Position numbers and translations under genes: made by a program. A DNA stretch of 64,000 nucleotides from Cytophagales bacterium (GTDB taxonomy: Bacteria > Bacteroidota > Bacteroidia > Cytophagales > UBA9547). The notes beneath the pieces were generated by a model. The model was not told the DNA's origin. It was given only the letters and a program-made list of their open reading frames with translations, and searched no databases. Where the stretch lies: NCBI GenBank assembly GCA_033765235.1, contig JANRIG010000014.1, positions 12,896-76,895 of the forward strand. Direction: 5' to 3'. Of the stretch, positions 1-64,000 are shown in pieces; positions within the stretch are counted from its first letter, which is position 1, and the number at the start of each line of letters is the position of its first letter.

Positions 1-1250
1 TGTACAACCCTGCCGCAGACTCCACATGGCGCGTATTGTCAGGCGTGAGTGCCTACGGCACAGGTCAAAAATGCTACAGGTATAACAATTACGACAGTAC
101 CTACGACAAAACAGGTATAAAAAACGGTATTGTTTCACCAAAAATAGCCTTTGCATCGGGCAGCAACAGCTACCTCGAGTTTGACTATGCATATGCCAAA
201 TATCAAGACTATGCCGATACGCTGAGTATACTATATTCTACAGATTGTGGCAAAACCTTCAAAACATTTTGGAAACGAGGGGGCGATAATTTGGCCACAG
301 GCACTCCAAAATCTACCCAATTTTTGCCCACCAATACCGAGTGGCGCAAAGAGCAAATATCATTACAGTTTCTCAACGGGCAACCCTCTGTACATCTTAT
401 GTTTCAAAATATATCAGGTTGGGGAAATGCAATATATTTGGATAATATCAATATACACACCCCCATTCGTACAGCACCTCCCGTGGCCGATTTTTATGCA
501 GCTCCTACTACAGTTTGTCAAGGCCAAAGTGTGACATTTGCAGACATATCTACCCAATACCCTACCGGCTGGAGTTGGAATATTACCGAAAAAAACAACG
601 GTGCTACCCCTATCACCTCCACACAGCAATATTTGCTCATCATATTCAATATTTCAGGCACCTACCACGTGAGCCTTACTACCCAAAATGCTTTAGGTAC
701 AAGCTCTGCCTTGACCAAAAATAACTATATAAAAGTAAATACCCCGCCCCAAGTAAGCATTTTGACATCTACTACCTTGCTCGGTACATGCAACCCTGCA
801 ACCGTACTCACTGCCACAGGAGCGCAGCACTACAAATGGTACGACTACAAAGGCACCCAAGTGGTAGGCAATCAGGCTACACTAGCCATAAACCCCTCAC
901 TGTCTGCAATATATACTGTGTATGGCACCGATGCTAACGGATGTGTAAACAGTGCATTTGTAGAAATAGAAGTGCAAGATACTTGTCTTACTTCATTAAA
1001 CAATAATATTAATAATACCTCATGGATACTATATCCAAATCCTGCTGAAGACTTATTGTATATATATAATACCAGAGGCTACTATACAAAAACTACATTA
1101 CATATATATGATGTGTATGGCAAAATGGTGATGAACAAGGCAATTGACAATAGTATAATGATAGATTTATCCAAAATTTCGCAAGGCATATATTTTGTGC
1201 ATATTGAGGCACCACAAGGTATAAATAATATAAAGTTTATAAAGCAATGA
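1..1250 (+). CDS. Secreted T9SS cargo protein, 5'-truncated by the window edge (PKD-like domain plus type A T9SS C-terminal sorting domain)
   Basis: The frame is open from base 3 with no upstream stop, so the TTG at 36 is probably not the true start. There is a PKD-like segment (VADFYAAPTTVCQGQSVTFADIS...GTYHVSLTTQNALGTSS). The C-terminal tail (WILYPNPAEDLLYIY...GIYFVHIEAPQGINNIKFIKQ) fits the Bacteroidota Por/T9SS type A CTD pattern. Confidence 0.75.
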   Translation, partial: YNPAADSTWRVLSGVSAYGTGQKCYRYNNYDSTYDKTGIKNGIVSPKIAFASGSNSYLEFDYAYAKYQDYADTLSILYSTDCGKTFKTFWKRGGDNLATGTPKSTQFLPTNTEWRKEQISLQFLNGQPSVHLMFQNISGWGNAIYLDNINIHTPIRTAPPVADFYAAPTTVCQGQSVTFADISTQYPTGWSWNITEKNNGATPITSTQQYLLIIFNISGTYHVSLTTQNALGTSSALTKNNYIKVNTPPQVSILTSTTLLGTCNPATVLTATGAQHYKWYDYKGTQVVGNQATLAINPSLSAIYTVYGTDANGCVNSAFVEIEVQDTCLTSLNNNINNTSWILYPNPAEDLLYIYNTRGYYTKTTLHIYDVYGKMVMNKAIDNSIMIDLSKISQGIYFVHIEAPQGINNIKFIKQ

Positions 1251-1328
1251 TCAATGCGTGGGCTATGACACTTTAATAACATATTGAATGTAATAATAAT
1301 CAAATGAAAATAATGTGCCCTTTGAGTA

Positions 1329-2417
1329 TCAATTCCTCTTTATCAGGTCATACTCAAAGTCCGGGCAAGGCAACCTTCTGAACTTGGGTGCCCTACGTGT
1401 ACGAAATACATACGACAAATTTATCTCATGCACACCTCCGGTGCCAATACCCTGTGTAGATACCGTAAGGTCATAGGCATAGCCAAATCCTATACCCATG
1501 AGGCTGCCACCTACCAAAAATACAACAGACTCATTATTAGGATAGTATCTGCCTCCGGAGCCGTCAGCTGTGCTGGAGCGGGTAGCTTTTATAGGTATGC
1601 CTCGGTACCATACACCTGCCAGCATCCACTTATAAGTCCAGTATATGCCTAAGTCTATTTGGTCGTTCTGAAAGTTAAAATAACTGTCGGTGCCTCCTTG
1701 CGTTTTCCATGTAGCAGTAGGTATTATACTCATCATGATAGGATTATCCGAGTGCTTACCGTCTGCATCAGGGTGTAATAATATCGGGATTTTATATCCT
1801 CCGGTTAATGTTATTTTCACTGGCCATACTTCTTTAGTTAATGGGGTAAATTTAATATCAGGTTTGTTAAGATGGTGCATTGAAAACGAAGCCCAAAGTC
1901 TGCGTGTAAAAAACAAAGCTCCAAAGCTTATATCAGGGGCTATATTGCTGCCTGCAAAGCCCCCGCTCGATACAGGTTCTCGATCATTTACAAGGTCTGC
2001 CGGTAATACTCCTGCGCCCAGCCCACTACTGATAAAGCCTCCCTGCAAGCCAAATCGCAGTGTGTATGCATTGGTAAGCCTCACCTCATAGGCATAGGCT
2101 ACGTTAAAATGGGTAGAGGTAATACTGCTGCCACTCGAGCCTTGATAATCTTGTATTACAGATGCACCCAGCCCACTTTTGTATTTCATGAAATAGGTGT
2201 CAAATGATGCAAAATAAGTGTAATACTTAGCAGGTTGCAAATACCACTGCCACCGAGCATGTAGCATAAAGCGGTTGGCATGGCGGCTGCCTGCAAAGGC
2301 AGGATTTATATACATGGGCACTGCATAAAACATAGAAAATTGTATGTCTTGAGCATAGCTTATGGCAGCGTGTAAGGTAAAAAATAATACTAATAATGCC
2401 TTTGTGATTTTATTCAT
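1329..2417 (-). CDS. PorP/SprF family T9SS outer-membrane protein (paralog 1)
   Basis: It has a signal peptide followed by the family hallmark N-terminus QDIQFSMFYAVPMYINPAFAG. The remainder is rich in alternating aromatic/Gly residues, like a beta-barrel. The ATG at 2417 is preferred over the adjacent TTG at 2420. Confidence 0.8.
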   Translation of the reverse strand: MNKITKALLVLFFTLHAAISYAQDIQFSMFYAVPMYINPAFAGSRHANRFMLHARWQWYLQPAKYYTYFASFDTYFMKYKSGLGASVIQDYQGSSGSSITSTHFNVAYAYEVRLTNAYTLRFGLQGGFISSGLGAGVLPADLVNDREPVSSGGFAGSNIAPDISFGALFFTRRLWASFSMHHLNKPDIKFTPLTKEVWPVKITLTGGYKIPILLHPDADGKHSDNPIMMSIIPTATWKTQGGTDSYFNFQNDQIDLGIYWTYKWMLAGVWYRGIPIKATRSSTADGSGGRYYPNNESVVFLVGGSLMGIGFGYAYDLTVSTQGIGTGGVHEINLSYVFRTRRAPKFRRLPCPDFEYDLIKRN

Positions 2418-2477
2418 CAATACCGTTATACATTAAAGCAATAAAGTAAGTACATATTTTTTCAATATCCAAATATG

Positions 2478-3536
2478 CTACATGAGCGGGGTATGGAATT
2501 TTGAAGATTTTTTGGTTTTCTTGCTAAAATGTACCGTTGTTTTAAATGATATTTCGTAGGTGCTTGCAGTGCCAAAACCGCTCTTACTGAGGGCAGATGT
2601 GCCAAAGTCATAGCTAAGACCAAGGTTAAAATGTTTATTCCCAAAACCTAATAAAAAAACCAGTCCATCGTTAAACCTGTATGAGCTGCCAATGGCAATT
2701 TTGGTAGGTCGCAAATATTCCTCATGGTCAGTAAATAAATAGGTAAAATTGCCCCCTGCCATCAGCATATTGTCCGATGCCTGCAATACATATATATAGT
2801 TGGGCGAAAAATTTAAGTTTTTGGCTACATGTATCTCTATGCCTCCGTGAAACTTTAGCAGAATAGGTGCACGCACAGTCACCCCCTGCACATAAGACTC
2901 ATTGGGTCTGGTAAGGTGCGAGGCAGCAAATCCAAAATAGGCACTGATACCCGGCTGGTAAATATTACGCCCTGCATTATAGTAATATAGCAACCCGGCT
3001 CCTACCTCAGGGTGAAATTTTGAAGGTATGTTTTGATAATTGGCATCATTATTATTGGTGCTGTTCTGTGTGCCGGTACTTGCATCATAGCTGCTGCCCC
3101 ATATGTAATTTTGTGAATTTCCTTGCATCTGTATCCCGCCAAGTTGTATGCCAAAAGTAATATTTTGTGCTGTGGTGGCTGCTATGTGCAGATTGTAGGC
3201 AGCATTTATGCTAAACCACAATAAGTTTATGCCGCCCCCCATATTAGAATTGAGGATATTGGCACCAAAGCCTCCTTTATGATAATTTTTCTCTCCCTTA
3301 TCGTGATATGGCACTATTACTGCAAATTGTGATGAGGTGTATGGATTTATGCCTACCCATTGCGAGCGGTGTATACCACTAAAGGCTACTTTGTGCTCCA
3401 GCCCGCTTAGTGCAGGATTAAGATAAATAGATGAAGCATAAAATTGCGAAAATATAGGCTCTTTCTGTGCAAATACTGAAAAATATTGGCCTAAAAATAT
3501 GAATATTAATACGAAATATTGTCGAAAACGTTCCAA
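2478..3536 (-). CDS. PorP/SprF family T9SS outer-membrane protein (paralog 2)
   Basis: It has a signal peptide followed by PIFSQFYASSIYLNPALSG, the same hallmark as paralog 1. The composition is beta-barrel-like. The only in-frame start before the signal peptide is the TTG at 3536. Confidence 0.8.
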   Translation of the reverse strand: MERFRQYFVLIFIFLGQYFSVFAQKEPIFSQFYASSIYLNPALSGLEHKVAFSGIHRSQWVGINPYTSSQFAVIVPYHDKGEKNYHKGGFGANILNSNMGGGINLLWFSINAAYNLHIAATTAQNITFGIQLGGIQMQGNSQNYIWGSSYDASTGTQNSTNNNDANYQNIPSKFHPEVGAGLLYYYNAGRNIYQPGISAYFGFAASHLTRPNESYVQGVTVRAPILLKFHGGIEIHVAKNLNFSPNYIYVLQASDNMLMAGGNFTYLFTDHEEYLRPTKIAIGSSYRFNDGLVFLLGFGNKHFNLGLSYDFGTSALSKSGFGTASTYEISFKTTVHFSKKTKKSSKFHTPLM

Positions 3537-3563
3537 CGCTTTATTCAGAATTACTTACTTTCG

Positions 3564-3571
3564 CAAAAATA
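3564..3571 (-). promoter_or_regulatory. Candidate Bacteroidota -7 promoter box (TATTTTTG) for PorP/SprF paralog 2
   Basis: The minus strand reads TATTTTTG, an exact match to the TAnnTTTG consensus, 28 bp upstream of the start codon at 3536. Confidence 0.35.
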
Positions 3572-3729
3572 GTTAAATATTTATGATTTCAACACATTGG
3601 TAGTTACTTTCGTATATATAGTTGTATATATCTTTAATTTTACATTATGATACGTGCAGATTTTAATATTCTCTTTTTTTATATTAATATTGAAATCAGA
3701 TTTATTTTCAAGAAACTAACAATTGCTTT

Positions 3730-6700
3730 ATGTTAAAAAAGCTATACATATTTATTGCCATCACACTATCGTTATTAACGGTTACTCATACATATGCCAC
3801 CCACGTGGTAGGGGGTGTATTGGAGTATGTGCGCATAGGCCCGGGAAGTTTGCCCAACTCGTCCCGATACAAAGTAGTGCTCAAATTGTGGCGCGATGCT
3901 GCAGGTAATCCTTGGTTTCCTCCCAGTGCCCTCATAGAAGTACGTGGCGATACACTACCTATCAACCCACTCACAGCTACATTGCCGGGCGGTAGTTTTG
4001 ATCCATACGTTACTACTTATCCCGGTGGTACTACCTATCCCTATGGCGGTATCAATAGGATGGTAAGTGGCACTAACAGCAATGCTCCACAGTTCAAGCG
4101 CGATTTTACCATTACTTGGGGTGGTGCTCAGGCAGCATTAGATACATTTATGATACGTAGTGGAGCTCTAAGTGCTACAGCACAAAACGGCAACACAAGA
4201 CTTTTCCCTTCTACTAATGTACCCTCTTATGAAAACCCATCGTGGAACCGCGCTCTTAAGACATATCCTACCGTACAGTATAATCGTGATGGATATGGTT
4301 TTGTAAAAGGAGTTTTTAATACGGTATCAGGGGAAGTACTATCTGCCAATGGAGATAGAACCAACTTTACAGATGCTTGTGTTGGAGGCAGACTATGCGT
4401 TGAGCAATATGTAAACACTTGTACATTTGCACCCAAAGTAGCCATACAATGGGCTGAGTATATCAGAGTTGTAGATTTGCCCAATATCCCCGGAGGCTAT
4501 CATATGACCTTTAGGCTGTGTTGCCGCAACAATGCACTCCAAAACCTTAATAACCCGGGCAGCACCAGCTACGCAGTATACGCACGCATACCCGATGTAG
4601 CCAGATTAGACAATGCTACCAACACATGGCAACAACTCTATACCACTCTTGGGATCAATATAAATACTACTTTAGGGTTTAACAACAATACTACCACAGG
4701 GGTGAGTATTGTAAGCGGTAGCTCAGTCACTATGGGCAACTATACTTCACCGGGCACCGGTAAGTCGCTTGTGCAAATGGTGCGCAACTCAAGCCCTCGC
4801 TTTAGGTCAGTGCCACCACTGTTTGTTTGCAGTTATAACCAATTTATAGAAGATGTACTGGGCGTGCAGCAAAACCCTGCTTATGACCATGGTGCCAATG
4901 ACCTTGATGCTGACTCAGTACAATATGAAGTAGTCAATGCCTATGATGAGCAAGGTCCATTCACAGATACTTGGGGAGGTCTTCCGGCAACTAATATTAA
5001 TGGAACTTTATTCTCAGGCAATATGAGGCTCTTTGCCACTACATTACCGGGCTTCCCATACCCCGACAATGTGAATTTGGCCACTTACAGGTATGCACAA
5101 TACAGATCGCCATATACTCCCACAAACCCACTTAGCAATAGTGCCTCTTGGCAAGGCATCATACTCAATACATCCACAGGTACAATGCAAATAAGACCTC
5201 AGGTAAATGTACAAGGATTGTATGTGGTAGCCATAAGAGCGCGTGAGTTTAGAAAAATGAACGACGGAACTCTCCGTTTTTTGGGTGAAGTCACCCGCGA
5301 CTATCAGTTCAGAGTACTCAATTGTCCGGCACCTGCCATAGCAGCCATAGGCAATTCGGACCAATGTAATGGCACTAATACTGTAAATTTAGTCAATAAT
5401 AATATCAATGGTATATCCAACTTCTATTGGGATACCGGCAGAGACCGCTATACCAATACATTAGCAGGGGTCAACAACCTTAGAAGGCGCACTGATAATA
5501 CAGTTAATGATTTTCCATTAGCTGCCAATACTACTACTGCTACGTTGCCCAGTTTCAACTTTCAAAATCCGGGTACCTATTATGTGAAGTTAGTCATACA
5601 GCGTGGCACCAAATGTGCTGACTCAGTGTATCGCCCCGTAAATGTAACCAGTGTGCGTGCAGGTTGGGGACAAAACCCAAGTGGACAAGTCTGTGTGAAT
5701 AATGGAGTACTATTTGACCCATTCATGAGTAGCTCAGTAGTGGGTATTACTACTGTGTCAGGCTCCAGCACATGGACAAATCCTGCTACCAACCCTATAC
5801 CTACAAGGCGCGTATCAGTCACAGGGGTAGGGTTTGTTAATAAAATGTTCAAATGGATGAAGCCCAATGGCTCACTACCTGTGGAAGGTGATACAATGCA
5901 GATAAATAACTATCCGCTTCCTCAACCGGCCCGTGTACAGCGAGTAGTATGGAACTTTGGTGATAATGTTCAACAAATATTCTCATTTTCAGGCAGTTCA
6001 TTGCAGCCTTTTGGATGCATAGTGGGTGCTACCTCTACACTGGGTTTAGGTATAGTTTGTGCCAATACCACTGTGGTGGCATTCAACCCCGCCCATGTGG
6101 CAAGTGTGCCGGGCGTAAGACATGCTTATACCTCATCAGGCAGTTATGTAGGATCTATGACCGTGTGGAACCAATTTGGTTGTCAAAGTTCGCTCACCCG
6201 CAGTGTGGTAGTTATTCAAAATCGTCCTTCTGCCACGGCTTTGGGAGGTCCGGTGTGTCTTAATAATCCGCTTATTACCATACCCGGTACAGTAAGTTCA
6301 GCGGTAGGTGGTATATGGTCACAAACTCCCCTTACCGGAACATTTTTAAGCCCTATATCAGCAGTGGGACCCAATTTGTCTATGATTTATAGGCTAAACA
6401 CCACCGTTTCGCCCAATCTTACCGTAAACTTGGCACTATCTACCTATGGCAACGGTGCTTGCCCTACGGGCGTGATATCAAATGTAGGTATAGGTGTATT
6501 AGCAGCACCTGCAGTAGATGCAGGTAACAATGCCACCATTTGTCGAAACAATAGAAACTATAGAGTCACAGGCTCTATCACAGGTCTTACCAATACAGGA
6601 TTTTGGCGCACCAAAGGTACAGGTACATTTGAAAACGGGCTTACCACCATATCCACAAGTCACTTAAATGCACATACATATACGCTTTCCTTAGCAGATA

Positions 6701-9700
6701 GTACTGCCGGTAGTGTACAATTGGTATTACAAAGTACTAATAATAATGTGTGTACAGCAGTGAAAGACAGTATCACGCTTACCCTAGGCCCAACTAGTTC
6801 CATCCCTACTGTAAATGTAGGTCCTGACAGGCAAGTAGGATCCAATAATACAATACTTACAGTGACAGGGGTCACCTACACCAATTCTCCCGGCATTCAG
6901 TGGCAAGCTATTCCGGCTACGGGAGGCACATTCACCCCCATAGGAACCACTACCTCTACTACCATGGTATATGTGCCTTCAGCAGCAGACATCATAAGTA
7001 CTACTGTTACACTAAGAGCCATGACTACCATCATTACTACCAACGGCAGTTGCTTAAATGTATTTGACGATTTAAAGTTGACTATACTGCCATGTCCGGT
7101 AGTTACCATAAGAGTCACAAACCCTACACCATGTACTAACAAAGCTATAGTGACAGTCACTGGCACATTTACGGGCGCAGGGGGTGCAGTATGGTCGGGT
7201 GGTTTAGGTACTTATTTGCCTAGTGCAATATCTCCCAACCTTGAAACTATAGCTGTAGGTGTTCAAAAAACTACATTAATATATCTGCCTACCCAAGCAG
7301 AGATAGATGCACTTATCCAAAATCTTACGCTTACCACCACCATCAATGGGCTGTGCAATCCTGTGTCTGCAGTATCAGAAAATATTGTTTATCAACCTGC
7401 CCCCATATTAAGCATAGTAGGAGCACCATCTATAAGTCTTTGTAAAAATAATTCTAACGTAAGTTTAGATTTTAACGGGTACAAAAAACTTTTGGGTACA
7501 CTTATTCCTATCAATTTCCCCGATGCCAACATCACCTTAGATTGGTCATCTACCGGAAGAACATCGTCTCTGTCTCCTGTCAATGGTAAACCTACTACAT
7601 ATACCGCAGGTACAGATACCTCATTGGGTGCTGTAAGAATATTCCTCACTGCTACTCAAACCAACTGCTTGCCGGTATATGATACATTGAATGTATCATT
7701 CAACAATAATCCATCACTATCCGCAGGACCTAGCCAAACCGTGTGCGACAATAACTTAGTGGTATCACTCTCAGGCTCAGTAACTGCACCCGCTACAGGA
7801 GGCAGATGGCGCACGAGCGGTACAGGTATATTTCAGTCTACAGGCACCAACGAATCTACACTACTCAACGATATTTACATACCCAATGCAGCCAATGGTA
7901 CTGTTACCCTCACATTATCAACCACAGGTGCAAGCATAGGCAATGGAGTAGGGCAGTGCAGGGTGCAAACTACATTCATGAACGTATCTATCTCTCCTGC
8001 CCCCAATGTAAGATTTGCTACAGTACCCACCATATGCGAGAATGTGGCATCTACTGCCGGCATATCTCTATCTGCCACTATATCAGGCAGTAATGTCACT
8101 TCATCTACCCAAGGTACTTGGGTTAGCGGTGCGGGTACTTACAGCCCGGGCAATTCAAACTTTGTGATAAGCCCCGACCCCATCAATGGCGGGCTTATGT
8201 CTGCCAGCAGCATTATATATACGCCTAGCACTTCAGAGCTCTCTGCTAAGACATTTGCTCTCAATGTCACTGCCTCAGGATTAGGAAATTGTATTTCTGT
8301 TAATAATACTTTAGTAGTAACTATTGCAGGCAAACCTTTGGCCAAAATACTCACTACCAACGGACCTGTGTGTGCCAATAATGCAACCATAAATCTTACT
8401 GCCACTATATCAGGTGCTACCGGTCAAGTATGGTCAGGTCCTGTAAACTCTGTAACGGGCGGGTTAAGCGCAAGCTATACACCCAATACAACTGAAATAA
8501 ATAGTGGACGTGTAGTGTTTAGATTACAAACTTTGGGTGAATTAAATAACTGTAATCCCGAGTTTGATGTAGCCACTGTGAATATAAACCTTGCTCCGGT
8601 GGTAGGTACCGGTGGAAACATCATAGCATGTATTAATGATAATGTGATTACTATCACCGGCAATATATCATCACCAGCCACATCAGGACTTTGGACTACC
8701 AGCGGCAGTGGTTTTTTTGGTGCCTCAGGCAGCAGTAGCACGCTCTCACTGCCTGTCACAGATATGACCTCTGTATATCGTCCTTCTGCTTTAGATAAAT
8801 CTTCTGCATTGCCCATAAAACTTACCCTTACCTCGCAAGGCAATGGCAATTGTAATCCTGTGTTTGATATCATGAATCTATCATTTGCACAAACTACTAC
8901 TGCCAATGCAGGCTCAGGATACACTATATGTGTGAATGACTTTCCAATAAACCTAAATGCCTCAGGGTCTGCAGGCTCATGGCAAACAGCCCCCGGCACA
9001 TTTGGCTCATCAGGCACAAGTACCAGCACGCAGCTGGTTGACACATTTACCCCTAATTCTACACTTCCGGGGATAGTATCACTTACTTGGCGCACCAACT
9101 CTACCAATCAGTGCCCTGCTGTACAATCTACTGTCACATTCACTGTACTATCTGCACCTACAGTGAATACAGGAGGTAATATTACCGTGTGCGGTACCAA
9201 TAGGAATGTGCCATTGGCAGGTATATCATCCAGTGGGTCAGGCACTTGGGCGTCAGGAGGTTTTGGCAACTTTACTTCCACAGGTGCATCATTCAGCACA
9301 GGACTCAATGATGTGTATGTATTGCATAACAATGATATACTTGCAGGGCAGGTAGTACTCACCCTATCCAGCACCAATACCAACCCATGCTCGCAGGTGA
9401 GAGCTACCAAAATAATATTTATCACACCACCTATTTCATCAGATGCAGGGCCTGACCAACTCTTTTGTGTGACTCAAAACGTAATCACCGTCACAGGTGG
9501 TGTGCTGGCCAATGGCTCACCTGTATCAGTGCCTACAGGCTATTGGATGCGCCACACTACAGCTACAGGATTATTCGCTGCAGGCGTACAAACATTTATC
9601 GGTAATAACACTACTTACACTTTAGGACTCCTTGATATACAACAGGCTCCATTAGTATTAAGATTCAAAGCCAATTCCTTTGGAGCATGTACTGCTCCTG

Positions 9701-12700
9701 CCGAAGATACTGTGAAATATACTTTTCAAAGATCACCTTTCGGTTTCATACAATCTGTAAGCGGCGCAGTGTGCTCAGATACAGCTTATATAAGTATATT
9801 AGCCTCATTCACAGGTGCCGGTGGCATGGAATGGCTTACCACGGGCACAGGTACTTTCTTCCCAGACAGGTTCACAGCCAACGCTCGCTATGTGCCTACC
9901 GCAGCAGACGTGTCTAGAGGTTTTGTAGATTTCAGTATCAGGTTGTTGGGTAGCGGTGTATGTAATGGAGCTACTTTTGGATACACTACTGTAGGTATTT
10001 CGCCTAAGCCTTCTGTCAGTGCAGGCAGCGATGAAAATATTTGTTCTAACATAGGTACTGTGAATCTTACAGGGGCTAGAGTATTAAACACAGTAAATAA
10101 TACACCACCTACGGCTGTGCTGTGGTACACCTCCAACGTGAGCAGCCTCACAGGATTTAGCAGCAATACCAACTTTAGTTTCACAGGCTTTAGCACCAAC
10201 TCAGGAGCATCGCCCACTTATACATTGTCGTCCAATGACTTAACCAATGGCTCTGTCACATTATATATCAGTGTCACCGGTCCCGGAGCCTGCCGAGCAC
10301 AGACTGCACGCAAAATATTGACTATATATGATGCTCCAGTAGTGAGTGTAGGCTCAGCTTCAGAGACATATTGCGGCGATGTAGCTTCACTCACCATATC
10401 AGGCACTACTACTTATGGTACACCTATTTGGCAAATTCACCCTACCGCTACAGGCTTTGGCACTCTCACATCCATTGCAGGAGGCACCAAAGCAGCTTTT
10501 GTGCCGGTCACTACTTTGGGGGCAAGCATGCCATTGTCAGTAATATTCAACTTTGTGGTCACAACATCTACTTGTAACAATGTAATAGGAAGTAAAACCA
10601 TATTTCTCACTACCATACCCAATGTGAGCATTACAGGTGGGCTTACGTCTATATGTGGCGATGTGCTGGGTCAAGTCACAGGTCTCTCTGCCTTTAGCCG
10701 TACGGGAGCAGGATTGTGGTCTTCTACTGCACCCGGAGGATTTTTTGCAAACAATGCTGTGTTGAGCAGTGGTACTTTTGTGCCTGTACAATCGTTCAAA
10801 GATGCTAATCATGGCAGAACATTTTGGATTACATTTACCTCAGACAATAATGGTATATGCACCGCACGAAGAGACCATCGAGAGGTGCTCATACTCACAC
10901 CCCCAAGTATTACGGGTGCAGGACTCACCGATGAGACTTATTGTACAGACATTAACACCCTCACGCTGAGCAACATCACCATAACCAATGCTTCAGGATA
11001 TTTAATTTATTCGTCAGGCCAAGGATTGTTCACCGCTTCATCTGCCAATACATTAGCAGGTGCTACACCATTTACCAACCAAATATACACCCCTGCCACA
11101 GTAGAAAAATTTGCAGGTACTACCATATTCACCTTAAGTACTACAGGGGTAGGCTCGTGCGCAGCCATTTCCAAACAAAAAGCCATTACCTATGTGCGAG
11201 AGCCGGGTGTATTTGCAGGAGGCGACCAAACTATATGTGCTTCTACCTCCTCGTTCCAACTAAGTGCATCTGTATCCGGCTTTGCAGGCATCACTTGGAC
11301 TACCTCAGGCACAGGCAGCTTTGACAACATCAATATACTTGGACCGAGATATTTCTGGTCAAAACAAGACAGTATCAATGCAAGAAATGGTGTGTTAGTC
11401 ACCATTACAGCTACAGTAGTGGGCAACTCACTTTGCCAACCCAAAACAAGCAGATTAAGATTAAACATTACCCCAAGGCCGCTCATAACTGTCACCGGTC
11501 CTATAGAAGTATGTGCGGATACCTCAGGGTTTCCTGTAAGAGCAATACTTAGTTTATCAAATACAGGGGTAAATTGGGTAAATATATCAAGTACTGCTCC
11601 GGGTAGTTTCTTTGCCAATGCATTTAACACCACGGTTACTTATGTGCCTTCGCCCGATGATATATCGCGCAGGTCTGTGATATTATTAGCCTCTACTACG
11701 GGCAATGGCTCATGTACACCTGCAAGCAACACCATCACCATTAATATAAGACCTATACCAAGCATTACATTCACAGACTATGTGGTGTGCAAAGATGTGG
11801 GCAACTATATACCTCTGAGTTTCACGGGAGTTACGGGCAGTTATGTGAAACAGCCCATATCGCTGGGGCAGCATGATGTAAACAATGACTTAGTTACTTG
11901 GGCATCCAGTGGCAACGGCACCTTTATAGACAGTGCAGTAGTGCAAGTGAATGAGTTGTACTCCAGCAACTACCAAGTGACCCAAGAGGACAAAGATTTA
12001 GGTAAAATTACGCTTTTGGCAAAATTAAGAAGTTTTGACAACCTTTGTAAAGCAGTGCAATCGCGTATCAATGTCACCTTCATAGGTACACCAATTGTAA
12101 ATGCAGGAGTGGATAAATCATATTGCCGTACCGTAGGCACAGTACAGCTCTCAGGTAGCGTTACAGGACCTGAAACATATAAGTATTATTATAAATCACA
12201 TCTTGCATATCATGGAAGATATGCTTCGAGTAATATTATTGACAGTTCATTGATACAAAATGTATCTGTGAGTACAGTGCAAGAAAATTTTATATTAAAC
12301 AACGATGCATTTGGAGAACAAAAAATTATATTAGTAGCTTCTGCTTCAGGTATTTGCAAGGCTACATATACTGATACATTATCATTGAATATTAAGGCAC
12401 CAATAAATTTAACATTTTCGGGTACATCTTCTTCAATAATATGCTCAGATAGTACATACTTTGACATTGTATTGCATGATACTAAACCTTTAGGTTCCGG
12501 CGACTCATCCACAGCTCAATACCCAGGATATGGAGTTGCATGGAGTGCGCGCAATGCCTTAGGGGTAGATGCCTCGTTCAGTCAGTTCTCGCCGGGGGTA
12601 TTTGCTAAACGTAAACTTACTTATTTTCCTTCCACCTCTGATTATCAGTCGGGTGCAGTCACATTTACCTATACCACCTCAGGCAATGGTATATGCCCGG

Positions 12701-15700
12701 CAGATAGCAAGTCGAGCACTGTGGCAATAAGGCAAGCTCCTGATATTTCTACATTGGCAGGGCTCACCTATTGCTCCAATAACAGTACCATTGTGCTCAC
12801 AGCCCAAATAAGCAACCTCACCAGCGTGTCTCCCATAGTGAAGTGGTACTCAGGCGGTGGATTTCCGGGCACATTTACCTCTACTAATATGAGTGTGGGC
12901 ACAGCTACAGCACCAAACTTTAGTAACACTTATTTACCTTCGACCAATCAAATAAACGATGGCAATGCCAACCTATTTGTAGAAATAGCAGATGCCAACA
13001 ATTTGTGTAAAACAAAAACACAATCGCAAAAAGTAGTCATTAAGAAAGCCCCTGTAGTAGACCCGGGAGTGAGTGGCTCAGTTTGCAGTTTGTCAGGTTT
13101 ATTGCTTAACGGCAGTGTAGAAACTAACTATACCACTACGGGAGCCAGTTGGAGTATAGTGTCGGGCAGCCCTATATTAAGCCCTACTACCACTACATTA
13201 GCTGTAAGCAGCACGTTAGGTACCCCTAATTATGTCACTTCTAAAGCCAATGTCACATTCTCAGGAGCAATATTTCCTACTTTCAGGCTCACAGCTACAG
13301 AGACCGGGTGTATAAATGTGTCTGCAGACATTACTTACGGCTATTCGGCTACTCCACAATATCCCACCATAGCAGGAGGCAACTTCTGCGGGTCTGATGG
13401 TATATCTCTGACGGTGGCTGGTGCCATAGGAAATGATATTTGGAGTACCACCGCCACAGGATTTTTTGCATCAACCAAAACAAATACCTCAAGTAAGCTG
13501 AACGACAAGTATATACCTGCCACAGGATTTGTAGGTGCCATACATTTTGTGCTCACTCCCAATATAGGCAGCTTATGCGGCACTCCTGCAGGCTTAAATG
13601 TAGCCCATACCGTAAGTTCAGGTATGGCTGTGAACCCCGGAAATAAAAAAATAGTGGCGGTGTGTACCAACTTTGAACCACTCATGATAGGTACCATTAG
13701 TGGCTCTAACATAGGCATTTGGAACTCAAATGGTACAGGGGTATTTTCTATCCCTGGAGCTGAGGGTAAACCTCTATCTACATCGGGCACAGCACTGGGT
13801 GGCGGAAACAGAGAAATATCTGCCATATATCGTCCTACAGCAGCAGATAAGTCTTCAGGCTCGGTGATACTGACACTGAGCACATCTATAGACGGTACCA
13901 ATATATGTACGATACCTGTGCGAGACACAGTTTCTATTGTGTTTTTACCTGCTCCATCTACTAACGGGCAAGGAGATAAAGGATTGTGTACCAATGTGGT
14001 AATATCTACTGCTCCGGGCAGTGGAATAACTTTTATAGGCTCTGCTTTCTTGCCATCGCCCAACTCACTGGATCCTACCCTCACTCCTGCAAATGGTGCC
14101 CAGTGGAAATATGCTAATCCGGGCACAAGTCCGGGCTACTTCTTGTCATCGGGAGCTACTACCTCGGTGAGCGATACTACCACAACCACATTATTTGGCA
14201 TTACCCTTGGTATGCAGCCACAGGTATTTATAGCATCGCCCCAAGATACAGCCAGAGTAATGGTAGAGGGTACACCACTTATATTTACCTTGGAAACAGT
14301 AAATAACAGAAACTGTAACCCTGCTGTGAGTACCGTGCAAATATCATTTGCCCAATCACCTTCGGCATACATTACTACTACACTCACAAGCTTGTGTGCC
14401 GACCTTACAGAGATAAATTTGGAGGGTCATATAGGTGTGGCACTAGATGGCGTATGGTCTACAACGGGTGCAGGTAGTTTTAACCCCGATAATATATATA
14501 CTAATACCCCTAAAACTTACCAGTTGTCAACATCAGAAACTGCTATATTAACCCCTCAAAATATATATTTCAACCTGCAATCCACCGGCAATGGGCCGTG
14601 TCGCCCTGTGACCTCCTCTGTATTAACGGTGACTATAAATCCAAAACCTGCCTTAGACCCGGGTACAGACCAAACTGTGTGCGGTGATATATCTCAAATT
14701 ACCCTTACAGGTATCAATACCGTGAGCAGTGCCATTGTGAGTGCTTATAGATGGTACGGAGGCAAAGGCACTATATCGGGTATGACTGCACCTGCCACTG
14801 CCATGCCTGCATTCTATGCGCTTAATCAGCTTGATGAAGATTTCCGTGAAGCCATCTTGACCATATCTACTTCAGGTCCGGGTAGTTGTAAGCCATTATC
14901 CAAAAATATAAAAATAACGGTAAATCCCAAGCCTGCCATAAAAGCAAGTCCGTCGCAAGAGCTGTGCAATGACTTAGATATAGCCTTTGCAAGTGCCAAT
15001 ATCACCAATGGCCTGCCTGCTCAGTGGCTTGCCATCAGATACAATGCAGGGGTGGCTACGCCTGCAGCAGGTACTATATCCGTACTTAGTACATCTACTT
15101 CATCATTTGTACCCGGAGGCACTGATGCTGTGGCAGACTCCATTGGTATCATAGCCATTACCAGCAGTACGGGATGTAATATTTACAGAGATACTATAAA
15201 TATTAAATTATTGCCACGTCCTACCGTGTCAGTATCAACCCTTGCAGGTCAATGTGCAGATATTAACAGTATACCACTCAATGTAACCATAACCAATGCA
15301 TTAGGTATGACTTGGGGTCGAAACGATAAAGCAGATGCAGACTTGGATTATGCCACTTCAAGGTATATATCTAACCCAACTTACTTCCTTACTCAGGCTG
15401 ATAAAAGTGTACCTTTCACTACCACCATAGGCTTCAATGTATCTACCACCGGCAACGGTACCTGCAAGACTTACATGGCTACTGTCACTGTACAATTGGT
15501 GCCATTGCCGGTAGTGACTACACTGGGAGTGTCAAAATGTGCGGATATTTCTACATTTAACCTAACAGATTTTGTGCCATTCAGGCAGCATACTACAGGT
15601 ATTAACTGGCTCAGTTTTGGCAGTGGTACACTCACAGGGCTTGCAGGAAGTGCCACAGACCCTACCCAATGGGTATATACACCAAGCCAAAATGATAAAA

Positions 15701-18700
15701 ATGTAGGTGCAGTAAACTTTCAATTGTACAGCACAGGACCTACCCCTTGTAATACAGTATCAAGTTTTGTAACCCTTCGTTTTGATGCTACTCCTCAAGT
15801 CACAGTAAGTGCAGGACTTGACCAAATAGTATGTGCTGATAATCAGCTGGTAAATCTCAATGGAGTGATTGTAAACCATACATTAGGTTCACAAAGATGG
15901 AACGCATTTAAACCAAGTACCATTACAGGCAATCTCATGCCACCTGCCAATGGAGTGGCTGCCAATGTAAGAGGCTCGTTCAGCGATGCGACTGATGTGA
16001 ATGCAAGCTACACGCCAAGCAGCGCAGATACTGTGGGTACCAATGCGTCGGGGGTATATATAGCACAGACTATCATGCTTTTACTCACAGTGAATGGTAC
16101 AGGTGCTTGTGCAAATCAAATATATTCAGATGAAATGAATGTGTCATTCACAGGGGTGCCTCGAATATCGCCTGTGATTAATATTTTTCCTGCTTCTCTT
16201 TGCGGAAATGAAACTCGACCCATTACACTTAGTGGTACATTTATTAATGATATAGGCAAACAAGCGGTATGGAAAACCACAGGTGACAATGGAATAAGCC
16301 CTTCTGCTTCCGTAAATAATCCACCTACAGTCACAGGAATAAGCTATGTGCTGTCTGCACAAGACAAAACAAGGGGCAATATTGGGTTTACATTTGAAAT
16401 AACGGGCAAAGGCACTTGCAAAGGCAGCTATAAAGTAGATACGCTTATGACCATAAGTCCAACACCTACATTGCAAGTCACTAACCAGACTGCTTGTGAT
16501 GATATTGCCGGAGCAGTGACATTCACTGGTATTACATCAGGAGTGAATCAAGCACGTTGGTTTACAGGTACTTGGGCAGGTCAAGGTTCACTATCTCCCG
16601 CAGGAGTGCAAGGAGTAGTGGCAAACAAAGTGTCTGTGGCATATACTCCATCTGCAGCAGATAAAGCCATGGGCAAAATAAGATTACAACTGGCATCGGC
16701 AGCGACTACCAATAGCTGCCCGCTCGATACCATATTTGCAGACCTTAAATTTGACAAAGCACCTGTAGTAAATGCAGGATTGGATAGAAATATTTGTGCT
16801 GATATTTCAAATATTACCCTAACAAGTTCACTTCAAAATCATCGTAATGCGATATGGCAAGCAGGAGCAAGTGCTACAGGCAGCTATTCACCTTCTGCAG
16901 CAGGCACTGCCATAGGCTATAACTTGTCTGCAGCAGACAAAGAATTGTCAAGGCTCACCTTTACAGTGACATCATCTGACCTGAATAGTGTGTGTGCTGC
17001 GGCTACTGATGAAGTAATAGTATCTATTACAGGCACTCCGTATGCAAGCATAGGCACCATAGATGTATGCTCATACAATGCTTACCGTATGGTGGGTACT
17101 GTGAATGGCAATGCACTCGAATCTGTATGGACGGTATTAGGAACAGGTGGAGGTACTTTTTCACCATCAAGGTTTGATATAAATGCGCGATATTTCCCTA
17201 CACAGGCAGAGCTCAACTCGGGCAAAATACAAATTGGGCTTATTGCGGTAGGCAAAAACACGTGTGGACCATACACTACCAGCAAACAATTAAATGTATC
17301 GCCCAATCCATTCCCTATCATAGATGCAGGCAGAGACCAAAAACTGTGCGTAGGCAGAATATTTGAAGTAGAGGCTGTGAACCCTAAAAAAGAATATACA
17401 TTCCAGTGGTATGCCTCATCTGCCACCAATCCCAATACCATAGCAGGATTTGATGTGCTATCTGCAAGGCTCACTGTGCCGGCTGCCACCAGCAATTATA
17501 TATTGAAAGCAACCAATAAAAAATTGGGTTGTATCACTTACGATACAGTATCTGTCATACCTGTGACGCCTGTGGACTTAAGATTGGTGCCTAAAGTATG
17601 CTTTAATGATACATTAATCATAGCCAAAACTACGGCAAACTCCCGAGTGATATTTACTGACGGTACTTATCAATGGTACAGAGACGGGTCATTCTTGCCG
17701 GGAGAAACAGACCCCAACATGCTCAAAGCAGTGGTGCCTGGCAATTACATACTTGAGTATCAGGAGTATGGATGTGTGAGTACAGATACTACCAATATAA
17801 AACCATTACCTATACTATCTACAGCAGGGATTGTGATTTGCCGTGGCAGTGAGGTAGAGCTAAAACCAAATGTGATATCTGTGACGGGGCTTGACAATAC
17901 CAAGTTTAGCATCAGTTGGGCTCAGGAATATAACTATGCTAACAATGGCATGAACAGGGCAGACAGTGTTGCACTCAAAGCATTGGCATCGTACAGGGCT
18001 ACCGAAAACCGTGTAAGTGCTAAATATTTGATACAGGCGGTAGATTTGTCAGATAACTTGGGTTGTAACAGCTACGATACTATAAGGGTGAAAACACATC
18101 CGCTCCCTCAGATGCAGCTCAAAGACAATCCGGCTTGCGAGGGCGATGTAGTATCGCTGGATGCAAGACCTATCACGGTGACCAGTCCGATAGTATTTAA
18201 CTACTATCCGAGTTTGCGCTCAGACACAGCACGTGTGATGTACAAATGGACTACCAGCTCTACAGTGCCTCTTACACCACCCAAAGATACTGCCCATGCA
18301 CTATCGCTTACTTACAGCAAAGACAAAGATATGTCGGGCACATATATTGCTACGTTCTCCATAGGCAATCCTAATGATGGATTTAGAAATACATGTACCC
18401 AAAAAGATACCTCTAAAGTGATGTTTAACAAAAAACCTGATGTAGAAAATGTAGATAAGCTCACCTACTGCATAGACGATCGTAATGGTATCACACTCGA
18501 TGCAGGCACCAGCACTAAAGATACACTCAGCTATTTGTGGATGTCATCGGGAAGTACTAATAGACAAGTGATGGTGTATGACACACTGATGTATTATTTC
18601 AAAGTATTCAATACCAAAGGTTGCTCAGTATTGGACAGCATACATGTAAAAGCCTCGTGCAAACCATTGGTATTTAAGCCTGACGCATTCATACCCGGAG

Positions 18701-18957
18701 GTAGTCAGGGTGAGGCTAATAAATACTTCATTGTGAAGGGCAAATATTTCAAAGACTTCCGCATAGTGATATACAATCGCTGGGGAGAGGTGATATTTGC
18801 CTACGAAGGTGCGTCAGAAGACTTTGCTTGGGATGGTAACTATAAAGGACAACCTATGCCGGTAGGTGTATATCCCTACATCATACACTACAAAGGTAAG
18901 TATGGGGAATATGCAGAGGAGCGGCAAGAGCGCGGAGCTATAACACTAATAAGATAG
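3730..18957 (+). CDS. Giant (5,075 aa) cell-surface adhesin-like protein with a T9SS type B (gliding motility-associated, CHU_C-like) C-terminal domain; SprB-class cargo
   Basis: This is an uninterrupted 15,228 nt ORF with an ATG start and the signal peptide MLKKLYIFIAITLSLLTVTHTYA. The mature N-terminus (THVVGGVLEY) is typical of this protein class. About 35 modules of about 100 aa occupy roughly 6230-17300. The last ~95 aa (PDAFIPGG...FIVKG...IVIYNRWGEVIF...WDGNYKGQPMPVGVYPYIIHY...GAITLIR) match the type B CTD pattern. Confidence 0.9.
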   Translation: MLKKLYIFIAITLSLLTVTHTYATHVVGGVLEYVRIGPGSLPNSSRYKVVLKLWRDAAGNPWFPPSALIEVRGDTLPINPLTATLPGGSFDPYVTTYPGGTTYPYGGINRMVSGTNSNAPQFKRDFTITWGGAQAALDTFMIRSGALSATAQNGNTRLFPSTNVPSYENPSWNRALKTYPTVQYNRDGYGFVKGVFNTVSGEVLSANGDRTNFTDACVGGRLCVEQYVNTCTFAPKVAIQWAEYIRVVDLPNIPGGYHMTFRLCCRNNALQNLNNPGSTSYAVYARIPDVARLDNATNTWQQLYTTLGININTTLGFNNNTTTGVSIVSGSSVTMGNYTSPGTGKSLVQMVRNSSPRFRSVPPLFVCSYNQFIEDVLGVQQNPAYDHGANDLDADSVQYEVVNAYDEQGPFTDTWGGLPATNINGTLFSGNMRLFATTLPGFPYPDNVNLATYRYAQYRSPYTPTNPLSNSASWQGIILNTSTGTMQIRPQVNVQGLYVVAIRAREFRKMNDGTLRFLGEVTRDYQFRVLNCPAPAIAAIGNSDQCNGTNTVNLVNNNINGISNFYWDTGRDRYTNTLAGVNNLRRRTDNTVNDFPLAANTTTATLPSFNFQNPGTYYVKLVIQRGTKCADSVYRPVNVTSVRAGWGQNPSGQVCVNNGVLFDPFMSSSVVGITTVSGSSTWTNPATNPIPTRRVSVTGVGFVNKMFKWMKPNGSLPVEGDTMQINNYPLPQPARVQRVVWNFGDNVQQIFSFSGSSLQPFGCIVGATSTLGLGIVCANTTVVAFNPAHVASVPGVRHAYTSSGSYVGSMTVWNQFGCQSSLTRSVVVIQNRPSATALGGPVCLNNPLITIPGTVSSAVGGIWSQTPLTGTFLSPISAVGPNLSMIYRLNTTVSPNLTVNLALSTYGNGACPTGVISNVGIGVLAAPAVDAGNNATICRNNRNYRVTGSITGLTNTGFWRTKGTGTFENGLTTISTSHLNAHTYTLSLADSTAGSVQLVLQSTNNNVCTAVKDSITLTLGPTSSIPTVNVGPDRQVGSNNTILTVTGVTYTNSPGIQWQAIPATGGTFTPIGTTTSTTMVYVPSAADIISTTVTLRAMTTIITTNGSCLNVFDDLKLTILPCPVVTIRVTNPTPCTNKAIVTVTGTFTGAGGAVWSGGLGTYLPSAISPNLETIAVGVQKTTLIYLPTQAEIDALIQNLTLTTTINGLCNPVSAVSENIVYQPAPILSIVGAPSISLCKNNSNVSLDFNGYKKLLGTLIPINFPDANITLDWSSTGRTSSLSPVNGKPTTYTAGTDTSLGAVRIFLTATQTNCLPVYDTLNVSFNNNPSLSAGPSQTVCDNNLVVSLSGSVTAPATGGRWRTSGTGIFQSTGTNESTLLNDIYIPNAANGTVTLTLSTTGASIGNGVGQCRVQTTFMNVSISPAPNVRFATVPTICENVASTAGISLSATISGSNVTSSTQGTWVSGAGTYSPGNSNFVISPDPINGGLMSASSIIYTPSTSELSAKTFALNVTASGLGNCISVNNTLVVTIAGKPLAKILTTNGPVCANNATINLTATISGATGQVWSGPVNSVTGGLSASYTPNTTEINSGRVVFRLQTLGELNNCNPEFDVATVNINLAPVVGTGGNIIACINDNVITITGNISSPATSGLWTTSGSGFFGASGSSSTLSLPVTDMTSVYRPSALDKSSALPIKLTLTSQGNGNCNPVFDIMNLSFAQTTTANAGSGYTICVNDFPINLNASGSAGSWQTAPGTFGSSGTSTSTQLVDTFTPNSTLPGIVSLTWRTNSTNQCPAVQSTVTFTVLSAPTVNTGGNITVCGTNRNVPLAGISSSGSGTWASGGFGNFTSTGASFSTGLNDVYVLHNNDILAGQVVLTLSSTNTNPCSQVRATKIIFITPPISSDAGPDQLFCVTQNVITVTGGVLANGSPVSVPTGYWMRHTTATGLFAAGVQTFIGNNTTYTLGLLDIQQAPLVLRFKANSFGACTAPAEDTVKYTFQRSPFGFIQSVSGAVCSDTAYISILASFTGAGGMEWLTTGTGTFFPDRFTANARYVPTAADVSRGFVDFSIRLLGSGVCNGATFGYTTVGISPKPSVSAGSDENICSNIGTVNLTGARVLNTVNNTPPTAVLWYTSNVSSLTGFSSNTNFSFTGFSTNSGASPTYTLSSNDLTNGSVTLYISVTGPGACRAQTARKILTIYDAPVVSVGSASETYCGDVASLTISGTTTYGTPIWQIHPTATGFGTLTSIAGGTKAAFVPVTTLGASMPLSVIFNFVVTTSTCNNVIGSKTIFLTTIPNVSITGGLTSICGDVLGQVTGLSAFSRTGAGLWSSTAPGGFFANNAVLSSGTFVPVQSFKDANHGRTFWITFTSDNNGICTARRDHREVLILTPPSITGAGLTDETYCTDINTLTLSNITITNASGYLIYSSGQGLFTASSANTLAGATPFTNQIYTPATVEKFAGTTIFTLSTTGVGSCAAISKQKAITYVREPGVFAGGDQTICASTSSFQLSASVSGFAGITWTTSGTGSFDNINILGPRYFWSKQDSINARNGVLVTITATVVGNSLCQPKTSRLRLNITPRPLITVTGPIEVCADTSGFPVRAILSLSNTGVNWVNISSTAPGSFFANAFNTTVTYVPSPDDISRRSVILLASTTGNGSCTPASNTITINIRPIPSITFTDYVVCKDVGNYIPLSFTGVTGSYVKQPISLGQHDVNNDLVTWASSGNGTFIDSAVVQVNELYSSNYQVTQEDKDLGKITLLAKLRSFDNLCKAVQSRINVTFIGTPIVNAGVDKSYCRTVGTVQLSGSVTGPETYKYYYKSHLAYHGRYASSNIIDSSLIQNVSVSTVQENFILNNDAFGEQKIILVASASGICKATYTDTLSLNIKAPINLTFSGTSSSIICSDSTYFDIVLHDTKPLGSGDSSTAQYPGYGVAWSARNALGVDASFSQFSPGVFAKRKLTYFPSTSDYQSGAVTFTYTTSGNGICPADSKSSTVAIRQAPDISTLAGLTYCSNNSTIVLTAQISNLTSVSPIVKWYSGGGFPGTFTSTNMSVGTATAPNFSNTYLPSTNQINDGNANLFVEIADANNLCKTKTQSQKVVIKKAPVVDPGVSGSVCSLSGLLLNGSVETNYTTTGASWSIVSGSPILSPTTTTLAVSSTLGTPNYVTSKANVTFSGAIFPTFRLTATETGCINVSADITYGYSATPQYPTIAGGNFCGSDGISLTVAGAIGNDIWSTTATGFFASTKTNTSSKLNDKYIPATGFVGAIHFVLTPNIGSLCGTPAGLNVAHTVSSGMAVNPGNKKIVAVCTNFEPLMIGTISGSNIGIWNSNGTGVFSIPGAEGKPLSTSGTALGGGNREISAIYRPTAADKSSGSVILTLSTSIDGTNICTIPVRDTVSIVFLPAPSTNGQGDKGLCTNVVISTAPGSGITFIGSAFLPSPNSLDPTLTPANGAQWKYANPGTSPGYFLSSGATTSVSDTTTTTLFGITLGMQPQVFIASPQDTARVMVEGTPLIFTLETVNNRNCNPAVSTVQISFAQSPSAYITTTLTSLCADLTEINLEGHIGVALDGVWSTTGAGSFNPDNIYTNTPKTYQLSTSETAILTPQNIYFNLQSTGNGPCRPVTSSVLTVTINPKPALDPGTDQTVCGDISQITLTGINTVSSAIVSAYRWYGGKGTISGMTAPATAMPAFYALNQLDEDFREAILTISTSGPGSCKPLSKNIKITVNPKPAIKASPSQELCNDLDIAFASANITNGLPAQWLAIRYNAGVATPAAGTISVLSTSTSSFVPGGTDAVADSIGIIAITSSTGCNIYRDTINIKLLPRPTVSVSTLAGQCADINSIPLNVTITNALGMTWGRNDKADADLDYATSRYISNPTYFLTQADKSVPFTTTIGFNVSTTGNGTCKTYMATVTVQLVPLPVVTTLGVSKCADISTFNLTDFVPFRQHTTGINWLSFGSGTLTGLAGSATDPTQWVYTPSQNDKNVGAVNFQLYSTGPTPCNTVSSFVTLRFDATPQVTVSAGLDQIVCADNQLVNLNGVIVNHTLGSQRWNAFKPSTITGNLMPPANGVAANVRGSFSDATDVNASYTPSSADTVGTNASGVYIAQTIMLLLTVNGTGACANQIYSDEMNVSFTGVPRISPVINIFPASLCGNETRPITLSGTFINDIGKQAVWKTTGDNGISPSASVNNPPTVTGISYVLSAQDKTRGNIGFTFEITGKGTCKGSYKVDTLMTISPTPTLQVTNQTACDDIAGAVTFTGITSGVNQARWFTGTWAGQGSLSPAGVQGVVANKVSVAYTPSAADKAMGKIRLQLASAATTNSCPLDTIFADLKFDKAPVVNAGLDRNICADISNITLTSSLQNHRNAIWQAGASATGSYSPSAAGTAIGYNLSAADKELSRLTFTVTSSDLNSVCAAATDEVIVSITGTPYASIGTIDVCSYNAYRMVGTVNGNALESVWTVLGTGGGTFSPSRFDINARYFPTQAELNSGKIQIGLIAVGKNTCGPYTTSKQLNVSPNPFPIIDAGRDQKLCVGRIFEVEAVNPKKEYTFQWYASSATNPNTIAGFDVLSARLTVPAATSNYILKATNKKLGCITYDTVSVIPVTPVDLRLVPKVCFNDTLIIAKTTANSRVIFTDGTYQWYRDGSFLPGETDPNMLKAVVPGNYILEYQEYGCVSTDTTNIKPLPILSTAGIVICRGSEVELKPNVISVTGLDNTKFSISWAQEYNYANNGMNRADSVALKALASYRATENRVSAKYLIQAVDLSDNLGCNSYDTIRVKTHPLPQMQLKDNPACEGDVVSLDARPITVTSPIVFNYYPSLRSDTARVMYKWTTSSTVPLTPPKDTAHALSLTYSKDKDMSGTYIATFSIGNPNDGFRNTCTQKDTSKVMFNKKPDVENVDKLTYCIDDRNGITLDAGTSTKDTLSYLWMSSGSTNRQVMVYDTLMYYFKVFNTKGCSVLDSIHVKASCKPLVFKPDAFIPGGSQGEANKYFIVKGKYFKDFRIVIYNRWGEVIFAYEGASEDFAWDGNYKGQPMPVGVYPYIIHYKGKYGEYAEERQERGAITLIR

Positions 18958-18987
18958 TGATAATTCAATGTCATTATTATTTCAGCC

Positions 18988-19012
18988 TTTGTTGGTGTTC
19001 TTCACCAACAAA
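18988..19012 (+). repeat. Hairpin element copy A (10 bp stem, 5 nt loop), 31 bp after the giant gene stop
   Basis: The sequence is tttgttggtg-ttctt-caccaacaaa. Stem and loop are the same as in copies B and C when each is read in the direction of its upstream gene. No U-tract follows directly. Confidence 0.7.
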
Positions 19013-19156
19013 CAACCGCACACATATTCTTCAATGAGAAATACAAAAATCCCGCTGTACGATAAGTTAGCGTAGCGATTGTCGAACGACAGATAAAAGA
19101 AGATTTTTAATCTTCACAATAAAAAATTTTTATTTTTTGTGCTATGGCTTAGATTT

Positions 19157-19258
19157 ACAGTATTCCTTCAGTCTGGCTTGTTGGTGAAGAACACCAACAA
19201 GGGCGAAACAGTATTCCTTCAGTCTGGCTTGTTGGTGAAGAACACCAACAAGGGCGAA
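19157..19258 (-). repeat. Perfect 51 bp tandem duplication (2 units), each carrying hairpin element copies B and C
   Basis: Units 19157-19207 and 19208-19258 are identical (acagtattccttcagtctggcttgttggtgaagaacaccaacaagggcgaa). The hairpins lie at 19177-19201 and 19228-19252. On the minus strand they read cttgttggtg-ttctt-caccaacaag, just downstream of the stop of the 19306-20529 gene. Confidence 0.85.
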
Positions 19259-19305
19259 AAAATAGAGGTAAGGTAAACTACGTTGAAATGATGGTTATAT
19301 AAACA

Positions 19306-20529
19306 TTATCGCCTTTGTATCAATGCTAAATATGCTGCTTGAAAATATTGAGCACCGCCTGAATAGTGGTCTGCATTGTCAAATTTAGTAAGAGAGACTT
19401 TGGCTGCGCCTTTGGCTTGCATGGCAGATAGTGCAATTTCGGCGTTGAATATTGGTACAAAATCGTCTTTGGTGCCGTGGTATAGGTTGGTTTCAGACAC
19501 TGGTTTCCAGTCATATAAATGATTGTCTTTGAAGGCTGCGAGCATAAGTGAGTCTGAGCCACTGAGTATGCCTGATTTGAAGGCAGGAACAAAAAGATTT
19601 TGAGGATTTTTGTTCACTTCGGCAAATATATCATTTTCAAGTTTTGTGGCATTGTCGGAGGTGAAGTAGTAGCTGAAGGGGCGGTTTATTTTATACACTT
19701 TATTATAGGTAGTGAGCACCCATACATAGTAGTTGAGAAATGTAAGGTCAGTGGTGCTATTTAGAATATATTTGGCAAATGATGTTTTGTCGAAAGCACC
19801 TGCGCCTATGTATGATGCTGTAATGGTAAATTGGGTAAAGTATTTTTCCTCTATCATTTTTTGCATAGCCATAGTAGCAAAACCACCTTCGGAATATCCT
19901 ACCAAAAATAGTTTTCCCCCAAGGGTAACACCCTTTAATATGCACAGTTCTTTGGCAGCACTGAGCATATCTATGGATGCTCTTGCAAGTGATGGGGCGT
20001 GCTCATAAGGGTGTGCCAATTCTTTGGTAGCACCATATCCCAAATAGTCGGGCGATGATACCACAAACCCTGATGCTGCCAAAAGTGCCGCTACATTACC
20101 TTCGCCGCCTTGGGTAGAATTATTGAAATAAGAGGGTGCATTGGTCTCGTCTGTCTCGCGTATGGTGCCGTGCTGGTGGCTTACCAATGCAAAGCTGCCT
20201 GCTATGTCAGGTATGCATACCAAGCCAGATGCGGTGACGGGGGAAAGATTTGTGGGTTCTATAGTTTTGTAAGTAATGCGATAAACTTTGATGCCATTGG
20301 TCAGTAACAGAGAGGCAAAGCTGTTGTTTGTGCCACTATTAGTACCTGCAAAGGCTGATAGGCGGTTTGCCATTTGGTCTTTGGTGTAGGTGCCGGCGAG
20401 TAGCGTATCGGCTAATACAGTGGGTGTATATGCAACCTTGTTGTCGGTTTTGGCTTCGGGGTCTTTGGTGGAGCAAGAGAGTAAGGCTGCCAATAGGAGG
20501 CAGGATGGTATATAATATAAAGTTTTCAT
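19306..20529 (-). CDS. Lipoprotein alpha/beta-hydrolase (lipase/esterase-like)
   Basis: It has a lipoprotein signal (LLAALLSCS). A nucleophile elbow G-Y-S-E-G-G (LVGYSEGGFATMAM) fits GxSxG. The length and layout are consistent with the secretory lipase-type alpha/beta fold. Confidence 0.6.
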   Translation of the reverse strand: MKTLYYIPSCLLLAALLSCSTKDPEAKTDNKVAYTPTVLADTLLAGTYTKDQMANRLSAFAGTNSGTNNSFASLLLTNGIKVYRITYKTIEPTNLSPVTASGLVCIPDIAGSFALVSHQHGTIRETDETNAPSYFNNSTQGGEGNVAALLAASGFVVSSPDYLGYGATKELAHPYEHAPSLARASIDMLSAAKELCILKGVTLGGKLFLVGYSEGGFATMAMQKMIEEKYFTQFTITASYIGAGAFDKTSFAKYILNSTTDLTFLNYYVWVLTTYNKVYKINRPFSYYFTSDNATKLENDIFAEVNKNPQNLFVPAFKSGILSGSDSLMLAAFKDNHLYDWKPVSETNLYHGTKDDFVPIFNAEIALSAMQAKGAAKVSLTKFDNADHYSGGAQYFQAAYLALIQRR

Positions 20530-20607
20530 GGCTTTATAACAATGAAGTGGGGTGAAAGGTTGCCGTAATAGTCTATTTTTCTATAGGTTGTGTATGACTA
20601 ATGAGGT

Positions 20608-20651
20608 AAAAAAATCTCTTTACTGGTCTTAGTATCTTGCTGAGACCAGTG
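20608..20651 (-). terminator. Candidate terminator of the che operon
   Basis: On the minus strand there is an 8 bp stem (actggtct/agaccagt) with a 13 nt loop. A 6 nt spacer and a T7 run follow. It starts 40 bp after the cheR stop. Confidence 0.4.
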
Positions 20652-20690
20652 AGGGGACAAGAAATAGATGTAAACTAAATGACATTGATT

Positions 20691-21527
20691 TTACGATATT
20701 TTTTTATAAATTTTATAACCGGGAGCGTAGTATTCGAAATATTGACCATATTCTTGAGGCATATTATCGAAATATCCTATAATAAAAATGCCATCATGGC
20801 TCAATGATTTGTGAAGGGAATCTAATACTTTCATTTTGAGTGAATCATTAAAATATATCATGACATTTCTGCAAAAAATAATATCAAATGTATGAGGCAT
20901 AGGGTCATACACCAAGTTGTGTTGGTACAATTCTGAGTATGTTTTTAGTGAATTTTTGATAGTGTAAGTATTGTTTTGCAGTGGTGTAAAGTATTGGTAC
21001 AAAGTACCATAAGGGTTATATTCCAAATAATTTTTATTATACACTTGCATGGCATGGTCATCATAAGTAGCTGATTTAGATATTTCTATAAATTTATTGC
21101 TAAGGTCTGTGGATATGGCTTTGCACTTGTGAAATATCCCTACTTCATGGGTCAATATAGACATAGACCATACTTCTTCTCCGGTACTGCAGCCCGAATG
21201 CCAAATTTTTATGTTATCTTTATGTGACAAAAGTGGCATATACTCGTTTTTGAGATATATCCATAGGTCTGTGTTTCTAAACATTTCTGTGAGTCCTACT
21301 GATATTTCGTCTTTGAAATCGAGCATAAAATTGTAATCAGACATGAGTTTGCGCCACAAGTCTAAAATACCATCCAGCTCAAATTTGTGTATGATGCGTG
21401 AGAGCCTTCTTTTGATAGATGAAGGCTCATATCCGCTAAAATCATAACCATACTTTGTCATGAGCACTTGATTGATGGCTATTAGCTCTTGGTCTGATAT
21501 TTCGGTGTTGTTGGTAGTACTCACCAT
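20691..21527 (-). CDS. cheR: Chemotaxis protein methyltransferase CheR
   Basis: The N-terminal helical domain is CheR-like (LMTKYGYDFSGYEPSSIKRRLSRII). It is followed by a SAM-methyltransferase core (IWHSGCSTGEEVWSMSI, IFCRNVMIYF). Confidence 0.85.
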   Translation of the reverse strand: MVSTTNNTEISDQELIAINQVLMTKYGYDFSGYEPSSIKRRLSRIIHKFELDGILDLWRKLMSDYNFMLDFKDEISVGLTEMFRNTDLWIYLKNEYMPLLSHKDNIKIWHSGCSTGEEVWSMSILTHEVGIFHKCKAISTDLSNKFIEISKSATYDDHAMQVYNKNYLEYNPYGTLYQYFTPLQNNTYTIKNSLKTYSELYQHNLVYDPMPHTFDIIFCRNVMIYFNDSLKMKVLDSLHKSLSHDGIFIIGYFDNMPQEYGQYFEYYAPGYKIYKKIS

Positions 21528-21535
21528 TATTATTA

Positions 21536-23338
21536 TTATGACAATACAGAAATTTCATTGATATTGGCAAATATTGCGTATATGGTGGATAGTGATCCGT
21601 CCATACCTTTGCCTTGCGAAAAGTGTACGAAGTATATATAAGGCAAACCATCGTTTGAAGTTAAGGTAATGCCTGTATTGTAAGGTAGATTGTGTTGCAG
21701 AGAGTCGTGCACGGCAGATAAATGAAAATTGTCATTATTACAAGGGTGTAAGAGCTCACTGAAATTTTTGTTTTTTATGTCTTTTCTTTTAAGTTTCAGA
21801 TTGTCGAGCAAGTGTTGGTTGGCAGATTTTATGGTAAAGTCAGGGTTTAGTTCTATCATTCCGAATATTTCATTTATGGCATTTAGTTTGTTTTTATATT
21901 CATTTTCAGTTTCTTTTTTTTCGGTGGTAAAGTTGGCAAACATCAATATTTTATATGGCTTATTATTAAGGTCAAAAAGTGGGTTATAGTTTATCTGCAT
22001 CCATATTTCTTTGCCGTTTTTGTCTATTTTTCTAAACTCTCCGGAGTTGAATTGGCCCATTTTAAGGCTTTGCCAAAGCATATTATGTTTTTCGGAATCT
22101 TGCTCGTCATGGGGTAAAAATATTTTTTCATTTTTGCCGATAAGTTCATCTTTTTTGTACCCGATAACCTGTGCAAACATTTCATTTACATCCAATATAT
22201 TACCGTTTAGGTCGAGGTGTACACAAGCATTGCTTTTGTTGATGGCATCGAGCATAGAATGATTTAGGTTGGTCTCGGCAGTGATTTCTCTCAATTTTTG
22301 TTGCAATGCTTCTTGAGCAGCTCTGAGTTCCTCTTCATTTTGCATGAGGGTATTTTCTTTTTCTTTGAGTGCAATGTTTATGTCTTCGGATATTTGCAAT
22401 AGCGATGACATTTTGGTTGCAGATTTTATGGTATGGAGGTTTATGGCAAAACTCTCTGCTACAGCAGATATGAGTTCTACTTTGTTTTCATCTATAATAT
22501 CAAAAGATGCTATCTCAATGGCGCCATAAGCCACATTATTTGTCATGAGTGGCACTATGAGCACACAATTGGGTGTGGCATGACCAAGGCCTGAGGTGAT
22601 GTGTACATAATTTGGAGGTATGTCTGTAAGATATATTTTGTCTTTTTCTAATATACACTGCCCTACAAGACCTTCTTTTAGTTCTATTCTTTTTTCTAAA
22701 TGCTTAACTCTATCATAAGCGTAACAGCCTGTGAGGGTTATGTGCACATCACCGGGGTCTGAGTCTTCTATGATATATATGCCTCCTTGATTGGCAGATA
22801 TATATTTTACCAATTGTGAAATGACCAATGTAGATATTTCATGAATGTGTGATTGAGAATGTGTTTGAAGCAACTGTGCAAATTTTGATTTGCCGGCCAC
22901 CAGCCATAATCTCATTTTTTCATCATTTGCCAATGTTTTGAGTTTGTGTTGCATGTCATTAATTGCTTTGAAAAGGCTGTGATTTTTCATGCTTTCGTCA
23001 ATAGTATGTGAGCTATTGTAGTTTGAGATATTATTTATCATATTTTCAGCATTTTGTATAATATAGTTGCGCTCGTATATTGACATATTTACTTGATCAT
23101 ATACATGGCTGTTCAGCTTCCCTGTATTCACAAAATTTTTTATGGGGGCAATAAAAGTATGGCTAATGATGATATATAGTATGATAAACGGCAGAGAAGA
23201 TGCTGCCACAATAGCCAACTTGGCATATATGCTTTGTATGGTGCACATATACAATACAAATATGACACCTGCAGTGATGTTTAAGAATAGTAATAACATG
23301 GCAGTGTAGTATATTCTATTTATGTATTTGTTTTTCAT
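21536..23338 (-). CDS. Membrane-anchored sensor-like protein: 2 TM helices, GAF, coiled coil, PAS, PAS-like; no recognisable output domain
   Basis: Two N-terminal hydrophobic helices are joined by a very short loop. A GAF-like block follows (GGIYIIED...LVGQCILEKDKIYLTDIP...LIVPLMTNNVAYGAIEIASF). A PAS domain (GKNEKIFLPHDE...FRKIDKNGKEIWMQINYNPLFD...KILMFANFTTEKK) is related to the PAS domains of the MCP in this operon. I saw no kinase, MCP-signalling, GGDEF/EAL or DNA-binding motifs. Confidence 0.65.
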   Translation of the reverse strand: MKNKYINRIYYTAMLLLFLNITAGVIFVLYMCTIQSIYAKLAIVAASSLPFIILYIIISHTFIAPIKNFVNTGKLNSHVYDQVNMSIYERNYIIQNAENMINNISNYNSSHTIDESMKNHSLFKAINDMQHKLKTLANDEKMRLWLVAGKSKFAQLLQTHSQSHIHEISTLVISQLVKYISANQGGIYIIEDSDPGDVHITLTGCYAYDRVKHLEKRIELKEGLVGQCILEKDKIYLTDIPPNYVHITSGLGHATPNCVLIVPLMTNNVAYGAIEIASFDIIDENKVELISAVAESFAINLHTIKSATKMSSLLQISEDINIALKEKENTLMQNEEELRAAQEALQQKLREITAETNLNHSMLDAINKSNACVHLDLNGNILDVNEMFAQVIGYKKDELIGKNEKIFLPHDEQDSEKHNMLWQSLKMGQFNSGEFRKIDKNGKEIWMQINYNPLFDLNNKPYKILMFANFTTEKKETENEYKNKLNAINEIFGMIELNPDFTIKSANQHLLDNLKLKRKDIKNKNFSELLHPCNNDNFHLSAVHDSLQHNLPYNTGITLTSNDGLPYIYFVHFSQGKGMDGSLSTIYAIFANINEISVLS

Positions 23339-23985
23339 GGCTGTTGATTTAAAGTATAATTAATAATTTTCTCATGGTTTTGTATTACAAGGTCTATAAA
23401 CTTGATATCGAATGTGAATATGAATGATGGGCTAATGGGAGCTTGCTGTATTTCAAAATTGTTTTTGTATATGAATATGATATTGTTGTAATTCATATCA
23501 TATATGATTTTTCGGTGCAGGTATTCTGTATTATTTATTTCAAGACTTGGCACATGTGCATAGCAAGCTATTTTGAATACATTGGCAAAATGAGCAATGG
23601 CAGACGCTGTGACGATATTGGCAGTTTCGAGCATTATGGCTTTTTTGAAAGTGTCATCCATACATATTTTGTCTGCAGAAAAGTATGAATAATACATGTC
23701 AGCCTCGGCACAGGGAATGGAGAAAAACGATTTGCCTGTTATTTTCCCTCTTATTTCAGATTCTATATAGTAGGTTTTGGATATGTCTTTATGAATATTT
23801 GGGAGCAATTTTTCTAAACTTATCATACTGGCTTGCCCCGGCTTTACAGGATGTTTGATGAGCTTTTGCAATGAGTCTGCTGCTTTGTGAAATGCATCGT
23901 TGATAATGGCTTCGGCGGTATCGCTCTCTGTGGGAGACATGTAGTTTTGCACTATTTGCTCGTATATATCGCTTTTAGTTGTCAT
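23335..23985 (-). CDS. CheC/CheX-family-like protein (putative CheY-P phosphatase)
   Basis: It contains LETANIVTASAIAHFANVFKIACYAHVP, which is E-x2-N-x22-P, the core of the CheC/CheX/FliY active-site motif. The upstream D/S position is Ala. A looser N-terminal site is SDTAEAIIND. It is embedded between cheA and the GAF-PAS gene with overlapping stop/start codons. Confidence 0.5.
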   Translation of the reverse strand: MTTKSDIYEQIVQNYMSPTESDTAEAIINDAFHKAADSLQKLIKHPVKPGQASMISLEKLLPNIHKDISKTYYIESEIRGKITGKSFFSIPCAEADMYYSYFSADKICMDDTFKKAIMLETANIVTASAIAHFANVFKIACYAHVPSLEINNTEYLHRKIIYDMNYNNIIFIYKNNFEIQQAPISPSFIFTFDIKFIDLVIQNHEKIINYTLNQQP

Positions 23986-25780
23986 TGTATTGAAGTTTTG
24001 ATACTTTGAATAATTCTGTGATTACAGACGGGATATCTAATACCAAGCATACATTTCCATTGCCCAGTATGGTGGCACCACTGATGAATTTAATATTTTC
24101 GAGTGGTTTCTCGAGTGGTTTTTCTACAATCTCTTTTTGCTGAAGCAGCCTATCTACCACAAATCCTACATCTTTGCCCCCATAAGACACAATGATGACA
24201 TAAAGTCTGTCATATGCGTCTAATTTGTCAAATGTATGTTGGAGTGCTTGCTTGTATGAGTTGTCGCGGTCATGAAATATGTCTGACAAGAACACGATGC
24301 TGATATTTTTGTTGAGATAGGTAGCTATCAATCCTTTGTTTATTTTATGAATATCTTTTTTTTGCAGCTGTATCACCGCTTCTGTGTAGGTGAGCGGTAT
24401 TGCAAACTCATTGTTGTCAAGCTCAAATAATAATGCAGCTTTCAATGCCATAGAAGAGGGTAGCGATAGCTCTATTGTAGTGCCTGCATTCACTTCTGTA
24501 GTTATTTTCACTTTTGCACCTATGGCATCCATACTTTTTTTGACCACATCCATTCCCACACCTCTTCCTGATACTGACGTTATTTTGTCGCTCGACGAAA
24601 ATCCGGGTTCAAATACAAGGTTGATAATCTGGTCTTTGGTCATTTTGCTTGCAAAATCTGCATTTATTATCCCCTTTTCTATAGCTTTAGATTTGATAAT
24701 GTCATGATTAATGCCTTTGCCGTCATCAGTAATTTTGATGACAATAGTTTCTTTTTCGCTGGTAGCACTTATAGTGAGGCTGCCAATTTCATTTTTGCCG
24801 AGTGCAAGTCTTTGAGCAGGACTTTCTATTCCATGGCTTATAGCGTTTCTTACTATGTGCACCAATGAGTCTGATATGATCTGGAGCACATTTCTGTCTA
24901 TTTCTGTTTCTGCTCCCTCTATTATTAGATTTACTCTCTTGTCTTCAATCACAGCGGTGTCTCTCACTACCCTGTGTATTTTGTTGAAAAGTATATTGAG
25001 TTGTACAAGCCTCACATTCATGACCGAATATTGCAGCTCTGAGGTGATACGCATAAGCCTTGAAAATTCATTTTTGCGACCTGTACTTTGCACAGAAGTG
25101 ATTACTCTGTCGCGCTCTATGAGCAGCTCGCCTACCAAGTTCATGAGGTTGTCTAATTTTTTTACGGGTATTTGTATGATATCCGAAAAAGTGAGTTTGT
25201 TTTCTGTGCCATCAACAAGGTCATTGCTTATTATATCTTCACTCAAGTTGGTGTCCGGCAATGGATCTGTAATTTTATTTTTAGGCGTATCATCATCATT
25301 TGTCAAATCAGGTTTGTTATTTATTTCAATATTTTGATTTAACACTTTTTCGCCGGCAGATTTTATCTTTTGGCTCGGTATAGAGCCGTAGCCTTCTTTT
25401 GAATTTCTGATAAGTACTTCGAGTTTGGTTTTTAGGCCTTTGTATTTTACTTGCTCAGGTTTGGCAGATTTTATATTTTGAATCATGCTCACCAATAAAT
25501 CGTTTGCTTTGAAAAGGTCGTTGAATATTTTTTCTTCTATCACTATACTTCCTTTTCTTATTTCGGCAAATATATCTTCCATTACATGGGCCATGTCTGC
25601 TATGTGGTGGTAGCCCATGGCAGATGCATTGGCTTTGATGGTATGGGTTATTCTGAATATGTTATCTATGGCTTTTTTGTCTGAGTGTGATTTTTCGAGC
25701 TTGGCAAACAGCATATTGAGCTCCTCAGATCCTTCGGAGGCTTCGGCTACAAATAGTTCTTTTAGTTCGTCGTCTTTCAT
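23975..25780 (-). CDS. cheA: Chemotaxis histidine kinase CheA
   Basis: It has an Hpt domain (FRITHTIKANASAMGY) and a low-complexity linker. The dimerisation/HATPase core shows HIVRNAISHGIE, DDGKGIN and GRGVGMDVV. A C-terminal CheW-like domain is present. Confidence 0.9.
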   Translation of the reverse strand: MKDDELKELFVAEASEGSEELNMLFAKLEKSHSDKKAIDNIFRITHTIKANASAMGYHHIADMAHVMEDIFAEIRKGSIVIEEKIFNDLFKANDLLVSMIQNIKSAKPEQVKYKGLKTKLEVLIRNSKEGYGSIPSQKIKSAGEKVLNQNIEINNKPDLTNDDDTPKNKITDPLPDTNLSEDIISNDLVDGTENKLTFSDIIQIPVKKLDNLMNLVGELLIERDRVITSVQSTGRKNEFSRLMRITSELQYSVMNVRLVQLNILFNKIHRVVRDTAVIEDKRVNLIIEGAETEIDRNVLQIISDSLVHIVRNAISHGIESPAQRLALGKNEIGSLTISATSEKETIVIKITDDGKGINHDIIKSKAIEKGIINADFASKMTKDQIINLVFEPGFSSSDKITSVSGRGVGMDVVKKSMDAIGAKVKITTEVNAGTTIELSLPSSMALKAALLFELDNNEFAIPLTYTEAVIQLQKKDIHKINKGLIATYLNKNISIVFLSDIFHDRDNSYKQALQHTFDKLDAYDRLYVIIVSYGGKDVGFVVDRLLQQKEIVEKPLEKPLENIKFISGATILGNGNVCLVLDIPSVITELFKVSKLQYNDN

Positions 25781-25787
25781 AATATTA

Positions 25788-26822
25788 TTAATCTAAGCAT
25801 CCTACAATATATGCGGGTATATCTTTGAGGTCGAGTATTTGTGATACAGCATTCATCTCTACAGCTGCTTTGGGCATGCCCCACACTATGCTGGAGAGTT
25901 CGTTTTGAGCTATAGTCATGCTACCTTGCCTATGCATTTTGAGCATACCTGATGCTCCGTCTTTGCCCATTCCTGTGAGCAATATGCCTATACTTCTTTG
26001 TTTATACACCTCTGATATAGAGGTGAATATGCCATCTACTGATGGGTGATTAAACTCTTTGTATGTATTGTCATCACATTTGAACAAATATTTTTCATTG
26101 AGTTTAGTGATTTTCATATTACAATCACCGGGCATGAAATATGCTGTATTGGCCTTGAGTACTTCGTCCGGGGCAGCTATCTTCACATCAAATGGTGAAA
26201 TGGCGTGAAGCCTTGATGCAAATGACTTAATAAACTCATTGGGCATGTGCTGTGCTATTACTATGGTAATGGGCAAATTTTGTGGAAGGTTGACCAATAT
26301 ATATTCTATAGCACCGGTGCCTCCCGTAGATGAGCCAATGGCTACTATATCATACGGACAAGTGTTTGAAAATGTATGGGTTAAATTATTCTTTTGTAAA
26401 TATTTTTTGTGTTTTAATATATCTATTTCAGATGCTTGTTTTATTTTTTGTAAAATTTGGGATTCAAGTTCTCTTATTTTTGAGTTTATGAGTCCAAGTG
26501 GTTTGTCTATGAAGTCTATAGCCCCTTCATTGAGTGCTTCTATGGCAGAGTCGGGGTTTGTGGCTCTCAGGCTGCTCAGTATCACTATAGGTGTAGGGTT
26601 TTCAGACATTATTTTTTTGATGGCATACAGCCCGTCATAGTCTTTCATGATGAGGTCAAGCAGGACTACATCAGGCTTGAGTAATTTTGATTTTTCAAAT
26701 GCTTCTTTTCCATCTTTGGCTGTGTCTGCTACGGTAAATTGGTTGCTGTGCATAATCATGTCGCTGAGTATCATTCTCATGAAGCCTGAGTCATCCACTA
26801 TGAGTACTGACACTTGTTTCAT
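25788..26822 (-). CDS. cheB: Protein-glutamate methylesterase CheB (REC plus methylesterase)
   Basis: The REC domain shows VLIVDDS...VVLLDLIM. The CheB catalytic domain shows IGSSTGG, AQHMP and LTGMGKDG. Confidence 0.9.
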   Translation of the reverse strand: MKQVSVLIVDDSGFMRMILSDMIMHSNQFTVADTAKDGKEAFEKSKLLKPDVVLLDLIMKDYDGLYAIKKIMSENPTPIVILSSLRATNPDSAIEALNEGAIDFIDKPLGLINSKIRELESQILQKIKQASEIDILKHKKYLQKNNLTHTFSNTCPYDIVAIGSSTGGTGAIEYILVNLPQNLPITIVIAQHMPNEFIKSFASRLHAISPFDVKIAAPDEVLKANTAYFMPGDCNMKITKLNEKYLFKCDDNTYKEFNHPSVDGIFTSISEVYKQRSIGILLTGMGKDGASGMLKMHRQGSMTIAQNELSSIVWGMPKAAVEMNAVSQILDLKDIPAYIVGCLD

Positions 26823-26839
26823 AATATTTTTAATGTTTT

Positions 26840-27202
26840 TTAGACCAAGGCATTTTTTACCACACTTATCAATTGCTCAGAGGTAAATGGTTTTATGATA
26901 TAGTGGCTGGCACCGCGTTTTATGCCTTCTTCTACTACAGACTCTTGACCTACAGCACTTATCATCACTACTTTGGACTCTATCTCTTCTTCTTTGAGTA
27001 CATTGAGTATGTCTAAGCCGAGCATATCGGGCAGTATATTGTCGAGGGTGATGAGGTCAGGTTGCATCTCTATGGCCATGTCTATGGCAGATTCGCCATT
27101 GCCTGCCATACCTACTACTTGATATCCTGCCTCTAATAGGGTGTCTCTGATGATGGTGCGCATATACAGCGAGTCATCTACTACAAGTACTTTTTTTGCC
27201 AT
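26840..27202 (-). CDS. cheY: Single-domain response regulator CheY
   Basis: This is a 120 aa REC-only protein (KVLVVDDS, LITLDNILPDM, ISAVG, YIIKPF) located between cheW and cheB. Confidence 0.9.
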   Translation of the reverse strand: MAKKVLVVDDSLYMRTIIRDTLLEAGYQVVGMAGNGESAIDMAIEMQPDLITLDNILPDMLGLDILNVLKEEEIESKVVMISAVGQESVVEEGIKRGASHYIIKPFTSEQLISVVKNALV

Positions 27203-27243
27203 AATAATATTGTTTTGCGAGTTGTTAAATTTAATATTCTACC

Positions 27244-27768
27244 TTACATCAATGTGCTCACTTCTTCTTTTTTGATTAATCTATATATATCAATGAGTAT
27301 TATCAACCTGTTTTGTTTTTTTACTATACCAAGTATGTAGCCACTATCTATAGATGTGCCTTGTATGATATTTGGTGTATTATCTATGTCTTTTTCTGAG
27401 ATTGCCAGTGTATTGGGCACTTCTCTCACAAGTATGCCCATTTTCACCTCATTGCTTTCTACCACCAAGGTGTAATTTTGAATAGAGGTATTGGCAGTAT
27501 CTTTTTCTAAAGCTAAGCCTAATCTTTCTTCAGGGTCTATGATAGACAAAATATTGCCTCTGATATTGGCCACCCCTTTGATATAGCGCGGAGCCAAGGG
27601 CACTTTGGTGATATTGGGAGTGATAACAACCTCTTTTATCTGGTCTATCATCAGGCCATATTCTTCGTTTCCAAGTTTAAAGACTATTACCTGCGATGTT
27701 TTCAGATTGCTTTGGGCTATATCTTCCATGCTTTTTTCTTGCGATATGCTTTTTACTGCGCTTTGCAT
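27244..27768 (-). CDS. cheW: Chemotaxis coupling protein CheW
   Basis: This is a 174 aa single CheW-like domain (VIVFKLGNEEYGLMIDQIKEV...GVANIRGNILSIIDP...LIILIDI). Confidence 0.85.
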   Translation of the reverse strand: MQSAVKSISQEKSMEDIAQSNLKTSQVIVFKLGNEEYGLMIDQIKEVVITPNITKVPLAPRYIKGVANIRGNILSIIDPEERLGLALEKDTANTSIQNYTLVVESNEVKMGILVREVPNTLAISEKDIDNTPNIIQGTSIDSGYILGIVKKQNRLIILIDIYRLIKKEEVSTLM

Positions 27769-27775
27769 AGTTATA

Positions 27776-29965
27776 TTAGTTATTGCTCAATTTGAACTGG
27801 TCTATTCCTTTTTTCAATTCTTCGGCTACTTTTGACAGGTTATCGCCTGTTTGAGCTATTTCATCCATAGATTTGTTGAGCTCAATGGAGCTATTTGCAA
27901 CTTCTTGTGTGCCTGATGCCACCTCTTCGGCTACTACTACTATTTTTTCAATATTTTTTACTACAGTGCCTATGCCTTCTTTTTGTGAAGTGGTGCCTGC
28001 CAATATTTCTTTGGAAAGGCTAAATGTTTCGGTACTGGAGGAATATATAACATTGAAAACCTCTTCAGCAGATTTTGATGCTTGTGAGCCCGACTCTACA
28101 CTGTTTTTCATTTTGTCTATTGCCTTATTTGCAGATTGGATATCTTTTTGCACATCTTTTATTACTTTATCTATGTCCACAGCAGATTTGCGGGAGTCTT
28201 CGGCAAGTTTTCTTATTTCTTCTGCCACCACCGCAAATCCTCTGCCAGCATCGCCCGCTCTGGCAGCCTCTATGGCGGCATTGAGTGCAAGCAGGTTGGT
28301 TTGAGAGGCTATGTCGGTGATTACGTTGAGTGTCCGAGATATTTCTTCACTTCTATTGGTAAGTACTTCTATAGAGTTGGAGGTGATGTCTGCAGAGCCC
28401 GATATGCCATTCATATTATCTACTACTTGCTTTATGATTTTCATGCCATTTTGGCAACTTTCTTGTCCTTTTTCGGCAGAAGTATTTATGATTTCGGCTT
28501 TTTTGCCTACTTCATTAGAAGACCTGAGTATGGTTTCTACCAGTTTTGATGATTCATCTGTACGCGTAGCCTGGTCTTGTGCACCTGAAGCCATTTGTTG
28601 TATGGCTGATGCTACCTCTTTAGTGCTTTTTTTGGCACTTTCAGTGCGATTATTCATTTGTACTGATGAGGTAGCTATGGTATAAGAGCTTTTTTCTATC
28701 TCTTTCATGAGCTTATTCAAGTTTTTCAAGGCTATATTGAGTGCATCTGCCATGTCTTTTATGTCTCCTTTCGCTTGCATTTTAAAGCTTTGAGTAAGGT
28801 CTCCCATTGATATTGCAGTAATTATTCTGTTTATTTCCAACACAGGTTCAGATATGTTGATTAATAATATATTTATAGCATCGCCGAGTGATTTCCATTG
28901 CCCTTCAAACTTGTCTGTGACTAGTCTTTCTCTTAGTTGACCTTCTGCCCCTGCCTTATTTACTATATTGTTAATATCGCCTACTATGCCCTTTATGGTA
29001 TCGCGCAGTGCCAATAAATCATTGGTTACCGTTAATATATCACCACTCAGTTTTACACCTTTTATATTCATGGCAGCATCAAAATTGCCTTTAGATATTT
29101 CGCTTATGAAGTTGCTGGCAGCATTAAATCCTATAGTAAACTCAGTGACGTCTGTTGCAAATTTTATCACTTTCACCACTTTGTTATTATGGTCAAGTAT
29201 AGGGTTGTACGATGCCTGTATATATATTTCTTTGCCGTTTTTTCCTATTCTTTTGTAGGTAGCAGCTTCATACTCGCCTCTGTTTAGCTTTTCCCAAAAC
29301 ATTTTGTATTCATTAGAGTTTGTATAAGCTGGTTCACAAAACATCCGATGATGCTTTCCTTTTATCTCCTCTATTGTATATCCTACGGTGTTTACAAATA
29401 GCTCATTGGCTGTGATAATGGTGCCGTCCATGTTAAACTCTATGATGGCTGTAGATTTGCTGATGGCATTTATTTGTCCTATGTTAAGTGCGTTTTGCAT
29501 CATTTGTGCAGTGACGTCTGTAGCAAATTTTATCACTTTCACTACTTTGTTATTATGGTCAAGTATGGGGTTGTACGATGCTTGTATGTATATTTCTTTA
29601 CCGTTTTTGCCTATTCGTTTATAGGTAGCAGCATCATATTCGCCACGGTTGAGTTTTTCCCAAAACATTTTGTATTCATTAGAGTTTGCATACGCTTGCT
29701 CACAAAACATGCGGTGATGCTTTCCTTGTATTTCTGCCAAGGTGTACCCTATGGCCTTAAGAAATAAATCATTGGCAGTACTCACAGTACCGTCAGGATA
29801 AAACTCTATTACTGCTGTTGACTTATTAATAGCGTCTAATTTTGCTTGCATCTCTGACATTAATATACTTTGTCGGTCAGAAGTTTCTCTTTTTGCAATA
29901 TCTGTTTCTGTCGTTTTTGTCACGGTGCCGTTTGACGGTTCAATGTCTTTATAATTATTTTTCAT
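27776..29965 (-). CDS. Soluble methyl-accepting chemotaxis protein with two tandem PAS domains, HAMP and an MCP signalling domain
   Basis: No hydrophobic TM segment is present. Two PAS repeats lie 122 aa apart. There is a HAMP-like segment. The canonical hairpin tip is [40 protein letters not shown]. Confidence 0.9.
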
Positions 29966-30306
29966 ATGAACTTATTTTTTTGTGTATATACGCTATATTA
30001 ATGTGAAAGTAACTGTTATTTGTGTGAAAAATTTTTATTAAAAAATGCATGAATTGTACTTTTACAACATAATAATAAGAATTTGTATACAAAATGTTGA
30101 TAATCAAAAAATAAAAAATCTAATAAATATGACTATTTATATGTAAAATATACACTAATTTCTCTTGATTTTATATTTATTACATGCTATAACATATTAA
30201 AATAATAATTTATTTTTCGAATTCAAACAAATTTCATTTATTGGGGTCATAATAATGTGCGGTCGTCCTATCGTACTAAAATATTTATAAACTAATGTTA
30301 TAATAT

Positions 30307-31026
30307 ATGAAAGTGCTTATTGTAGATGATGATAATTTGTCTGTCAAAATATTAGAATCATTATTAAAGTCTCACTTTTTGCATATAGTAAGCGAGATAT
30401 CAATAGCCAAAGACATAGATGAGGCAAAAGTAAAAATAGAAAACACATCTCCTCAGCTATTATTTTTAGATGTACATTTTCCCGAAAGCACGGGGTTTGA
30501 TTTGCTCAACAGTCTAAAAATTATTACATTTGAAGTCATCATTACTACTGCTACTGAAAACTATGCCATAGATGCTTATAAAGTAAATGCCATCGATTTT
30601 TTGCTCAAGCCTGTACAAATAGATGATTTGGAACGCTGCCTCAACAAAGTCATAAATAAGTTGAACAATACAGGCATTATACCTGCCATCAGTAAGAAAA
30701 AATTAACTTTACCTACCATAGGAGGCTCTCTGTTTGTGAATATTAACGATATATGTTTTTGTGAGGCAGATAATAATTATACCAAGATATACTTATCAGA
30801 TGGCAAAAGTGAGACAATCACCCTTTCGCTTAAAGAATTAGAGGCATTATTGCCAACAAATTTATTTTTTAGAATACATAAGTCTTTCTTAGTAAATTTT
30901 GAAAAGATTGTACAATATAATAAGTCGGAAGGCGGTACCATAGTTGTAGAAGATTATCACAATCGTATGTTGCCTGTATCAAAGCAAATAAAAGAGACGC
31001 TTATCAATAGGCTGAGGATTTCATAA
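30307..31026 (+). CDS. LytTR-family response regulator (REC plus LytTR DNA-binding domain)
   Basis: The REC domain shows KVLIVDDD...LLFLDVHFP...LLKP. The C-terminal LytTR-like domain shows ICFCEADNNYTKIYL...FFRIHKSFLVN. No histidine kinase gene is adjacent other than cheA. Confidence 0.85.
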   Translation: MKVLIVDDDNLSVKILESLLKSHFLHIVSEISIAKDIDEAKVKIENTSPQLLFLDVHFPESTGFDLLNSLKIITFEVIITTATENYAIDAYKVNAIDFLLKPVQIDDLERCLNKVINKLNNTGIIPAISKKKLTLPTIGGSLFVNINDICFCEADNNYTKIYLSDGKSETITLSLKELEALLPTNLFFRIHKSFLVNFEKIVQYNKSEGGTIVVEDYHNRMLPVSKQIKETLINRLRIS

Positions 31027-31043
31027 TACCCCGCTACGCCATA

Positions 31044-31622
31044 TCAATCCTCCACCAAGCAGCCAATCGGTTTTGTTTTTGGGGTTAATATTGGCTCGTT
31101 ATTCATCAATGCCTGCAGCACATCGGTGAGATAATATTGGGTAATTACAGTTCGCTTTTTGCCAAGGTCTTCAAGGCGATTGTCAATAGAGCCATAATAT
31201 AACACTTCATGGTAATCATTTATTACTGCTACGGTAGGTGCGGTGTCTATTTTGTAGTGCCTCGTTATTTTCATGGAGTGGTCTGTGTATATAGGTATTT
31301 TTATAGGATTATTATCCAAAAAATCATCTAACTCATCTTTTTGTACAGTTTTTTGAGATACTATTGCCACAAAATATATGCTGTCAGCCTTGTATTGTGA
31401 GGCTATTTTGTTCATGTCTTGTACGTATGACTTGCACATGGGGCAATATGGCAGCATAAAAAACACAACCCTGTATTTGGCATGTGTTATTGATTTCCAG
31501 TCGGCAGGTTTGCCGCTCACAGTATGTTTTATATCAGCAGAAAAATGGCTATTTTGACCACGTATTGAATATAGAGCAGATAGTGAAAAAATGATGCACA
31601 ACATACTATTTCTCAAATACAT
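31044..31622 (-). CDS. Secreted thioredoxin-fold (TlpA/redoxin-like) protein
   Basis: It has a signal peptide, a CxxC motif in the context FFMLPYCPMCKSY, and a size typical of periplasmic thiol-disulfide oxidoreductases. Confidence 0.55.
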   Translation of the reverse strand: MYLRNSMLCIIFSLSALYSIRGQNSHFSADIKHTVSGKPADWKSITHAKYRVVFFMLPYCPMCKSYVQDMNKIASQYKADSIYFVAIVSQKTVQKDELDDFLDNNPIKIPIYTDHSMKITRHYKIDTAPTVAVINDYHEVLYYGSIDNRLEDLGKKRTVITQYYLTDVLQALMNNEPILTPKTKPIGCLVED

Positions 31623-31624
31623 GC

Positions 31625-31658
31625 AAAAAAAAAATCAGCCCTGTCAAAAAAGGCTGAT
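31625..31658 (-). terminator. Rho-independent terminator of sodA
   Basis: On the minus strand there is a 7 bp stem (atcagcc/ggctgat) with an 11 nt loop. A run of about 10 T follows immediately. It lies 16 bp after the sodA stop and abuts the start of the downstream gene. Confidence 0.6.
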
Positions 31659-31673
31659 TATGATATATTAAGG

Positions 31674-32276
31674 TTAAGCTTTTTTATACAGTTCTTCTAC
31701 TTTGTCCCAATTTACCACATTCCAAAAAGCAGTGATATAGTCAGGTCTCCGATTTTGATATTTGAGATAATAAGCATGCTCCCACACATCGATACCGAGT
31801 ATTGGAGTGCCTTTTGCCTCGGCTATATCCATGAGAGGGTTGTCTTGGTTGGGCGTAGAGGTAATGGCAATTTCTTTGTTTGCCACTATGAGCCATGCCC
31901 AGCCTGAGCCAAATCTTGTAGTGGCAGCTTTGGCAAACTCTTCTTTGAAGGCATCGAATGAGCCAAACTTTTTGTCAATGGCTGCTGCTACTTCGCCTGA
32001 TGGCTTGCCTTTGCCTGAGGGGGTAAGCAATGTCCAAAACAAGGAGTGGTTGTAATGCCCTCCGCCATTGTTGCGCACAGCCATTGGGTATTTGCTAATG
32101 TTTTTACAAATATCTTCTATAGATAAATTTTCTTCTGGTTTGCCTGACACGGCATTGTTAAGATTGGTCACATAAGCATTATGGTGCTTGCCATGGTGTA
32201 TTTCCATGGTCATTTTGTCAAAGTGTGGCTCTAGAGATTCTGTAGCATAAGGTAGAGCAGGAAGGGTGAAAGCCAT
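31674..32276 (-). CDS. sodA: Fe/Mn superoxide dismutase
   Basis: The N-terminus is [32 protein letters not shown]. The C-terminal metal-binding motif is [18 protein letters not shown]. Confidence 0.95.
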
Positions 32277-32317
32277 ATATTTAATATTTTAAGTAAAGGT
32301 AATTTAATATTTGCCTG

Positions 32318-32325
32318 ACAAAGTT
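32318..32325 (-). promoter_or_regulatory. Candidate -7 promoter box (TAACTTTG) for sodA
   Basis: The minus strand is an exact TAnnTTTG match, 42 bp upstream of the sodA ATG. Confidence 0.35.
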
Positions 32326-32422
32326 ATTGTAATCTTTAATATATGGTAACAAAAGATAAAATTTTTATTATTTACTGTCTGCTATTCATCAGGCAAGCTA
32401 GTATATACTACAATATACTTTA

Positions 32423-33769
32423 TTACTCTAATATAATTTTTTGCACACTTGCATTTTGATTGCGGTATATTAACCCATAATATATCCCTCTTTTCCAATG
32501 AGTTATATTAATAGTTGGCAAATCACCCATGGTGTGGTAGTGTACCATATTGCCAAATATGTCATATATTAAAATACGGGTAATGTCTGTATGAAAATTA
32601 ATATTTAGCAATTGTACAGCAGGATTGGGGAAAAGTATATTTTCAATTTCAGGGTATTTTATTAATATAGATAATACGGTGTCTATAGTAATTGTTTCTG
32701 CACTCACAGCTTCACCATAGGCTGTTTTTATTTTTATTTTAGCTTTTGATGCCACATTATTAGGTATTAATATTGCCAAAGTATTGGCATTGAGCAAATT
32801 GTAGCCGGGTGTAGATACATTCTCTATGAATACACTTTGCAAGGTTATAAAGTTGCTGCCAAATACGGTCACTGTGCTGCCTATCCTTGTAGCGGTAGGA
32901 TACAGTCCTGTGATGGTAGGAGGTGGAGCTGTAATTACAAACGGCTTGCTTTGAGACTCCCCACGTACACTATATACTACTATATTATTAGCCCCCAACC
33001 CTACTAACGGCACCTTTACAGCTAATGTGGTGTCATTCAATATTTTGAGTGTGCTCAGGTCGGCAAGGGTATTGCCAAATCCAATGCCTATAATAGTAGT
33101 AAAGTCAAAACCTATGATGGTAACTTCGTCATTTTTCTTCCCTGACTGTGGCAATACTTCCTTGAGCTTTGGCACATTAATACCTGTCACGGTATATTTA
33201 TAAGTATTATTTGTGCCATATTCTTTAGAAGCACCATACACATTAGAGATGATTAAGTCAAATACCCCTGAGTTTTTTACCGGTGCCACAGGCATAGCCA
33301 GCATATTGCTGCCCAAATAGGTGATGAGCGATACATCAATATTTGCTGTGCCTATTTTTACAGATGTCACCGATAATAAGTACACACCTTCTACGGTAAT
33401 TATGTCATCTACTTCGCCACTTGAAGGATGCGCTGATGAAATCTGTGGCAAACGTGGAGGTATAGTGTAAGCCACTGCACTGCTCACACCACCCGGAGTA
33501 GTGACTGTGACAAACACATTGCCTGATGCGGTGGTCACAGGTATTATAATACTAAACTCACCGGCCGATATATTAATCATAGAGTCTAACAACGCAAAAG
33601 CATTGCCAAATTTTACCCCGGATATTGATTCTAAATTTATGCCCGAAACAGTAATTTTATCACCGGGAATACCTGATGAAGGTGAGAATGAACTCAATAC
33701 AGGGACTTGAGCATGTATAACTAATACAAATAAATGTAAGATGAAAGTGACACTAAGCTTTTTTATCAT
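32423..33769 (-). CDS. Secreted protein with repeated IPT/TIG-like Ig domains and a type A T9SS C-terminal sorting domain
   Basis: It has a signal peptide. Four repeats of about 90 aa begin P.I.S..P.SG..GD.ITV.G.N. The C-terminal tail is ILFPNPAVQLLNINF...RGIYYGLIYRNQNASVQKIILE. Confidence 0.75.
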   Translation of the reverse strand: MIKKLSVTFILHLFVLVIHAQVPVLSSFSPSSGIPGDKITVSGINLESISGVKFGNAFALLDSMINISAGEFSIIIPVTTASGNVFVTVTTPGGVSSAVAYTIPPRLPQISSAHPSSGEVDDIITVEGVYLLSVTSVKIGTANIDVSLITYLGSNMLAMPVAPVKNSGVFDLIISNVYGASKEYGTNNTYKYTVTGINVPKLKEVLPQSGKKNDEVTIIGFDFTTIIGIGFGNTLADLSTLKILNDTTLAVKVPLVGLGANNIVVYSVRGESQSKPFVITAPPPTITGLYPTATRIGSTVTVFGSNFITLQSVFIENVSTPGYNLLNANTLAILIPNNVASKAKIKIKTAYGEAVSAETITIDTVLSILIKYPEIENILFPNPAVQLLNINFHTDITRILIYDIFGNMVHYHTMGDLPTINITHWKRGIYYGLIYRNQNASVQKIILE

Positions 33770-33786
33770 ACTTTTTTAAATATTGT

Positions 33787-33794
33787 CAAATATA
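33787..33794 (-). promoter_or_regulatory. Candidate -7 promoter box (TATATTTG) for the IPT/TIG T9SS cargo gene
   Basis: The minus strand is an exact TAnnTTTG match, 18 bp upstream of the start at 33769. Confidence 0.35.
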
Positions 33795-33913
33795 AAAAAT
33801 AAATCTAAAAAAATTGTACAATTCTCTTTATACGTACTATTAACTATATAGTTTAGACACAAACCATTCAATACACATTTTGCAATCATGTTTCTTTATG
33901 CCAAATTTGCAAC

Positions 33914-36900
33914 ATGAAATATGATATATCACACGAGTTGCAAAAAAGAATACTCATACTCGACGGAGCCATGGGTACTATGATACAGAAATATAAACTC
34001 ACCGAAGAAGACTTTAGAAAAGATAGATTCAAAGATTGGAAATATGACCTTAAAGGAAATAATGACCTGCTGGCCATCACAAGACCTGATGTGATATTGG
34101 ACATACACAGGCAATATCTGGAAGCTGGAGCCGATATCATAGAGACTAACACCTTTAGCAGCACCTCAGTAGCCATGGCCGACTACCATATGGAAAGCTT
34201 GGTGTATGAAATGAACGTAGAAAATGCCAAACTTGCACGCAAAGCAGCCGATGAATATACTGCAAAAAATCCGCTCAAACCCCGCTTTGTAGCAGGCGCA
34301 CTGGGACCTACCAACAAGCTCACTTCCATGTCGCCGGATGTGAACGACCCCGGCATTCGTGCCATCACTTTTGATGAACTGGTAGTAGCATATACCGAGC
34401 AAATCAAAGGACTGGTAGAAGGCGGTGCAGATGTGCTCCTCTTTGAAACCATCACTGATACACTCAATACCAAAGCAGCTCTGTTTGCTGCTAATAAATT
34501 AAAACAAGATAACATTAAATATGATGTGCCCCTTATGGTATCAGGCACCATTACTGATGCTTCAGGGCGCACCCTGTCGGGGCAAACCACAGAAGCATTT
34601 TACAATTCACTCTCTCATGCAGGACTATTATCTGTAGGACTCAACTGTGCCCTCGGTGCCAAAGATATGCGTCCTTACCTTCAGACACTATCTCAAATAG
34701 CAGAATGCTATGTAAGTGTATATCCCAATGCAGGATTGCCAAACCAGTTTGGCGAGTATGACGAAACACCGCAAATTATGCTGCACAACGGGGTTCATCA
34801 AGACTTCATAGACAGTGGTTTTGTAAATATTATAGGAGGCTGCTGCGGCACCACACCAGACCACATCCGCGAAATGGCCAAAATGGCCGAAGGCAAAAAA
34901 CCGAGAGTGCCTGCTGCGCCTGAACCATATATGAGGCTTAGTGGGTTAGAGCCATTTGCTATCACACCCATTACCAACTTTGTGAATATAGGCGAGCGCA
35001 CCAATATCACAGGGTCCATAAAATTTGCCAGATTAATAAAAGAACAAAAATTAGATGAAGCACTTGCCATAGCCCGCGAGCAGGTAGAAAACGGTGCACA
35101 AGTCATAGACATAAATATGGATGAGGGTATGATAGACTCCGAAGCCATGATGACACGTTTTCTAAACCTTATAGCCTCCGAACCGGACATAGCACGTGTG
35201 CCCGTAATGATAGACTCCTCAAAGTGGAGTGTGATAGAGGCAGGTCTCAAATGTGTGCAAGGTAAGGCCATAGTAAACTCTATATCGCTCAAAGAAGGAG
35301 AACAAAAATTCATAGAATATGCCCATAAAATAAGGATGTACGGTGCTGCTACTGTAGTGATGGCATTTGACGAAACAGGGCAGGCCGACAGCTATCAACG
35401 CAGAATAGAGATTTGCAAACGCAGCTATGATATATTGGTAAATAAAGTAGGTTTCCCACCTCAAGACATCATATTTGACCCTAATATACTCACAGTAGCC
35501 ACAGGCATAGAAGAGCACAATAACTATGCGGTAGATTTTTTTAATGCTACGCAATGGATAAAGCAAAACTTGCCTCTTGCCAAAGTGAGTGGAGGCGTAT
35601 CAAATATTTCTTTTTCTTTTAGGGGAAATAATCATGTGCGTGAGGCCATGCATGCAGTATTTTTATATTATGGAATAAAACATGGATTAGACATGGGTAT
35701 TGTGAACGCAGGGGTGATACCTGTGTATGATGATATACCCAAAGAATTGCTGGAATATATAGAAGATGTGTTGCTCAACCGCAGACCCGATGCCACCGAA
35801 CGATTGGTAACCTACGCAGAGCAAATAAAAGCCCAACAATCAGGGCAAAAAGCTGAAAAACAAGATGAAGAATGGCGCAGCCTGCCTGTAAACCAAAGAC
35901 TTACCCACGCATTGGTAAAAGGAATAGACCAATACATAGACATAGATGTAGAAGAATGCAGGCAAACATTTGATAAGCCTATCGAAATCATAGAAGGGCC
36001 GCTCATGGACGGTATGAACGTAGTGGGTGACCTTTTTGGGTCAGGAAAAATGTTTTTACCTCAAGTGGTAAAATCTGCCAGAGTCATGAAAAAAGCTGTG
36101 GCATATCTACTCCCTTTTATTGAAGCCGAAAAACTAAAAAGTGGTAACACCACTACAAACGCAGGCAAAATCTTGATGGCCACCGTGAAAGGCGATGTAC
36201 ATGACATTGGCAAAAATATAGTAGGAGTAGTGCTGGGCTGCAATAACTATGAAGTAATAGACCTTGGGGTAATGGTGCCTGCAGACAAAATCATAAAAAC
36301 AGCCATAGACGAGCAAGTAGACGTGATAGGCCTCAGTGGTCTCATTACTCCCTCGCTGGATGAAATGGTGCATATGGCCAAAGAAATGGAAAGAGTAGGG
36401 CTTAATATTCCGCTGCTCATAGGTGGTGCTACTACAAGTAGGATACACACAGCAGTAAAAATAGACCCTCAGTACCATGGCAGTGTAGTACATGTATTGG
36501 ACGCCTCGCGGTCGGTGCCTGTAGTATCCAGCTTGTTGGGCAAGGATACAAAACAACCATTTTTCCAAAAAATAAAGGATGAATATACTAAAATGCGTGA
36601 AGAGCATGCAGGCAAACAAAAAGACAAAAATTATTTACCAATAGCACAAGCACGCAGCAAAAAATTCACCACAGATTGGTCGCAGATAGATATTAAAAAG
36701 CCACATATACTTGGCAATAAAGTATATGAAAACTATTCCCTTGCCGAAATAGCCAAATATATAGACTGGACACCTTTTTTTCAAACATGGGAACTTGCAG
36801 GCAAATATCCTAAAATACTCACAGACCCTATAGTGGGCACAGAAGCCACAAAATTATATGACGATGCACGCAAAATGCTCAAAGATATCATTGATAAAAA

Positions 36901-37669
36901 ATTGCTCAAAGCTTCGGCAGTGATAGGTATATACCCGGCTGCCCAAGTGAATGATGATGATATAGCACTCTATCATTGCGAAGCATTGCCTCATGGCAGC
37001 CACTACCACTACTCCGAAGACCGCAGCAATCCATACACATTTGCACATGATAATACACCTGTAGTACTGCACCATTTGCGCCAGCAAACACTAAGGGCTG
37101 AAAATGTGCCATATCTGTGTCTGGCAGATTTTGTGGCTCCCGCAAATAGCGGTAAAAATGACTATATAGGTGCTTTTGCTGTGACAGCAGGCATAGGCTT
37201 AGATGTATTGGTAAATGCATACGAGGCTGCACATGACGACTATAACTCCATCATGGCAAAAGCCATGGCAGACCGACTGGCAGAAGCCTTTGCCGAGCTC
37301 ATGCATGAAAAAGTGCGCAAAGAAATATGGGGCTATGCAAGTGCTGAAAACCTCAGTAATGAAAACCTCATAGATGAACAATACCAAGGTATAAGACCTG
37401 CACCCGGCTACCCTGCCTGCCCGGACCATACTGAGAAAGCTACACTGTTCAAACTGCTTGATGTAGAAAACAATATAGGACTGATACTTACTGAGAGCTA
37501 CGCCATGTATCCTGCTGCAGCTGTGAGCGGATGGTATTTATCGCACCCACAAAGCAAATATTTTGGACTTGGCAAAATTGACAAAGACCAAGTAGCAGAC
37601 TATGCAAAACGCAAAAATATGAGTATGGATATATGCGAAAGGTGGCTAAGCCCTGCCTTGGGATATTGA
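33914..37669 (+). CDS. metH: Cobalamin-dependent methionine synthase
   Basis: At 1,251 aa it is full length. The homocysteine-binding region contains GGCCGTTP. The pterin-binding region is present. The B12-binding motif is [13 protein letters not shown]-terminal reactivation domain contains [12 protein letters not shown]. Confidence 0.95.
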
Positions 37670-37841
37670 CAACTTGTTAATGTATTAAATAATCATATAT
37701 TATACTCAATATTTCTATGGCTATAGTACCTGCTACTACCCCAGATGTGTATGATATACGGTGAATAGTACATCTTAATCATATAAATAATGATTGTAAG
37801 GAAATATTTTGCATGCAAATAGGTGTATTCACAAAATCAGA

Positions 37842-37849
37842 TAACTTTG
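37842..37849 (+). promoter_or_regulatory. Candidate -7 promoter box (TAACTTTG) for the DUF2723-like gene
   Basis: An exact TAnnTTTG match lies 35 bp upstream of the ATG at 37884. Confidence 0.35.
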
Positions 37850-37883
37850 CATCATGTTTTTAATACCTTTTTATTAATTAATA

Positions 37884-40841
37884 ATGAATTTAAGTTATAA
37901 AAGATTAAATAACCTTACAGGGTGGGCAGTATTTTTAGTAGCATTGGTCACCTATATTCTCACAGTAGAGCCTACAGCCAGTTTTTGGGATTGTGGCGAG
38001 TTCATTGCATGTTCCTACAAACTGCAAGTACCGCATCCGCCGGGTGCACCTATGTTTTTACTTATCAACCGTATATTTTCCATGCTTGCCTTAGGCGATG
38101 TATATAAGGTAGCTTATTGGGTTAATATATCATCAGTGTTGGCAGCTGCATTTTCTATTTTATTTCTGTTTTGGAGCATCACACTATTGGCTCGCAAAAT
38201 AGTACTTACAGATTTAAAGGCAGAACCCTCGCTGCCCCAAATATTGGCCATATTAGGCTCAGGTGCAGTAGGTGCACTTGCCTACACATTTTCAGACTCA
38301 TTTTGGTTTTCGGCGGTAGAGGCAGAGGTATATGCTATGTCATCATTTTTCACAGCCATTGTATTTTGGTGTATGCTCAAGTGGGAGGCAGTGGCAGACG
38401 AAGACGGAGCAGATAAATGGCTACTGCTCATAGCCTATTTGGTAGGGTTGTCTATCGGGGTGCACTTGCTCAACTTAGTCACTATACCTGCTTTAGGACT
38501 CATATATTATTTTAAGAGATATAAACCGGGTTTCAAAGGCTTTGTCATAAGCATGCTTGCCAGCTTGGCTATATTGGGTGTCATACAAGTGGGTATCATA
38601 CCCGGATTGCCCACTTATGCAGGCAAGTTTGAAGTGTTGTTTGTCAATAATTTTCATTTACCATTTGGAAGCGGCATTATATTTTTTAGCATACTTATCA
38701 TAGGAGGGCTTGTGTGGGGCATTATTTATTCACAAATAAATAATAAAGTACTATTGAATACAGGCTTGCTCGGACTTGCCTTTGTGCTCATAGGCTATGG
38801 GTGCTATGCTATGATAGTGATACGGTCAAACTTTAACCCACCCATAGATGAAAACAATCCTGAAGATATTATGAATGTGGTATCGTACCTCAAACGAGAG
38901 CAATATGGCGACAGACCAATACTCTATGGGCCGAGCTACACAGGAGAACTCATAGACCAAGAGCAAGGCGAAGCATTGTACAGAAAAGGTAAAGAAAAAT
39001 ATGAAATATATGACTATAAAGTAGAAAACAAATTTGACCCCAAGCATAATATTCTCTTTCCGCGTATGCACAGCCGCCAACCCGGCCACGCACAGGAGTA
39101 TGCCCGATGGACAGGCAGAGCTGCAGGCAAAAAACCTACTATGAGCGATAACCTTACTTTCTTTTTCAAATACCAACTTGGGCACATGTATTGGCGATAC
39201 TTTTTGTGGAATTTTTCAGGTCGCGAGGGCGATGATCAAGACATGGGATGGCTTAGAGCTTGGGATACAGCAGACGCTCTGCCAGAGTCGCTTGCCAAAA
39301 GCAAAGCGCGCAACAACTTTTTTATGCTCCCTCTCATATTAGGATTGCTCGGGGTAGTATTTCACTATGGCAAATCCAAAAAAGACTTTATGGTAATGCT
39401 GTTTTTATTTGTGCTCACAGGCATAGCATTGGTAGTATATCTCAACCCACCCCCCACAGAGCCGCGCGAGCGCGACTATATATATGTAGGCTCTTTTTAT
39501 GCCTTTGCCATTTGGATAGGGTTAGGCGTGCTGGCGGTAATGGATTATATGAAAACACTAGTAAAAAAAGAAGTATACCTGCCCATAATATCTACATTGC
39601 TATGCCTCACAGTACCCACCGTGATGGCTGCCCAAGGCTGGAACGACCATAACAGAAGCAACCGCTACCACTCTGTGGACTCTGCCAAAAACTTGCTCAA
39701 CTCTTGTGCCCCCAATGCAGTACTATTTACAGGAGGCGATAATGATACATTCCCGCTATGGTATGTACAAGAGGTAGAGGGTTTTAGAACAGATGTAAGA
39801 GTATGTAACTTGAGCTTGCTCAATACAGACTGGTATGTACAGCAGATGAAAATGCAAGCTTATGATTCCAAACCACTACCCATATCACTGGAGTTTGAAA
39901 ATTTTATTCAAGGCAAAAACGACTATTTGCCATTTGTAGAAAACCCTCAAGGCAAAAATGGCATAAGCCTGCCTGTGTATATAAATTTGGTAAAAGAAAA
40001 TCACCCTGCCATCACCGTACAGGCATCGAGCGGGAGCAGCTTGTGCACGCTGCCTTCAGAATATTTGATACTGCCCATAGACACTGACAAAGTACGAAAT
40101 ATGGACTATATACCCAAAGGCAAAGAATCCCTCATCCCTGCCGAGATAAAATGGCGCATAGGCAGAGGCGCATTAGAGAAAAAAGACCTTATCATGCTCG
40201 ATATGATAGCTACAGGCAATTGGGAAAGACCACTCTACTTCTCCACCACCCTCTCAAACTCCAACTATCTAGGCTTGCGCGAATATATGCAAATGGAGGG
40301 TTTGGCATATAGGCTTATGCCATTCAAAGTAGATGGAGCCACACAAGGCTTTGTAAATACTGATGTAATGTATGATAGAATGATGAAAGGCATGTACTGG
40401 CGCGGACTTGATGATGAAAACTGCTACTATGACGAAAATTACAAACGCTTTCCGCTCAATGCACGCCTCTCGTTTTACAGACTTGCGGCTGAGCTGCTTG
40501 CAGAAGGCAAGCCCGACAAAGCCAAAGAAGTAGTATATCACTGCCTCAAAGTAATACCCGACAAGTCTATTCCTTATGACGTGTATTCACCCTCATTCAT
40601 AGGTATATTGCTACGCACCGGCGATAGTGCCAAAGCATTTGAAATAGCTGATATCATGCGTAAACGTGCCGAAGATGAGCTCAAATATTATTACAAAAAC
40701 GACATACAAAACGAAATGGCCGTGCAGACCAACCTATATATAGTGAACCAAATCATGATGGTGCTCAAAACCGAAGGTCTTGACGATAAAGCCAAAGCAT
40801 ATGATGATATATTGAGGCAATATCTGGGGGATAACTATTAA
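37884..40841 (+). CDS. Large polytopic membrane protein, DUF2723 / glycosyltransferase-like family
   Basis: The N-terminal signature is TVEPTASFWDCGEFIACSYKLQVPHPPGAPMFLL. Multiple TM helices follow, then a large soluble C-terminal region with TPR-like helices. The pattern is as I recall it for DUF2723 proteins. Confidence 0.65.
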   Translation: MNLSYKRLNNLTGWAVFLVALVTYILTVEPTASFWDCGEFIACSYKLQVPHPPGAPMFLLINRIFSMLALGDVYKVAYWVNISSVLAAAFSILFLFWSITLLARKIVLTDLKAEPSLPQILAILGSGAVGALAYTFSDSFWFSAVEAEVYAMSSFFTAIVFWCMLKWEAVADEDGADKWLLLIAYLVGLSIGVHLLNLVTIPALGLIYYFKRYKPGFKGFVISMLASLAILGVIQVGIIPGLPTYAGKFEVLFVNNFHLPFGSGIIFFSILIIGGLVWGIIYSQINNKVLLNTGLLGLAFVLIGYGCYAMIVIRSNFNPPIDENNPEDIMNVVSYLKREQYGDRPILYGPSYTGELIDQEQGEALYRKGKEKYEIYDYKVENKFDPKHNILFPRMHSRQPGHAQEYARWTGRAAGKKPTMSDNLTFFFKYQLGHMYWRYFLWNFSGREGDDQDMGWLRAWDTADALPESLAKSKARNNFFMLPLILGLLGVVFHYGKSKKDFMVMLFLFVLTGIALVVYLNPPPTEPRERDYIYVGSFYAFAIWIGLGVLAVMDYMKTLVKKEVYLPIISTLLCLTVPTVMAAQGWNDHNRSNRYHSVDSAKNLLNSCAPNAVLFTGGDNDTFPLWYVQEVEGFRTDVRVCNLSLLNTDWYVQQMKMQAYDSKPLPISLEFENFIQGKNDYLPFVENPQGKNGISLPVYINLVKENHPAITVQASSGSSLCTLPSEYLILPIDTDKVRNMDYIPKGKESLIPAEIKWRIGRGALEKKDLIMLDMIATGNWERPLYFSTTLSNSNYLGLREYMQMEGLAYRLMPFKVDGATQGFVNTDVMYDRMMKGMYWRGLDDENCYYDENYKRFPLNARLSFYRLAAELLAEGKPDKAKEVVYHCLKVIPDKSIPYDVYSPSFIGILLRTGDSAKAFEIADIMRKRAEDELKYYYKNDIQNEMAVQTNLYIVNQIMMVLKTEGLDDKAKAYDDILRQYLGDNY

Positions 40842-40846
40842 TAGGC

Positions 40847-41536
40847 ATGAGGCTGCATTACCTACAGCATGAGATATTTGAAACACCCGGGTGCATACTC
40901 GCTTGGGCTTCACAAAAAGGGTTCACCCTCACACACACCATGCTGTATGAAGCAGATGCCCGCCTGCCACAAGCCAAAGACATAGACGCACTCATAGTGA
41001 TGGGGGGCAGCATGGGAGCCAATGACGATGACAAGTACCTATGGATGAGTGCAGAAAAAAAACTTATTACAGAAGTAATTAACCTTAATAAACCTGTATT
41101 GGGTATATGCCTTGGTGCCCAACTCATAGCCAACGTATTGGGAGCAAGGGTGTACGGCAACCATACCAAAGAGATAGGATGGTACCCTGTAAATCTTACC
41201 CCTGAAGGTACCCACAATGCTGTTTTCAATGCTTTCCCCAATGCTTTTCATACATTTCACTGGCATGGAGATACCTTTGACCTGCCTCGTGGTGCCGTGC
41301 ACATAGCCTACTCGCAAGATTGTGTACATCAGGCTTTTATGTACGGCACAAATGTGCTTGGCATACAGTACCACCCTGAAATAAGGCAAGAAGATATTCA
41401 GATGATGGTAGCCCACGACAGTGGGGAACTTGCGCAACTGTCTGAATCACAAAAAAATGATATGGATAAACATCAAGATTGGTGCAACGCCAATAACGCT
41501 TGGCTGTGCCATGTGCTGGACAGGTGGGTAGGGTGA
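40847..41536 (+). CDS. Class I glutamine amidotransferase-like protein
   Basis: The nucleophile elbow is LGICLGAQLIA. The His-Glu pair is in GIQYHPE. It starts 6 bp after the upstream gene. Confidence 0.75.
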   Translation: MRLHYLQHEIFETPGCILAWASQKGFTLTHTMLYEADARLPQAKDIDALIVMGGSMGANDDDKYLWMSAEKKLITEVINLNKPVLGICLGAQLIANVLGARVYGNHTKEIGWYPVNLTPEGTHNAVFNAFPNAFHTFHWHGDTFDLPRGAVHIAYSQDCVHQAFMYGTNVLGIQYHPEIRQEDIQMMVAHDSGELAQLSESQKNDMDKHQDWCNANNAWLCHVLDRWVG

Positions 41537-41551
41537 AGCTATTTCAAACTA

Positions 41552-41971
41552 CTATTTGCAATCTTGAAGTACACCATAGTCGAAGCTGTACTTGAATTTC
41601 TTTTTTACAAACTCTACTCTGAGGTTGTAGGGATTATCTATTTTTATGGCAAAGTTTTTTGAATTACTCAAAAAACATTTTTTAAACTTGATTTTCCCAT
41701 ACTCAATGTATAACTTAGGACATCCTTTGATAGTGGTATCGTTATTATTAAAGGTTATTGATATATTTTTGTCAACTATTAGTTTTTTTACTTTTACATA
41801 GAGTGCTCCGGCAACTGTGAGATTAAGCGATGACAAGGTGTATTTTTTTGCATAAATAAATTGCGGGGTGGTGATTAATCTTCCTAATGACTTATCATTA
41901 TTTTGTGACAAAGCACTCAGATTAATTAACAACAAAAATATACTACATAATATGGCTGTCTTGGTTTTCAT
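41552..41971 (-). CDS. Hypothetical secreted protein (139 aa)
   Basis: It has a signal peptide (MKTKTAILCSIFLLLINLSALSQ). The protein is Lys-rich with 3 Cys. I recognise no family. Its start overlaps the stop of the upstream gene (ATGA, 41968-41971). Confidence 0.5.
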   Translation of the reverse strand: MKTKTAILCSIFLLLINLSALSQNNDKSLGRLITTPQFIYAKKYTLSSLNLTVAGALYVKVKKLIVDKNISITFNNNDTTIKGCPKLYIEYGKIKFKKCFLSNSKNFAIKIDNPYNLRVEFVKKKFKYSFDYGVLQDCK

Positions 41972-43491
41972 CTTTTTATGATATCGTTAAGGTTTGCACT
42001 GTATCCTATTTGCATCTGCACATAATCGCCACTTTCTTGAAAACTCTTGGTGTATATGGCTCTGAAAAATATTTTGTTATGCTTGTCTTCATTGGGGAAA
42101 TAGTATAAGTTCACCATTAATTGAAAAAACCAATAATCATTGGTGACTGATTTATCAATTATAGTATCAGTATCGTAAGTAGTGTTACGATTTACTAATT
42201 TTCCTAATTCATTAGGATAGTTTATGGTATAATAATGTTTGTTCAATACGTTTTCTCTTGATAGTATGTTCCACATGAGCCTGCCTCCAAACTCTGCCCC
42301 AAAGTTGTATACAGGCCTCACAAGTATCACAGGCTCCAATACTATGTTGTGTGATAGCACGTGCTCAAGGTAATCTGCAGATTTGTTATTGCTGCGGGTA
42401 ATAGCACCCAAATAGCCTGCCTTTATGTCAAAAGTAGTGTATTGCAAGTGCTTGTGCGAAAAGTTGTAGATACTCATCATAGTGCCAAATCTTAAAAATG
42501 CTTGCTGTTGCACTTTTATTCTAAAGTCTGTATTGCTAAAGTTGATTGTATCTGACCGCTCGCCATACACTGTGTACCACAAAAACGGTTTTACAGTTTG
42601 GAACAAGTACCCAAATCTATTTTTTATGTTGCGTGTATGTAGCATCAGTGTAGGAGATATTTCTGTATGTATATATCCGTTATTTGACTTGAATGCCAGT
42701 TGGTTAAAGTCTGTGAATATAGCAGCATCTACCAGCTGCGATAGCCCTTTGCCTACTTCTATCTCTTTTTGAGGTGCTTTGCTTTCCAATGTAAAGAAAT
42801 AATCATTATTGGGTATTGCGTATTGCGGATTTGTGGTCTCATATATGAGCGCATCACCTATTTTGATGTGTAGGTTTGACTTTGTATTTACATCATAAAG
42901 TTTATCATCTTTGCGCAAAAAGTATTCATTGATAGGCAAAGGAGCATCTTGATTGGTAAATGTATAGCGAGCATTGCCATCGCGGGTTTTAGTGTATACA
43001 TATATGTGTTTTATGACACCATTCATTATTTGCAGGTCTATTTTATCTATTAGTAGCAGTATTGTATCATTGGTGCTTATATTTTTTGGAGGCACATACC
43101 CTAAATAATATTTATTACTTTCAATAGGGGTAGATATAGCTGCAACGGGTTCTTGACTATAAGTAAAGTGCCCAACTTTGTCATTATTCTTACCTGAAAT
43201 AGAAATAAGGTGGTCTAGTTTTGTTTTAATTTCTTTAATTGCTTTTTCAGATTCTGACAAGGGTTTTGCTGCGCCTAACAAAGTATAGGTATTGGTATTA
43301 TATATGATGTTGGTATTATTCCCACAAGAGGTGCCTATCAATGTGAAGCAACTGCCCACCAGTGAGTAGCATCCTTTTGTGGTATCAGAAGGAATGAAAT
43401 TTTTGTTATCTGTGCCACAAATAATAAATTGACAGAATGTGCGAGTGTTGAAAAATAGCGTTAATAAGAATAATATTGTAAATCGGCTCAT
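41968..43491 (-). CDS. Hypothetical exported protein; C-terminal half looks like an outer-membrane beta-barrel
   Basis: The ATG at 43491 gives the signal peptide MSRFTILFLLTLFFNTRTFCQ. The ORF track starts 8 codons earlier at a TTG. The N-terminal segment is Cys-rich. The C-terminal half has alternating aromatic/polar strands. I recognise no family. Confidence 0.5.
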   Translation of the reverse strand: MSRFTILFLLTLFFNTRTFCQFIICGTDNKNFIPSDTTKGCYSLVGSCFTLIGTSCGNNTNIIYNTNTYTLLGAAKPLSESEKAIKEIKTKLDHLISISGKNNDKVGHFTYSQEPVAAISTPIESNKYYLGYVPPKNISTNDTILLLIDKIDLQIMNGVIKHIYVYTKTRDGNARYTFTNQDAPLPINEYFLRKDDKLYDVNTKSNLHIKIGDALIYETTNPQYAIPNNDYFFTLESKAPQKEIEVGKGLSQLVDAAIFTDFNQLAFKSNNGYIHTEISPTLMLHTRNIKNRFGYLFQTVKPFLWYTVYGERSDTINFSNTDFRIKVQQQAFLRFGTMMSIYNFSHKHLQYTTFDIKAGYLGAITRSNNKSADYLEHVLSHNIVLEPVILVRPVYNFGAEFGGRLMWNILSRENVLNKHYYTINYPNELGKLVNRNTTYDTDTIIDKSVTNDYWFFQLMVNLYYFPNEDKHNKIFFRAIYTKSFQESGDYVQMQIGYSANLNDIIKR

Positions 43492-43728
43492 TATTAGGTA
43501 ATTGTAATTGCACAATTATATGTATTATTATTTATAAATTACAATTTTTTTACTTTTTTTTCATACTAATAATTTGGTATAAATTCTTAATTCTTATCAT
43601 TCTACAAACGAGAAGATGATGAGCCTAGAGTAAACTAAGTATATTTAATTAGAAGTAGTTTTAGTAATAAGTCAAATGGTTATTATAAATTTAATACTCT
43701 TCAGTAATTGTGAAGTAAAAATTATAAC

Positions 43729-44343
43729 TTACAACATGCCCTGTATATGCCCTACTATTACCTCTGTGGCTTTGTGCATGTTTTCACTATTAGGTACTAT
43801 GATGTCAGATTCGTATATGTATGGTAATATATACTTTTGGTATGCAGGCTCTACATGGTGCACTATACTGTATTGCACCTCTTCTGCACTGTTGCCTCTG
43901 TAGGTAGTATCTCTCATTATGCGCCTCTGCGCTCGCAAGGGCTGTGGGGTGTCAACAAATATTTTTAGCGCAAGTTTGTTTTTAATATTTTCAAAATAAT
44001 ATAAAAATATTCCTTCTACTACTATCACAGGAGCAGGCAATATATGCATTTGCTTCACTTTCAATGTAGGGTTGTTGTAGTTATACTCCATTTTGAAGAC
44101 CGGCTGCCCAGCCATAAGTGCTTCTATATCACTTTCAAAAGATTTTATATCTAATCCAGTAGGGTCATCAAAGTTTTTTACGCCGTTTTCATCTGCAGGT
44201 ATCTCATGTATAGGGTTATAATAATGGTCTAACGATATAGTACTAAGCTGGTTTTGTGCAAAGTGCGATATTATATTTTCTAAAAATGTAGTTTTGCCCG
44301 AGCCGCTACCTCCACATATTCCTATGATGTATGGTGTATTCAT
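43729..44343 (-). CDS. udk: Uridine kinase
   Basis: It has a P-loop (IIGICGGSGSGKTTF). The length and the conserved blocks (LDHYY, FDDP, VVVEGI) are typical of Udk. Confidence 0.9.
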   Translation of the reverse strand: MNTPYIIGICGGSGSGKTTFLENIISHFAQNQLSTISLDHYYNPIHEIPADENGVKNFDDPTGLDIKSFESDIEALMAGQPVFKMEYNYNNPTLKVKQMHILPAPVIVVEGIFLYYFENIKNKLALKIFVDTPQPLRAQRRIMRDTTYRGNSAEEVQYSIVHHVEPAYQKYILPYIYESDIIVPNSENMHKATEVIVGHIQGML

Positions 44344-44615
44344 GTATCAGTTACAGTAAGTTTATTATTAATATATCAATGTCGTTTAGTTAAGCCGCTA
44401 TTGCTTGTCAGGCTGAGTCTGTAGAAGCCTCTTTCTTGGAAATTTGCCAATATTTCAACAAACTCTCGTTTAAGGACGAGACAAATTTCCTAAACTAAAC
44501 ATCATTGTATAATATATACGTAATAATTGTGTGAACATATTAATTTTATCAATTAGCAGTAGCCAATGAATATATATTTTTTGCAAAAACAAAAAAATAG
44601 ATAACTTTTGCAACA

Positions 44616-46586
44616 ATGAATTACCAAAAGAAGAACTATACAGCCCCTGAGCTGCTCCGCTTGTATGAGTTGATGCTTGCCACAAGACTTTTTGATGAAA
44701 AAATGTGCTTGGGAGTGAAGCAGGGCTTAGTATCAAAATGGTTTTCGAGCATTGGTCAAGAGGCTATTTCTGTTGGCAGCATTCTTGCACTTGGCTCACA
44801 AGATTGGGCACTTCCCGCGCACCGCAACTTAGGGGTATATTTGGGTAGAGGCATCACTTATGCAGAGTTGCTGCATCAGCTCAAGGGTACTCTGCAGAGC
44901 ATCACCCAAGGGCGCGACAGGTCATTCCATTTTGGGTCTGTAAAGCATCATATTTATGGCATGATATCGCATATGGCAGCACACTTGCCTGTAGCTGCAG
45001 GCATAGCCTTAGGCAACTCACTGGACAATCAAGGGAATGTAACCATAGTATATACAGGCGAGGGCTCTACAAGTGAAGGAGACTTTCATGAAGCACTTAA
45101 TCTGGCTGCCGTGTGGCAGCTGCCCATCATATTTATGGTAGAAAATAATGCTTATGCACTTTCTACGCCTTCTGCAGAGCAATACCATTGCCATGCCATC
45201 ATAGACAAAGCACCCGGCTACGGTATAGATGGGTTGCAAATAGACGGTAATAATGTGCTGGAGGTGTACGATGCTGTCAAAGAAATAAGTGCCATTATCA
45301 GAGATAGACCTCATCCTGTACTCATAGAGTGCATCACCTTTAGGATGAGAGGGCACGAGGAAACATCGGGCACAGCCTATGTGCCTGAAATATTATTTGA
45401 CCAATGGGCTGAAAAAGACCCGCTTAACAATTTTGAAAACTACCTTTTGGCAGAAAAAATTATTACACCACAAGAGATTGACAAAATGGCTCAAAACATT
45501 AAGTCTGATATTGAGAAAGCAATACATAGCATTACTGATATGGAAGGTGAGGTGTTAGGTGCAGATAAAGTACTTGTGTACAAACCCCATACCTCGCGTG
45601 CTGCCATAGAGGCAAAAGGAAACAAACAGGAAAAAAAATTCATTGAAGCCATATCCGAAACATTGGCATACAACTTAGAAAAATACCCTAACCTCATACT
45701 TATGGGGCAAGACATTGCAGACTATGGAGGCGTCTTCAAAGTCACCAATGGTTTTGTACAAAAGTATGGTAAAGAGCGCGTGCGCAATACACCCCTATGC
45801 GAGTCTGCAGTGTTGGGTAGTGCCATTGGTATCACCATAGCAGGTTATAAATCTGTAATTGAGATGCAGTATGCAGATTTTGTAAGTTGTGGGTTTAACC
45901 AAATTGTGAACCACATTGCCAAGCTATACTATCGCTGGGGGCAGCATGTAGATGTGGTGATACGTATGCCTGCCGGTGCAGGACTGGGTGCAGGTCCATT
46001 TCACTCTCAAAGTACCGAAAGCTGGTTTTTTCATGTACCCGGGCTCAAAATGGTGTATCCATCCACCGCATACGATGCCAAAGGATTACTTAATGCAGCC
46101 ATAGATGACCCCAACCCTGTGCTGTATTATGAGCACAAAGGGCTATATAGAACTCAGAAATCTGATGTACCTTCGGCCCACTACAGCATACCTATTGGCA
46201 AGGCAAATATGATAAAAAGCGGAGAAGCCTGCCTCATAGTAACTTACGGTATGGGTGTGCACTGGGCACAACAAGCTGTAGCACAGCTAAATATAGATAT
46301 ATCTATCATAGACTTGCGCTCATTGATGCCATGGGACAAAGATATGGTGCTGCAAGAGGTGAAGCGCATAGGCAAAGTACTATTGCTCACCGAAGACACC
46401 CATACAGGTAGCTTGATGGCAGAGATAGCAGCCACCATATCAGAGCAATGTTTTGAATATCTTGATGCGCCCATAGCCAGAGTGAGCAGTCTTGATACGC
46501 CTGTGCCGTTTAACAGTACATTGGAAAACCAATTTTTGGGAAAAGAAAGATTGATACAAAAACTTAGGGAATTGTGCGAATATTAA
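44616..46586 (+). CDS. Fused alpha/beta E1 component of a 2-oxoacid (branched-chain/acetoin-type) dehydrogenase
   Basis: The N-terminal half is E1-alpha-like with a TPP-binding region (YTGEGSTSEGDFHEALNLAAVWQLPIIFMVENNAYA). The C-terminal half is E1-beta-like (RVRNTPLCESAVLGSAIG, transketolase-like C-terminus). No E2 or E3 gene is adjacent. Confidence 0.85.
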   Translation: MNYQKKNYTAPELLRLYELMLATRLFDEKMCLGVKQGLVSKWFSSIGQEAISVGSILALGSQDWALPAHRNLGVYLGRGITYAELLHQLKGTLQSITQGRDRSFHFGSVKHHIYGMISHMAAHLPVAAGIALGNSLDNQGNVTIVYTGEGSTSEGDFHEALNLAAVWQLPIIFMVENNAYALSTPSAEQYHCHAIIDKAPGYGIDGLQIDGNNVLEVYDAVKEISAIIRDRPHPVLIECITFRMRGHEETSGTAYVPEILFDQWAEKDPLNNFENYLLAEKIITPQEIDKMAQNIKSDIEKAIHSITDMEGEVLGADKVLVYKPHTSRAAIEAKGNKQEKKFIEAISETLAYNLEKYPNLILMGQDIADYGGVFKVTNGFVQKYGKERVRNTPLCESAVLGSAIGITIAGYKSVIEMQYADFVSCGFNQIVNHIAKLYYRWGQHVDVVIRMPAGAGLGAGPFHSQSTESWFFHVPGLKMVYPSTAYDAKGLLNAAIDDPNPVLYYEHKGLYRTQKSDVPSAHYSIPIGKANMIKSGEACLIVTYGMGVHWAQQAVAQLNIDISIIDLRSLMPWDKDMVLQEVKRIGKVLLLTEDTHTGSLMAEIAATISEQCFEYLDAPIARVSSLDTPVPFNSTLENQFLGKERLIQKLRELCEY

Positions 46587-48508
46587 GTATTAATATTCAT
46601 AACCTTGAGCCACACAGCCAAGTTCACCACTCTCCATAGCGGGTTGCTATTTTTATGTGCCTCTTCAAATATGGCATCCCAATTTTTTATAAGTGACTTA
46701 TAATCAATATATTCTGACAATGACTCGTTAATATAAGGTTTCAAAATCGGTCTCATCTCTTGCAGCCAAGCGGTTTGATTGCTTACAAAACCTACTTTGT
46801 CTTTTCTTGCATATATAGAATGAGGCAAATACGGTTTCATTGCTTCTCGCAAGCAATATTTTGACACACCGTCTCGTATCTTGAAGTCCCATGGTATATT
46901 GAGCGCGTATTCAAATAGTGGCAGGTCGTCTGCAAAGGGCATACGAGACTCTACCCCATGTGCCATGGCATTGCGGTCGGCACAGCGATACATGGTTTTC
47001 AATGTATTTCCAAAATAGTCAAATATAAGTTTTTCGGCTGGATTATTATAAATTTCTTGCAAAAATTGGTTGTTGTTTTGTGTTGTATTTATGAAGTCTT
47101 GCTTTATAAACTGGTATATTTTATATCTTTTTTTTAATTGATTAATATAATTTATGTTTGATGAATATTTGTATACTATTTGCTTTATAATATTAAAAAA
47201 AATCAAATTTATTTTCACATTTTTTAACAAATTTTCATATTCATTATTATAGATTTTATATAGAAAATATATATAAAAATAATGATAATACCCTGCAAAT
47301 AACTCATCAGCACCTTGCCCTTCGAGCACTACTTTTATACCTTTTGTACTTACAGATTTCATCAGGCTGTAGTGCATATATGTGTTAAGATTCATGACCG
47401 GAATATCTAAATCATATACAAATTTTTCGAGATGGTGAGCTATATCTGTTGGCTTTACCTCATCATATATCGGCGTACATTTTATTTGTGATGAGGCTAT
47501 GTCAATCCATTTTTTTTCACTCAATGTGCTGTTGTTGAGCACACTGCTAAATGTATATAAACCCGTGCTTGCATGCTTTGACATGATTGAGGCAATGGAT
47601 GTACTATCTATGCCTCCACTCAGTGTACATGCCACGGGCACATCGGAGCGCATACGTATTTTTACGCTATCTTCAATTTTTTCGCGCAATATTTGAGTAT
47701 CACAGTTTACAGATATTTGCTGAAAAGTGTAATATTTTTTTTGAATAATTTCATTTTTTTTAATGTCAATATATAGATATTCTGATGAATTAATTTCTTT
47801 AATATTATAAAATATACATTGATTGTTTTTCTCAGTTTCTGCAAATATTAAATAGTTTAATATTGCATTATTATTTATTTTTTTATCAAAATTTTGTATG
47901 GTAGTTATTGATTTTATTTCAGAACTGAAATAAATATATTGACTGTTATTATAAATATACAAAGGCTTCAGCCCTGTACGGTCGCGGGCTAGTAATGCGG
48001 TCTTTTTTACATGGTCATATATACAAAACGCCCACATGCCATTGAGTTTTTGCAGAATTTCTATACCATAAGTCATATATCCCTTGAGCAGCACTTCGGT
48101 GTCTGATTGGGTATCAAAAGTGACACCCTGCTGTGTGAGTTGATGCCTTATTTCTACATAGTTATATATCTCTCCGTTGTAGGCTATCCAATATCTGCCA
48201 TCGGGGGTGCACATAGGCTGGTGACCTGCTGCAGAAGTATCTATTATGCTCAATCTTCTGTGTGCCAATGCATAATAATATTCATTTTGTGCATTTTTGA
48301 TATGCATTTGTGGGGCATAGGCATATTTGCTTTCCCATACTGTTGGGGGAGTAGTAGAGCCCCCGTAGCAGTGAAATACATCAGGTGCAAATAGTGTAAA
48401 CCCCTCATCGTCAGCTCCTCTGTGGGCAATAGCATGGTGCATTGACTGAAGGTCTGCCAAAGATATAGGCTTGCCATTTGTAGAAAATATACCAGATATA
48501 CCACACAT
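46583..48508 (-). CDS. Asparagine synthase (glutamine-hydrolysing) family protein
   Basis: The N-terminal nucleophile is MCGISGIF. The Ntn glutaminase domain is present. The PP-loop is LSGGIDSTSIA. The C-terminal block is DRNAMAHGVESRMPFAD. Its stop overlaps the convergent E1 gene by 4 bp. Confidence 0.85.
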   Translation of the reverse strand: MCGISGIFSTNGKPISLADLQSMHHAIAHRGADDEGFTLFAPDVFHCYGGSTTPPTVWESKYAYAPQMHIKNAQNEYYYALAHRRLSIIDTSAAGHQPMCTPDGRYWIAYNGEIYNYVEIRHQLTQQGVTFDTQSDTEVLLKGYMTYGIEILQKLNGMWAFCIYDHVKKTALLARDRTGLKPLYIYNNSQYIYFSSEIKSITTIQNFDKKINNNAILNYLIFAETEKNNQCIFYNIKEINSSEYLYIDIKKNEIIQKKYYTFQQISVNCDTQILREKIEDSVKIRMRSDVPVACTLSGGIDSTSIASIMSKHASTGLYTFSSVLNNSTLSEKKWIDIASSQIKCTPIYDEVKPTDIAHHLEKFVYDLDIPVMNLNTYMHYSLMKSVSTKGIKVVLEGQGADELFAGYYHYFYIYFLYKIYNNEYENLLKNVKINLIFFNIIKQIVYKYSSNINYINQLKKRYKIYQFIKQDFINTTQNNNQFLQEIYNNPAEKLIFDYFGNTLKTMYRCADRNAMAHGVESRMPFADDLPLFEYALNIPWDFKIRDGVSKYCLREAMKPYLPHSIYARKDKVGFVSNQTAWLQEMRPILKPYINESLSEYIDYKSLIKNWDAIFEEAHKNSNPLWRVVNLAVWLKVMNINT

Positions 48509-48930
48509 ACTTTTGCAATATTAATGATAACGGTGCAGTAACACTAACCTACATAAATATAATAGGCCTTGCTTCAAGATATTTTCTTAGTTTCGCAAAC
48601 AGTTATTAGTAATTAATAATAGGTGCAAATGCAGCAAAATGAGATTTTATTTCATAGATATTGTGAGGAATATTTGTGTCATAGCGGTAGCACTTTTTCA
48701 CTTCAATGTATTCATAAGGTTTGAGCCGGGCTGCTATTGCCACACTACCTCCTTCGAACACAGGTGTAAAGATATTTTCATACTAAATGGGTACTACAGT
48801 ATTACTCGTTTGTCTGTAATGTTGTATTTGACTGCCTCATTCATAGTTTTATTAAGAAATATTTTATTGAAATAGAAAAAATATGTAGAGTGAATATGAA
48901 AAAATACAATCTTATGAAATGAAAATCATT

Positions 48931-48938
48931 TAGTTTTG
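48931..48938 (+). promoter_or_regulatory. Candidate -7 promoter box (TAGTTTTG) for rfbB
   Basis: An exact TAnnTTTG match lies 20 bp upstream of the ATG at 48958. Confidence 0.4.
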
Positions 48939-48957
48939 AAAGATTTTTGAATAAATA

Positions 48958-50013
48958 ATGAAAAATATACTTATCACCGGCGGTGCCGGATTCATAGGCT
49001 CACATGTAGTGCGCCTGTTTGTAAATAAATATCCTGACTACCATATATACAACCTTGACAGCCTTACCTATGCGGGCAATCTTGAAAACAATATGGACAT
49101 AGAGCACTTGCCCAATTACACATTTATAAAAGGTGATATTACAGACAAGCAATTTATTAACTCACTGTTTCACAAATACCAAATAGAGGGTGTGCTGCAC
49201 CTTGCAGCAGAGTCGCATGTGGATAGATCTATCGAAAACCCCATGCAGTTTGTAGAAACCAATGTGATAGGCACCGTGATATTGCTCAATGCTGCGCTAA
49301 TGTACTGGAAAGACAATATGGATGGAAAAAGATTTTATCATATCTCTACCGATGAGGTATTTGGCTCGCTTCACAATCCTAAAGATTTTTTCACCGAAGC
49401 CACCCCATACGACCCTCAATCGCCTTATTCTGCCTCCAAGGCTGCTTCCGATCATTTTGTGAGAGCATATCACAACACATATGGCTTGCCTATAGTACTA
49501 TCCAACTGCTCCAACAACTATGGACCTAATCACTTTCCGGAGAAACTTATCCCGCTTATGATTAATAATATCAAAAACAATAAACCATTGCCTGTGTATG
49601 GCAAAGGCGAAAATGTGAGAGACTGGCTATATGTAGAAGACCATGCCCGAGCCATAGACCTAATATTTCATAAAGGTAAAATAGGAGACAGCTACAACGT
49701 AGGAGGATTTAACGAATGGAAAAATATTGATATTGTACATCTGCTTTGTGGCATTATGGATAAAAAACTTAATAGACTTGCCGGCACCAGTGCACAACTT
49801 ATCACATTTGTAAAAGACAGGCCGGGTCATGACCTGAGATATGCCATAGATGCTACCAAAATCATGAAAGAGCTCGGCTGGAAACCGTCATTGCAATTTG
49901 AAGAAGGCCTTGAAAAAACGGTAGATTGGTATTTGCAAAACACCGCTTGGCTACTACATGTGACCTCCGGCAGCTATGCCAATTATTACAAACAAAACTA
50001 TGAAAACAGATAA
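48958..50013 (+). CDS. rfbB: dTDP-glucose 4,6-dehydratase
   Basis: The Rossmann motif is ITGGAGFIGSH. Other blocks are HISTDEVFG, the catalytic YSASKAASDH, and DRPGHDLRYAID. Confidence 0.93.
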   Translation: MKNILITGGAGFIGSHVVRLFVNKYPDYHIYNLDSLTYAGNLENNMDIEHLPNYTFIKGDITDKQFINSLFHKYQIEGVLHLAAESHVDRSIENPMQFVETNVIGTVILLNAALMYWKDNMDGKRFYHISTDEVFGSLHNPKDFFTEATPYDPQSPYSASKAASDHFVRAYHNTYGLPIVLSNCSNNYGPNHFPEKLIPLMINNIKNNKPLPVYGKGENVRDWLYVEDHARAIDLIFHKGKIGDSYNVGGFNEWKNIDIVHLLCGIMDKKLNRLAGTSAQLITFVKDRPGHDLRYAIDATKIMKELGWKPSLQFEEGLEKTVDWYLQNTAWLLHVTSGSYANYYKQNYENR

Positions 50014-50044
50014 AATTATTAACCAAATAACTATATAATATAAC

Positions 50045-51721
50045 ATGCTTAACATAAAGCTATTATTAGCCACTTTATTCTTCATTTGTTTACTACTTGC
50101 CTCACATGCCCAAACCTGCATACGCTATGATAAAACTCGCGATGGATTCATCGTATTTCACCCCATAGCTACTGATGCCAATGGCAAAATATTGCCTTGG
50201 AATAATAGCGACCTCGCAGTTGCATATGACCAAATACTATCACTCACCTGGGCATTTTGGGATACTATGAAGCGCGATATCAACGGCTTGCCTTACTATA
50301 TGAACCATCAAGTGTGGTGGCAATACGGCACAGACCCGCGAGGTATGGGAGGCGACCAACTGGCTATGGCATTGTCATCATTTCAGCTCTATTATGCATA
50401 CACTGGCAATGAAAAAATAAAAGAAAACATGAAATTTATAGCAGAATACTATCTCATAAACGGACTTTCGCCCGCACAAGCAGCATGGCCATACATCCCT
50501 TATCCTTATAATAGCTTTGTGTACGGAGGCAAATTTGATGGTGATATGGTAGCAGGCAAATATTTTACACAACCCGACAAGGCAGGCTCATTTGGATATG
50601 AACTGCTGAAATTATACAAAATGTGCAAACAACGCTGGTATAGCCATGCACATGAAGACTTATATTTGCAATATGCCATACAAATAGCCAATACACTGGC
50701 ACAAAAAACTACACCCGGCAATGCTGATAATTCACCATTGCCATTCAAAGTAAATGCACTCACAGGCGAAGTGGGCATGCTCAAAAGCAACGATGGCAAA
50801 GGCAATGCAGATATGAAATCGAGCTATACCACCAACTGGGCAGGCACACTCTGCCTACTCGAAGACTTGGTAAAACTCAAAAAAGGAGATACAGTACTAT
50901 ACAAAAAAGCCCATGCGCAAATCATAACTTGGGTGCAATCTTATCCAATAAAAACCAATAAATGGGGTCCTTTTTTTGAAGACGTACCCGGATGGAGCGA
51001 TACACAAATCAATGCTGTCACCATGGCGCAATATATAATGATGCACCCACAACTGTTTCCCAATTGGAAAAATGATATAAAATCTATTTTCAGCTGGGTA
51101 TATGAAAAGTTGGGTAATAAAGACTGGGACAAATATGGAGTATTGGCTATCAATGAGCAAACAGCCTATCAAACCCCGGGCAACAGCCACACCTCCAGAC
51201 AAGGTTGTGCAGAGTTGCAATATGCATCACTCGCCGGAGATACCACACTCATACAAGGTGCAATACGCAAGCTCAACTGGGCTACCTACATGGTAGATAA
51301 TGATGGCAAAAACTGCTATATGAATGATGAAGTGTGGCTTACAGATGGCTATGGCGACTATATGAGGCACTACCTGCGAGCTATGGCTGCATTACCCTCA
51401 CTTTGCCCGCCCCAAAACCATATTATCCACACCACAGATATCATTTGCCAAGTAGATTATGCCCCTGATTTTAACAAACGTATGGCCAAATATGTGACAG
51501 ATGAAGAAACTAAAACAGCTCTCATATATTACAAAACCTTTGAAAACGCCAGCACCGAAACCATACGTATGACTAAAAAGCCCTCAAAAGTAACCCTTGA
51601 CTGGAAACCAATAAGTGAAGACAATGCCTTGAAAACCAACACATGGAAATGGACACCCATGAAACAAGGAGGCTTGTTCAAAATCAATAAAAATGGGTAT
51701 GAGGTCAAAATATTTGATTAG
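50045..51721 (+). CDS. Hypothetical secreted protein (558 aa)
   Basis: It has a signal peptide (MLNIKLLLATLFFICLLLASHAQ). The composition is Trp/Tyr-rich and helical-looking, possibly an alpha/alpha-toroid glycosidase-like fold, but I cannot assign a family. It starts 31 bp after rfbB. Confidence 0.5.
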   Translation: MLNIKLLLATLFFICLLLASHAQTCIRYDKTRDGFIVFHPIATDANGKILPWNNSDLAVAYDQILSLTWAFWDTMKRDINGLPYYMNHQVWWQYGTDPRGMGGDQLAMALSSFQLYYAYTGNEKIKENMKFIAEYYLINGLSPAQAAWPYIPYPYNSFVYGGKFDGDMVAGKYFTQPDKAGSFGYELLKLYKMCKQRWYSHAHEDLYLQYAIQIANTLAQKTTPGNADNSPLPFKVNALTGEVGMLKSNDGKGNADMKSSYTTNWAGTLCLLEDLVKLKKGDTVLYKKAHAQIITWVQSYPIKTNKWGPFFEDVPGWSDTQINAVTMAQYIMMHPQLFPNWKNDIKSIFSWVYEKLGNKDWDKYGVLAINEQTAYQTPGNSHTSRQGCAELQYASLAGDTTLIQGAIRKLNWATYMVDNDGKNCYMNDEVWLTDGYGDYMRHYLRAMAALPSLCPPQNHIIHTTDIICQVDYAPDFNKRMAKYVTDEETKTALIYYKTFENASTETIRMTKKPSKVTLDWKPISEDNALKTNTWKWTPMKQGGLFKINKNGYEVKIFD

Positions 51722-51926
51722 CACCACAGGTTTTTTGCCTTTTACATTGCCAACCTCCTATGTACCCAACTCAAGTTACGTATCCACATCCAACTAATAA
51801 TCATTGAAGATATAATATTTTAGATTTAAAATTGAAACCCACCATTTTACAATGGCATCAAACAAAAAGTGACAAGAAGAAAATATCATTTCATGCTTGC
51901 ATAGGATACATTATTTTTTTTGTTCA

Positions 51927-51934
51927 TATATTTG
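51927..51934 (+). promoter_or_regulatory. Candidate -7 promoter box (TATATTTG) for bamD
   Basis: An exact TAnnTTTG match lies 15 bp upstream of the ATG at 51949. This argues against the longer TTG-initiated ORF starting at 51832. Confidence 0.4.
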
Positions 51935-51948
51935 CAGCGTTATTAAGT

Positions 51949-52776
51949 ATGTACAAACAAATCTTACCATTATTTATAGCCATCGTCTTGTTTGTTAGTT
52001 GCAGCAAATTTGCCAAAGTACAAAAAAGCGACAATGTAGACCTCAAATTCAAGGCAGCACAAAAATATTTTGAAAATAAAGACTACTACCATGCAGGGCA
52101 GCTCTACGAAGAACTTATTCCGCTGCTCAAAGGACAAAGTGAGGCCGAAAAATCACAATTTTTTTATGCATATTGCCAATATTATCAAGGCCAGCTCATA
52201 TTAAGTGCCTATTATTTCAAAAAATTTTATGAAACATACCCGCGAAGCGAACTTGGCGAAGAAGCTTACTACATGCATTGCATATCACTGTATGAAGACT
52301 CTCCCGACTTTGAACTTGACCAGACCAATACCAAAAGTGCTCTAGATGCCATACAAGTATTTTTAGAAAAATTTCCCAATACCTCACATCTTACAGACTG
52401 CAACGATATGTCTGACAAGCTCACATTTAAGTTAGAGCTCAAGTCATTTCATCAAGCGAGGCTCTACTACCGCATGAGCGACTTCAAAGCAGGCATAATG
52501 TGCTTTGAAAATGTGATAAAAGATTACCCCTCTTCTAAGTTTGTAGAAGATTGCCACTATCTCAAGATACTTGCGCAATACAAACTTGCCCGCATAAGTA
52601 TTGAAGAAAAGAAAAAAGAACGTTACAACACAGCTACTGAGTTTTATTATAATTTTATAGATAAATACCCCAATAGCAGATATCTGCTATCTGCCCAAAA
52701 AACATTTGAAAAAATTCAAAAAGAACTCAAAGCACTCGAAAGTAACCAAAAGAAGTGGTACCAAATATTTGGGTAA
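51949..52776 (+). CDS. bamD: Outer membrane protein assembly factor BamD (TPR lipoprotein)
   Basis: Starting at 51949 gives the lipoprotein signal MYKQILPLFIAIVLFVSCS. TPR-like repeats and blocks follow (KFKAAQKYFENKDYYHAGQLYEELIP, YPRSELGEEAYY, KYPNSRYL). Confidence 0.75.
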   Translation: MYKQILPLFIAIVLFVSCSKFAKVQKSDNVDLKFKAAQKYFENKDYYHAGQLYEELIPLLKGQSEAEKSQFFYAYCQYYQGQLILSAYYFKKFYETYPRSELGEEAYYMHCISLYEDSPDFELDQTNTKSALDAIQVFLEKFPNTSHLTDCNDMSDKLTFKLELKSFHQARLYYRMSDFKAGIMCFENVIKDYPSSKFVEDCHYLKILAQYKLARISIEEKKKERYNTATEFYYNFIDKYPNSRYLLSAQKTFEKIQKELKALESNQKKWYQIFG

Positions 52777-52789
52777 TATAGACCTGTCT

Positions 52790-53671
52790 TCAACCGATTT
52801 TATGCCCGGAAGCTATCCGCTCCAGCCTCATAGACCTGCTTTTGTACTTGGGCATAAATATACTTATCACATAAGTACGAAAAATATAACCCCAAAAACT
52901 CTTTTCTATCAGTACAGGGTCTATATTGCTTTCTATTTCTTTATGATATTTGGGCAGTTCGCTCCAGTGTATGTTGGCTTTTTCGTGGTGCATGGTATGG
53001 TAGCCATTATTGAACAAAAATAAATTTACCCACATAAAGTTTCGAGAGTGATTCCACCTCGACTCCTCATCGGCATGTACATGCTGCACATAGTTGAACA
53101 CAAATACTGCAAAACCCGACACTTGCTGAGGAATAATTACATACAAAAGTGCCTTTTGCCAATCTAATATTAAAAATGCGGCGTTCCACAATACCAATAC
53201 TATGATTTGTGCCCAATACTCATAAAATGTCTTTCTATCGTTTTCTTTCAAATATTTCATATATGGTATTATACTTTTGGTCATTTGGTAAAAACCACTT
53301 ACAGATGGGTATGAAAGCAATGACAATGCATGATTTTCTTCTGTATGTCTGTATGTGATGGAACTATCGCCCTCCTTATTATTAAATCTGTGATGGTTGC
53401 GGTTGTGGGTAGGTATCCAAGTAAATATGGGTATGCCGTAAAACACAGTGAGCCACCAATCTGTGAGTACATTCAGAGGTTTGTTTGTCCATATATTAAT
53501 ATGGTTGTGATTGTGTGTCATCACAGACACTGCTACCGAGAAGTGTAGGTATATCACATATATCCACCATGTAAAACCATATTGCCATTGGTATATAAAT
53601 ATACCTGTGGTAATGACGATATATAATAAGGTTTTGAGGTCTGCTTTGTATTTAAGCATATAGATTTTCAT
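52790..53671 (-). CDS. Membrane fatty acid desaturase
   Basis: Three histidine boxes are present (HNHNH, HNRNHH, HTMHH) in a polytopic membrane protein. Confidence 0.85.
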   Translation of the reverse strand: MKIYMLKYKADLKTLLYIVITTGIFIYQWQYGFTWWIYVIYLHFSVAVSVMTHNHNHINIWTNKPLNVLTDWWLTVFYGIPIFTWIPTHNRNHHRFNNKEGDSSITYRHTEENHALSLLSYPSVSGFYQMTKSIIPYMKYLKENDRKTFYEYWAQIIVLVLWNAAFLILDWQKALLYVIIPQQVSGFAVFVFNYVQHVHADEESRWNHSRNFMWVNLFLFNNGYHTMHHEKANIHWSELPKYHKEIESNIDPVLIEKSFWGYIFRTYVISIFMPKYKSRSMRLERIASGHKIG

Positions 53672-53684
53672 TTTTTCAGCATTG

Positions 53685-53692
53685 CAAAATTA
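53685..53692 (-). promoter_or_regulatory. Candidate -7 promoter box (TAATTTTG) for the desaturase gene
   Basis: The minus strand is an exact TAnnTTTG match, 14 bp upstream of the ATG at 53671. Confidence 0.35.
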
Positions 53693-53784
53693 CAAAATAT
53701 TTAACAATCCCTCAATTTTATTTGTTATATCAACAATAAACCAAAAATTTAATATAAAAACTATTGACATGTAAAAAGTTTCCG

Positions 53785-53792
53785 TAGTTTTG
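53785..53792 (+). promoter_or_regulatory. Candidate -7 promoter box (TAGTTTTG) for the TonB-dependent receptor
   Basis: An exact TAnnTTTG match lies 28 bp upstream of the ATG at 53820. It overlaps the TTG start used by the ORF track, which makes that start unlikely. Confidence 0.4.
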
Positions 53793-53819
53793 CTTCCCAG
53801 TTATACTAAGCCTGATTAT

Positions 53820-56261
53820 ATGAAAATTGCTAGTTTTGCCATATCATTATTGTTAACAGCACATTTTGTGCTATCACAACCCAAATACACCATCAGTGGC
53901 ACTCTCAAAGACAAAAAAAATGGAGAAGATGTGATAGGAGCTACCATATCTGTCAAAGAAACACAAGCAGCTACTACTACCAATGCCTACGGCTTTTTTT
54001 CTATCACGCTGCCGGAGGGCAAATACACTATAAACGTCTCATACCTAGGGTATAAAACTTATACCAATGAGATTGACCTCAATGCCAACCAAAAACTCAA
54101 TATCGAAATAGAAGAAGAAAAAATTGAGCTTACAGAAGTAGAAGTGACCTCTGAGCGCCCCGATGCCAATGTGAAAAGCATAGAAATGAGCATAAACAAA
54201 CTGGAAATGGGGCAAATCAAAAAAATGCCTGCACTACTGGGAGAAGTAGATGTCATCCGCAGTATACAACTACTGCCGGGTGTGTCATCAGTAGGCGAGG
54301 GGTCATCAGGGTTCAATGTAAGAGGTGGTAGCATTGACCACAATTTGGTACTGCTTGATGAAGCACCTGTATACAATTCATCACATCTTTTTGGCTTTTT
54401 CTCAGTATTTAACCCCGATGCAGTAAAAGATGTGAAACTTTATAAAGGAGGCATACCGGCACAATATGGTGGTAGATTGGCATCTATACTCGATGTGAGA
54501 ATGAAAGAAGGTAACAATAAAAGATTTGCTGCACAAGGTGGTATTGGTCTCATTTTCAGTCGACTTACTTTCGAAGGTCCCATCAAAAAAAACAAAGGCT
54601 CTTTTATAGTAGCAGGGCGTAGGTCTTATGCAGATGTGTTGGCTGCACCAGCTTTGGCATCAAATCCTGATTTGGATGGATTCAAGTTATATTTTTATGA
54701 TTTTACCATGAAAGCCAACTACAACATAGGCACTAAAGACAAAATTTTTGCATCAGGGTACTTAGGTAGAGATGTATTTGGAGTAGCCAGTTTTGGGTTT
54801 GACTGGGGCAATTCTACCTTTACCACACGCTGGAACCATGTATTCAACGACAGATTGTTTATGAACGTCACAGGGTTCTACAGCAATTATGACTACGCTT
54901 TGGGTGCAGAAACCAACTCAGGCGGTGATAAATTCAGCTGGAAATCAAATATAATAAATTATAGCGTAAAACCCGAACTAACCTATTTCTTAAACAGTAA
55001 AAATACCATACAATTTGGTGGGCAGACTATTCTATATGACTTTGTGCCGGGCACACTCGAAATCATAAACAGTGGCAATCGCACTACATTAAAACTTGAC
55101 AGTAAATACGCACTAGAGCATGCTGTATATATCTCTAATGAGCAAAAAATAATCCCAAGATTAAGTATGCAATATGGCTTAAGGCTTTCGGCATTTCAAT
55201 ATATAGGACCCGGTATAAAAAGAACTTATGGTCCCGAGCCTTACAAAAATGAAACCAGATACCCAGTAGCTGAACCTGAAAAAGTAGAATCATTACAGTC
55301 AATAGCATCATATATAAATCCTGAACCAAGACTTAATCTAAAATTTGAACTAACAGAATATTCCTCCCTAAAAGCCAGCTATATGCGTACTTCACAATAC
55401 ATCCACCTTATATCAAATACCGCAGCATCTATACCATTAGATGTATTCACTCCAAGCACAAATAACATAAAACCACAGATAAGTGACCAAGTAGCCATAG
55501 GATATTTTAGAAATTTTGGCTCAAATACCGACTATGAAACCTCTGTAGAACTTTTTTATAAAGATATGAAAAACCAAATAGACTATGTAGATGGTGCAGA
55601 TTTGCTACTCAATCCAAACCTCGAAGGTGTACTGCTTTCCGGAAAAGGAAGAGCCTACGGAGCAGAATTTATGGTAAAGAAAAATAAAGGAAAACTCAAT
55701 GGCTGGATAAGCTACACCATATCCAGGTCTGAAAGAAAAGTAGATGGTATAAGCAATGACGCTTGGTACCCCAACCGCTTTGACCGTACTCACAACCTGA
55801 ATATAGTAGTAAGCTACCAGTTGAGCAAACGTGTAAGTGTCTCATCCAATGCACAATACGGCACAGGTACCCCAGTGAACTTATATAATATGGGCTATGC
55901 CTATGCAGGTCAGTATGTAGGTCACAACCCTACAAACGCTCGAAACAACATACGAATACCCGAATATTTCAGGATAGATGCATCTGTAAGCATCAAAAGC
56001 AAACGCAAAAAATATGACGAAGCAGAAATACCTGCCAATTTTTTCAAAGCCATTAAATACCGATACGAATGGGAATTAGTATTTAGTGTCTACAATGTGT
56101 TGAATGCTCGTAATCCTTTTGCCATATTCCCAAGATACAAAGAAAGCTTGTCCAATCAGGTCGGTGTCAATTATCAAGCTACCAATTTAGACCGCGAAAT
56201 GGCCAAATTTTCATTATTTGCTACCATTATACCGGGCATCACTTATAACTTCAAGTTCTGA
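53820..56261 (+). CDS. TonB-dependent receptor with an N-terminal carboxypeptidase-regulatory-like domain
   Basis: It has a signal peptide (MKIASFAISLLLTAHFVLSQ). A CarbopepD_reg-like domain follows (YTISGTLKDKKNGEDVIGATISV...GYKTY). The plug domain shows LPGV...GFNVRGGSIDHNLVLLDEAPVYN. A long beta-barrel ends in YNFKF. Confidence 0.85.
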   Translation: MKIASFAISLLLTAHFVLSQPKYTISGTLKDKKNGEDVIGATISVKETQAATTTNAYGFFSITLPEGKYTINVSYLGYKTYTNEIDLNANQKLNIEIEEEKIELTEVEVTSERPDANVKSIEMSINKLEMGQIKKMPALLGEVDVIRSIQLLPGVSSVGEGSSGFNVRGGSIDHNLVLLDEAPVYNSSHLFGFFSVFNPDAVKDVKLYKGGIPAQYGGRLASILDVRMKEGNNKRFAAQGGIGLIFSRLTFEGPIKKNKGSFIVAGRRSYADVLAAPALASNPDLDGFKLYFYDFTMKANYNIGTKDKIFASGYLGRDVFGVASFGFDWGNSTFTTRWNHVFNDRLFMNVTGFYSNYDYALGAETNSGGDKFSWKSNIINYSVKPELTYFLNSKNTIQFGGQTILYDFVPGTLEIINSGNRTTLKLDSKYALEHAVYISNEQKIIPRLSMQYGLRLSAFQYIGPGIKRTYGPEPYKNETRYPVAEPEKVESLQSIASYINPEPRLNLKFELTEYSSLKASYMRTSQYIHLISNTAASIPLDVFTPSTNNIKPQISDQVAIGYFRNFGSNTDYETSVELFYKDMKNQIDYVDGADLLLNPNLEGVLLSGKGRAYGAEFMVKKNKGKLNGWISYTISRSERKVDGISNDAWYPNRFDRTHNLNIVVSYQLSKRVSVSSNAQYGTGTPVNLYNMGYAYAGQYVGHNPTNARNNIRIPEYFRIDASVSIKSKRKKYDEAEIPANFFKAIKYRYEWELVFSVYNVLNARNPFAIFPRYKESLSNQVGVNYQATNLDREMAKFSLFATIIPGITYNFKF

Positions 56262-56262
56262 T

Positions 56263-57336
56263 ATGAAAATATATTATCACACCCTATTATTTATATTATC
56301 TGTTTGCATGCTTGCATGCACAGACCCTTACTCCATAGACTTAGAGCAGAGCGACCCACAGTTGGTAGTTGAAGCATTGCTTAAGCATGATGCAAACTTG
56401 CCCCAAACAGTTGGCAGAGATACGGTATTACTCACCCAAACACAAAAATTTATTGGAAACGACAAAACTTTGGCTACTATAGACAATGCCTCAGTATCCA
56501 TCACCAGCAATGCCGGACAAACAGAAAACTTAACACCCTTAGGAAATGGTCGCTATGCTTCTGTATCACTCATCAAAAAAATTGGATATCAGTACACACT
56601 TACCGTAAAAACACCCGATGGCGAAACCTACAATGCCAGCACTTGGCATACTCGCCCTTGTGTGTATGACTCACTCACTCAAAAAATATTAGATAAACGC
56701 AACCCCAATACCCCGGCAGGTGTTATACCCAAAGGAGTATATATTGATATTGCAGGCTATGACCCCGCAGGAGCAGGTGACAGTTATTGGCTAAGGTTAT
56801 ACTTTAAAAGAGTATACAAAAATATATTTACTGGTAAAAAAACATCCCCCTACTTTAAAGGAGACTCTAACCTCACTAAATATGATCCTTGGCACTATGT
56901 ACGTGACCCTAATAAAATAGGAATATCGCTTGACGGTATATCTGCAGATAACAATACAGATACGCTCCAAAACAGCACCAACAGACCTTTCGCACTAGTA
57001 CTCAAAGATTTGATATTAAATGACTTAGATGGTCCGGCAATTTCAGACAAGCCTGCATACTTCCCAGGCGACTCTGTGTGGCTGGATATTGTGAGCCTAA
57101 CATACCCTCACTTAATATTTTTACAGCGCATGAAAAAAGAACTTGAAAACGGTACAGGTGGAGGACTGGCCGGACTATTTTCAACACCTCCTTCTAACCT
57201 GCCCACCAACATAATCAACGCAAACTCAAATGGCAAAAAAGCAGTTGGATGGTTTGGAGCAGGCACCTACAAAACCCATAAAATCAGAATTATTAACTTT
57301 GATTTTATAGAAAACCAAGGTACACCCGGTAATTAA
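56263..57336 (+). CDS. DUF4249-like lipoprotein, the usual partner of this TonB-receptor subtype
   Basis: The ATG at 56263 gives the lipoprotein signal MKIYYHTLLFILSVCMLAC. It starts 1 bp after the receptor stop. The family assignment rests on position and general resemblance only. Confidence 0.5.
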   Translation: MKIYYHTLLFILSVCMLACTDPYSIDLEQSDPQLVVEALLKHDANLPQTVGRDTVLLTQTQKFIGNDKTLATIDNASVSITSNAGQTENLTPLGNGRYASVSLIKKIGYQYTLTVKTPDGETYNASTWHTRPCVYDSLTQKILDKRNPNTPAGVIPKGVYIDIAGYDPAGAGDSYWLRLYFKRVYKNIFTGKKTSPYFKGDSNLTKYDPWHYVRDPNKIGISLDGISADNNTDTLQNSTNRPFALVLKDLILNDLDGPAISDKPAYFPGDSVWLDIVSLTYPHLIFLQRMKKELENGTGGGLAGLFSTPPSNLPTNIINANSNGKKAVGWFGAGTYKTHKIRIINFDFIENQGTPGN

Positions 57337-57515
57337 TTCAGCAATATTTCTTATTATTATATTAATTATTCATGTCAAGCAATATTGAAATTAAACAAAT
57401 GAATATAATAATAATACCATAACAGTGAAATAAAACAAATAAATTAACAAAACTTTAAAACCGATTTATATACATTTACGTTTTCATAACTGTACTTCGG
57501 TCACACATACAATAA

Positions 57516-57914
57516 ATGGAAGAACTTAAAATCGAATTCCCTTCGGTTCTCGAAAATATCAAGCTGGTAGAGAGCTTCATAGACAATGCCAAAGAAAAGT
57601 TTCATATACCTGAAGATGTATATGGCAATATCATGGTAGCTGTCACAGAGTCTGTAAACAATGCCATTATACATGGCAATCATAGTAGTATTGAGAAAAG
57701 CGTGTGGCTTTCATTGTATATAGACTCCACCTCTCTTAAATGCATAGTAGAAGACGAAGGCTCAGGTTTTGACTTTGATAACCTTCCAGATCCCACTGCC
57801 CCAGAAAATATCAATAAAATTGGTGGCAGAGGTGTATTTTTAATAAAAAACCTTTCTGATAATGTCAATTTCACCGATGGTGGGCGCAGAGTTGAAATGT
57901 TATTTAATTTTTAA
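57516..57914 (+). CDS. RsbW/SpoIIAB-like anti-sigma-factor serine kinase (HATPase_c domain)
   Basis: At 132 aa it shows an N-box (ESVNNAIIHG), a G1 box (EDEGSGFD) and a G2 box (GGRGVFLIKN). Confidence 0.7.
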   Translation: MEELKIEFPSVLENIKLVESFIDNAKEKFHIPEDVYGNIMVAVTESVNNAIIHGNHSSIEKSVWLSLYIDSTSLKCIVEDEGSGFDFDNLPDPTAPENINKIGGRGVFLIKNLSDNVNFTDGGRRVEMLFNF

Positions 57915-58348
57915 TGTATAAAAATATTTTTTACAATACCATTGAAAGCAATTTCACATTAAAGTATAAAAGCAATATTACCAATTGGCTCAACCTGATA
58001 GCTTTGAACGAAAAAAAAAAAATAGAAACTATATCTTACACGTTTTGCAAAAACACTACTATCAAAAAAATAAATAACAAATATTTAACACACAACTACC
58101 CTACAGATATACTCACTTTTGACTTACGTGCACTCCACACTCAGCCTATATCAGCAGATATATATATAGGTATAGATATAATAAGACGCAATGCAGTCAC
58201 ATATAATACTACATTTGAGCTTGAATTGCTCAGAGTATTAGCCCATGGGCTGCTTCACCTCATAGGATATGACGATACCACAGTTGCAGCTCAAAAACAA
58301 ATGCGCGAAATGGAAGAATATTATCTCAAATTATATATGCAAAAGTGA
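57914..58348 (+). CDS. ybeY: rRNA maturation endoribonuclease YbeY
   Basis: The metal-binding motif AHGLLHLIGYDD corresponds to HGxLHLxGYD, with Asp at the third ligand position. The size is typical. Its start overlaps the upstream stop (TAATG). It contains an A12 run at 58011-58022. Confidence 0.8.
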   Translation: MYKNIFYNTIESNFTLKYKSNITNWLNLIALNEKKKIETISYTFCKNTTIKKINNKYLTHNYPTDILTFDLRALHTQPISADIYIGIDIIRRNAVTYNTTFELELLRVLAHGLLHLIGYDDTTVAAQKQMREMEEYYLKLYMQK

Positions 58349-58422
58349 TACCTGTCATTTTTTTCAAAAAATATTTTGCAGTTCCAATATCTTACTCTAT
58401 CTTAGCACGGTAAAGTATCATT

Positions 58423-59652
58423 ATGTTTAAAAACATGTCTAATAAAACTTCTCTTTCCAAAAATATCCCCTACCTCTTTGCACTGGTCATATTAGCACTG
58501 GCATGCTCCAAAAGCGGTAACCCAACCAGTATGACACCGGGTGGTGCAAGCACTACTACAGGTCTGCAATACAACGGCGACGATAGTAGCTTTCAGGTAA
58601 ATGATTACAAAGGTCAGCCGGAAGGGCCTAATCTTGTATTCATAGAAGGTGGTCGTACTATACTTGGTTCATTTGAAGAAGATCTTATGAACACACGCGA
58701 TAATGTGGAGCGTACAGTCACCATCACATCTTTTTTTATGGATGAAACAGAAATAGCCAATATCCACTGGCTTGAGTATCTTTTTTATGTAGCCAAAGAC
58801 TCAGGAGGTACCCAATCCCCTGCCTATGTACGCTCAGTGCCCGATACCACTGTATGGAAACAAGAACTCTCGTACAACGATCCTTATGTTGAGCATTATT
58901 TCAGATACCCTGGTTTTAGATTTTTCCCTGTAGTAGGTGTATCGTGGAATCAAGCATATTCATATTGCAAATGGCGCTCTGCTGTAGTAAACAAAGGTCT
59001 TGCCATGGCAGCAGGTCGTCAAGATTTGGTAGATATTGCCAACTCAGGTGCACGCATACCTCTCGAATCAGGTCTGGTGCTTCCAGAGTATCGCTTGCCA
59101 TCAGAGGCAGAGTGGGAGTATGCAGCCAAAGCATTGGTAGGCACTCAGTGGCTCGATGAAAACCAAACCCATGCACGCCTTTATCCTTGGGATGGTCATG
59201 CATTGCGCAACCCTTATGGTAACCAAATGGGTTTTTTCTTAGCCAACTTTAAAAGAGGCAGAGGCGACTATGCAGGTATAGCCGGCAAGCTCAATGATGG
59301 TGCTATGATTACCGAATACATATATACCTATCCTCCAAACGATTATGGACTGTATAATATGGCAGGTAATGTAAACGAGTGGGTATATGACCTCTACCGA
59401 CCTATGTCTTTTCAAGATTTTGACGACCTTAACTCGCTCCGCAGAGACGGCTCTTTTGACGATGCCAAAAATTATAACAAAAGAGAATGGCTCTCACTCA
59501 TAGACGATTCTGTAAGAGTATTCAAAGGAGGTTCGTGGAAAGATGTAGCCTACTGGCTCAATCCGGGTACACGCCGATACCTTGACCAAGACTCATCTAC
59601 CTCTACTATAGGTTTCCGCTGTGCCATGATACGTGCAGGTACCAATTTCTAA
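58423..59652 (+). CDS. GldJ/GldK-family lipoprotein (formylglycine-generating-enzyme/SUMF1-like fold) of the gliding/T9SS machinery
   Basis: It has a lipoprotein signal (LVILALACS). An N-terminal block TTGLQYNGDDSSFQV is followed by MVFIEGG-type and FxMDETEITN-type motifs (LVFIEGGRTILG, FFMDETEIANIHW). The SUMF1-like core shows YRLPSEAEWEYAA, GNVNEWVYD, KGGSW and GFRC. At 409 aa it is shorter than the F. johnsoniae GldJ I recall. Confidence 0.6.
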   Translation: MFKNMSNKTSLSKNIPYLFALVILALACSKSGNPTSMTPGGASTTTGLQYNGDDSSFQVNDYKGQPEGPNLVFIEGGRTILGSFEEDLMNTRDNVERTVTITSFFMDETEIANIHWLEYLFYVAKDSGGTQSPAYVRSVPDTTVWKQELSYNDPYVEHYFRYPGFRFFPVVGVSWNQAYSYCKWRSAVVNKGLAMAAGRQDLVDIANSGARIPLESGLVLPEYRLPSEAEWEYAAKALVGTQWLDENQTHARLYPWDGHALRNPYGNQMGFFLANFKRGRGDYAGIAGKLNDGAMITEYIYTYPPNDYGLYNMAGNVNEWVYDLYRPMSFQDFDDLNSLRRDGSFDDAKNYNKREWLSLIDDSVRVFKGGSWKDVAYWLNPGTRRYLDQDSSTSTIGFRCAMIRAGTNF

Positions 59653-59677
59653 TAAGATTTCATACTATATTTAACAA

Positions 59678-59712
59678 AAAGCCTGTCAGAATATGACAGG
59701 CTTTGTTATTTT
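59678..59712 (+). terminator. Rho-independent terminator after the GldJ/K-like gene
   Basis: An 11 bp perfect stem (aaagcctgtca/tgacaggcttt) with a 5 nt loop is followed by gttattttta. It lies 26 bp after the stop codon. Confidence 0.7.
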
Positions 59713-59721
59713 TATACCCAA

Positions 59722-62337
59722 ATGTCAAAACCGAGAGAAGAAACGCCTTTGATGAAGCAGTATTATACTGTGAAAGAAAAATATCCGGGCGCAGTAGTAC
59801 TATTCAGGGTAGGAGATTTTTATGAAACATTTGGCGATGATGCTGTGAAAACCAGCAAAGCACTCGGTATCATACTCACCAAAAGGGGCAACGGCTCTGC
59901 CAGTGAGATAGAGCTTGCAGGATTTCCGCACCACTCACTCGACAGCTACATGCCCAAACTCGTACGTGCCGGCTATAGGGTAGCTATTTGCGACCAACTC
60001 GAAGACCCAAAATTAGCAAAAGGTATTGTAAAAAGAGGGGTCACTGAGCTTGTAACACCCGGAGTGGTATACAGCGACCATGTGCTGAGCCAAAAGCACA
60101 ACAACTATCTTGCATGCCTCCATGTATTACCCACATTGCAAAAAGCAGGTTTGGCTTTGGTAGACATCACTACAGGCGAGTTTATGGTAGCTGAAAACAT
60201 GGTTGATAAAATTGAAAAACTCTTGCATCACTTTCAGCCCTCAGAAGTGATATTTGACAAAGGACAAAAAAGTATAGTATTGCCTTATATCAACGAAAAA
60301 TTTAATACTTATGGAGTAGATGAATGGGTATATGCCGAACAATATACCACAGATATACTTTTGCAACAATTCGGCACATTGTCGCTCAAAGGCTTTGGTG
60401 TGCAAGATATGCAGCAAGCTACCATATGTGCGGGTGCCATACTGCACTATCTTAAAAGTACAGAGCATCATGAGCTCCAACACATAAAATCAATTTCACG
60501 AATAGAAGAAGAAAACTATGTGTGGATGGATAGGTTTACGGTGCGAAGTTTAGAACTTATATATCCCAATTATGAGGGTGGGGTAGCACTCATTGATATT
60601 ATAGATAAGACGCTCACTCCCATGGGTTCTAGAGCTATACGCAAGTGGCTGCTCATGCCGCTCAAGCAACCCGAATCTGTGATGCAAAGGCAAAATATTG
60701 TCACCTATTTTATGAACAATCCTGATCAGGCCGCCATGATTGCAGACCTGCTCAAACCTATAGGTGACATGGAGCGTATCATATCCAAAGTATCTGCCAA
60801 AAGAATAAACCCGCGAGAACTTTTGCAGCTAAAAAAAGCATTGGCTAAACTAAAACCTATCCAACAAACCATACTTGACCATAAACCTACAACTGAACTG
60901 AGCATATTGGTGTCAAAAATAAACCTATGCGAATATCTGTATCAAAAGCTTGAAAATGAGCTTAATGATGAGCTTCCATTGGTGTCAAACCAAGGTGGGC
61001 TATTCAAAAAAGGAGTGGATAAAGAGTTGGACGAGCTTAGGGATATTGCTTATTCAGGCAAAGATACCCTTATGCAAATCACACGCAGAGAGATAGAGCG
61101 TACCGAAATATCTTCTCTAAAAATACAATATAACAAAGTATTTGGCTACTATCTGGAAGTGACTAATGCCCACAAAAGCAAAGTGCCGGCAGACTGGATA
61201 AGAAAACAAACTACCGTGGGCGCAGAGCGCTATATTACCCCCGAACTAAAAGTATATGAAGAGAAAATACTCAATGCCGAAGACAGAATAAATGGCATAG
61301 AATATACCCTTTATCAAAAGTTGGTAAATGAGGCTTGTGAGTTTATAGAACCCATACAGCACAATGCCAAAATATTGGCAGAATTGGATATATACCTATC
61401 GTTCAGAGAAATATCTATAAAAAATAATTATACAAAACCACTTATCAATGATGGCTATGAGCTAAAAATAACGGCGGGCAGGCATCCTGTGATAGAGACA
61501 CAACTACCTGCAGGCGAGTCATTTATACCCAATGATATATCTATAGGTACTGATAGCAACCAAATTATGATCATTACAGGTCCTAATATGGCGGGCAAGT
61601 CTGCCATATTGAGGCAAACAGCCATCATTACCATATTGGCACAAACGGGGTGCTATGTGCCTGCGCAATATGCAGAAATTGGGGTAGTGGATAAAATATT
61701 TACTCGGGTAGGTGCATCCGACAATTTATCAAAAGGTGAGTCCACATTCATGGTAGAGATGACCGAGACAGCCAGTATATTGAACAATATTAGTGAAAAA
61801 AGTTTGTTGTTGTTAGACGAAATAGGGCGTGGCACCAGCACATACGATGGCATATCCATAGCTTGGGCTATAGTAGAGTATTTGCACAATCATCCAAAAT
61901 ATAGGCCCAAAACCCTCTTTGCCACACACTATCATGAGCTTAGTGACTTAGCCAATACGCTACAAAGAGTGAAAAACTACAATGTATCAGTAAAACAAAG
62001 TGCTGGAAAAATCATATTCTTGAGAAAATTAGTAGAAGGTGGCTCTGAACATAGCTTTGGTATACATGTGGCACAACTGGCGGGGATGCCCAATGAGGTA
62101 GTGCTGCGTGCCGATGACATCATGCATGAGCTTGAAAAAGATAAGGTAAAAGACAAAGCACTAAAAAAAGTAAAAGATATACCTAAAATAAACTACCAAA
62201 TGAGCCTCTTTGAAGCCAATGACCCTCAATATGTAAAAGCCAAAGAACTGCTTAGCAGTATTGACATAAATACGCTATCACCTGTGGAGGCTTTGCTAAA
62301 GTTGAATGAGCTCAAAAATGTGTGGGAAAGGAAGTAA
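59722..62337 (+). CDS. mutS: DNA mismatch repair protein MutS
   Basis: The N-terminal mismatch-binding block is TPLMKQYYTVKEKYPGAVVLFRVGDFYETFGDDA. The Walker A motif is GPNMAGKS. Other blocks are STFMVEM, LLDEIGRGTSTYDG and THYHEL. Confidence 0.95.
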   Translation: MSKPREETPLMKQYYTVKEKYPGAVVLFRVGDFYETFGDDAVKTSKALGIILTKRGNGSASEIELAGFPHHSLDSYMPKLVRAGYRVAICDQLEDPKLAKGIVKRGVTELVTPGVVYSDHVLSQKHNNYLACLHVLPTLQKAGLALVDITTGEFMVAENMVDKIEKLLHHFQPSEVIFDKGQKSIVLPYINEKFNTYGVDEWVYAEQYTTDILLQQFGTLSLKGFGVQDMQQATICAGAILHYLKSTEHHELQHIKSISRIEEENYVWMDRFTVRSLELIYPNYEGGVALIDIIDKTLTPMGSRAIRKWLLMPLKQPESVMQRQNIVTYFMNNPDQAAMIADLLKPIGDMERIISKVSAKRINPRELLQLKKALAKLKPIQQTILDHKPTTELSILVSKINLCEYLYQKLENELNDELPLVSNQGGLFKKGVDKELDELRDIAYSGKDTLMQITRREIERTEISSLKIQYNKVFGYYLEVTNAHKSKVPADWIRKQTTVGAERYITPELKVYEEKILNAEDRINGIEYTLYQKLVNEACEFIEPIQHNAKILAELDIYLSFREISIKNNYTKPLINDGYELKITAGRHPVIETQLPAGESFIPNDISIGTDSNQIMIITGPNMAGKSAILRQTAIITILAQTGCYVPAQYAEIGVVDKIFTRVGASDNLSKGESTFMVEMTETASILNNISEKSLLLLDEIGRGTSTYDGISIAWAIVEYLHNHPKYRPKTLFATHYHELSDLANTLQRVKNYNVSVKQSAGKIIFLRKLVEGGSEHSFGIHVAQLAGMPNEVVLRADDIMHELEKDKVKDKALKKVKDIPKINYQMSLFEANDPQYVKAKELLSSIDINTLSPVEALLKLNELKNVWERK

Positions 62338-62505
62338 AATATAAAGTCACTCAGCTATAGTACATGTTTGTGAAACGCATATCCAATTAAAGATAAAACC
62401 GATTTTTAATCGGGTACTACTTTATGCAAATAAATATCTGCATAATCAGTCGTTAGAGATGCTGTATATAACAGGCTTTTAAAGGCTGGAAGCCATATTT
62501 ATAAA

Positions 62506-62531
62506 AGTCACTCGCGAGGATGCGAGTGACT
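62506..62531 (-). terminator. Hairpin terminator between the convergent mutS and 62542-63120 genes
   Basis: There is a 10 bp perfect stem (agtcactcgc/gcgagtgact) with a 6 nt loop. On the minus strand TTTTAT follows. It lies 11 bp after the stop of the minus-strand gene. Confidence 0.55.
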
Positions 62532-62541
62532 GGGTTAAAAC

Positions 62542-63120
62542 TTACACATCTACTTCTTCGACAGAACCACAAAACTTTCCATATTCGCCGGGAAGGGTTG
62601 AAGGAAACTCTGCATATACCAAGTAATTAAACGTACCTTTTATACGTTGGTCATCTGTTTCGCTATAAGGTTGACCGGCACCTTTGGGTGCAGCAAATTT
62701 TAATGTGTCTAGTATGCCTGTCCCTTTTTCCTCTTTGTATATGGTGTATTGTCTGATATTTTTCTCAATTTCGCTTGTCCAACTTAATATAACATCAAGA
62801 CTTGGAGTTACTGTGTAATCAATATTGCTAATAACAGCATCTTCGCTGGGAGTTTGTATCCTTGCTCCATTTTTGTCATAACTTACAGAAACAGCAGTTA
62901 AACCTGATGTATTAAAATCAATATATAGTAATGTAAGCTCAAGAGTGTTATATCTGCATCGAGATACCCAAATATTATTTTTTTTATTTATTCTTCTAAA
63001 ATCTTCTGTACCTGCCACAGCTATTAAATCAGCCATGGGCTCTGTATTGGTAAATTGTGCTTGAATTCTTCTAAATCCTTTACCTGCTTTTCTGAAATTG
63101 ATGTTTTGAGCTATTTGCAT
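62542..63120 (-). CDS. Hypothetical protein (192 aa), possibly an Ig/FN3-like beta-sandwich
   Basis: No signal peptide is evident. A segment (YTVTPSLDVILSWTSEIEKNIRQYTIYKEE...GTFNYLVYAEF) resembles an FN3-type repeat. It lies 38 bp downstream of the Gly-rich gene on the same strand. Confidence 0.4.
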   Translation of the reverse strand: MQIAQNINFRKAGKGFRRIQAQFTNTEPMADLIAVAGTEDFRRINKKNNIWVSRCRYNTLELTLLYIDFNTSGLTAVSVSYDKNGARIQTPSEDAVISNIDYTVTPSLDVILSWTSEIEKNIRQYTIYKEEKGTGILDTLKFAAPKGAGQPYSETDDQRIKGTFNYLVYAEFPSTLPGEYGKFCGSVEEVDV

Positions 63121-63158
63121 ATTTTTTTTATTTTTAGTTAAGGGGTTAAATATATAAA

Positions 63159-64000
63159 TTATTGAGTTTCTATTACAAAATATTGATATTGATGAAGTGT
63201 TGATGCGGTAATTGTAGCACCTGTACCATAGTTAATTGTAAAAGTAGTTGTAGTAGATGAGGTATAAATTCTTTCTGTTTGTATAGTTTGCCCGGCAGTA
63301 CCATTTAAAGGTGTTATGATTACAATTGGTGCCACTCCATATGCTCTGTTAAATGTGATAGTACAACCAACACCTGCCACAGGTCCTGTTCCAGTTGTTA
63401 AATTAATTTTGCCGGCTATATCATTTGCATTTAACAGCGTACAAGTTGCTCCCGCACCTGCACCTGCACCTGGTGCAGCTGTAGGTGCGGTAGGTTGCGA
63501 AACTTGTATATGGCCATCTCTGATGTGGAGCTTGCTGTTGGGGGTGCCAGTGGTGGTATTGATATAAAATGATCTGTTGTTTGCTACTTTTGCAGCCGTA
63601 TTCACAGGACCTGCTGAGCCATCAGTTACTACATTAAAAAGAATTCCTGTAGGCAAATCGCCCGGTCCACCTGCTTCATCTCTTCTTACTAAAATGCTAG
63701 CTTGTGGGGTATTGGTATGAGCATCTAAAAAATCTATACCGGATATCACACCATTGAGTGCTGTTACTTCTGCCAGTGCTTGTAGTTTTATATTTGCACC
63801 TCCTGTAGCAGCCAAGTGCAGTGTAGTATTGGTTCCGGGCACAGTACCTATACCTACACCGCCACCACCAAAAAAGGCTGCGTATTTATTGGTGGCTGTG
63901 CCCGCCACAGTTACAAATAAGCCATAGTTGGTAGTACCCGAGCTATTTGACTCAAAATATCCTCCATAGTTATTTGTACCTCCGGTGTTTGACACTATAC
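63159..64000 (-). CDS. Glycine/threonine-rich tail-fibre-like protein, N-terminus lies beyond the window
   Basis: The frame remains open to base 64000, so the GTG at 63995 is not necessarily the start. Short Gly-rich repeats are present (NYGGYFES, NYGLFVTV, KYAAFFGGGGVGIGTVPGTNTTLHL). A second xxKLHIRDGHIQV motif and a C-terminal globular domain (CTITFNRAYGVAPIVIITP...) recall phage/bacterial fibre proteins. Confidence 0.45.
   Translation of the reverse strand, partial: IVSNTGGTNNYGGYFESNSSGTTNYGLFVTVAGTATNKYAAFFGGGGVGIGTVPGTNTTLHLAATGGANIKLQALAEVTALNGVISGIDFLDAHTNTPQASILVRRDEAGGPGDLPTGILFNVVTDGSAGPVNTAAKVANNRSFYINTTTGTPNSKLHIRDGHIQVSQPTAPTAAPGAGAGAGATCTLLNANDIAGKINLTTGTGPVAGVGCTITFNRAYGVAPIVIITPLNGTAGQTIQTERIYTSSTTTTFTINYGTGATITASTLHQYQYFVIETQ

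Follow-up and report, generated by a model that had tools for sequence, protein, structure and literature searches.

A complete chemotaxis-type operon of a Cytophagales bacterium belongs to a conserved family in Bacteroidota and may control gliding

What would a chemotaxis-type signaling system control in the class Bacteroidia, whose members, to our knowledge, have no flagella? The question is raised by a 64-kb window (the whole stretch of DNA analyzed), in which 8 co-directional reading frames on the minus strand occupy positions 20691-29965, with -11 to +41 bp between neighbors. Proteins identical to its CheC and CheA have been deposited as "MAG: Cytophagales bacterium", and the DNA is that of a gliding, T9SS-bearing member of the Bacteroidota, as first proposed. 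The original prediction of a complete Che operon at this position was borne out by the reading frames, the gaps, and the Pfam assignments. The eight-gene chemotaxis-type signaling operon is real and complete, and all 8 reading frames are intact, with translational coupling. A terminator-like hairpin and T-run on the same strand (20608..20650) close the operon; an 8-bp stem (ACTGGTCT...AGACCAGT) is followed by TTTTTTT, 41 nt past the cheR stop codon. The hairpin was absent from the list of a consensus terminator scanner, and we therefore infer its role from the sequence. At the other end, a 340-bp AT-rich spacer (29966..30306) lies between the operon and a divergently oriented gene for a LytTR regulator and presumably holds the operon's promoter, only presumably since a sigma-70 scan is inapplicable to Bacteroidota.

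CheW (174 aa; 27244..27768) was assigned by Pfam (CheW, 2.2e-30), matches solved CheW structures in the PDB, and holds the same position in 67 of 80 related loci. CheY, a single-domain response regulator (120 aa; 26840..27202; Response_reg, 2.7e-25), carries D9/D10, D53, S82, Y100, and K103-P, as canonical CheY does. Its best PDB matches are CheY of P. horikoshii and T. maritima, with the archaeal CheY 6er7 at the top. No other gene of the operon is as conserved (identity median 67%, maximum 82%), and CheY is the presumed output of the pathway. The methylesterase CheB (344 aa; 25788..26822), with its receiver domain, matched Pfam CheB_methylest (3e-55) and Response_reg and scored 354 bits against the NCBIfam CheB model, for which the cut-off is 293. 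The histidine kinase CheA (601 aa; 23975..25780; Pfam Hpt, H-kinase_dim, HATPase_c, and CheW domains) is arranged as P1(Hpt)-linker-P3-P4-P5 with a single Hpt, and its His sits in the motif ITHTIKA; by Pfam, a P2 domain was undetectable and a C-terminal receiver absent. T. maritima CheA (1b3q) was its best PDB match at 258 bits, and among NCBIfam models it scored 355 bits with CheA_Halo and 288 with the E. coli-type model. The methyltransferase CheR (278 aa; 20691..21527; Pfam CheR, 4e-35, and CheR_N) closes the conserved block in 69 loci. The operon proteins retain their catalytic and phospho-acceptor residues.

The gene after cheA, which overlaps it by 11 nt, encodes a 216-aa protein (23335..23985) that itself had no Pfam match. 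A profile from 44 positional homologues matched T. maritima CheC (1xkr) with an E value of 4.4e-14, and Pfam recognized CheC in 28 and CheX in 17 of these 44. The AF2 model (pLDDT 85.9) gave TM scores of 0.69-0.72 against 1xkr, and all 36 of its Foldseek matches at E<=1e-3 were CheC, CheX, FliY, or FliM. The first active site is degenerate and one site is intact; E120-x2-N123-x22-P146 is invariant in 44/44 homologues. A CheC-type gene follows cheA in 74 of the 80 loci. Taken together, the profile, the model, and the conserved residues identify a CheY-P phosphatase of CheC fold with one invariant active site, in agreement with the CheC/CheX-like label first given to this gene.

The receptor (MCP; 729 aa; 27776..29965) has the order PAS-PAS-HAMP-MCP signaling domain (Pfam MCPsignal, 8.9e-41; 2 stretches of PAS_3; HAMP_2). 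A hydropathy scan found no transmembrane or hydrophobic segment in it, which upholds the earlier view that the sole receptor of the operon is cytoplasmic. Aligned with T. maritima TM1143 (2ch7), it runs nearly gap-free for about 300 aa, and across the aligned region it exceeds E. coli Tsr in length by about 28 aa; its signaling domain is of 44H-type length. One methylation-consensus site was found, at residue 452, and the 2 PAS units, 84% identical at the nucleotide level, are products of an internal duplication. Between cheC and cheR lies a gene for a membrane-anchored GAF-PAS-PAS protein (600 aa; 21536..23338; Pfam GAF_2, 3e-14; 2 stretches of PAS_9), with 2 N-terminal hydrophobic segments within residues 9-67 by hydropathy scan and no output domain recognizable by Pfam. 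Its PAS domains are 33-37% identical to those of the receptor. Homologues in the same position in 43 loci have 568-1006 aa and 1-5 PAS domains, and none of them has an MCP or kinase domain. The protein is an accessory sensor of the cluster.

Judged by hallmarks rather than by Wuichet-Zhulin class HMMs, the system is similar to the F1 type of chemotaxis pathway found in Thermotoga, Firmicutes, and Archaea, a class reportedly defined by Wuichet and Zhulin in 2010. This likeness rests on the 44H-length receptor, on CheC (joined by CheD in many relatives), and on CheA and CheY being nearest to Thermotoga and archaeal homologues. With the F1 systems of Thermotoga maritima, Bacillus subtilis, and Archaea it shares CheA, CheW, CheY, CheB, CheR, a CheC-type phosphatase, and the receptor length, and its CheC also is nearest to T. 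maritima and archaeal proteins. In contrast to those systems, no flagella or archaella are known from the host lineage, P2 is not detectable in CheA, and a single active site is conserved in CheC. In addition, the sole receptor is a soluble multi-PAS protein, and a TM-GAF-PAS gene lies inside the operon. CheV and CheD are absent from the window operon; CheD was found in 31 related loci.

The same gene order was present in about 80 retrieved species-level Bacteroidota genomes, among at least 184 relatives, with MCP-CheW-(CheD)-CheY-CheB-CheA-CheC-(GAF-PAS)-CheR as the conserved order in 80 loci. The best 120 CheA clusters were 46-61% identical, and all those with an organism name were Bacteroidota; identity of the block across orders was 46-82%. 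Carriers are mostly Cytophagales, with some Flavobacteriales, Saprospiraceae, and Sphingobacteriales. Cultured genera include Marivirga, Thermoflexibacter, Fulvivirga, Flammeovirga, Chryseolinea, and Ohtaekwangia, and there is also one Aureispira MAG. Several of the carrier genera glide, and the carriers are largely gliders. The operon belongs to a large family across flagellum-less Bacteroidota, already annotated in public records, which name these genes CheA and so on. The original prediction had called Che pathways uncommon in Bacteroidota, which needs qualifying for a family of at least 184 species-level genomes. It had also stated that none was tied to gliding, and we found no such tie in the literature, nor any work on the function of a system like this one in Bacteroidia. 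The possibility that the cluster is a well-populated class with a known output was therefore half confirmed, as the family is well populated, yet no characterized output was found for it.

Our best guess, at a probability of roughly 0.4, is that this F1-like phosphorelay exerts fast behavioral control of gliding through CheY-P. The cytoplasmic multi-PAS receptor would sense an intracellular cue (redox state, energy, oxygen, or light), perhaps assisted by the membrane-anchored GAF-PAS partner, whose PAS is of the same subfamily, and would govern CheA autophosphorylation via CheW. CheA would phosphorylate the single-domain CheY and also CheB; CheR and CheB would give methylation-based adaptation, and the single-site CheC-fold phosphatase would rapidly clear CheY-P. 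CheY-P may then act on a motor other than a flagellum, with the gliding machinery linked to T9SS as the likeliest target, and bias stops or reversals. A gliding motor is proposed because no flagella are known from these lineages, the design is of a fast-reset taxis type, and the carriers are largely gliders. The taxis-like features are the stand-alone, highly conserved CheY with canonical residues and the invariant phosphatase site. Unlike Tfp, Frz, or many alternative-cellular-function (ACF) kinases, CheA contains one Hpt and lacks a receiver. The genome of the window also encodes GldJ and T9SS substrates. Against this reading, the model glider F. johnsoniae is reported to be without che genes, so gliding can do without this system.

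Known systems offer partial parallels. Archaeal chemotaxis is an F1 system joined to the archaellum via CheF, and is a precedent for an F1-type CheY with CheC/CheD steering a motor other than the bacterial flagellum. Control of gliding would parallel this re-targeting, although a CheF-like adaptor was not identified for the window system. The Frz pathway of Myxococcus xanthus steers surface motility and gliding reversals in a non-flagellated bacterium through FrzCD, a cytoplasmic receptor without transmembrane segments, and likewise uses methylation-based adaptation. However, Frz has a CheA-CheY fusion (FrzE), a dual-receiver protein (FrzZ), and no known CheC, whereas the window CheA has no receiver and its CheY is a single domain; the motors are also unrelated (Agl/Glt and pili compared to T9SS). 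A soluble receptor is shared with the TlpT/PpfA cluster of Rhodobacter sphaeroides, which is positioned by a ParA-like ATPase. A ParA/MinD-type ATPase gene lies directly upstream of the receptor gene in 29 related loci, but none is present in the window operon. For T9SS itself there is a precedent for a receiver that docks on the motor: the CheY-family receiver of PorX binds the motor protein PorL on its cytoplasmic side, and a CheY-like model of reversal or switching has been proposed (PMC5005315). PorX, however, is of REC-PglZ type, takes its input from the kinase PorY, and is not a Che component. A 2025 paper described evidence for a sensory transducer controlling T9SS rotation as "currently absent" (PMC12239597).

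A non-motility output is nearly as likely as control of gliding. In such an ACF pathway, an intracellular cue would act on a cascade of partner-switching or sigma-factor type, on the turnover of second messengers, on biofilms, or on the differentiation of cells; CheY would take up phosphate as a sink or connect, as an adaptor, to a regulatory protein. Each cluster has a single dedicated receptor, soluble and PAS-rich, which is typical of ACF pathways too and counts against gliding, as does the lack of conserved linkage to motility genes: across the 80 loci, gliding or T9SS genes were absent save for one gldJ. PAS-HisKA-HATPase and hybrid kinases lie upstream in 27 related loci, some relatives (e.g., Flammeovirga) are missing cheB and cheR, and in 9-15 related loci cheR is directly followed by genes for REC-PP2C(SpoIIE), SiaC-family, and DUF6272 proteins, an arrangement that resembles a partner-switch output more than control of a motor. 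The window operon, however, has no output gene of this type. The REC-PP2C module is limited to another sub-branch and hardly ever occurs together with the GAF-PAS gene: of 53 loci compared, 12 have the module, 33 the GAF-PAS gene, and only 1 has both. Moreover, the dedicated phosphatase with its invariant site, the full set of adaptation enzymes, and the conserved stand-alone CheY suggest a fast behavioral design, and CheA lacks the fused receiver common in ACF kinases.

It is improbable that the cluster serves a conventional flagellum or type IV pilus encoded elsewhere in the genome. The F-type hallmarks would fit, the genome in view amounts to 64 kb only, and "flagellar" genes appear in genome reports of gliding Bacteroidetes such as Sediminibacterium (PMC9258536), but what is listed there (flgJ, motA/tolQ/exbB) amounts to generic homologues. 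The annotated reading frames of the window include no flagellar or pilus family, as the original prediction had noted, and no such cluster was found in about 1.4 Mb of flanks from the 80 related loci, where the Pfam scan covered recurrent flanking clusters and sporadic genes could escape. The CheA is not of ChpA/PilL type, given its single Hpt and lack of a receiver, and the class Bacteroidia has been described as non-flagellated (PMC12951363).

Gliding and T9SS genes do surround the operon as first described: 2 PorP/SprF genes (1329-2420 and 2478-3536), a 5075-aa adhesin whose C-terminus scored 37.6 bits against the T9SS type B sorting domain TIGR04131 (cut-off 35), and GldJ_short at 58423-59652 (632 bits). 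One lipase gene alone separates cheR from the adhesin gene, and this closeness could suggest that the operon is coupled to the SprB-like adhesin and its PorP/SprF partners, for example to control adhesin movement. We consider this very unlikely. The adhesin gene is on the opposite strand, the terminator-like hairpin and the separate lipase gene intervene, and such genomes carry many T9SS cargo genes, so that one within a few genes would be expected by chance. Whereas the operon is kept from MCP to CheR in 80 loci, homologues of PorP/SprF, the giant adhesin, the lipase, SOD, and redoxin were found within about 10 kb in 0 of 80. The adjacency is therefore best read as coincidence; the significance once given to this neighborhood was not upheld, and the Che system does not include the adjoining adhesin or PorP/SprF genes. 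A LytTR homologue was present in 3 of the 80 loci. For gldJ the count was 1, at a distance of 8 kb, about as many as expected by chance.

Least credible is a non-functional relic of a flagellated ancestor, as partial che sets without flagella have been termed in Chlorobi (PMC3362086), since the 8 coupled reading frames, the retained catalytic and phospho-acceptor residues, and the identity of the block across orders all stand against it. The chemosensory phosphorelay is intact and vertically conserved, and a differentially expressed CheA/CheW transcript of Cytophagales has been reported from a natural mat (PMC12875742).

The eight genes at 20691-29965 on the minus strand form one operon. By Pfam, they encode, in order, a soluble receptor of PAS-PAS-HAMP-MCPsignal architecture (27776-29965), CheW (27244-27768), CheY as a 120-aa receiver domain (26840-27202), CheB with REC and CheB methylesterase domains (25788-26822), CheA with Hpt, dimerisation, HATPase and CheW domains (23975-25780), a 216-aa protein without a Pfam match of its own (23335-23985), a 600-aa membrane protein with GAF and PAS (two stretches) (21536-23338), and CheR with CheR_N and CheR domains (20691-21527). 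The intergenic gaps in the same order were 7, 41, 17, 7, -11, -4 and 8 bp. All Pfam matches for the core-pathway domains (MCP with the signalling hairpin, CheA P1/P3/P4/P5 and CheW) were far over their cut-offs, the CheY phospho-acceptor aspartate and both adaptation enzymes, CheR and CheB, were present, and NCBIfam assignments agreed with those from Pfam, with the CheB score exceeding its family cut-off. Upstream of the operon, a 340-bp AT-rich spacer lay between the receptor gene and a divergent gene for a LytTR response regulator, and at the other end a 161-bp spacer holding an 8-bp hairpin and a T-run lay between cheR and the next gene, a lipase-like hydrolase. A scan for sigma-70 promoters and terminators returned 66 matches compared to 47 expected, which is uninformative for a Bacteroidota genome, and missed the hairpin 3' of cheR. 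From the ORF positions, the domain matches and the spacers, the eight-gene operon of the original prediction is therefore real, complete and correctly placed. An exact-sequence look-up of CheA found only two short metagenome contigs, both carrying the same operon.

The 216-aa protein alone had no match in Pfam and none in PDB (phmmer), a word-indexed protein search retrieved nothing beyond the query, and NCBIfam gave a marginal CheC match (E 0.0085). An ORF of about 200 aa directly followed cheA in 74 of 80 Bacteroidota loci retrieved for their homologous CheA (the related loci), and the protein was identified by aligning positional homologues taken from these loci (n = 44). Residues E120, N123 and P146 were invariant in all 44 sequences and make up a second site, E-x2-N-x22-P, the signature of CheC/CheX/FliY phosphatases, in agreement with the family motif (D/S)-x3-E-x2-N-x22-P. 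The first site, by comparison with two-site CheC, was degenerate (Glu in 23/44 and Asn in 25/44), with Ala in place of this Glu in the window protein. A profile of the 44 homologues matched Thermotoga maritima CheC with an E value of 4.4e-14, and among the homologues themselves Pfam CheC was matched by 28 and CheX by 17. AF2 modeling of the window protein together with 16 homologues from databases gave a pLDDT of 85.9 and a pTM of 0.84; Foldseek placed the resulting model closest to 1xkr (E 2.5e-11, TM 0.69/0.72), and all 36 matches with E<=1e-3 were CheC, CheX, FliY or the FliM middle domain. The modeled protein thus has the CheC alpha/beta fold. Taken together, these data indicate that the 216-aa protein is a CheC-fold phosphatase, by predicted activity, with a single active site, and the earlier label of "CheC/CheX-like" was correct on profile, motif and model.

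CheA carried its phosphorylatable Hpt histidine in the motif ITHTIKA. Pfam detected a single Hpt domain and no receiver, and no P2 domain was detectable in CheA, where the 95-residue linker between P1 and P3 looks low in complexity. The best score for CheA was to T. maritima CheA (258 bits over P3-P5), compared to 227 bits for the E. coli P3-P5 chain; with NCBIfam, a haloarchaeal model scored 355 bits and the E. coli-type model 288. CheY retained D9/D10, D53, S82, Y100 and K103, and its best solved relatives were the Pyrococcus horikoshii and T. maritima CheY proteins. Identity of CheY among relatives had a median of 67% and reached 82%, whereas the CheA median was 50%. At the level of sequence, the phosphorelay was shown to be complete, with its phospho-acceptor residues intact.

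The receptor has the 12-residue hairpin motif at residue 566, with about 153 and 158 residues of signalling domain on the two sides of the hairpin tip. It aligned nearly ungapped to TM1143 (2ch7), a receptor of the 44-heptad (44H) class, and was four heptads longer than Tsr in the alignment; it therefore falls in the 44H length class, as judged by length and alignment rather than by a class HMM. One candidate methylation-consensus site was found. A hydropathy scan found no hydrophobic segment in the receptor, so the earlier view of it as cytoplasmic was borne out. The two PAS domains (29143-29442 and 29509-29808) are a tandem internal duplication of 300 nt with 84% nucleotide identity, 366 nt apart, and long stretches are identical at the protein level; this similarity suggests that the duplication is recent or that gene conversion has occurred. 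The pair came from a separate repeat search, and Tandem Repeats Finder reported nothing across the operon.

Two hydrophobic segments lie at the N terminus of the 600-aa protein, in which Pfam found a GAF domain and two PAS domains, one strong and one weaker, but no output domain. Identity between its PAS and those of the receptor is 33-37%. A weak MCP match at one related locus raised the idea that this gene is a truncated second MCP. This was rejected because eight homologues at the same operon position (568-1006 aa, GAF plus one to five PAS domains) all lacked MCP, kinase or cyclase domains by Pfam.

By proxies rather than class HMMs, the window system looks F1-like in the Wuichet-Zhulin scheme, because the receptor is of 44H length, CheC is present (with CheD in relatives), and CheA and CheY are nearest to T. 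maritima and archaeal proteins. It differs from textbook F1 systems, however, in that CheA has no detectable P2 domain, CheC is single-site, the operon lacks CheD and CheV, there is one soluble multi-PAS receptor, and a TM-GAF-PAS gene is embedded in the operon. The Tfp class (Pil-Chp) requires several Hpt domains and a C-terminal receiver in CheA, as well as pil linkage. In contrast, the window CheA has one Hpt and no receiver, and the window contains no pil genes; on its predicted CheA domains, the system is neither Tfp-like nor Frz-like. Systems of the ACF class have a non-motility output, and their clusters often encode a CheA fused to a receiver or a dedicated regulator of output. Pfam found neither a fused receiver nor an output-domain regulator in the window operon.

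With each GTDB species represented by one genome, a scan confirmed at least 184 relatives of CheA, and the 80 loci were retrieved at 46-59% identity. Nearly all retrieved carriers were Cytophagales, among them Cyclobacteriaceae, Chryseolinea, Ohtaekwangia, Marivirga, Fulvivirga, Thermoflexibacter and Xanthocytophaga; the others were Flavobacteriales (Vicingaceae, Luteibaculum), an Aureispira MAG and Sphingobacteriales MAGs. No Bacteroidales were among the listed genomes. The best 120 CheA clusters in a collection of 5.8 billion proteins were 46-61% identical, and all of the named ones were from Bacteroidota. Two contigs with a Bacteroidota-type che operon (L003 and L067; CheA identity 59% and 51%) were deposited as 'uncultured Bifidobacteriaceae' MAGs, probably because of mis-binning or an incorrect taxonomic assignment. 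Public sources already label these proteins 'chemotaxis protein CheA', and the window operon is a canonical Che operon of a large, publicly annotated family. The original prediction that Che pathways are uncommon in Bacteroidota and have not been tied to gliding therefore needs qualification in its first part. In line with its second part, the full-text literature searched contained no functional or comparative work on Bacteroidia Che systems, and mentions were at the annotation level only (PMC9258536, PMC12875742).

Searches by tblastn and ORF clustering defined a conserved block of MCP, CheW, CheD (31 loci), CheY, CheB, CheA, CheC, TM-GAF-PAS (43 loci) and CheR. The window operon has no CheD, and just 41 bp lie between its CheW and CheY genes. 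Annotated relatives had the same operon boundaries as the window, with unrelated flanks. In 29 of the 80 loci, the gene for the soluble multi-PAS receptor was immediately preceded by one for a ParA/MinD-type ATPase, which is absent from the window (for example, L083 3347-4093, L084 1612-2379 and L046 1429-2190), and in 27 loci PAS histidine kinases lay further upstream of the receptor. The cluster of Flammeovirga agarivorans (L084) was reduced to ParA-MCP-CheW-CheY-CheA-CheC, without cheB and cheR, and encodes a 2084-aa receptor with dozens of PAS-family matches (2687-8941); one cluster of Rhodocytophaga rosea (L083) had CheD and no CheC.

The operon combines a stand-alone CheY, a dedicated phosphatase and full adaptation, and with CheY so highly conserved, this is the design of fast behavioral control. 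The carriers are not known to be flagellated, and many of them glide. On these grounds, and because binding of a receiver domain to PorL, a motor protein of the T9SS, has a precedent (PMC5005315), we favor control of gliding as the output, with a probability of roughly 40%. The cytoplasmic PAS receptor would read a signal from inside the cell, for example redox state, energy, O2 or light, and the membrane GAF-PAS protein may feed into it or tether it through PAS-PAS contacts. In Rhodobacter, PpfA positions a cytoplasmic receptor array, and by analogy the ParA-like ATPase of the relatives may position such an array. A more specific version, in which an ancient F1 pathway was re-targeted to the T9SS-driven gliding motor in flagellum-less Bacteroidia and CheY-P is reset by the single-site CheC, is rather doubtful. 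CheY-P would then bind a cytoplasmic gliding component, such as the cytoplasmic domain of GldL/PorL, and bias the direction or stops of the adhesin track; if so, gliding cells would gain temporal energy-taxis or phototaxis via a cytoplasmic PAS receptor array.

In a 2025 study of bias in T9SS rotation, evidence for a sensory transducer was described as 'currently absent' (PMC12239597). For the question of how T9SS-powered gliders are steered, this family provides a concrete starting point for genetics, because its Che pathway is now defined as complete, fast-reset and conserved across many gliding Cytophagales and relatives. On its parts list are also a CheC-fold phosphatase that had carried no label and a TM-GAF-PAS protein encoded within the operon.

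A non-motility output is a serious possibility close behind control of gliding, because the operon has no linkage to motility genes and one sub-branch carries a partner-switch-like module. At 9-15 related loci, cheR was followed by REC-PP2C (SpoIIE), a SiaC-family phosphoprotein and DUF6272, often with a fused ABC transporter (examples at L032 13179-14468, L018 15905-16279, L034 17464-18021 and L065 16841-19888). CheA may feed into this module, which would then act as a partner-switch output. The module belongs to a different, Flavobacteriales-rich sub-branch from that of the window, and in the 53 loci with enough flank, GAF-PAS (33 loci) and REC-PP2C (12 loci) were almost mutually exclusive, with both at only 1.

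It is improbable that the cluster serves hidden flagella or pili. No flagellar or pilus genes were among the annotated ORFs of the 64-kb window, as had been proposed, and no flagellar genes were seen in the recurrent flanking clusters of the related loci, scanned up to 10 kb.

A specific tie to the neighboring adhesin is still less probable. The gliding and T9SS hallmarks noted earlier are present in the window. An ORF of 5075 aa (3730-18957, plus strand) carries a C-terminal type B sorting domain of the T9SS (37.6 bits, cut-off 35), has no NCBIfam match in its first 1000 residues, and adjoins two divergent PorP/SprF genes on the minus strand (1329-2420 and 2478-3536), together a SprB/SprF-like adhesin locus. 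Two further proteins have type A sorting tails, and a short-form gldJ (TIGR03530, 632 bits; 58423-59652, plus strand) lies directly upstream of mutS (59722-62337), 28 kb from the che operon. This context was not conserved, however. Homologues of the adhesin, either PorP/SprF, either sorting-tail protein, the lipase, the superoxide dismutase and the redoxin were found within about 10 kb at 0/80 related loci, so the adhesin/SprF locus has no conserved genomic association with the che operon. A GldJ homologue was found at one related locus only (a MAG, L009/L085; 69% identical, 8 kb downstream of cheA and beyond mfd), and its linkage was judged to be chance. Because none of the window neighbors recurs, and because T9SS cargo genes are presumably abundant in such genomes, the position of the che operon beside a T9SS adhesin is best explained as coincidental and particular to this genome. 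The window in particular adds no special evidence for a gliding link. Least probable of all is that the operon is a relic.

The LytTR-type response regulator divergent from the receptor gene (30307-31026, plus strand) is an orphan with no adjacent kinase. It was ruled out as the output of the operon because homologues were present at only 3/80 related loci and never adjacent. It is followed, on the opposite strand, by genes for a redoxin (31044-31622) and an Fe/Mn superoxide dismutase (31674-32276), an arrangement not conserved at related che loci. The remaining annotated genes of the window were housekeeping genes (MetH, MutS, asparagine synthase, SOD and others) or had no family match. Five ORFs of 192-558 aa were without a library match: 41968-43515 (minus) and 50045-51721 (plus) in both Pfam and NCBIfam, and 56218-57336 (plus), 62542-63120 (minus) and 63159-63995 (minus) in NCBIfam, the one library scanned for these three. 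The ORF at 37884-40841 (plus) encodes a 985-aa protein that has at its N terminus a TMEM260-like protein O-mannosyltransferase domain (1e-75), which is not commonly annotated in bacteria.

Follow-up and report, generated by a model that had tools for sequence, protein, structure and literature searches.

What does a membrane protein built from sensory domains, and lacking any recognizable output domain, do inside a chemotaxis operon? The window analysed here, a 64,000-nucleotide stretch of a Cytophagales bacterium contig, carries on its minus strand a che operon in which a gene for a 600-residue GAF/PAS protein, referred to below as the sensor, lies between a CheC-like gene and cheR (Table 1). 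An earlier note, written from the sequence alone, took this protein for an accessory component that might tether the soluble MCP to the membrane, gate CheR or gate the phosphatase. We found neither an operon of this type nor this protein family described before in the literature.

Architecture of a sensor without enzymatic output

The sensor is identical to an NCBI entry carrying the name “MAG: PAS domain S-box protein [Cytophagales bacterium]”. Its AF2 model, built with 46 homologues, reached a mean pLDDT of 85.8. The two transmembrane helices with a near-absent periplasmic loop, proposed in the earlier note, appear both in the hydropathy profile (peaks of 2.29 around residues 13–31 and 2.23 around residues 40–58) and in the model (helices 2–33 and 37–72, a loop of about three residues), and at least one TM-like segment was found in all 48 che-linked homologues. 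The following linker is modelled as two helices, 78–105 and 121–159, with a loop between them. The window sequence itself has no Pfam HAMP match, but such matches occur in three of ten close relatives (best 3e-5) and in 13 of 30 paralogues; the top matches of the sensor family profile in the PDB are Af1503 HAMP chimeras, which are weak (E about 0.07–0.2).

The GAF domain, the coiled coil and the PAS domains named in the earlier note were likewise recovered by Pfam, NCBIfam and AF2. The GAF domain scores 53.8 bits against GAF_2 (cut-off 28.6) and 22.5 against a cut-off of 22.4 for Pfam GAF, its modelled fold spans residues 165–283, its motifs ITSGLG..P and GAIE.ASF are invariant in the family, and the closest solved structures are PtsP and cGMP phosphodiesterases. 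The long helix that leaves this domain bears KENTLMQNEEELRAAQEAL, the local form of the family motif QEEEMRQNMEELQATQEEM. PAS1 (76 bits for PAS_9 and 79 bits for TIGR00229) is modelled as a fold at 371–470 followed by a helix at 472–491, and is the best-conserved domain of the sensor family; PAS2 is poorly conserved. A PAS2 score of 25.8 bits on the single sequence is slightly below the PAS_9 cut-off; 13 of 16 family members do match, the family profile finds eag-PAS and LOV structures in the PDB, and the AF2 fold covers residues 493–592. Foldseek searches with the model returned tandem-PAS folds at E values from 1e-15 to 1e-11.

Table 1. Features of the che operon and of two of its products, with positions in the window.
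Feature	Position	Strand	Evidence
cheR, last operon gene	20691..21527	(-)	profile match
600-aa output-less sensor: TM hairpin, HAMP-like helices, GAF, long helix, PAS, PAS	21536..23338	(-)	ORF, Pfam, NCBIfam, AF2
Sensor: PAS2, aa 493-594, terminal	21557..21862	(-)	PAS_9, PDB profile matches, AF2
Sensor: PAS1, aa 366-480	21899..22243	(-)	Pfam PAS_9, TIGR00229, AF2
Sensor: continuous 86-residue signalling helix, aa 284-369	22232..22489	(-)	AF2, family alignment
Sensor: GAF domain, aa 164-302	22433..22849	(-)	Pfam GAF_2, AF2
Sensor: HAMP-like two-helix linker, aa 78-159, degenerate here	22862..23107	(-)	Pfam HAMP in relatives, AF2
Sensor: TM hairpin, aa 2-72, two hydrophobic helices, loop of ~3-5 residues	23123..23335	(-)	hydropathy, AF2
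216-aa divergent CheC-family protein, putative single-site CheY-P phosphatase	23335..23985	(-)	family profile against CheC
CheC-family protein: second active-site motif E120-x2-N123-x22-P146	23548..23628	(-)	conservation in relatives
cheA (Hpt, dimerisation, HATPase, CheW-like domains)	23975..25780	(-)	profile match
cheB (REC + methylesterase)	25788..26822	(-)	profile match
cheY (single REC domain)	26840..27202	(-)	profile match
cheW	27244..27768	(-)	profile match
Soluble MCP (PAS-PAS-HAMP-MCPsignal, no TM segment)	27776..29965	(-)	profile match

The sensor has no enzymatic output. Pfam models for HisKA, HATPase, MCPsignal and GGDEF found no match in it at E ≤ 0.1, which bears out the earlier reading that kinase, MCP-signalling and cyclase domains are missing, and none of 30 scanned paralogues carries one of these domains either. 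Among the 120 best matches listed, the GAF-PAS relatives contain solely GAF, PAS, HAMP and Cache domains; those with MCPsignal or STAS lack GAF and align through PAS only. No conserved histidine was found in the long helix in the family alignment. A cryptic or degenerate output domain in the C-terminal ~120 residues, which would have undone the earlier reading, was looked for and rejected: the last 123 residues cover positions 3–102 of the 103 of PAS_9, and profile, AF2 and Foldseek all identify this segment as a complete PAS domain. Having no catalytic output, the protein must act via protein–protein contacts, and the description of it as something other than a standard Che component holds.

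A conserved operon and a single-site CheC-family neighbour

The junctions reported in the earlier note were confirmed from the ORFs. The start of the sensor gene and the stop of the 216-residue ORF share the ATGA at 23335–23338, that ORF overlaps the stop of cheA by 11 bp (ATGACAACTAA), and a spacer of 8 bp (TAATAATA) separates the sensor stop from the ATG of cheR. A terminator/promoter scan, whose models do not extend to Bacteroidota promoters, found no minus-strand terminators within the operon. Taken alone, start/stop overlaps are weak evidence because they are frequent in operons; here they carry weight because they are conserved across about 45 loci.

Synteny of homologues with che genes in other genomes, on which the earlier proposal depended, was found. 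Approximately 45 of 79 genome loci show the order MCP-CheW-(CheD)-CheY-CheB-CheA-CheC-like-GAF/PAS-CheR with tight junctions, in Marivirga, Fulvivirga, Chryseolinea, Dawidia, Flexithrix and other Cytophagales; the loci were retrieved by motifs of the two proteins, so that these counts are not unbiased frequencies. The gaps flanking the GAF/PAS gene have a median of 2 bp on both the CheC-like and the CheR side, and about 75% are at most 10 bp, with gene starts from a crude longest-ORF caller. Three of four homologues examined at 29–44% identity are che-linked. Membership in the operon is thus both conserved and tightly coupled. In other Bacteroidota the operon is otherwise the same but lacks the GAF-PAS gene, which is therefore a lineage-specific accessory. 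Among the type-1 operons, the more distant ones mostly include CheD (33 loci); the operon of the window and those close to it lack it. The LytTR response regulator encoded divergently at 30307–31026 was considered as a further conserved neighbour and rejected, since the adjacency is not kept in relatives.

The 216-residue protein is a divergent member of the CheC family. Alone it matches nothing in Pfam, and the NCBIfam CheC model stays below threshold (E = 0.0085). Its homologues came from an exhaustive search, a word-indexed search having returned the query only. The profile of 71 relatives, in contrast to the single sequence, aligns with Thermotoga maritima CheC (1xkr/2f9z) at E = 8e-18 over positions 2–173 of 202, and Pfam recognizes CheC in 28 and CheX in 18 of the 71; a relative in Thermoflexibacter ruber bears the name CheC. 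The profile match spans the full length, and the label “CheC/X-like” given to it before is therefore apt.

The consensus of the CheC-type active site is D/S-x3-E-x2-N-x21/22-P (PMC12887009). The second site of the window protein agrees with it at E120, N123 and P146 and has A116, not D/S, at the −4 position. In the relatives the glutamate is kept in 70 of 71, the asparagine and the proline in all 71, and the site is 100% conserved in all three operon types. At the first site the window protein has A26...N29 and thus departs from a CheC with two sites. This site is mostly lost in the GAF/PAS-linked clade (E in 16 and N in 28 of 63), whereas sister operons without the GAF/PAS gene keep it (E in 13 and N in 12 of 17). 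The protein is thus CheX-like by number of sites and CheC-like by sequence, and it is a putative CheY-P phosphatase. The loss of the first site fits a helix that has been freed from catalysis and may be open to another role. A single-sequence AF2 model of this protein gave a pLDDT of 36, too low for reading the fold.

Candidate partners of the sensor

The most constant neighbour of the GAF/PAS gene is the CheC-like gene. At one locus (L089) overlapping CheY, CheC-like and GAF/PAS genes stand with no CheA, MCP, CheR or CheB within 7 kb, and four others (L105, L111, L114 and L063) have the same CheY-CheC-like-GAF/PAS order. A Thermoflexibacter-like locus (L167) has CheA, the CheC-like gene and the GAF/PAS gene followed by gldH, with no MCP within 7–8 kb. 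In L089, L167 and L114 the pair is retained without MCP or CheR. The two genes are also inherited together: 59 of 63 GAF/PAS-linked CheC-like proteins form one clade in a neighbour-joining (NJ) tree without support values, which takes in four of the five from CheY-CheC-like-GAF/PAS modules and stands apart from the CheC-like proteins encoded in operons that have no GAF/PAS gene. Residues specific to this clade amount to merely two weak positions. Against the pairing, cheR lies between the two genes in L013 and L049, and GAF/PAS is downstream in just 15 of 79 metagenomic CheC-like loci (a scan with a 14-sequence alignment as query). Of 103 members of the sensor family, moreover, 46 are orphans without a che neighbour and seven adjoin CheR/CheB without a CheC-like gene, so that the family overall is not CheC-dependent.

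Of the three mechanisms proposed in the earlier note, gating of the phosphatase is the one that best fits a pair kept without MCP and CheR and a single clade of CheC-like partners. We tentatively favour the reading that the sensor is a sensory or localizing partner of the CheC-like phosphatase, and would put its probability a little short of an even chance, judging from gene order and sequence comparison. The sensor, which is membrane-anchored and has no catalytic output, would be a dimer working through protein contacts. In Cytophagales-type bacteria its gene would have been inserted between the CheC-like gene and cheR of a Bacteroidota operon that is self-sufficient. Its likeliest partner would be the single-site CheC-family protein encoded directly upstream and translationally coupled to it. 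By binding this CheY-P phosphatase, the sensor may localize it to the membrane or alter its activity when GAF or PAS1 senses a cytoplasmic signal, so that sensory input would enter at signal termination, in addition to coming in by way of the soluble PAS-MCP and CheA. The data show the architecture, the missing output domain, the CheC-family membership with one intact site, the conserved gene order and the joint inheritance of the pair; what we infer in this scheme is the physical contact between the two proteins, which way the regulation runs, the ligand and the output in the cell. The output is probably T9SS gliding, since an SprB-like adhesin and SprF are encoded nearby in the window organism.

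Alternatively, the sensor could belong to the methylation branch, either as a methyl-accepting substrate of CheR/CheB through its EE-rich helix, that is, as an MCP-like class without the kinase-control tip, or as a protein that recruits or gates CheR. CheR is the next gene in the ~45 loci, at the median gap given above, and more distant paralogues have as neighbours CheR and a CheB that lacks REC, while MCP and CheA are absent from the vicinity, as in CheR-HAMP/GAF/PAS-CheR-CheB-TM/GAF-GAF/PAS/SpoIIE-DUF6272-SiaC (L070, L085, L015) and in CheB-GAF/PAS (L007, L047, L051). At their N-termini, paralogues have the kinds of sensor module usual in MCPs (4HB_MCP, PilJ, dCache, HAMP), and several members are labelled “methyl-accepting chemotaxis protein” by JGI pipelines. 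The helix motif QEEEMRQNMEELQATQEEM has EE pairs at heptad spacing followed by xxA[ST], and we take it to resemble the EQQAASLEETAASMEQL of Tsr. The MCP methylation consensus, however, is [ASTG][ASTG]xx[EQ][EQ]xx[ASTG][ASTG], and the full form occurs in none of 48 che-linked and none of 42 orphan members, which have the C-terminal half only; the window protein keeps just the central EE pair (EELRAA at residue 336). PF00015 is likewise unmatched in the 600-residue protein, as in 30 paralogues, at E ≤ 0.1. The motif may be a mere coiled-coil signature, because it is equally strong or stronger in orphans without CheR nearby. Moreover, the operon MCP is already a canonical substrate with a full-consensus site at residue 452, and the pair persists at the three loci that lack CheR. 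We consider a role in methylation unlikely. A wider form of it, in which the TM-(sensor)-HAMP-GAF-EE-helix-PAS(n) proteins of Bacteroidota are a second chemoreceptor class without the CheA-controlling tip, methylated and demethylated by CheR/CheB on the QEEEMRQNMEELQATQEEM helix and signalling not via CheA but via CheC-type phosphatases in che operons and SpoIIE/SiaC partner-switch modules in others (e.g., L070), has in our judgement a slim chance; if true, an input capable of adaptation would enter at CheY-P dephosphorylation.

The tethering proposed in the earlier note supposes that the PAS domains of the sensor heterodimerize with those of the MCP and so anchor a cytoplasmic array or relay GAF/PAS signals to CheA, a reversed CetA/CetB arrangement. 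TM segments are absent from all 37 complete type-1 MCPs and present in every che-linked GAF/PAS protein, PAS1 shares 37% identity with both PAS domains of the MCP (E = 6e-30), and bipartite receptors are known: CetA/CetB, the energy-taxis receptor of Campylobacter jejuni, has sensing and MCP modules on separate polypeptides (PMC2628428), and magnetotactic bacteria have a two-protein receptor (PMC12442639). The PAS signature that the earlier note read as common to sensor and MCP stands as a resemblance of PAS1 to the MCP domains but not in its letters, the sensor having KNGKEIWMQINYNP where both MCP PAS domains have a different version. This likeness is shared by the subfamily at large and shows no excess within genomes: the same-genome MCP does not stand out as the top PAS match (rank 1 to 33 of about 34), and domain number and length in MCP and GAF-PAS proteins are uncorrelated (Spearman −0.02). 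Concerted evolution or pairing of the two sets of PAS domains thus left no signal in the rank and length comparisons. A soluble MCP was also rejected as a mark of sensor-bearing operons, since the MCPs of sister Bacteroidota operons that lack the GAF/PAS gene are just as soluble (8 of 8), and at L089 and L167 the gene pair has no MCP nearby. Tethering of the soluble MCP is therefore unsupported, and we regard it as improbable.

It is also conceivable that the sensor is a general-purpose protein merely co-transcribed with che, whose partners, for example PAS-containing histidine kinases, lie outside the pathway. Orphans make up nearly half of the members found, and they often occur in tandem, with several in the same genome. 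L089 adjoins a PAS-rich hybrid kinase, and the tandem PAS of NifL and PpsR and the PAS9 module of XccBphP contact partners that are not Che proteins. On the other hand, many genera preserve the gene's position and orientation and its tight junctions, at identities of 27–47%, the che-linked members form coherent clades (the nearest neighbour is che-linked in 41 of 47, again in NJ trees without support values), and the CheC-like gene co-diverges with the sensor. We regard a partner outside the pathway as quite improbable. The idea of a decayed histidine kinase or MCP, with a truncated gene or a cryptic degenerate output domain, draws on the TM-TM-HAMP-like N-terminal layout typical of both and on the degenerate HAMP of the window copy, but it is effectively refuted by the complete C-terminal PAS domain, the missing histidine and the unmatched output domains noted above, by more than 100 intact homologues that end identically with purifying selection evident, and by cheR beginning so close past the stop.

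Comparison with known systems and biological meaning

A known parallel to a sensor that would partner the phosphatase is the CheC/CheD pair of Bacillus subtilis and T. maritima (1xkr, 2f9z), where a CheC-family CheY-P phosphatase is likewise encoded in a che operon. There, CheD partners CheC and sets phosphatase activity by receptor state. In the window, only the second site is intact, with Ala at −4, CheD is missing from the operon, and the proposed partner would be a membrane sensor of 600 residues, whereas CheD is a deamidase. A CheY-P phosphatase placed by anchoring to a cellular structure is also known: CheZ of E. coli is recruited to receptor clusters via CheA-short, and FliY sits at the flagellar switch. 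Unlike the case proposed here, the anchor has no sensor domains, and CheZ is of another phosphatase family.

CetA/CetB shares with this system a PAS-only protein without output and modules on neighbouring genes. However, the topology is reversed: there the MCP is membrane-bound and the PAS protein soluble, while here a soluble MCP with two PAS domains of its own accompanies a membrane-bound output-less protein. The genes are five apart rather than adjacent, and covariation was not found between the two proteins. NifL, PpsR, XccBphP, MmoS and DosP have the same tandem-PAS fold, and the first three signal by protein contacts; none is a che-operon component, and all lack the TM-HAMP-GAF half. Cpc7 and Des7 of the Myxococcus Che7 system are accessory proteins of an alternative chemosensory system. 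FrzB is another (PMC6952110). Like the sensor, all three are lineage-specific, non-canonical products of che operons, and they act as modulators of the core pathway, as the sensor may; their folds and positions are unrelated to it.

The control of movement bias in gliding Bacteroidota is poorly understood. Flavobacterium johnsoniae, the gliding model organism, is not known to have che genes. The comparison made here defines a che operon backbone of Bacteroidota and a Cytophagales-specific addition to it, a sensor co-inherited with a single-site, putative CheC-type phosphatase. This pair could be an as yet unstudied “off switch” under the control of a signal. If the sensor does control the phosphatase, input would act at signal termination and not on the kinase alone, an unusual chemosensory logic. 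The sensor family has hundreds of members, with many paralogues per genome and no annotation beyond “PAS domain S-box protein”, and a defined partner would account for this common orphan architecture.

The che operon and its conservation

One tightly packed string of genes occupies the minus strand of the window from 20691 to 29965 (see table). The earlier note had placed a CheC/X-like gene and a gene for an output-less GAF/PAS protein within it, and this observation is confirmed as a whole, exactly down to the ATGA common to the 216-aa and 600-aa ORFs, the 11-bp overlap of cheA with the former and the 8 bases between the latter and cheR. Both proteins are identical to Cytophagales MAG entries, annotated "PAS domain S-box protein" (600 aa) and "hypothetical protein" (216 aa). 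Among the loci from our motif-seeded scans (L-numbers), cheD is missing in the near relatives, as in the window (41-bp cheW-cheY gap), and present in 33 other loci; Hpt and response-regulator genes follow cheR in near relatives (L002, L003, L008, L010, L012) and are missing in the window (20529-20691). On the far side of a 340-bp AT-rich spacer lies a divergently transcribed gene for a LytTR-type response regulator (30307-31026); related loci do not keep it as a neighbour.

Coordinates of the che operon, neighbouring genes, parts of the 600-aa protein and operons of distant paralogues
Feature	Position	Strand	Remark
Soluble MCP	27776-29965	minus	PAS-PAS-HAMP-MCPsignal
cheW	27244-27768	minus	
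cheY	26840-27202	minus	
cheB	25788-26822	minus	
cheA	23975-25780	minus	
216-aa ORF	23335-23985	minus	CheC-like
600-aa ORF	21536-23338	minus	GAF/PAS
cheR	20691-21527	minus	
Lipase-like gene	19306-20529		between giant ORF and cheR end of operon
Giant 5075-aa ORF	3730-18957	plus	ends in CHU_C type IX secretion C-terminal domain
Two PorP/SprF-family genes	1329-2420, 2478-3536	minus	just upstream of giant ORF
N-terminal hydrophobic helices, 600-aa protein	aa 2-33, 37-72		AlphaFold2
Two loop-joined helices, 600-aa protein	aa 78-105, 121-159		AlphaFold2
GAF, 600-aa protein	aa 165-283		AlphaFold2
Uninterrupted 86-residue helix, 600-aa protein	aa 284-369		AlphaFold2
PAS1 and terminal PAS, joined by short helix, 600-aa protein	aa 371-470, 493-592		AlphaFold2
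L070 operon	8243-17333		also L085; L015 13776-21435; Bacteroidales and Flavobacteriales MAGs

Individual look-ups recovered the same gene order around homologues of 29-44% identity in metagenome contigs and Fulvivirga, along with one orphan paralogue of the 600-aa protein (no che neighbours) and another beside CheB. Scanning a single genome for each species yielded 79 loci, which were annotated with profiles of the window Che proteins. The order MCP-CheW-(CheD)-CheY-CheB-CheA-CheC-like-GAF/PAS-CheR is found in approximately 45 of them, a count among loci seeded with motifs of the 600-aa and 216-aa proteins themselves, so homologues are syntenic with che genes elsewhere. Genera with the full order include Marivirga, Fulvivirga, Chryseolinea, Dawidia, Parachryseolinea, Pseudochryseolinea, Chryseotalea, Ohtaekwangia, Flexithrix and Agaribacillus. 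The tightest junctions are CheA/CheC-like/GAF-PAS/CheR (median 2-7 bp, with gene starts from a longest-ORF caller). In some genomes the MCP gene of the operon has another GAF-PAS paralogue immediately upstream, or two che operons of window type lie next to each other, as in Agaribacillus aureus (L049); the loci concerned are L026 9989-11818, L035 9944-12817 and L049 9599-12502. One metagenome contig (L003 5376-7373) has cheA called as a 69-aa piece and a 564-aa protein without Hpt, possibly a frameshift or assembly error; a near-identical contig of another sample (L004 4991-6988) encodes an intact 665-aa CheA.

An output-less sensor and a divergent CheC

That the 600-aa protein has no output domain is borne out at the levels of both profile and fold. 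Pfam and NCBIfam place GAF at aa 164-302 and PAS at aa 366-480 and return nothing similar to HisKA, HATPase, MCPsignal or GGDEF. The C-terminal 123 aa form a full-length PAS domain (PAS_9 positions 3-102 of 103); PAS models match this region in 13 of 16 relatives, and a profile of it from the family retrieves eag-PAS and LOV structures. An AlphaFold2 model (46 homologues as input, pLDDT 85.8) accounts for every residue, and Foldseek matches are tandem-PAS modules (MmoS, DosP, FixL, NifL, PpsR, XccBphP). A cryptic output domain is thus ruled out. The region after TM2 is HAMP-like in relatives (Pro after TM2, IGEGxF, GLGxxLxEMRxKL; Pfam HAMP in 3 of 10) and degenerate in the window protein. GAF, the long helix and PAS1 are the best-conserved parts, and the TM hairpin, HAMP-like part and PAS2 show low conservation.

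The 216-aa protein has no Pfam match, and a word-indexed homologue search retrieved only itself; an exhaustive search found 177 representatives of approximately 200 aa. The profile of its relatives aligns full-length with T. maritima CheC (E=8e-18), which supports the CheC/X-like label; Pfam CheC is matched by 28 of 71 relatives, and the one from Thermoflexibacter ruber carries the NCBI name CheC. The family signature, D/S-x3-E-x2-N-x21/22-P (PMC12887009), occurs once (E120, N123, P146) and is essentially invariant among relatives, while the first site, which two-site CheCs also have, is degenerate here (A26, N29). From these matches and the state of the two sites, we infer that the protein is a divergent member of the CheC family that has one site only. 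The protein departs from near-universal family residues (D122->A, L88->F, V129->A, W190->F) yet keeps E120, N123 and P146; it is a long-branch member.

A probable partner of the sensor

When metagenomes were searched the other way round, starting from the CheC-like protein, its subfamily appeared in several operon types: the window-type order with GAF/PAS, a CheA-CheC-like-CheR type without it (15 cases), an operon whose gene order differs and whose MCPs are transmembrane, and short CheY-CheC-like-GAF/PAS modules. The GAF/PAS-less operons are likewise Bacteroidota, judged by their nearest named CheA relatives (Paracrocinitomix, Luteibaculum, Vicingaceae, Sphingobacteriaceae and Cytophagaceae MAGs); the metagenome loci themselves carry no taxonomy. 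Since such operons exist, the sensor gene is, by comparative gene content, a lineage-specific insertion into an operon backbone that works without it.

The CheC-like/GAF-PAS pair persists where MCP and CheR are absent (L089, L167; further cases L114, L063). L089 (6627-14526) is a stand-alone overlapping module of CheY (120 aa), CheC-like (221 aa) and output-less GAF-PASx4 (1085 aa) that faces, in convergent orientation, genes for a response regulator and a PAS-HisKA-HATPase-REC-Hpt hybrid kinase; CheA, MCP, CheR and CheB were not found within 7 kb. In L167 (5532-11245, Thermoflexibacter-like contig), genes for an unknown 217-aa protein, CheA, CheC-like and GAF-PAS (650 aa) come immediately before gldH, which encodes a gliding lipoprotein; MCP, CheW, CheR and CheB were not called nearby. 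One clade of a neighbour-joining tree without support values holds 59 of the 63 CheC-like proteins preceding GAF/PAS, whatever the operon type, and in this clade the first active site is mostly decayed but kept in GAF/PAS-less operons. Together, pair survival, common clade and first-site decay point to the CheC-like protein as the functional partner of the sensor. The 600-aa protein would most likely act as a sensor or anchor for a CheC-type phosphatase. The accessory role proposed in the earlier note is partly supported: of its suggested mechanisms, a link to the phosphatase agrees best with the comparison of loci, and a tether to the MCP gains no support.

A minority reading, which we consider unlikely, places the 600-aa protein in the methylation branch, as methyl-accepting substrate or as recruiter or gate of CheR. 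The long helix between GAF and PAS (window 22232-22489) carries a family-wide motif, QEEEMRQNMEELQATQEEM, reading KENTLMQNEEELRAAQEAL in the window, whose EE pairs, at heptad spacing and with xxA[ST] after them, resemble the methylation helices of MCPs; however, the family never matches the methylation consensus in full, and the motif, conserved in che-linked and orphan members alike, is no weaker in orphans. Two to four repeats of it occur in orphans L046, L061, L067, L074 and L075. Distant paralogues embedded among methylation genes (L070, L085, L015) also favour this reading, but several modules have the sensor without CheR. The order in L070-type operons is CheR, HAMP-GAF-PAS (792 aa), CheR, REC-less CheB (190 aa), TM-GAF (259 aa), GAF-PAS-PAS-SpoIIE phosphatase (870 aa), DUF6272 and SiaC, with no MCP or CheA found within 10 kb; methylation enzymes appear to be joined there to a partner-switch module. 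It is equally improbable that the 600-aa protein tethers the soluble MCP: PAS1 shares 37% identity with the PAS domains of the MCP, but the motif they have in common is characteristic of the PAS subfamily, the MCP of the same genome is not preferentially the closest match, the lengths do not co-vary, and operons without the sensor have soluble MCPs just as regularly.

Family and organism

Several hundred relatives of the 600-aa protein are TM receptors with a variable N-terminal module (none, dCache, sCache, 4HB_MCP or PilJ), then HAMP, GAF, helix and two to five PAS domains; none of the GAF-PAS relatives has an enzymatic output domain among the matches listed and 30 scanned paralogues. About half of the sampled members are orphans, often in tandem, and che-linked members cluster together.

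Approximately 1.7 kb beyond the cheR gene that ends the operon, window 1329-18957 appears to be a locus for an SprB-like gliding adhesin, which suggests a T9SS gliding organism. No prior description of the operon type or protein family was found in the literature searched. We group the 600-aa/216-aa pair with accessory proteins that regulate chemosensory pathways and with CheC phosphatases under the control of a partner protein.
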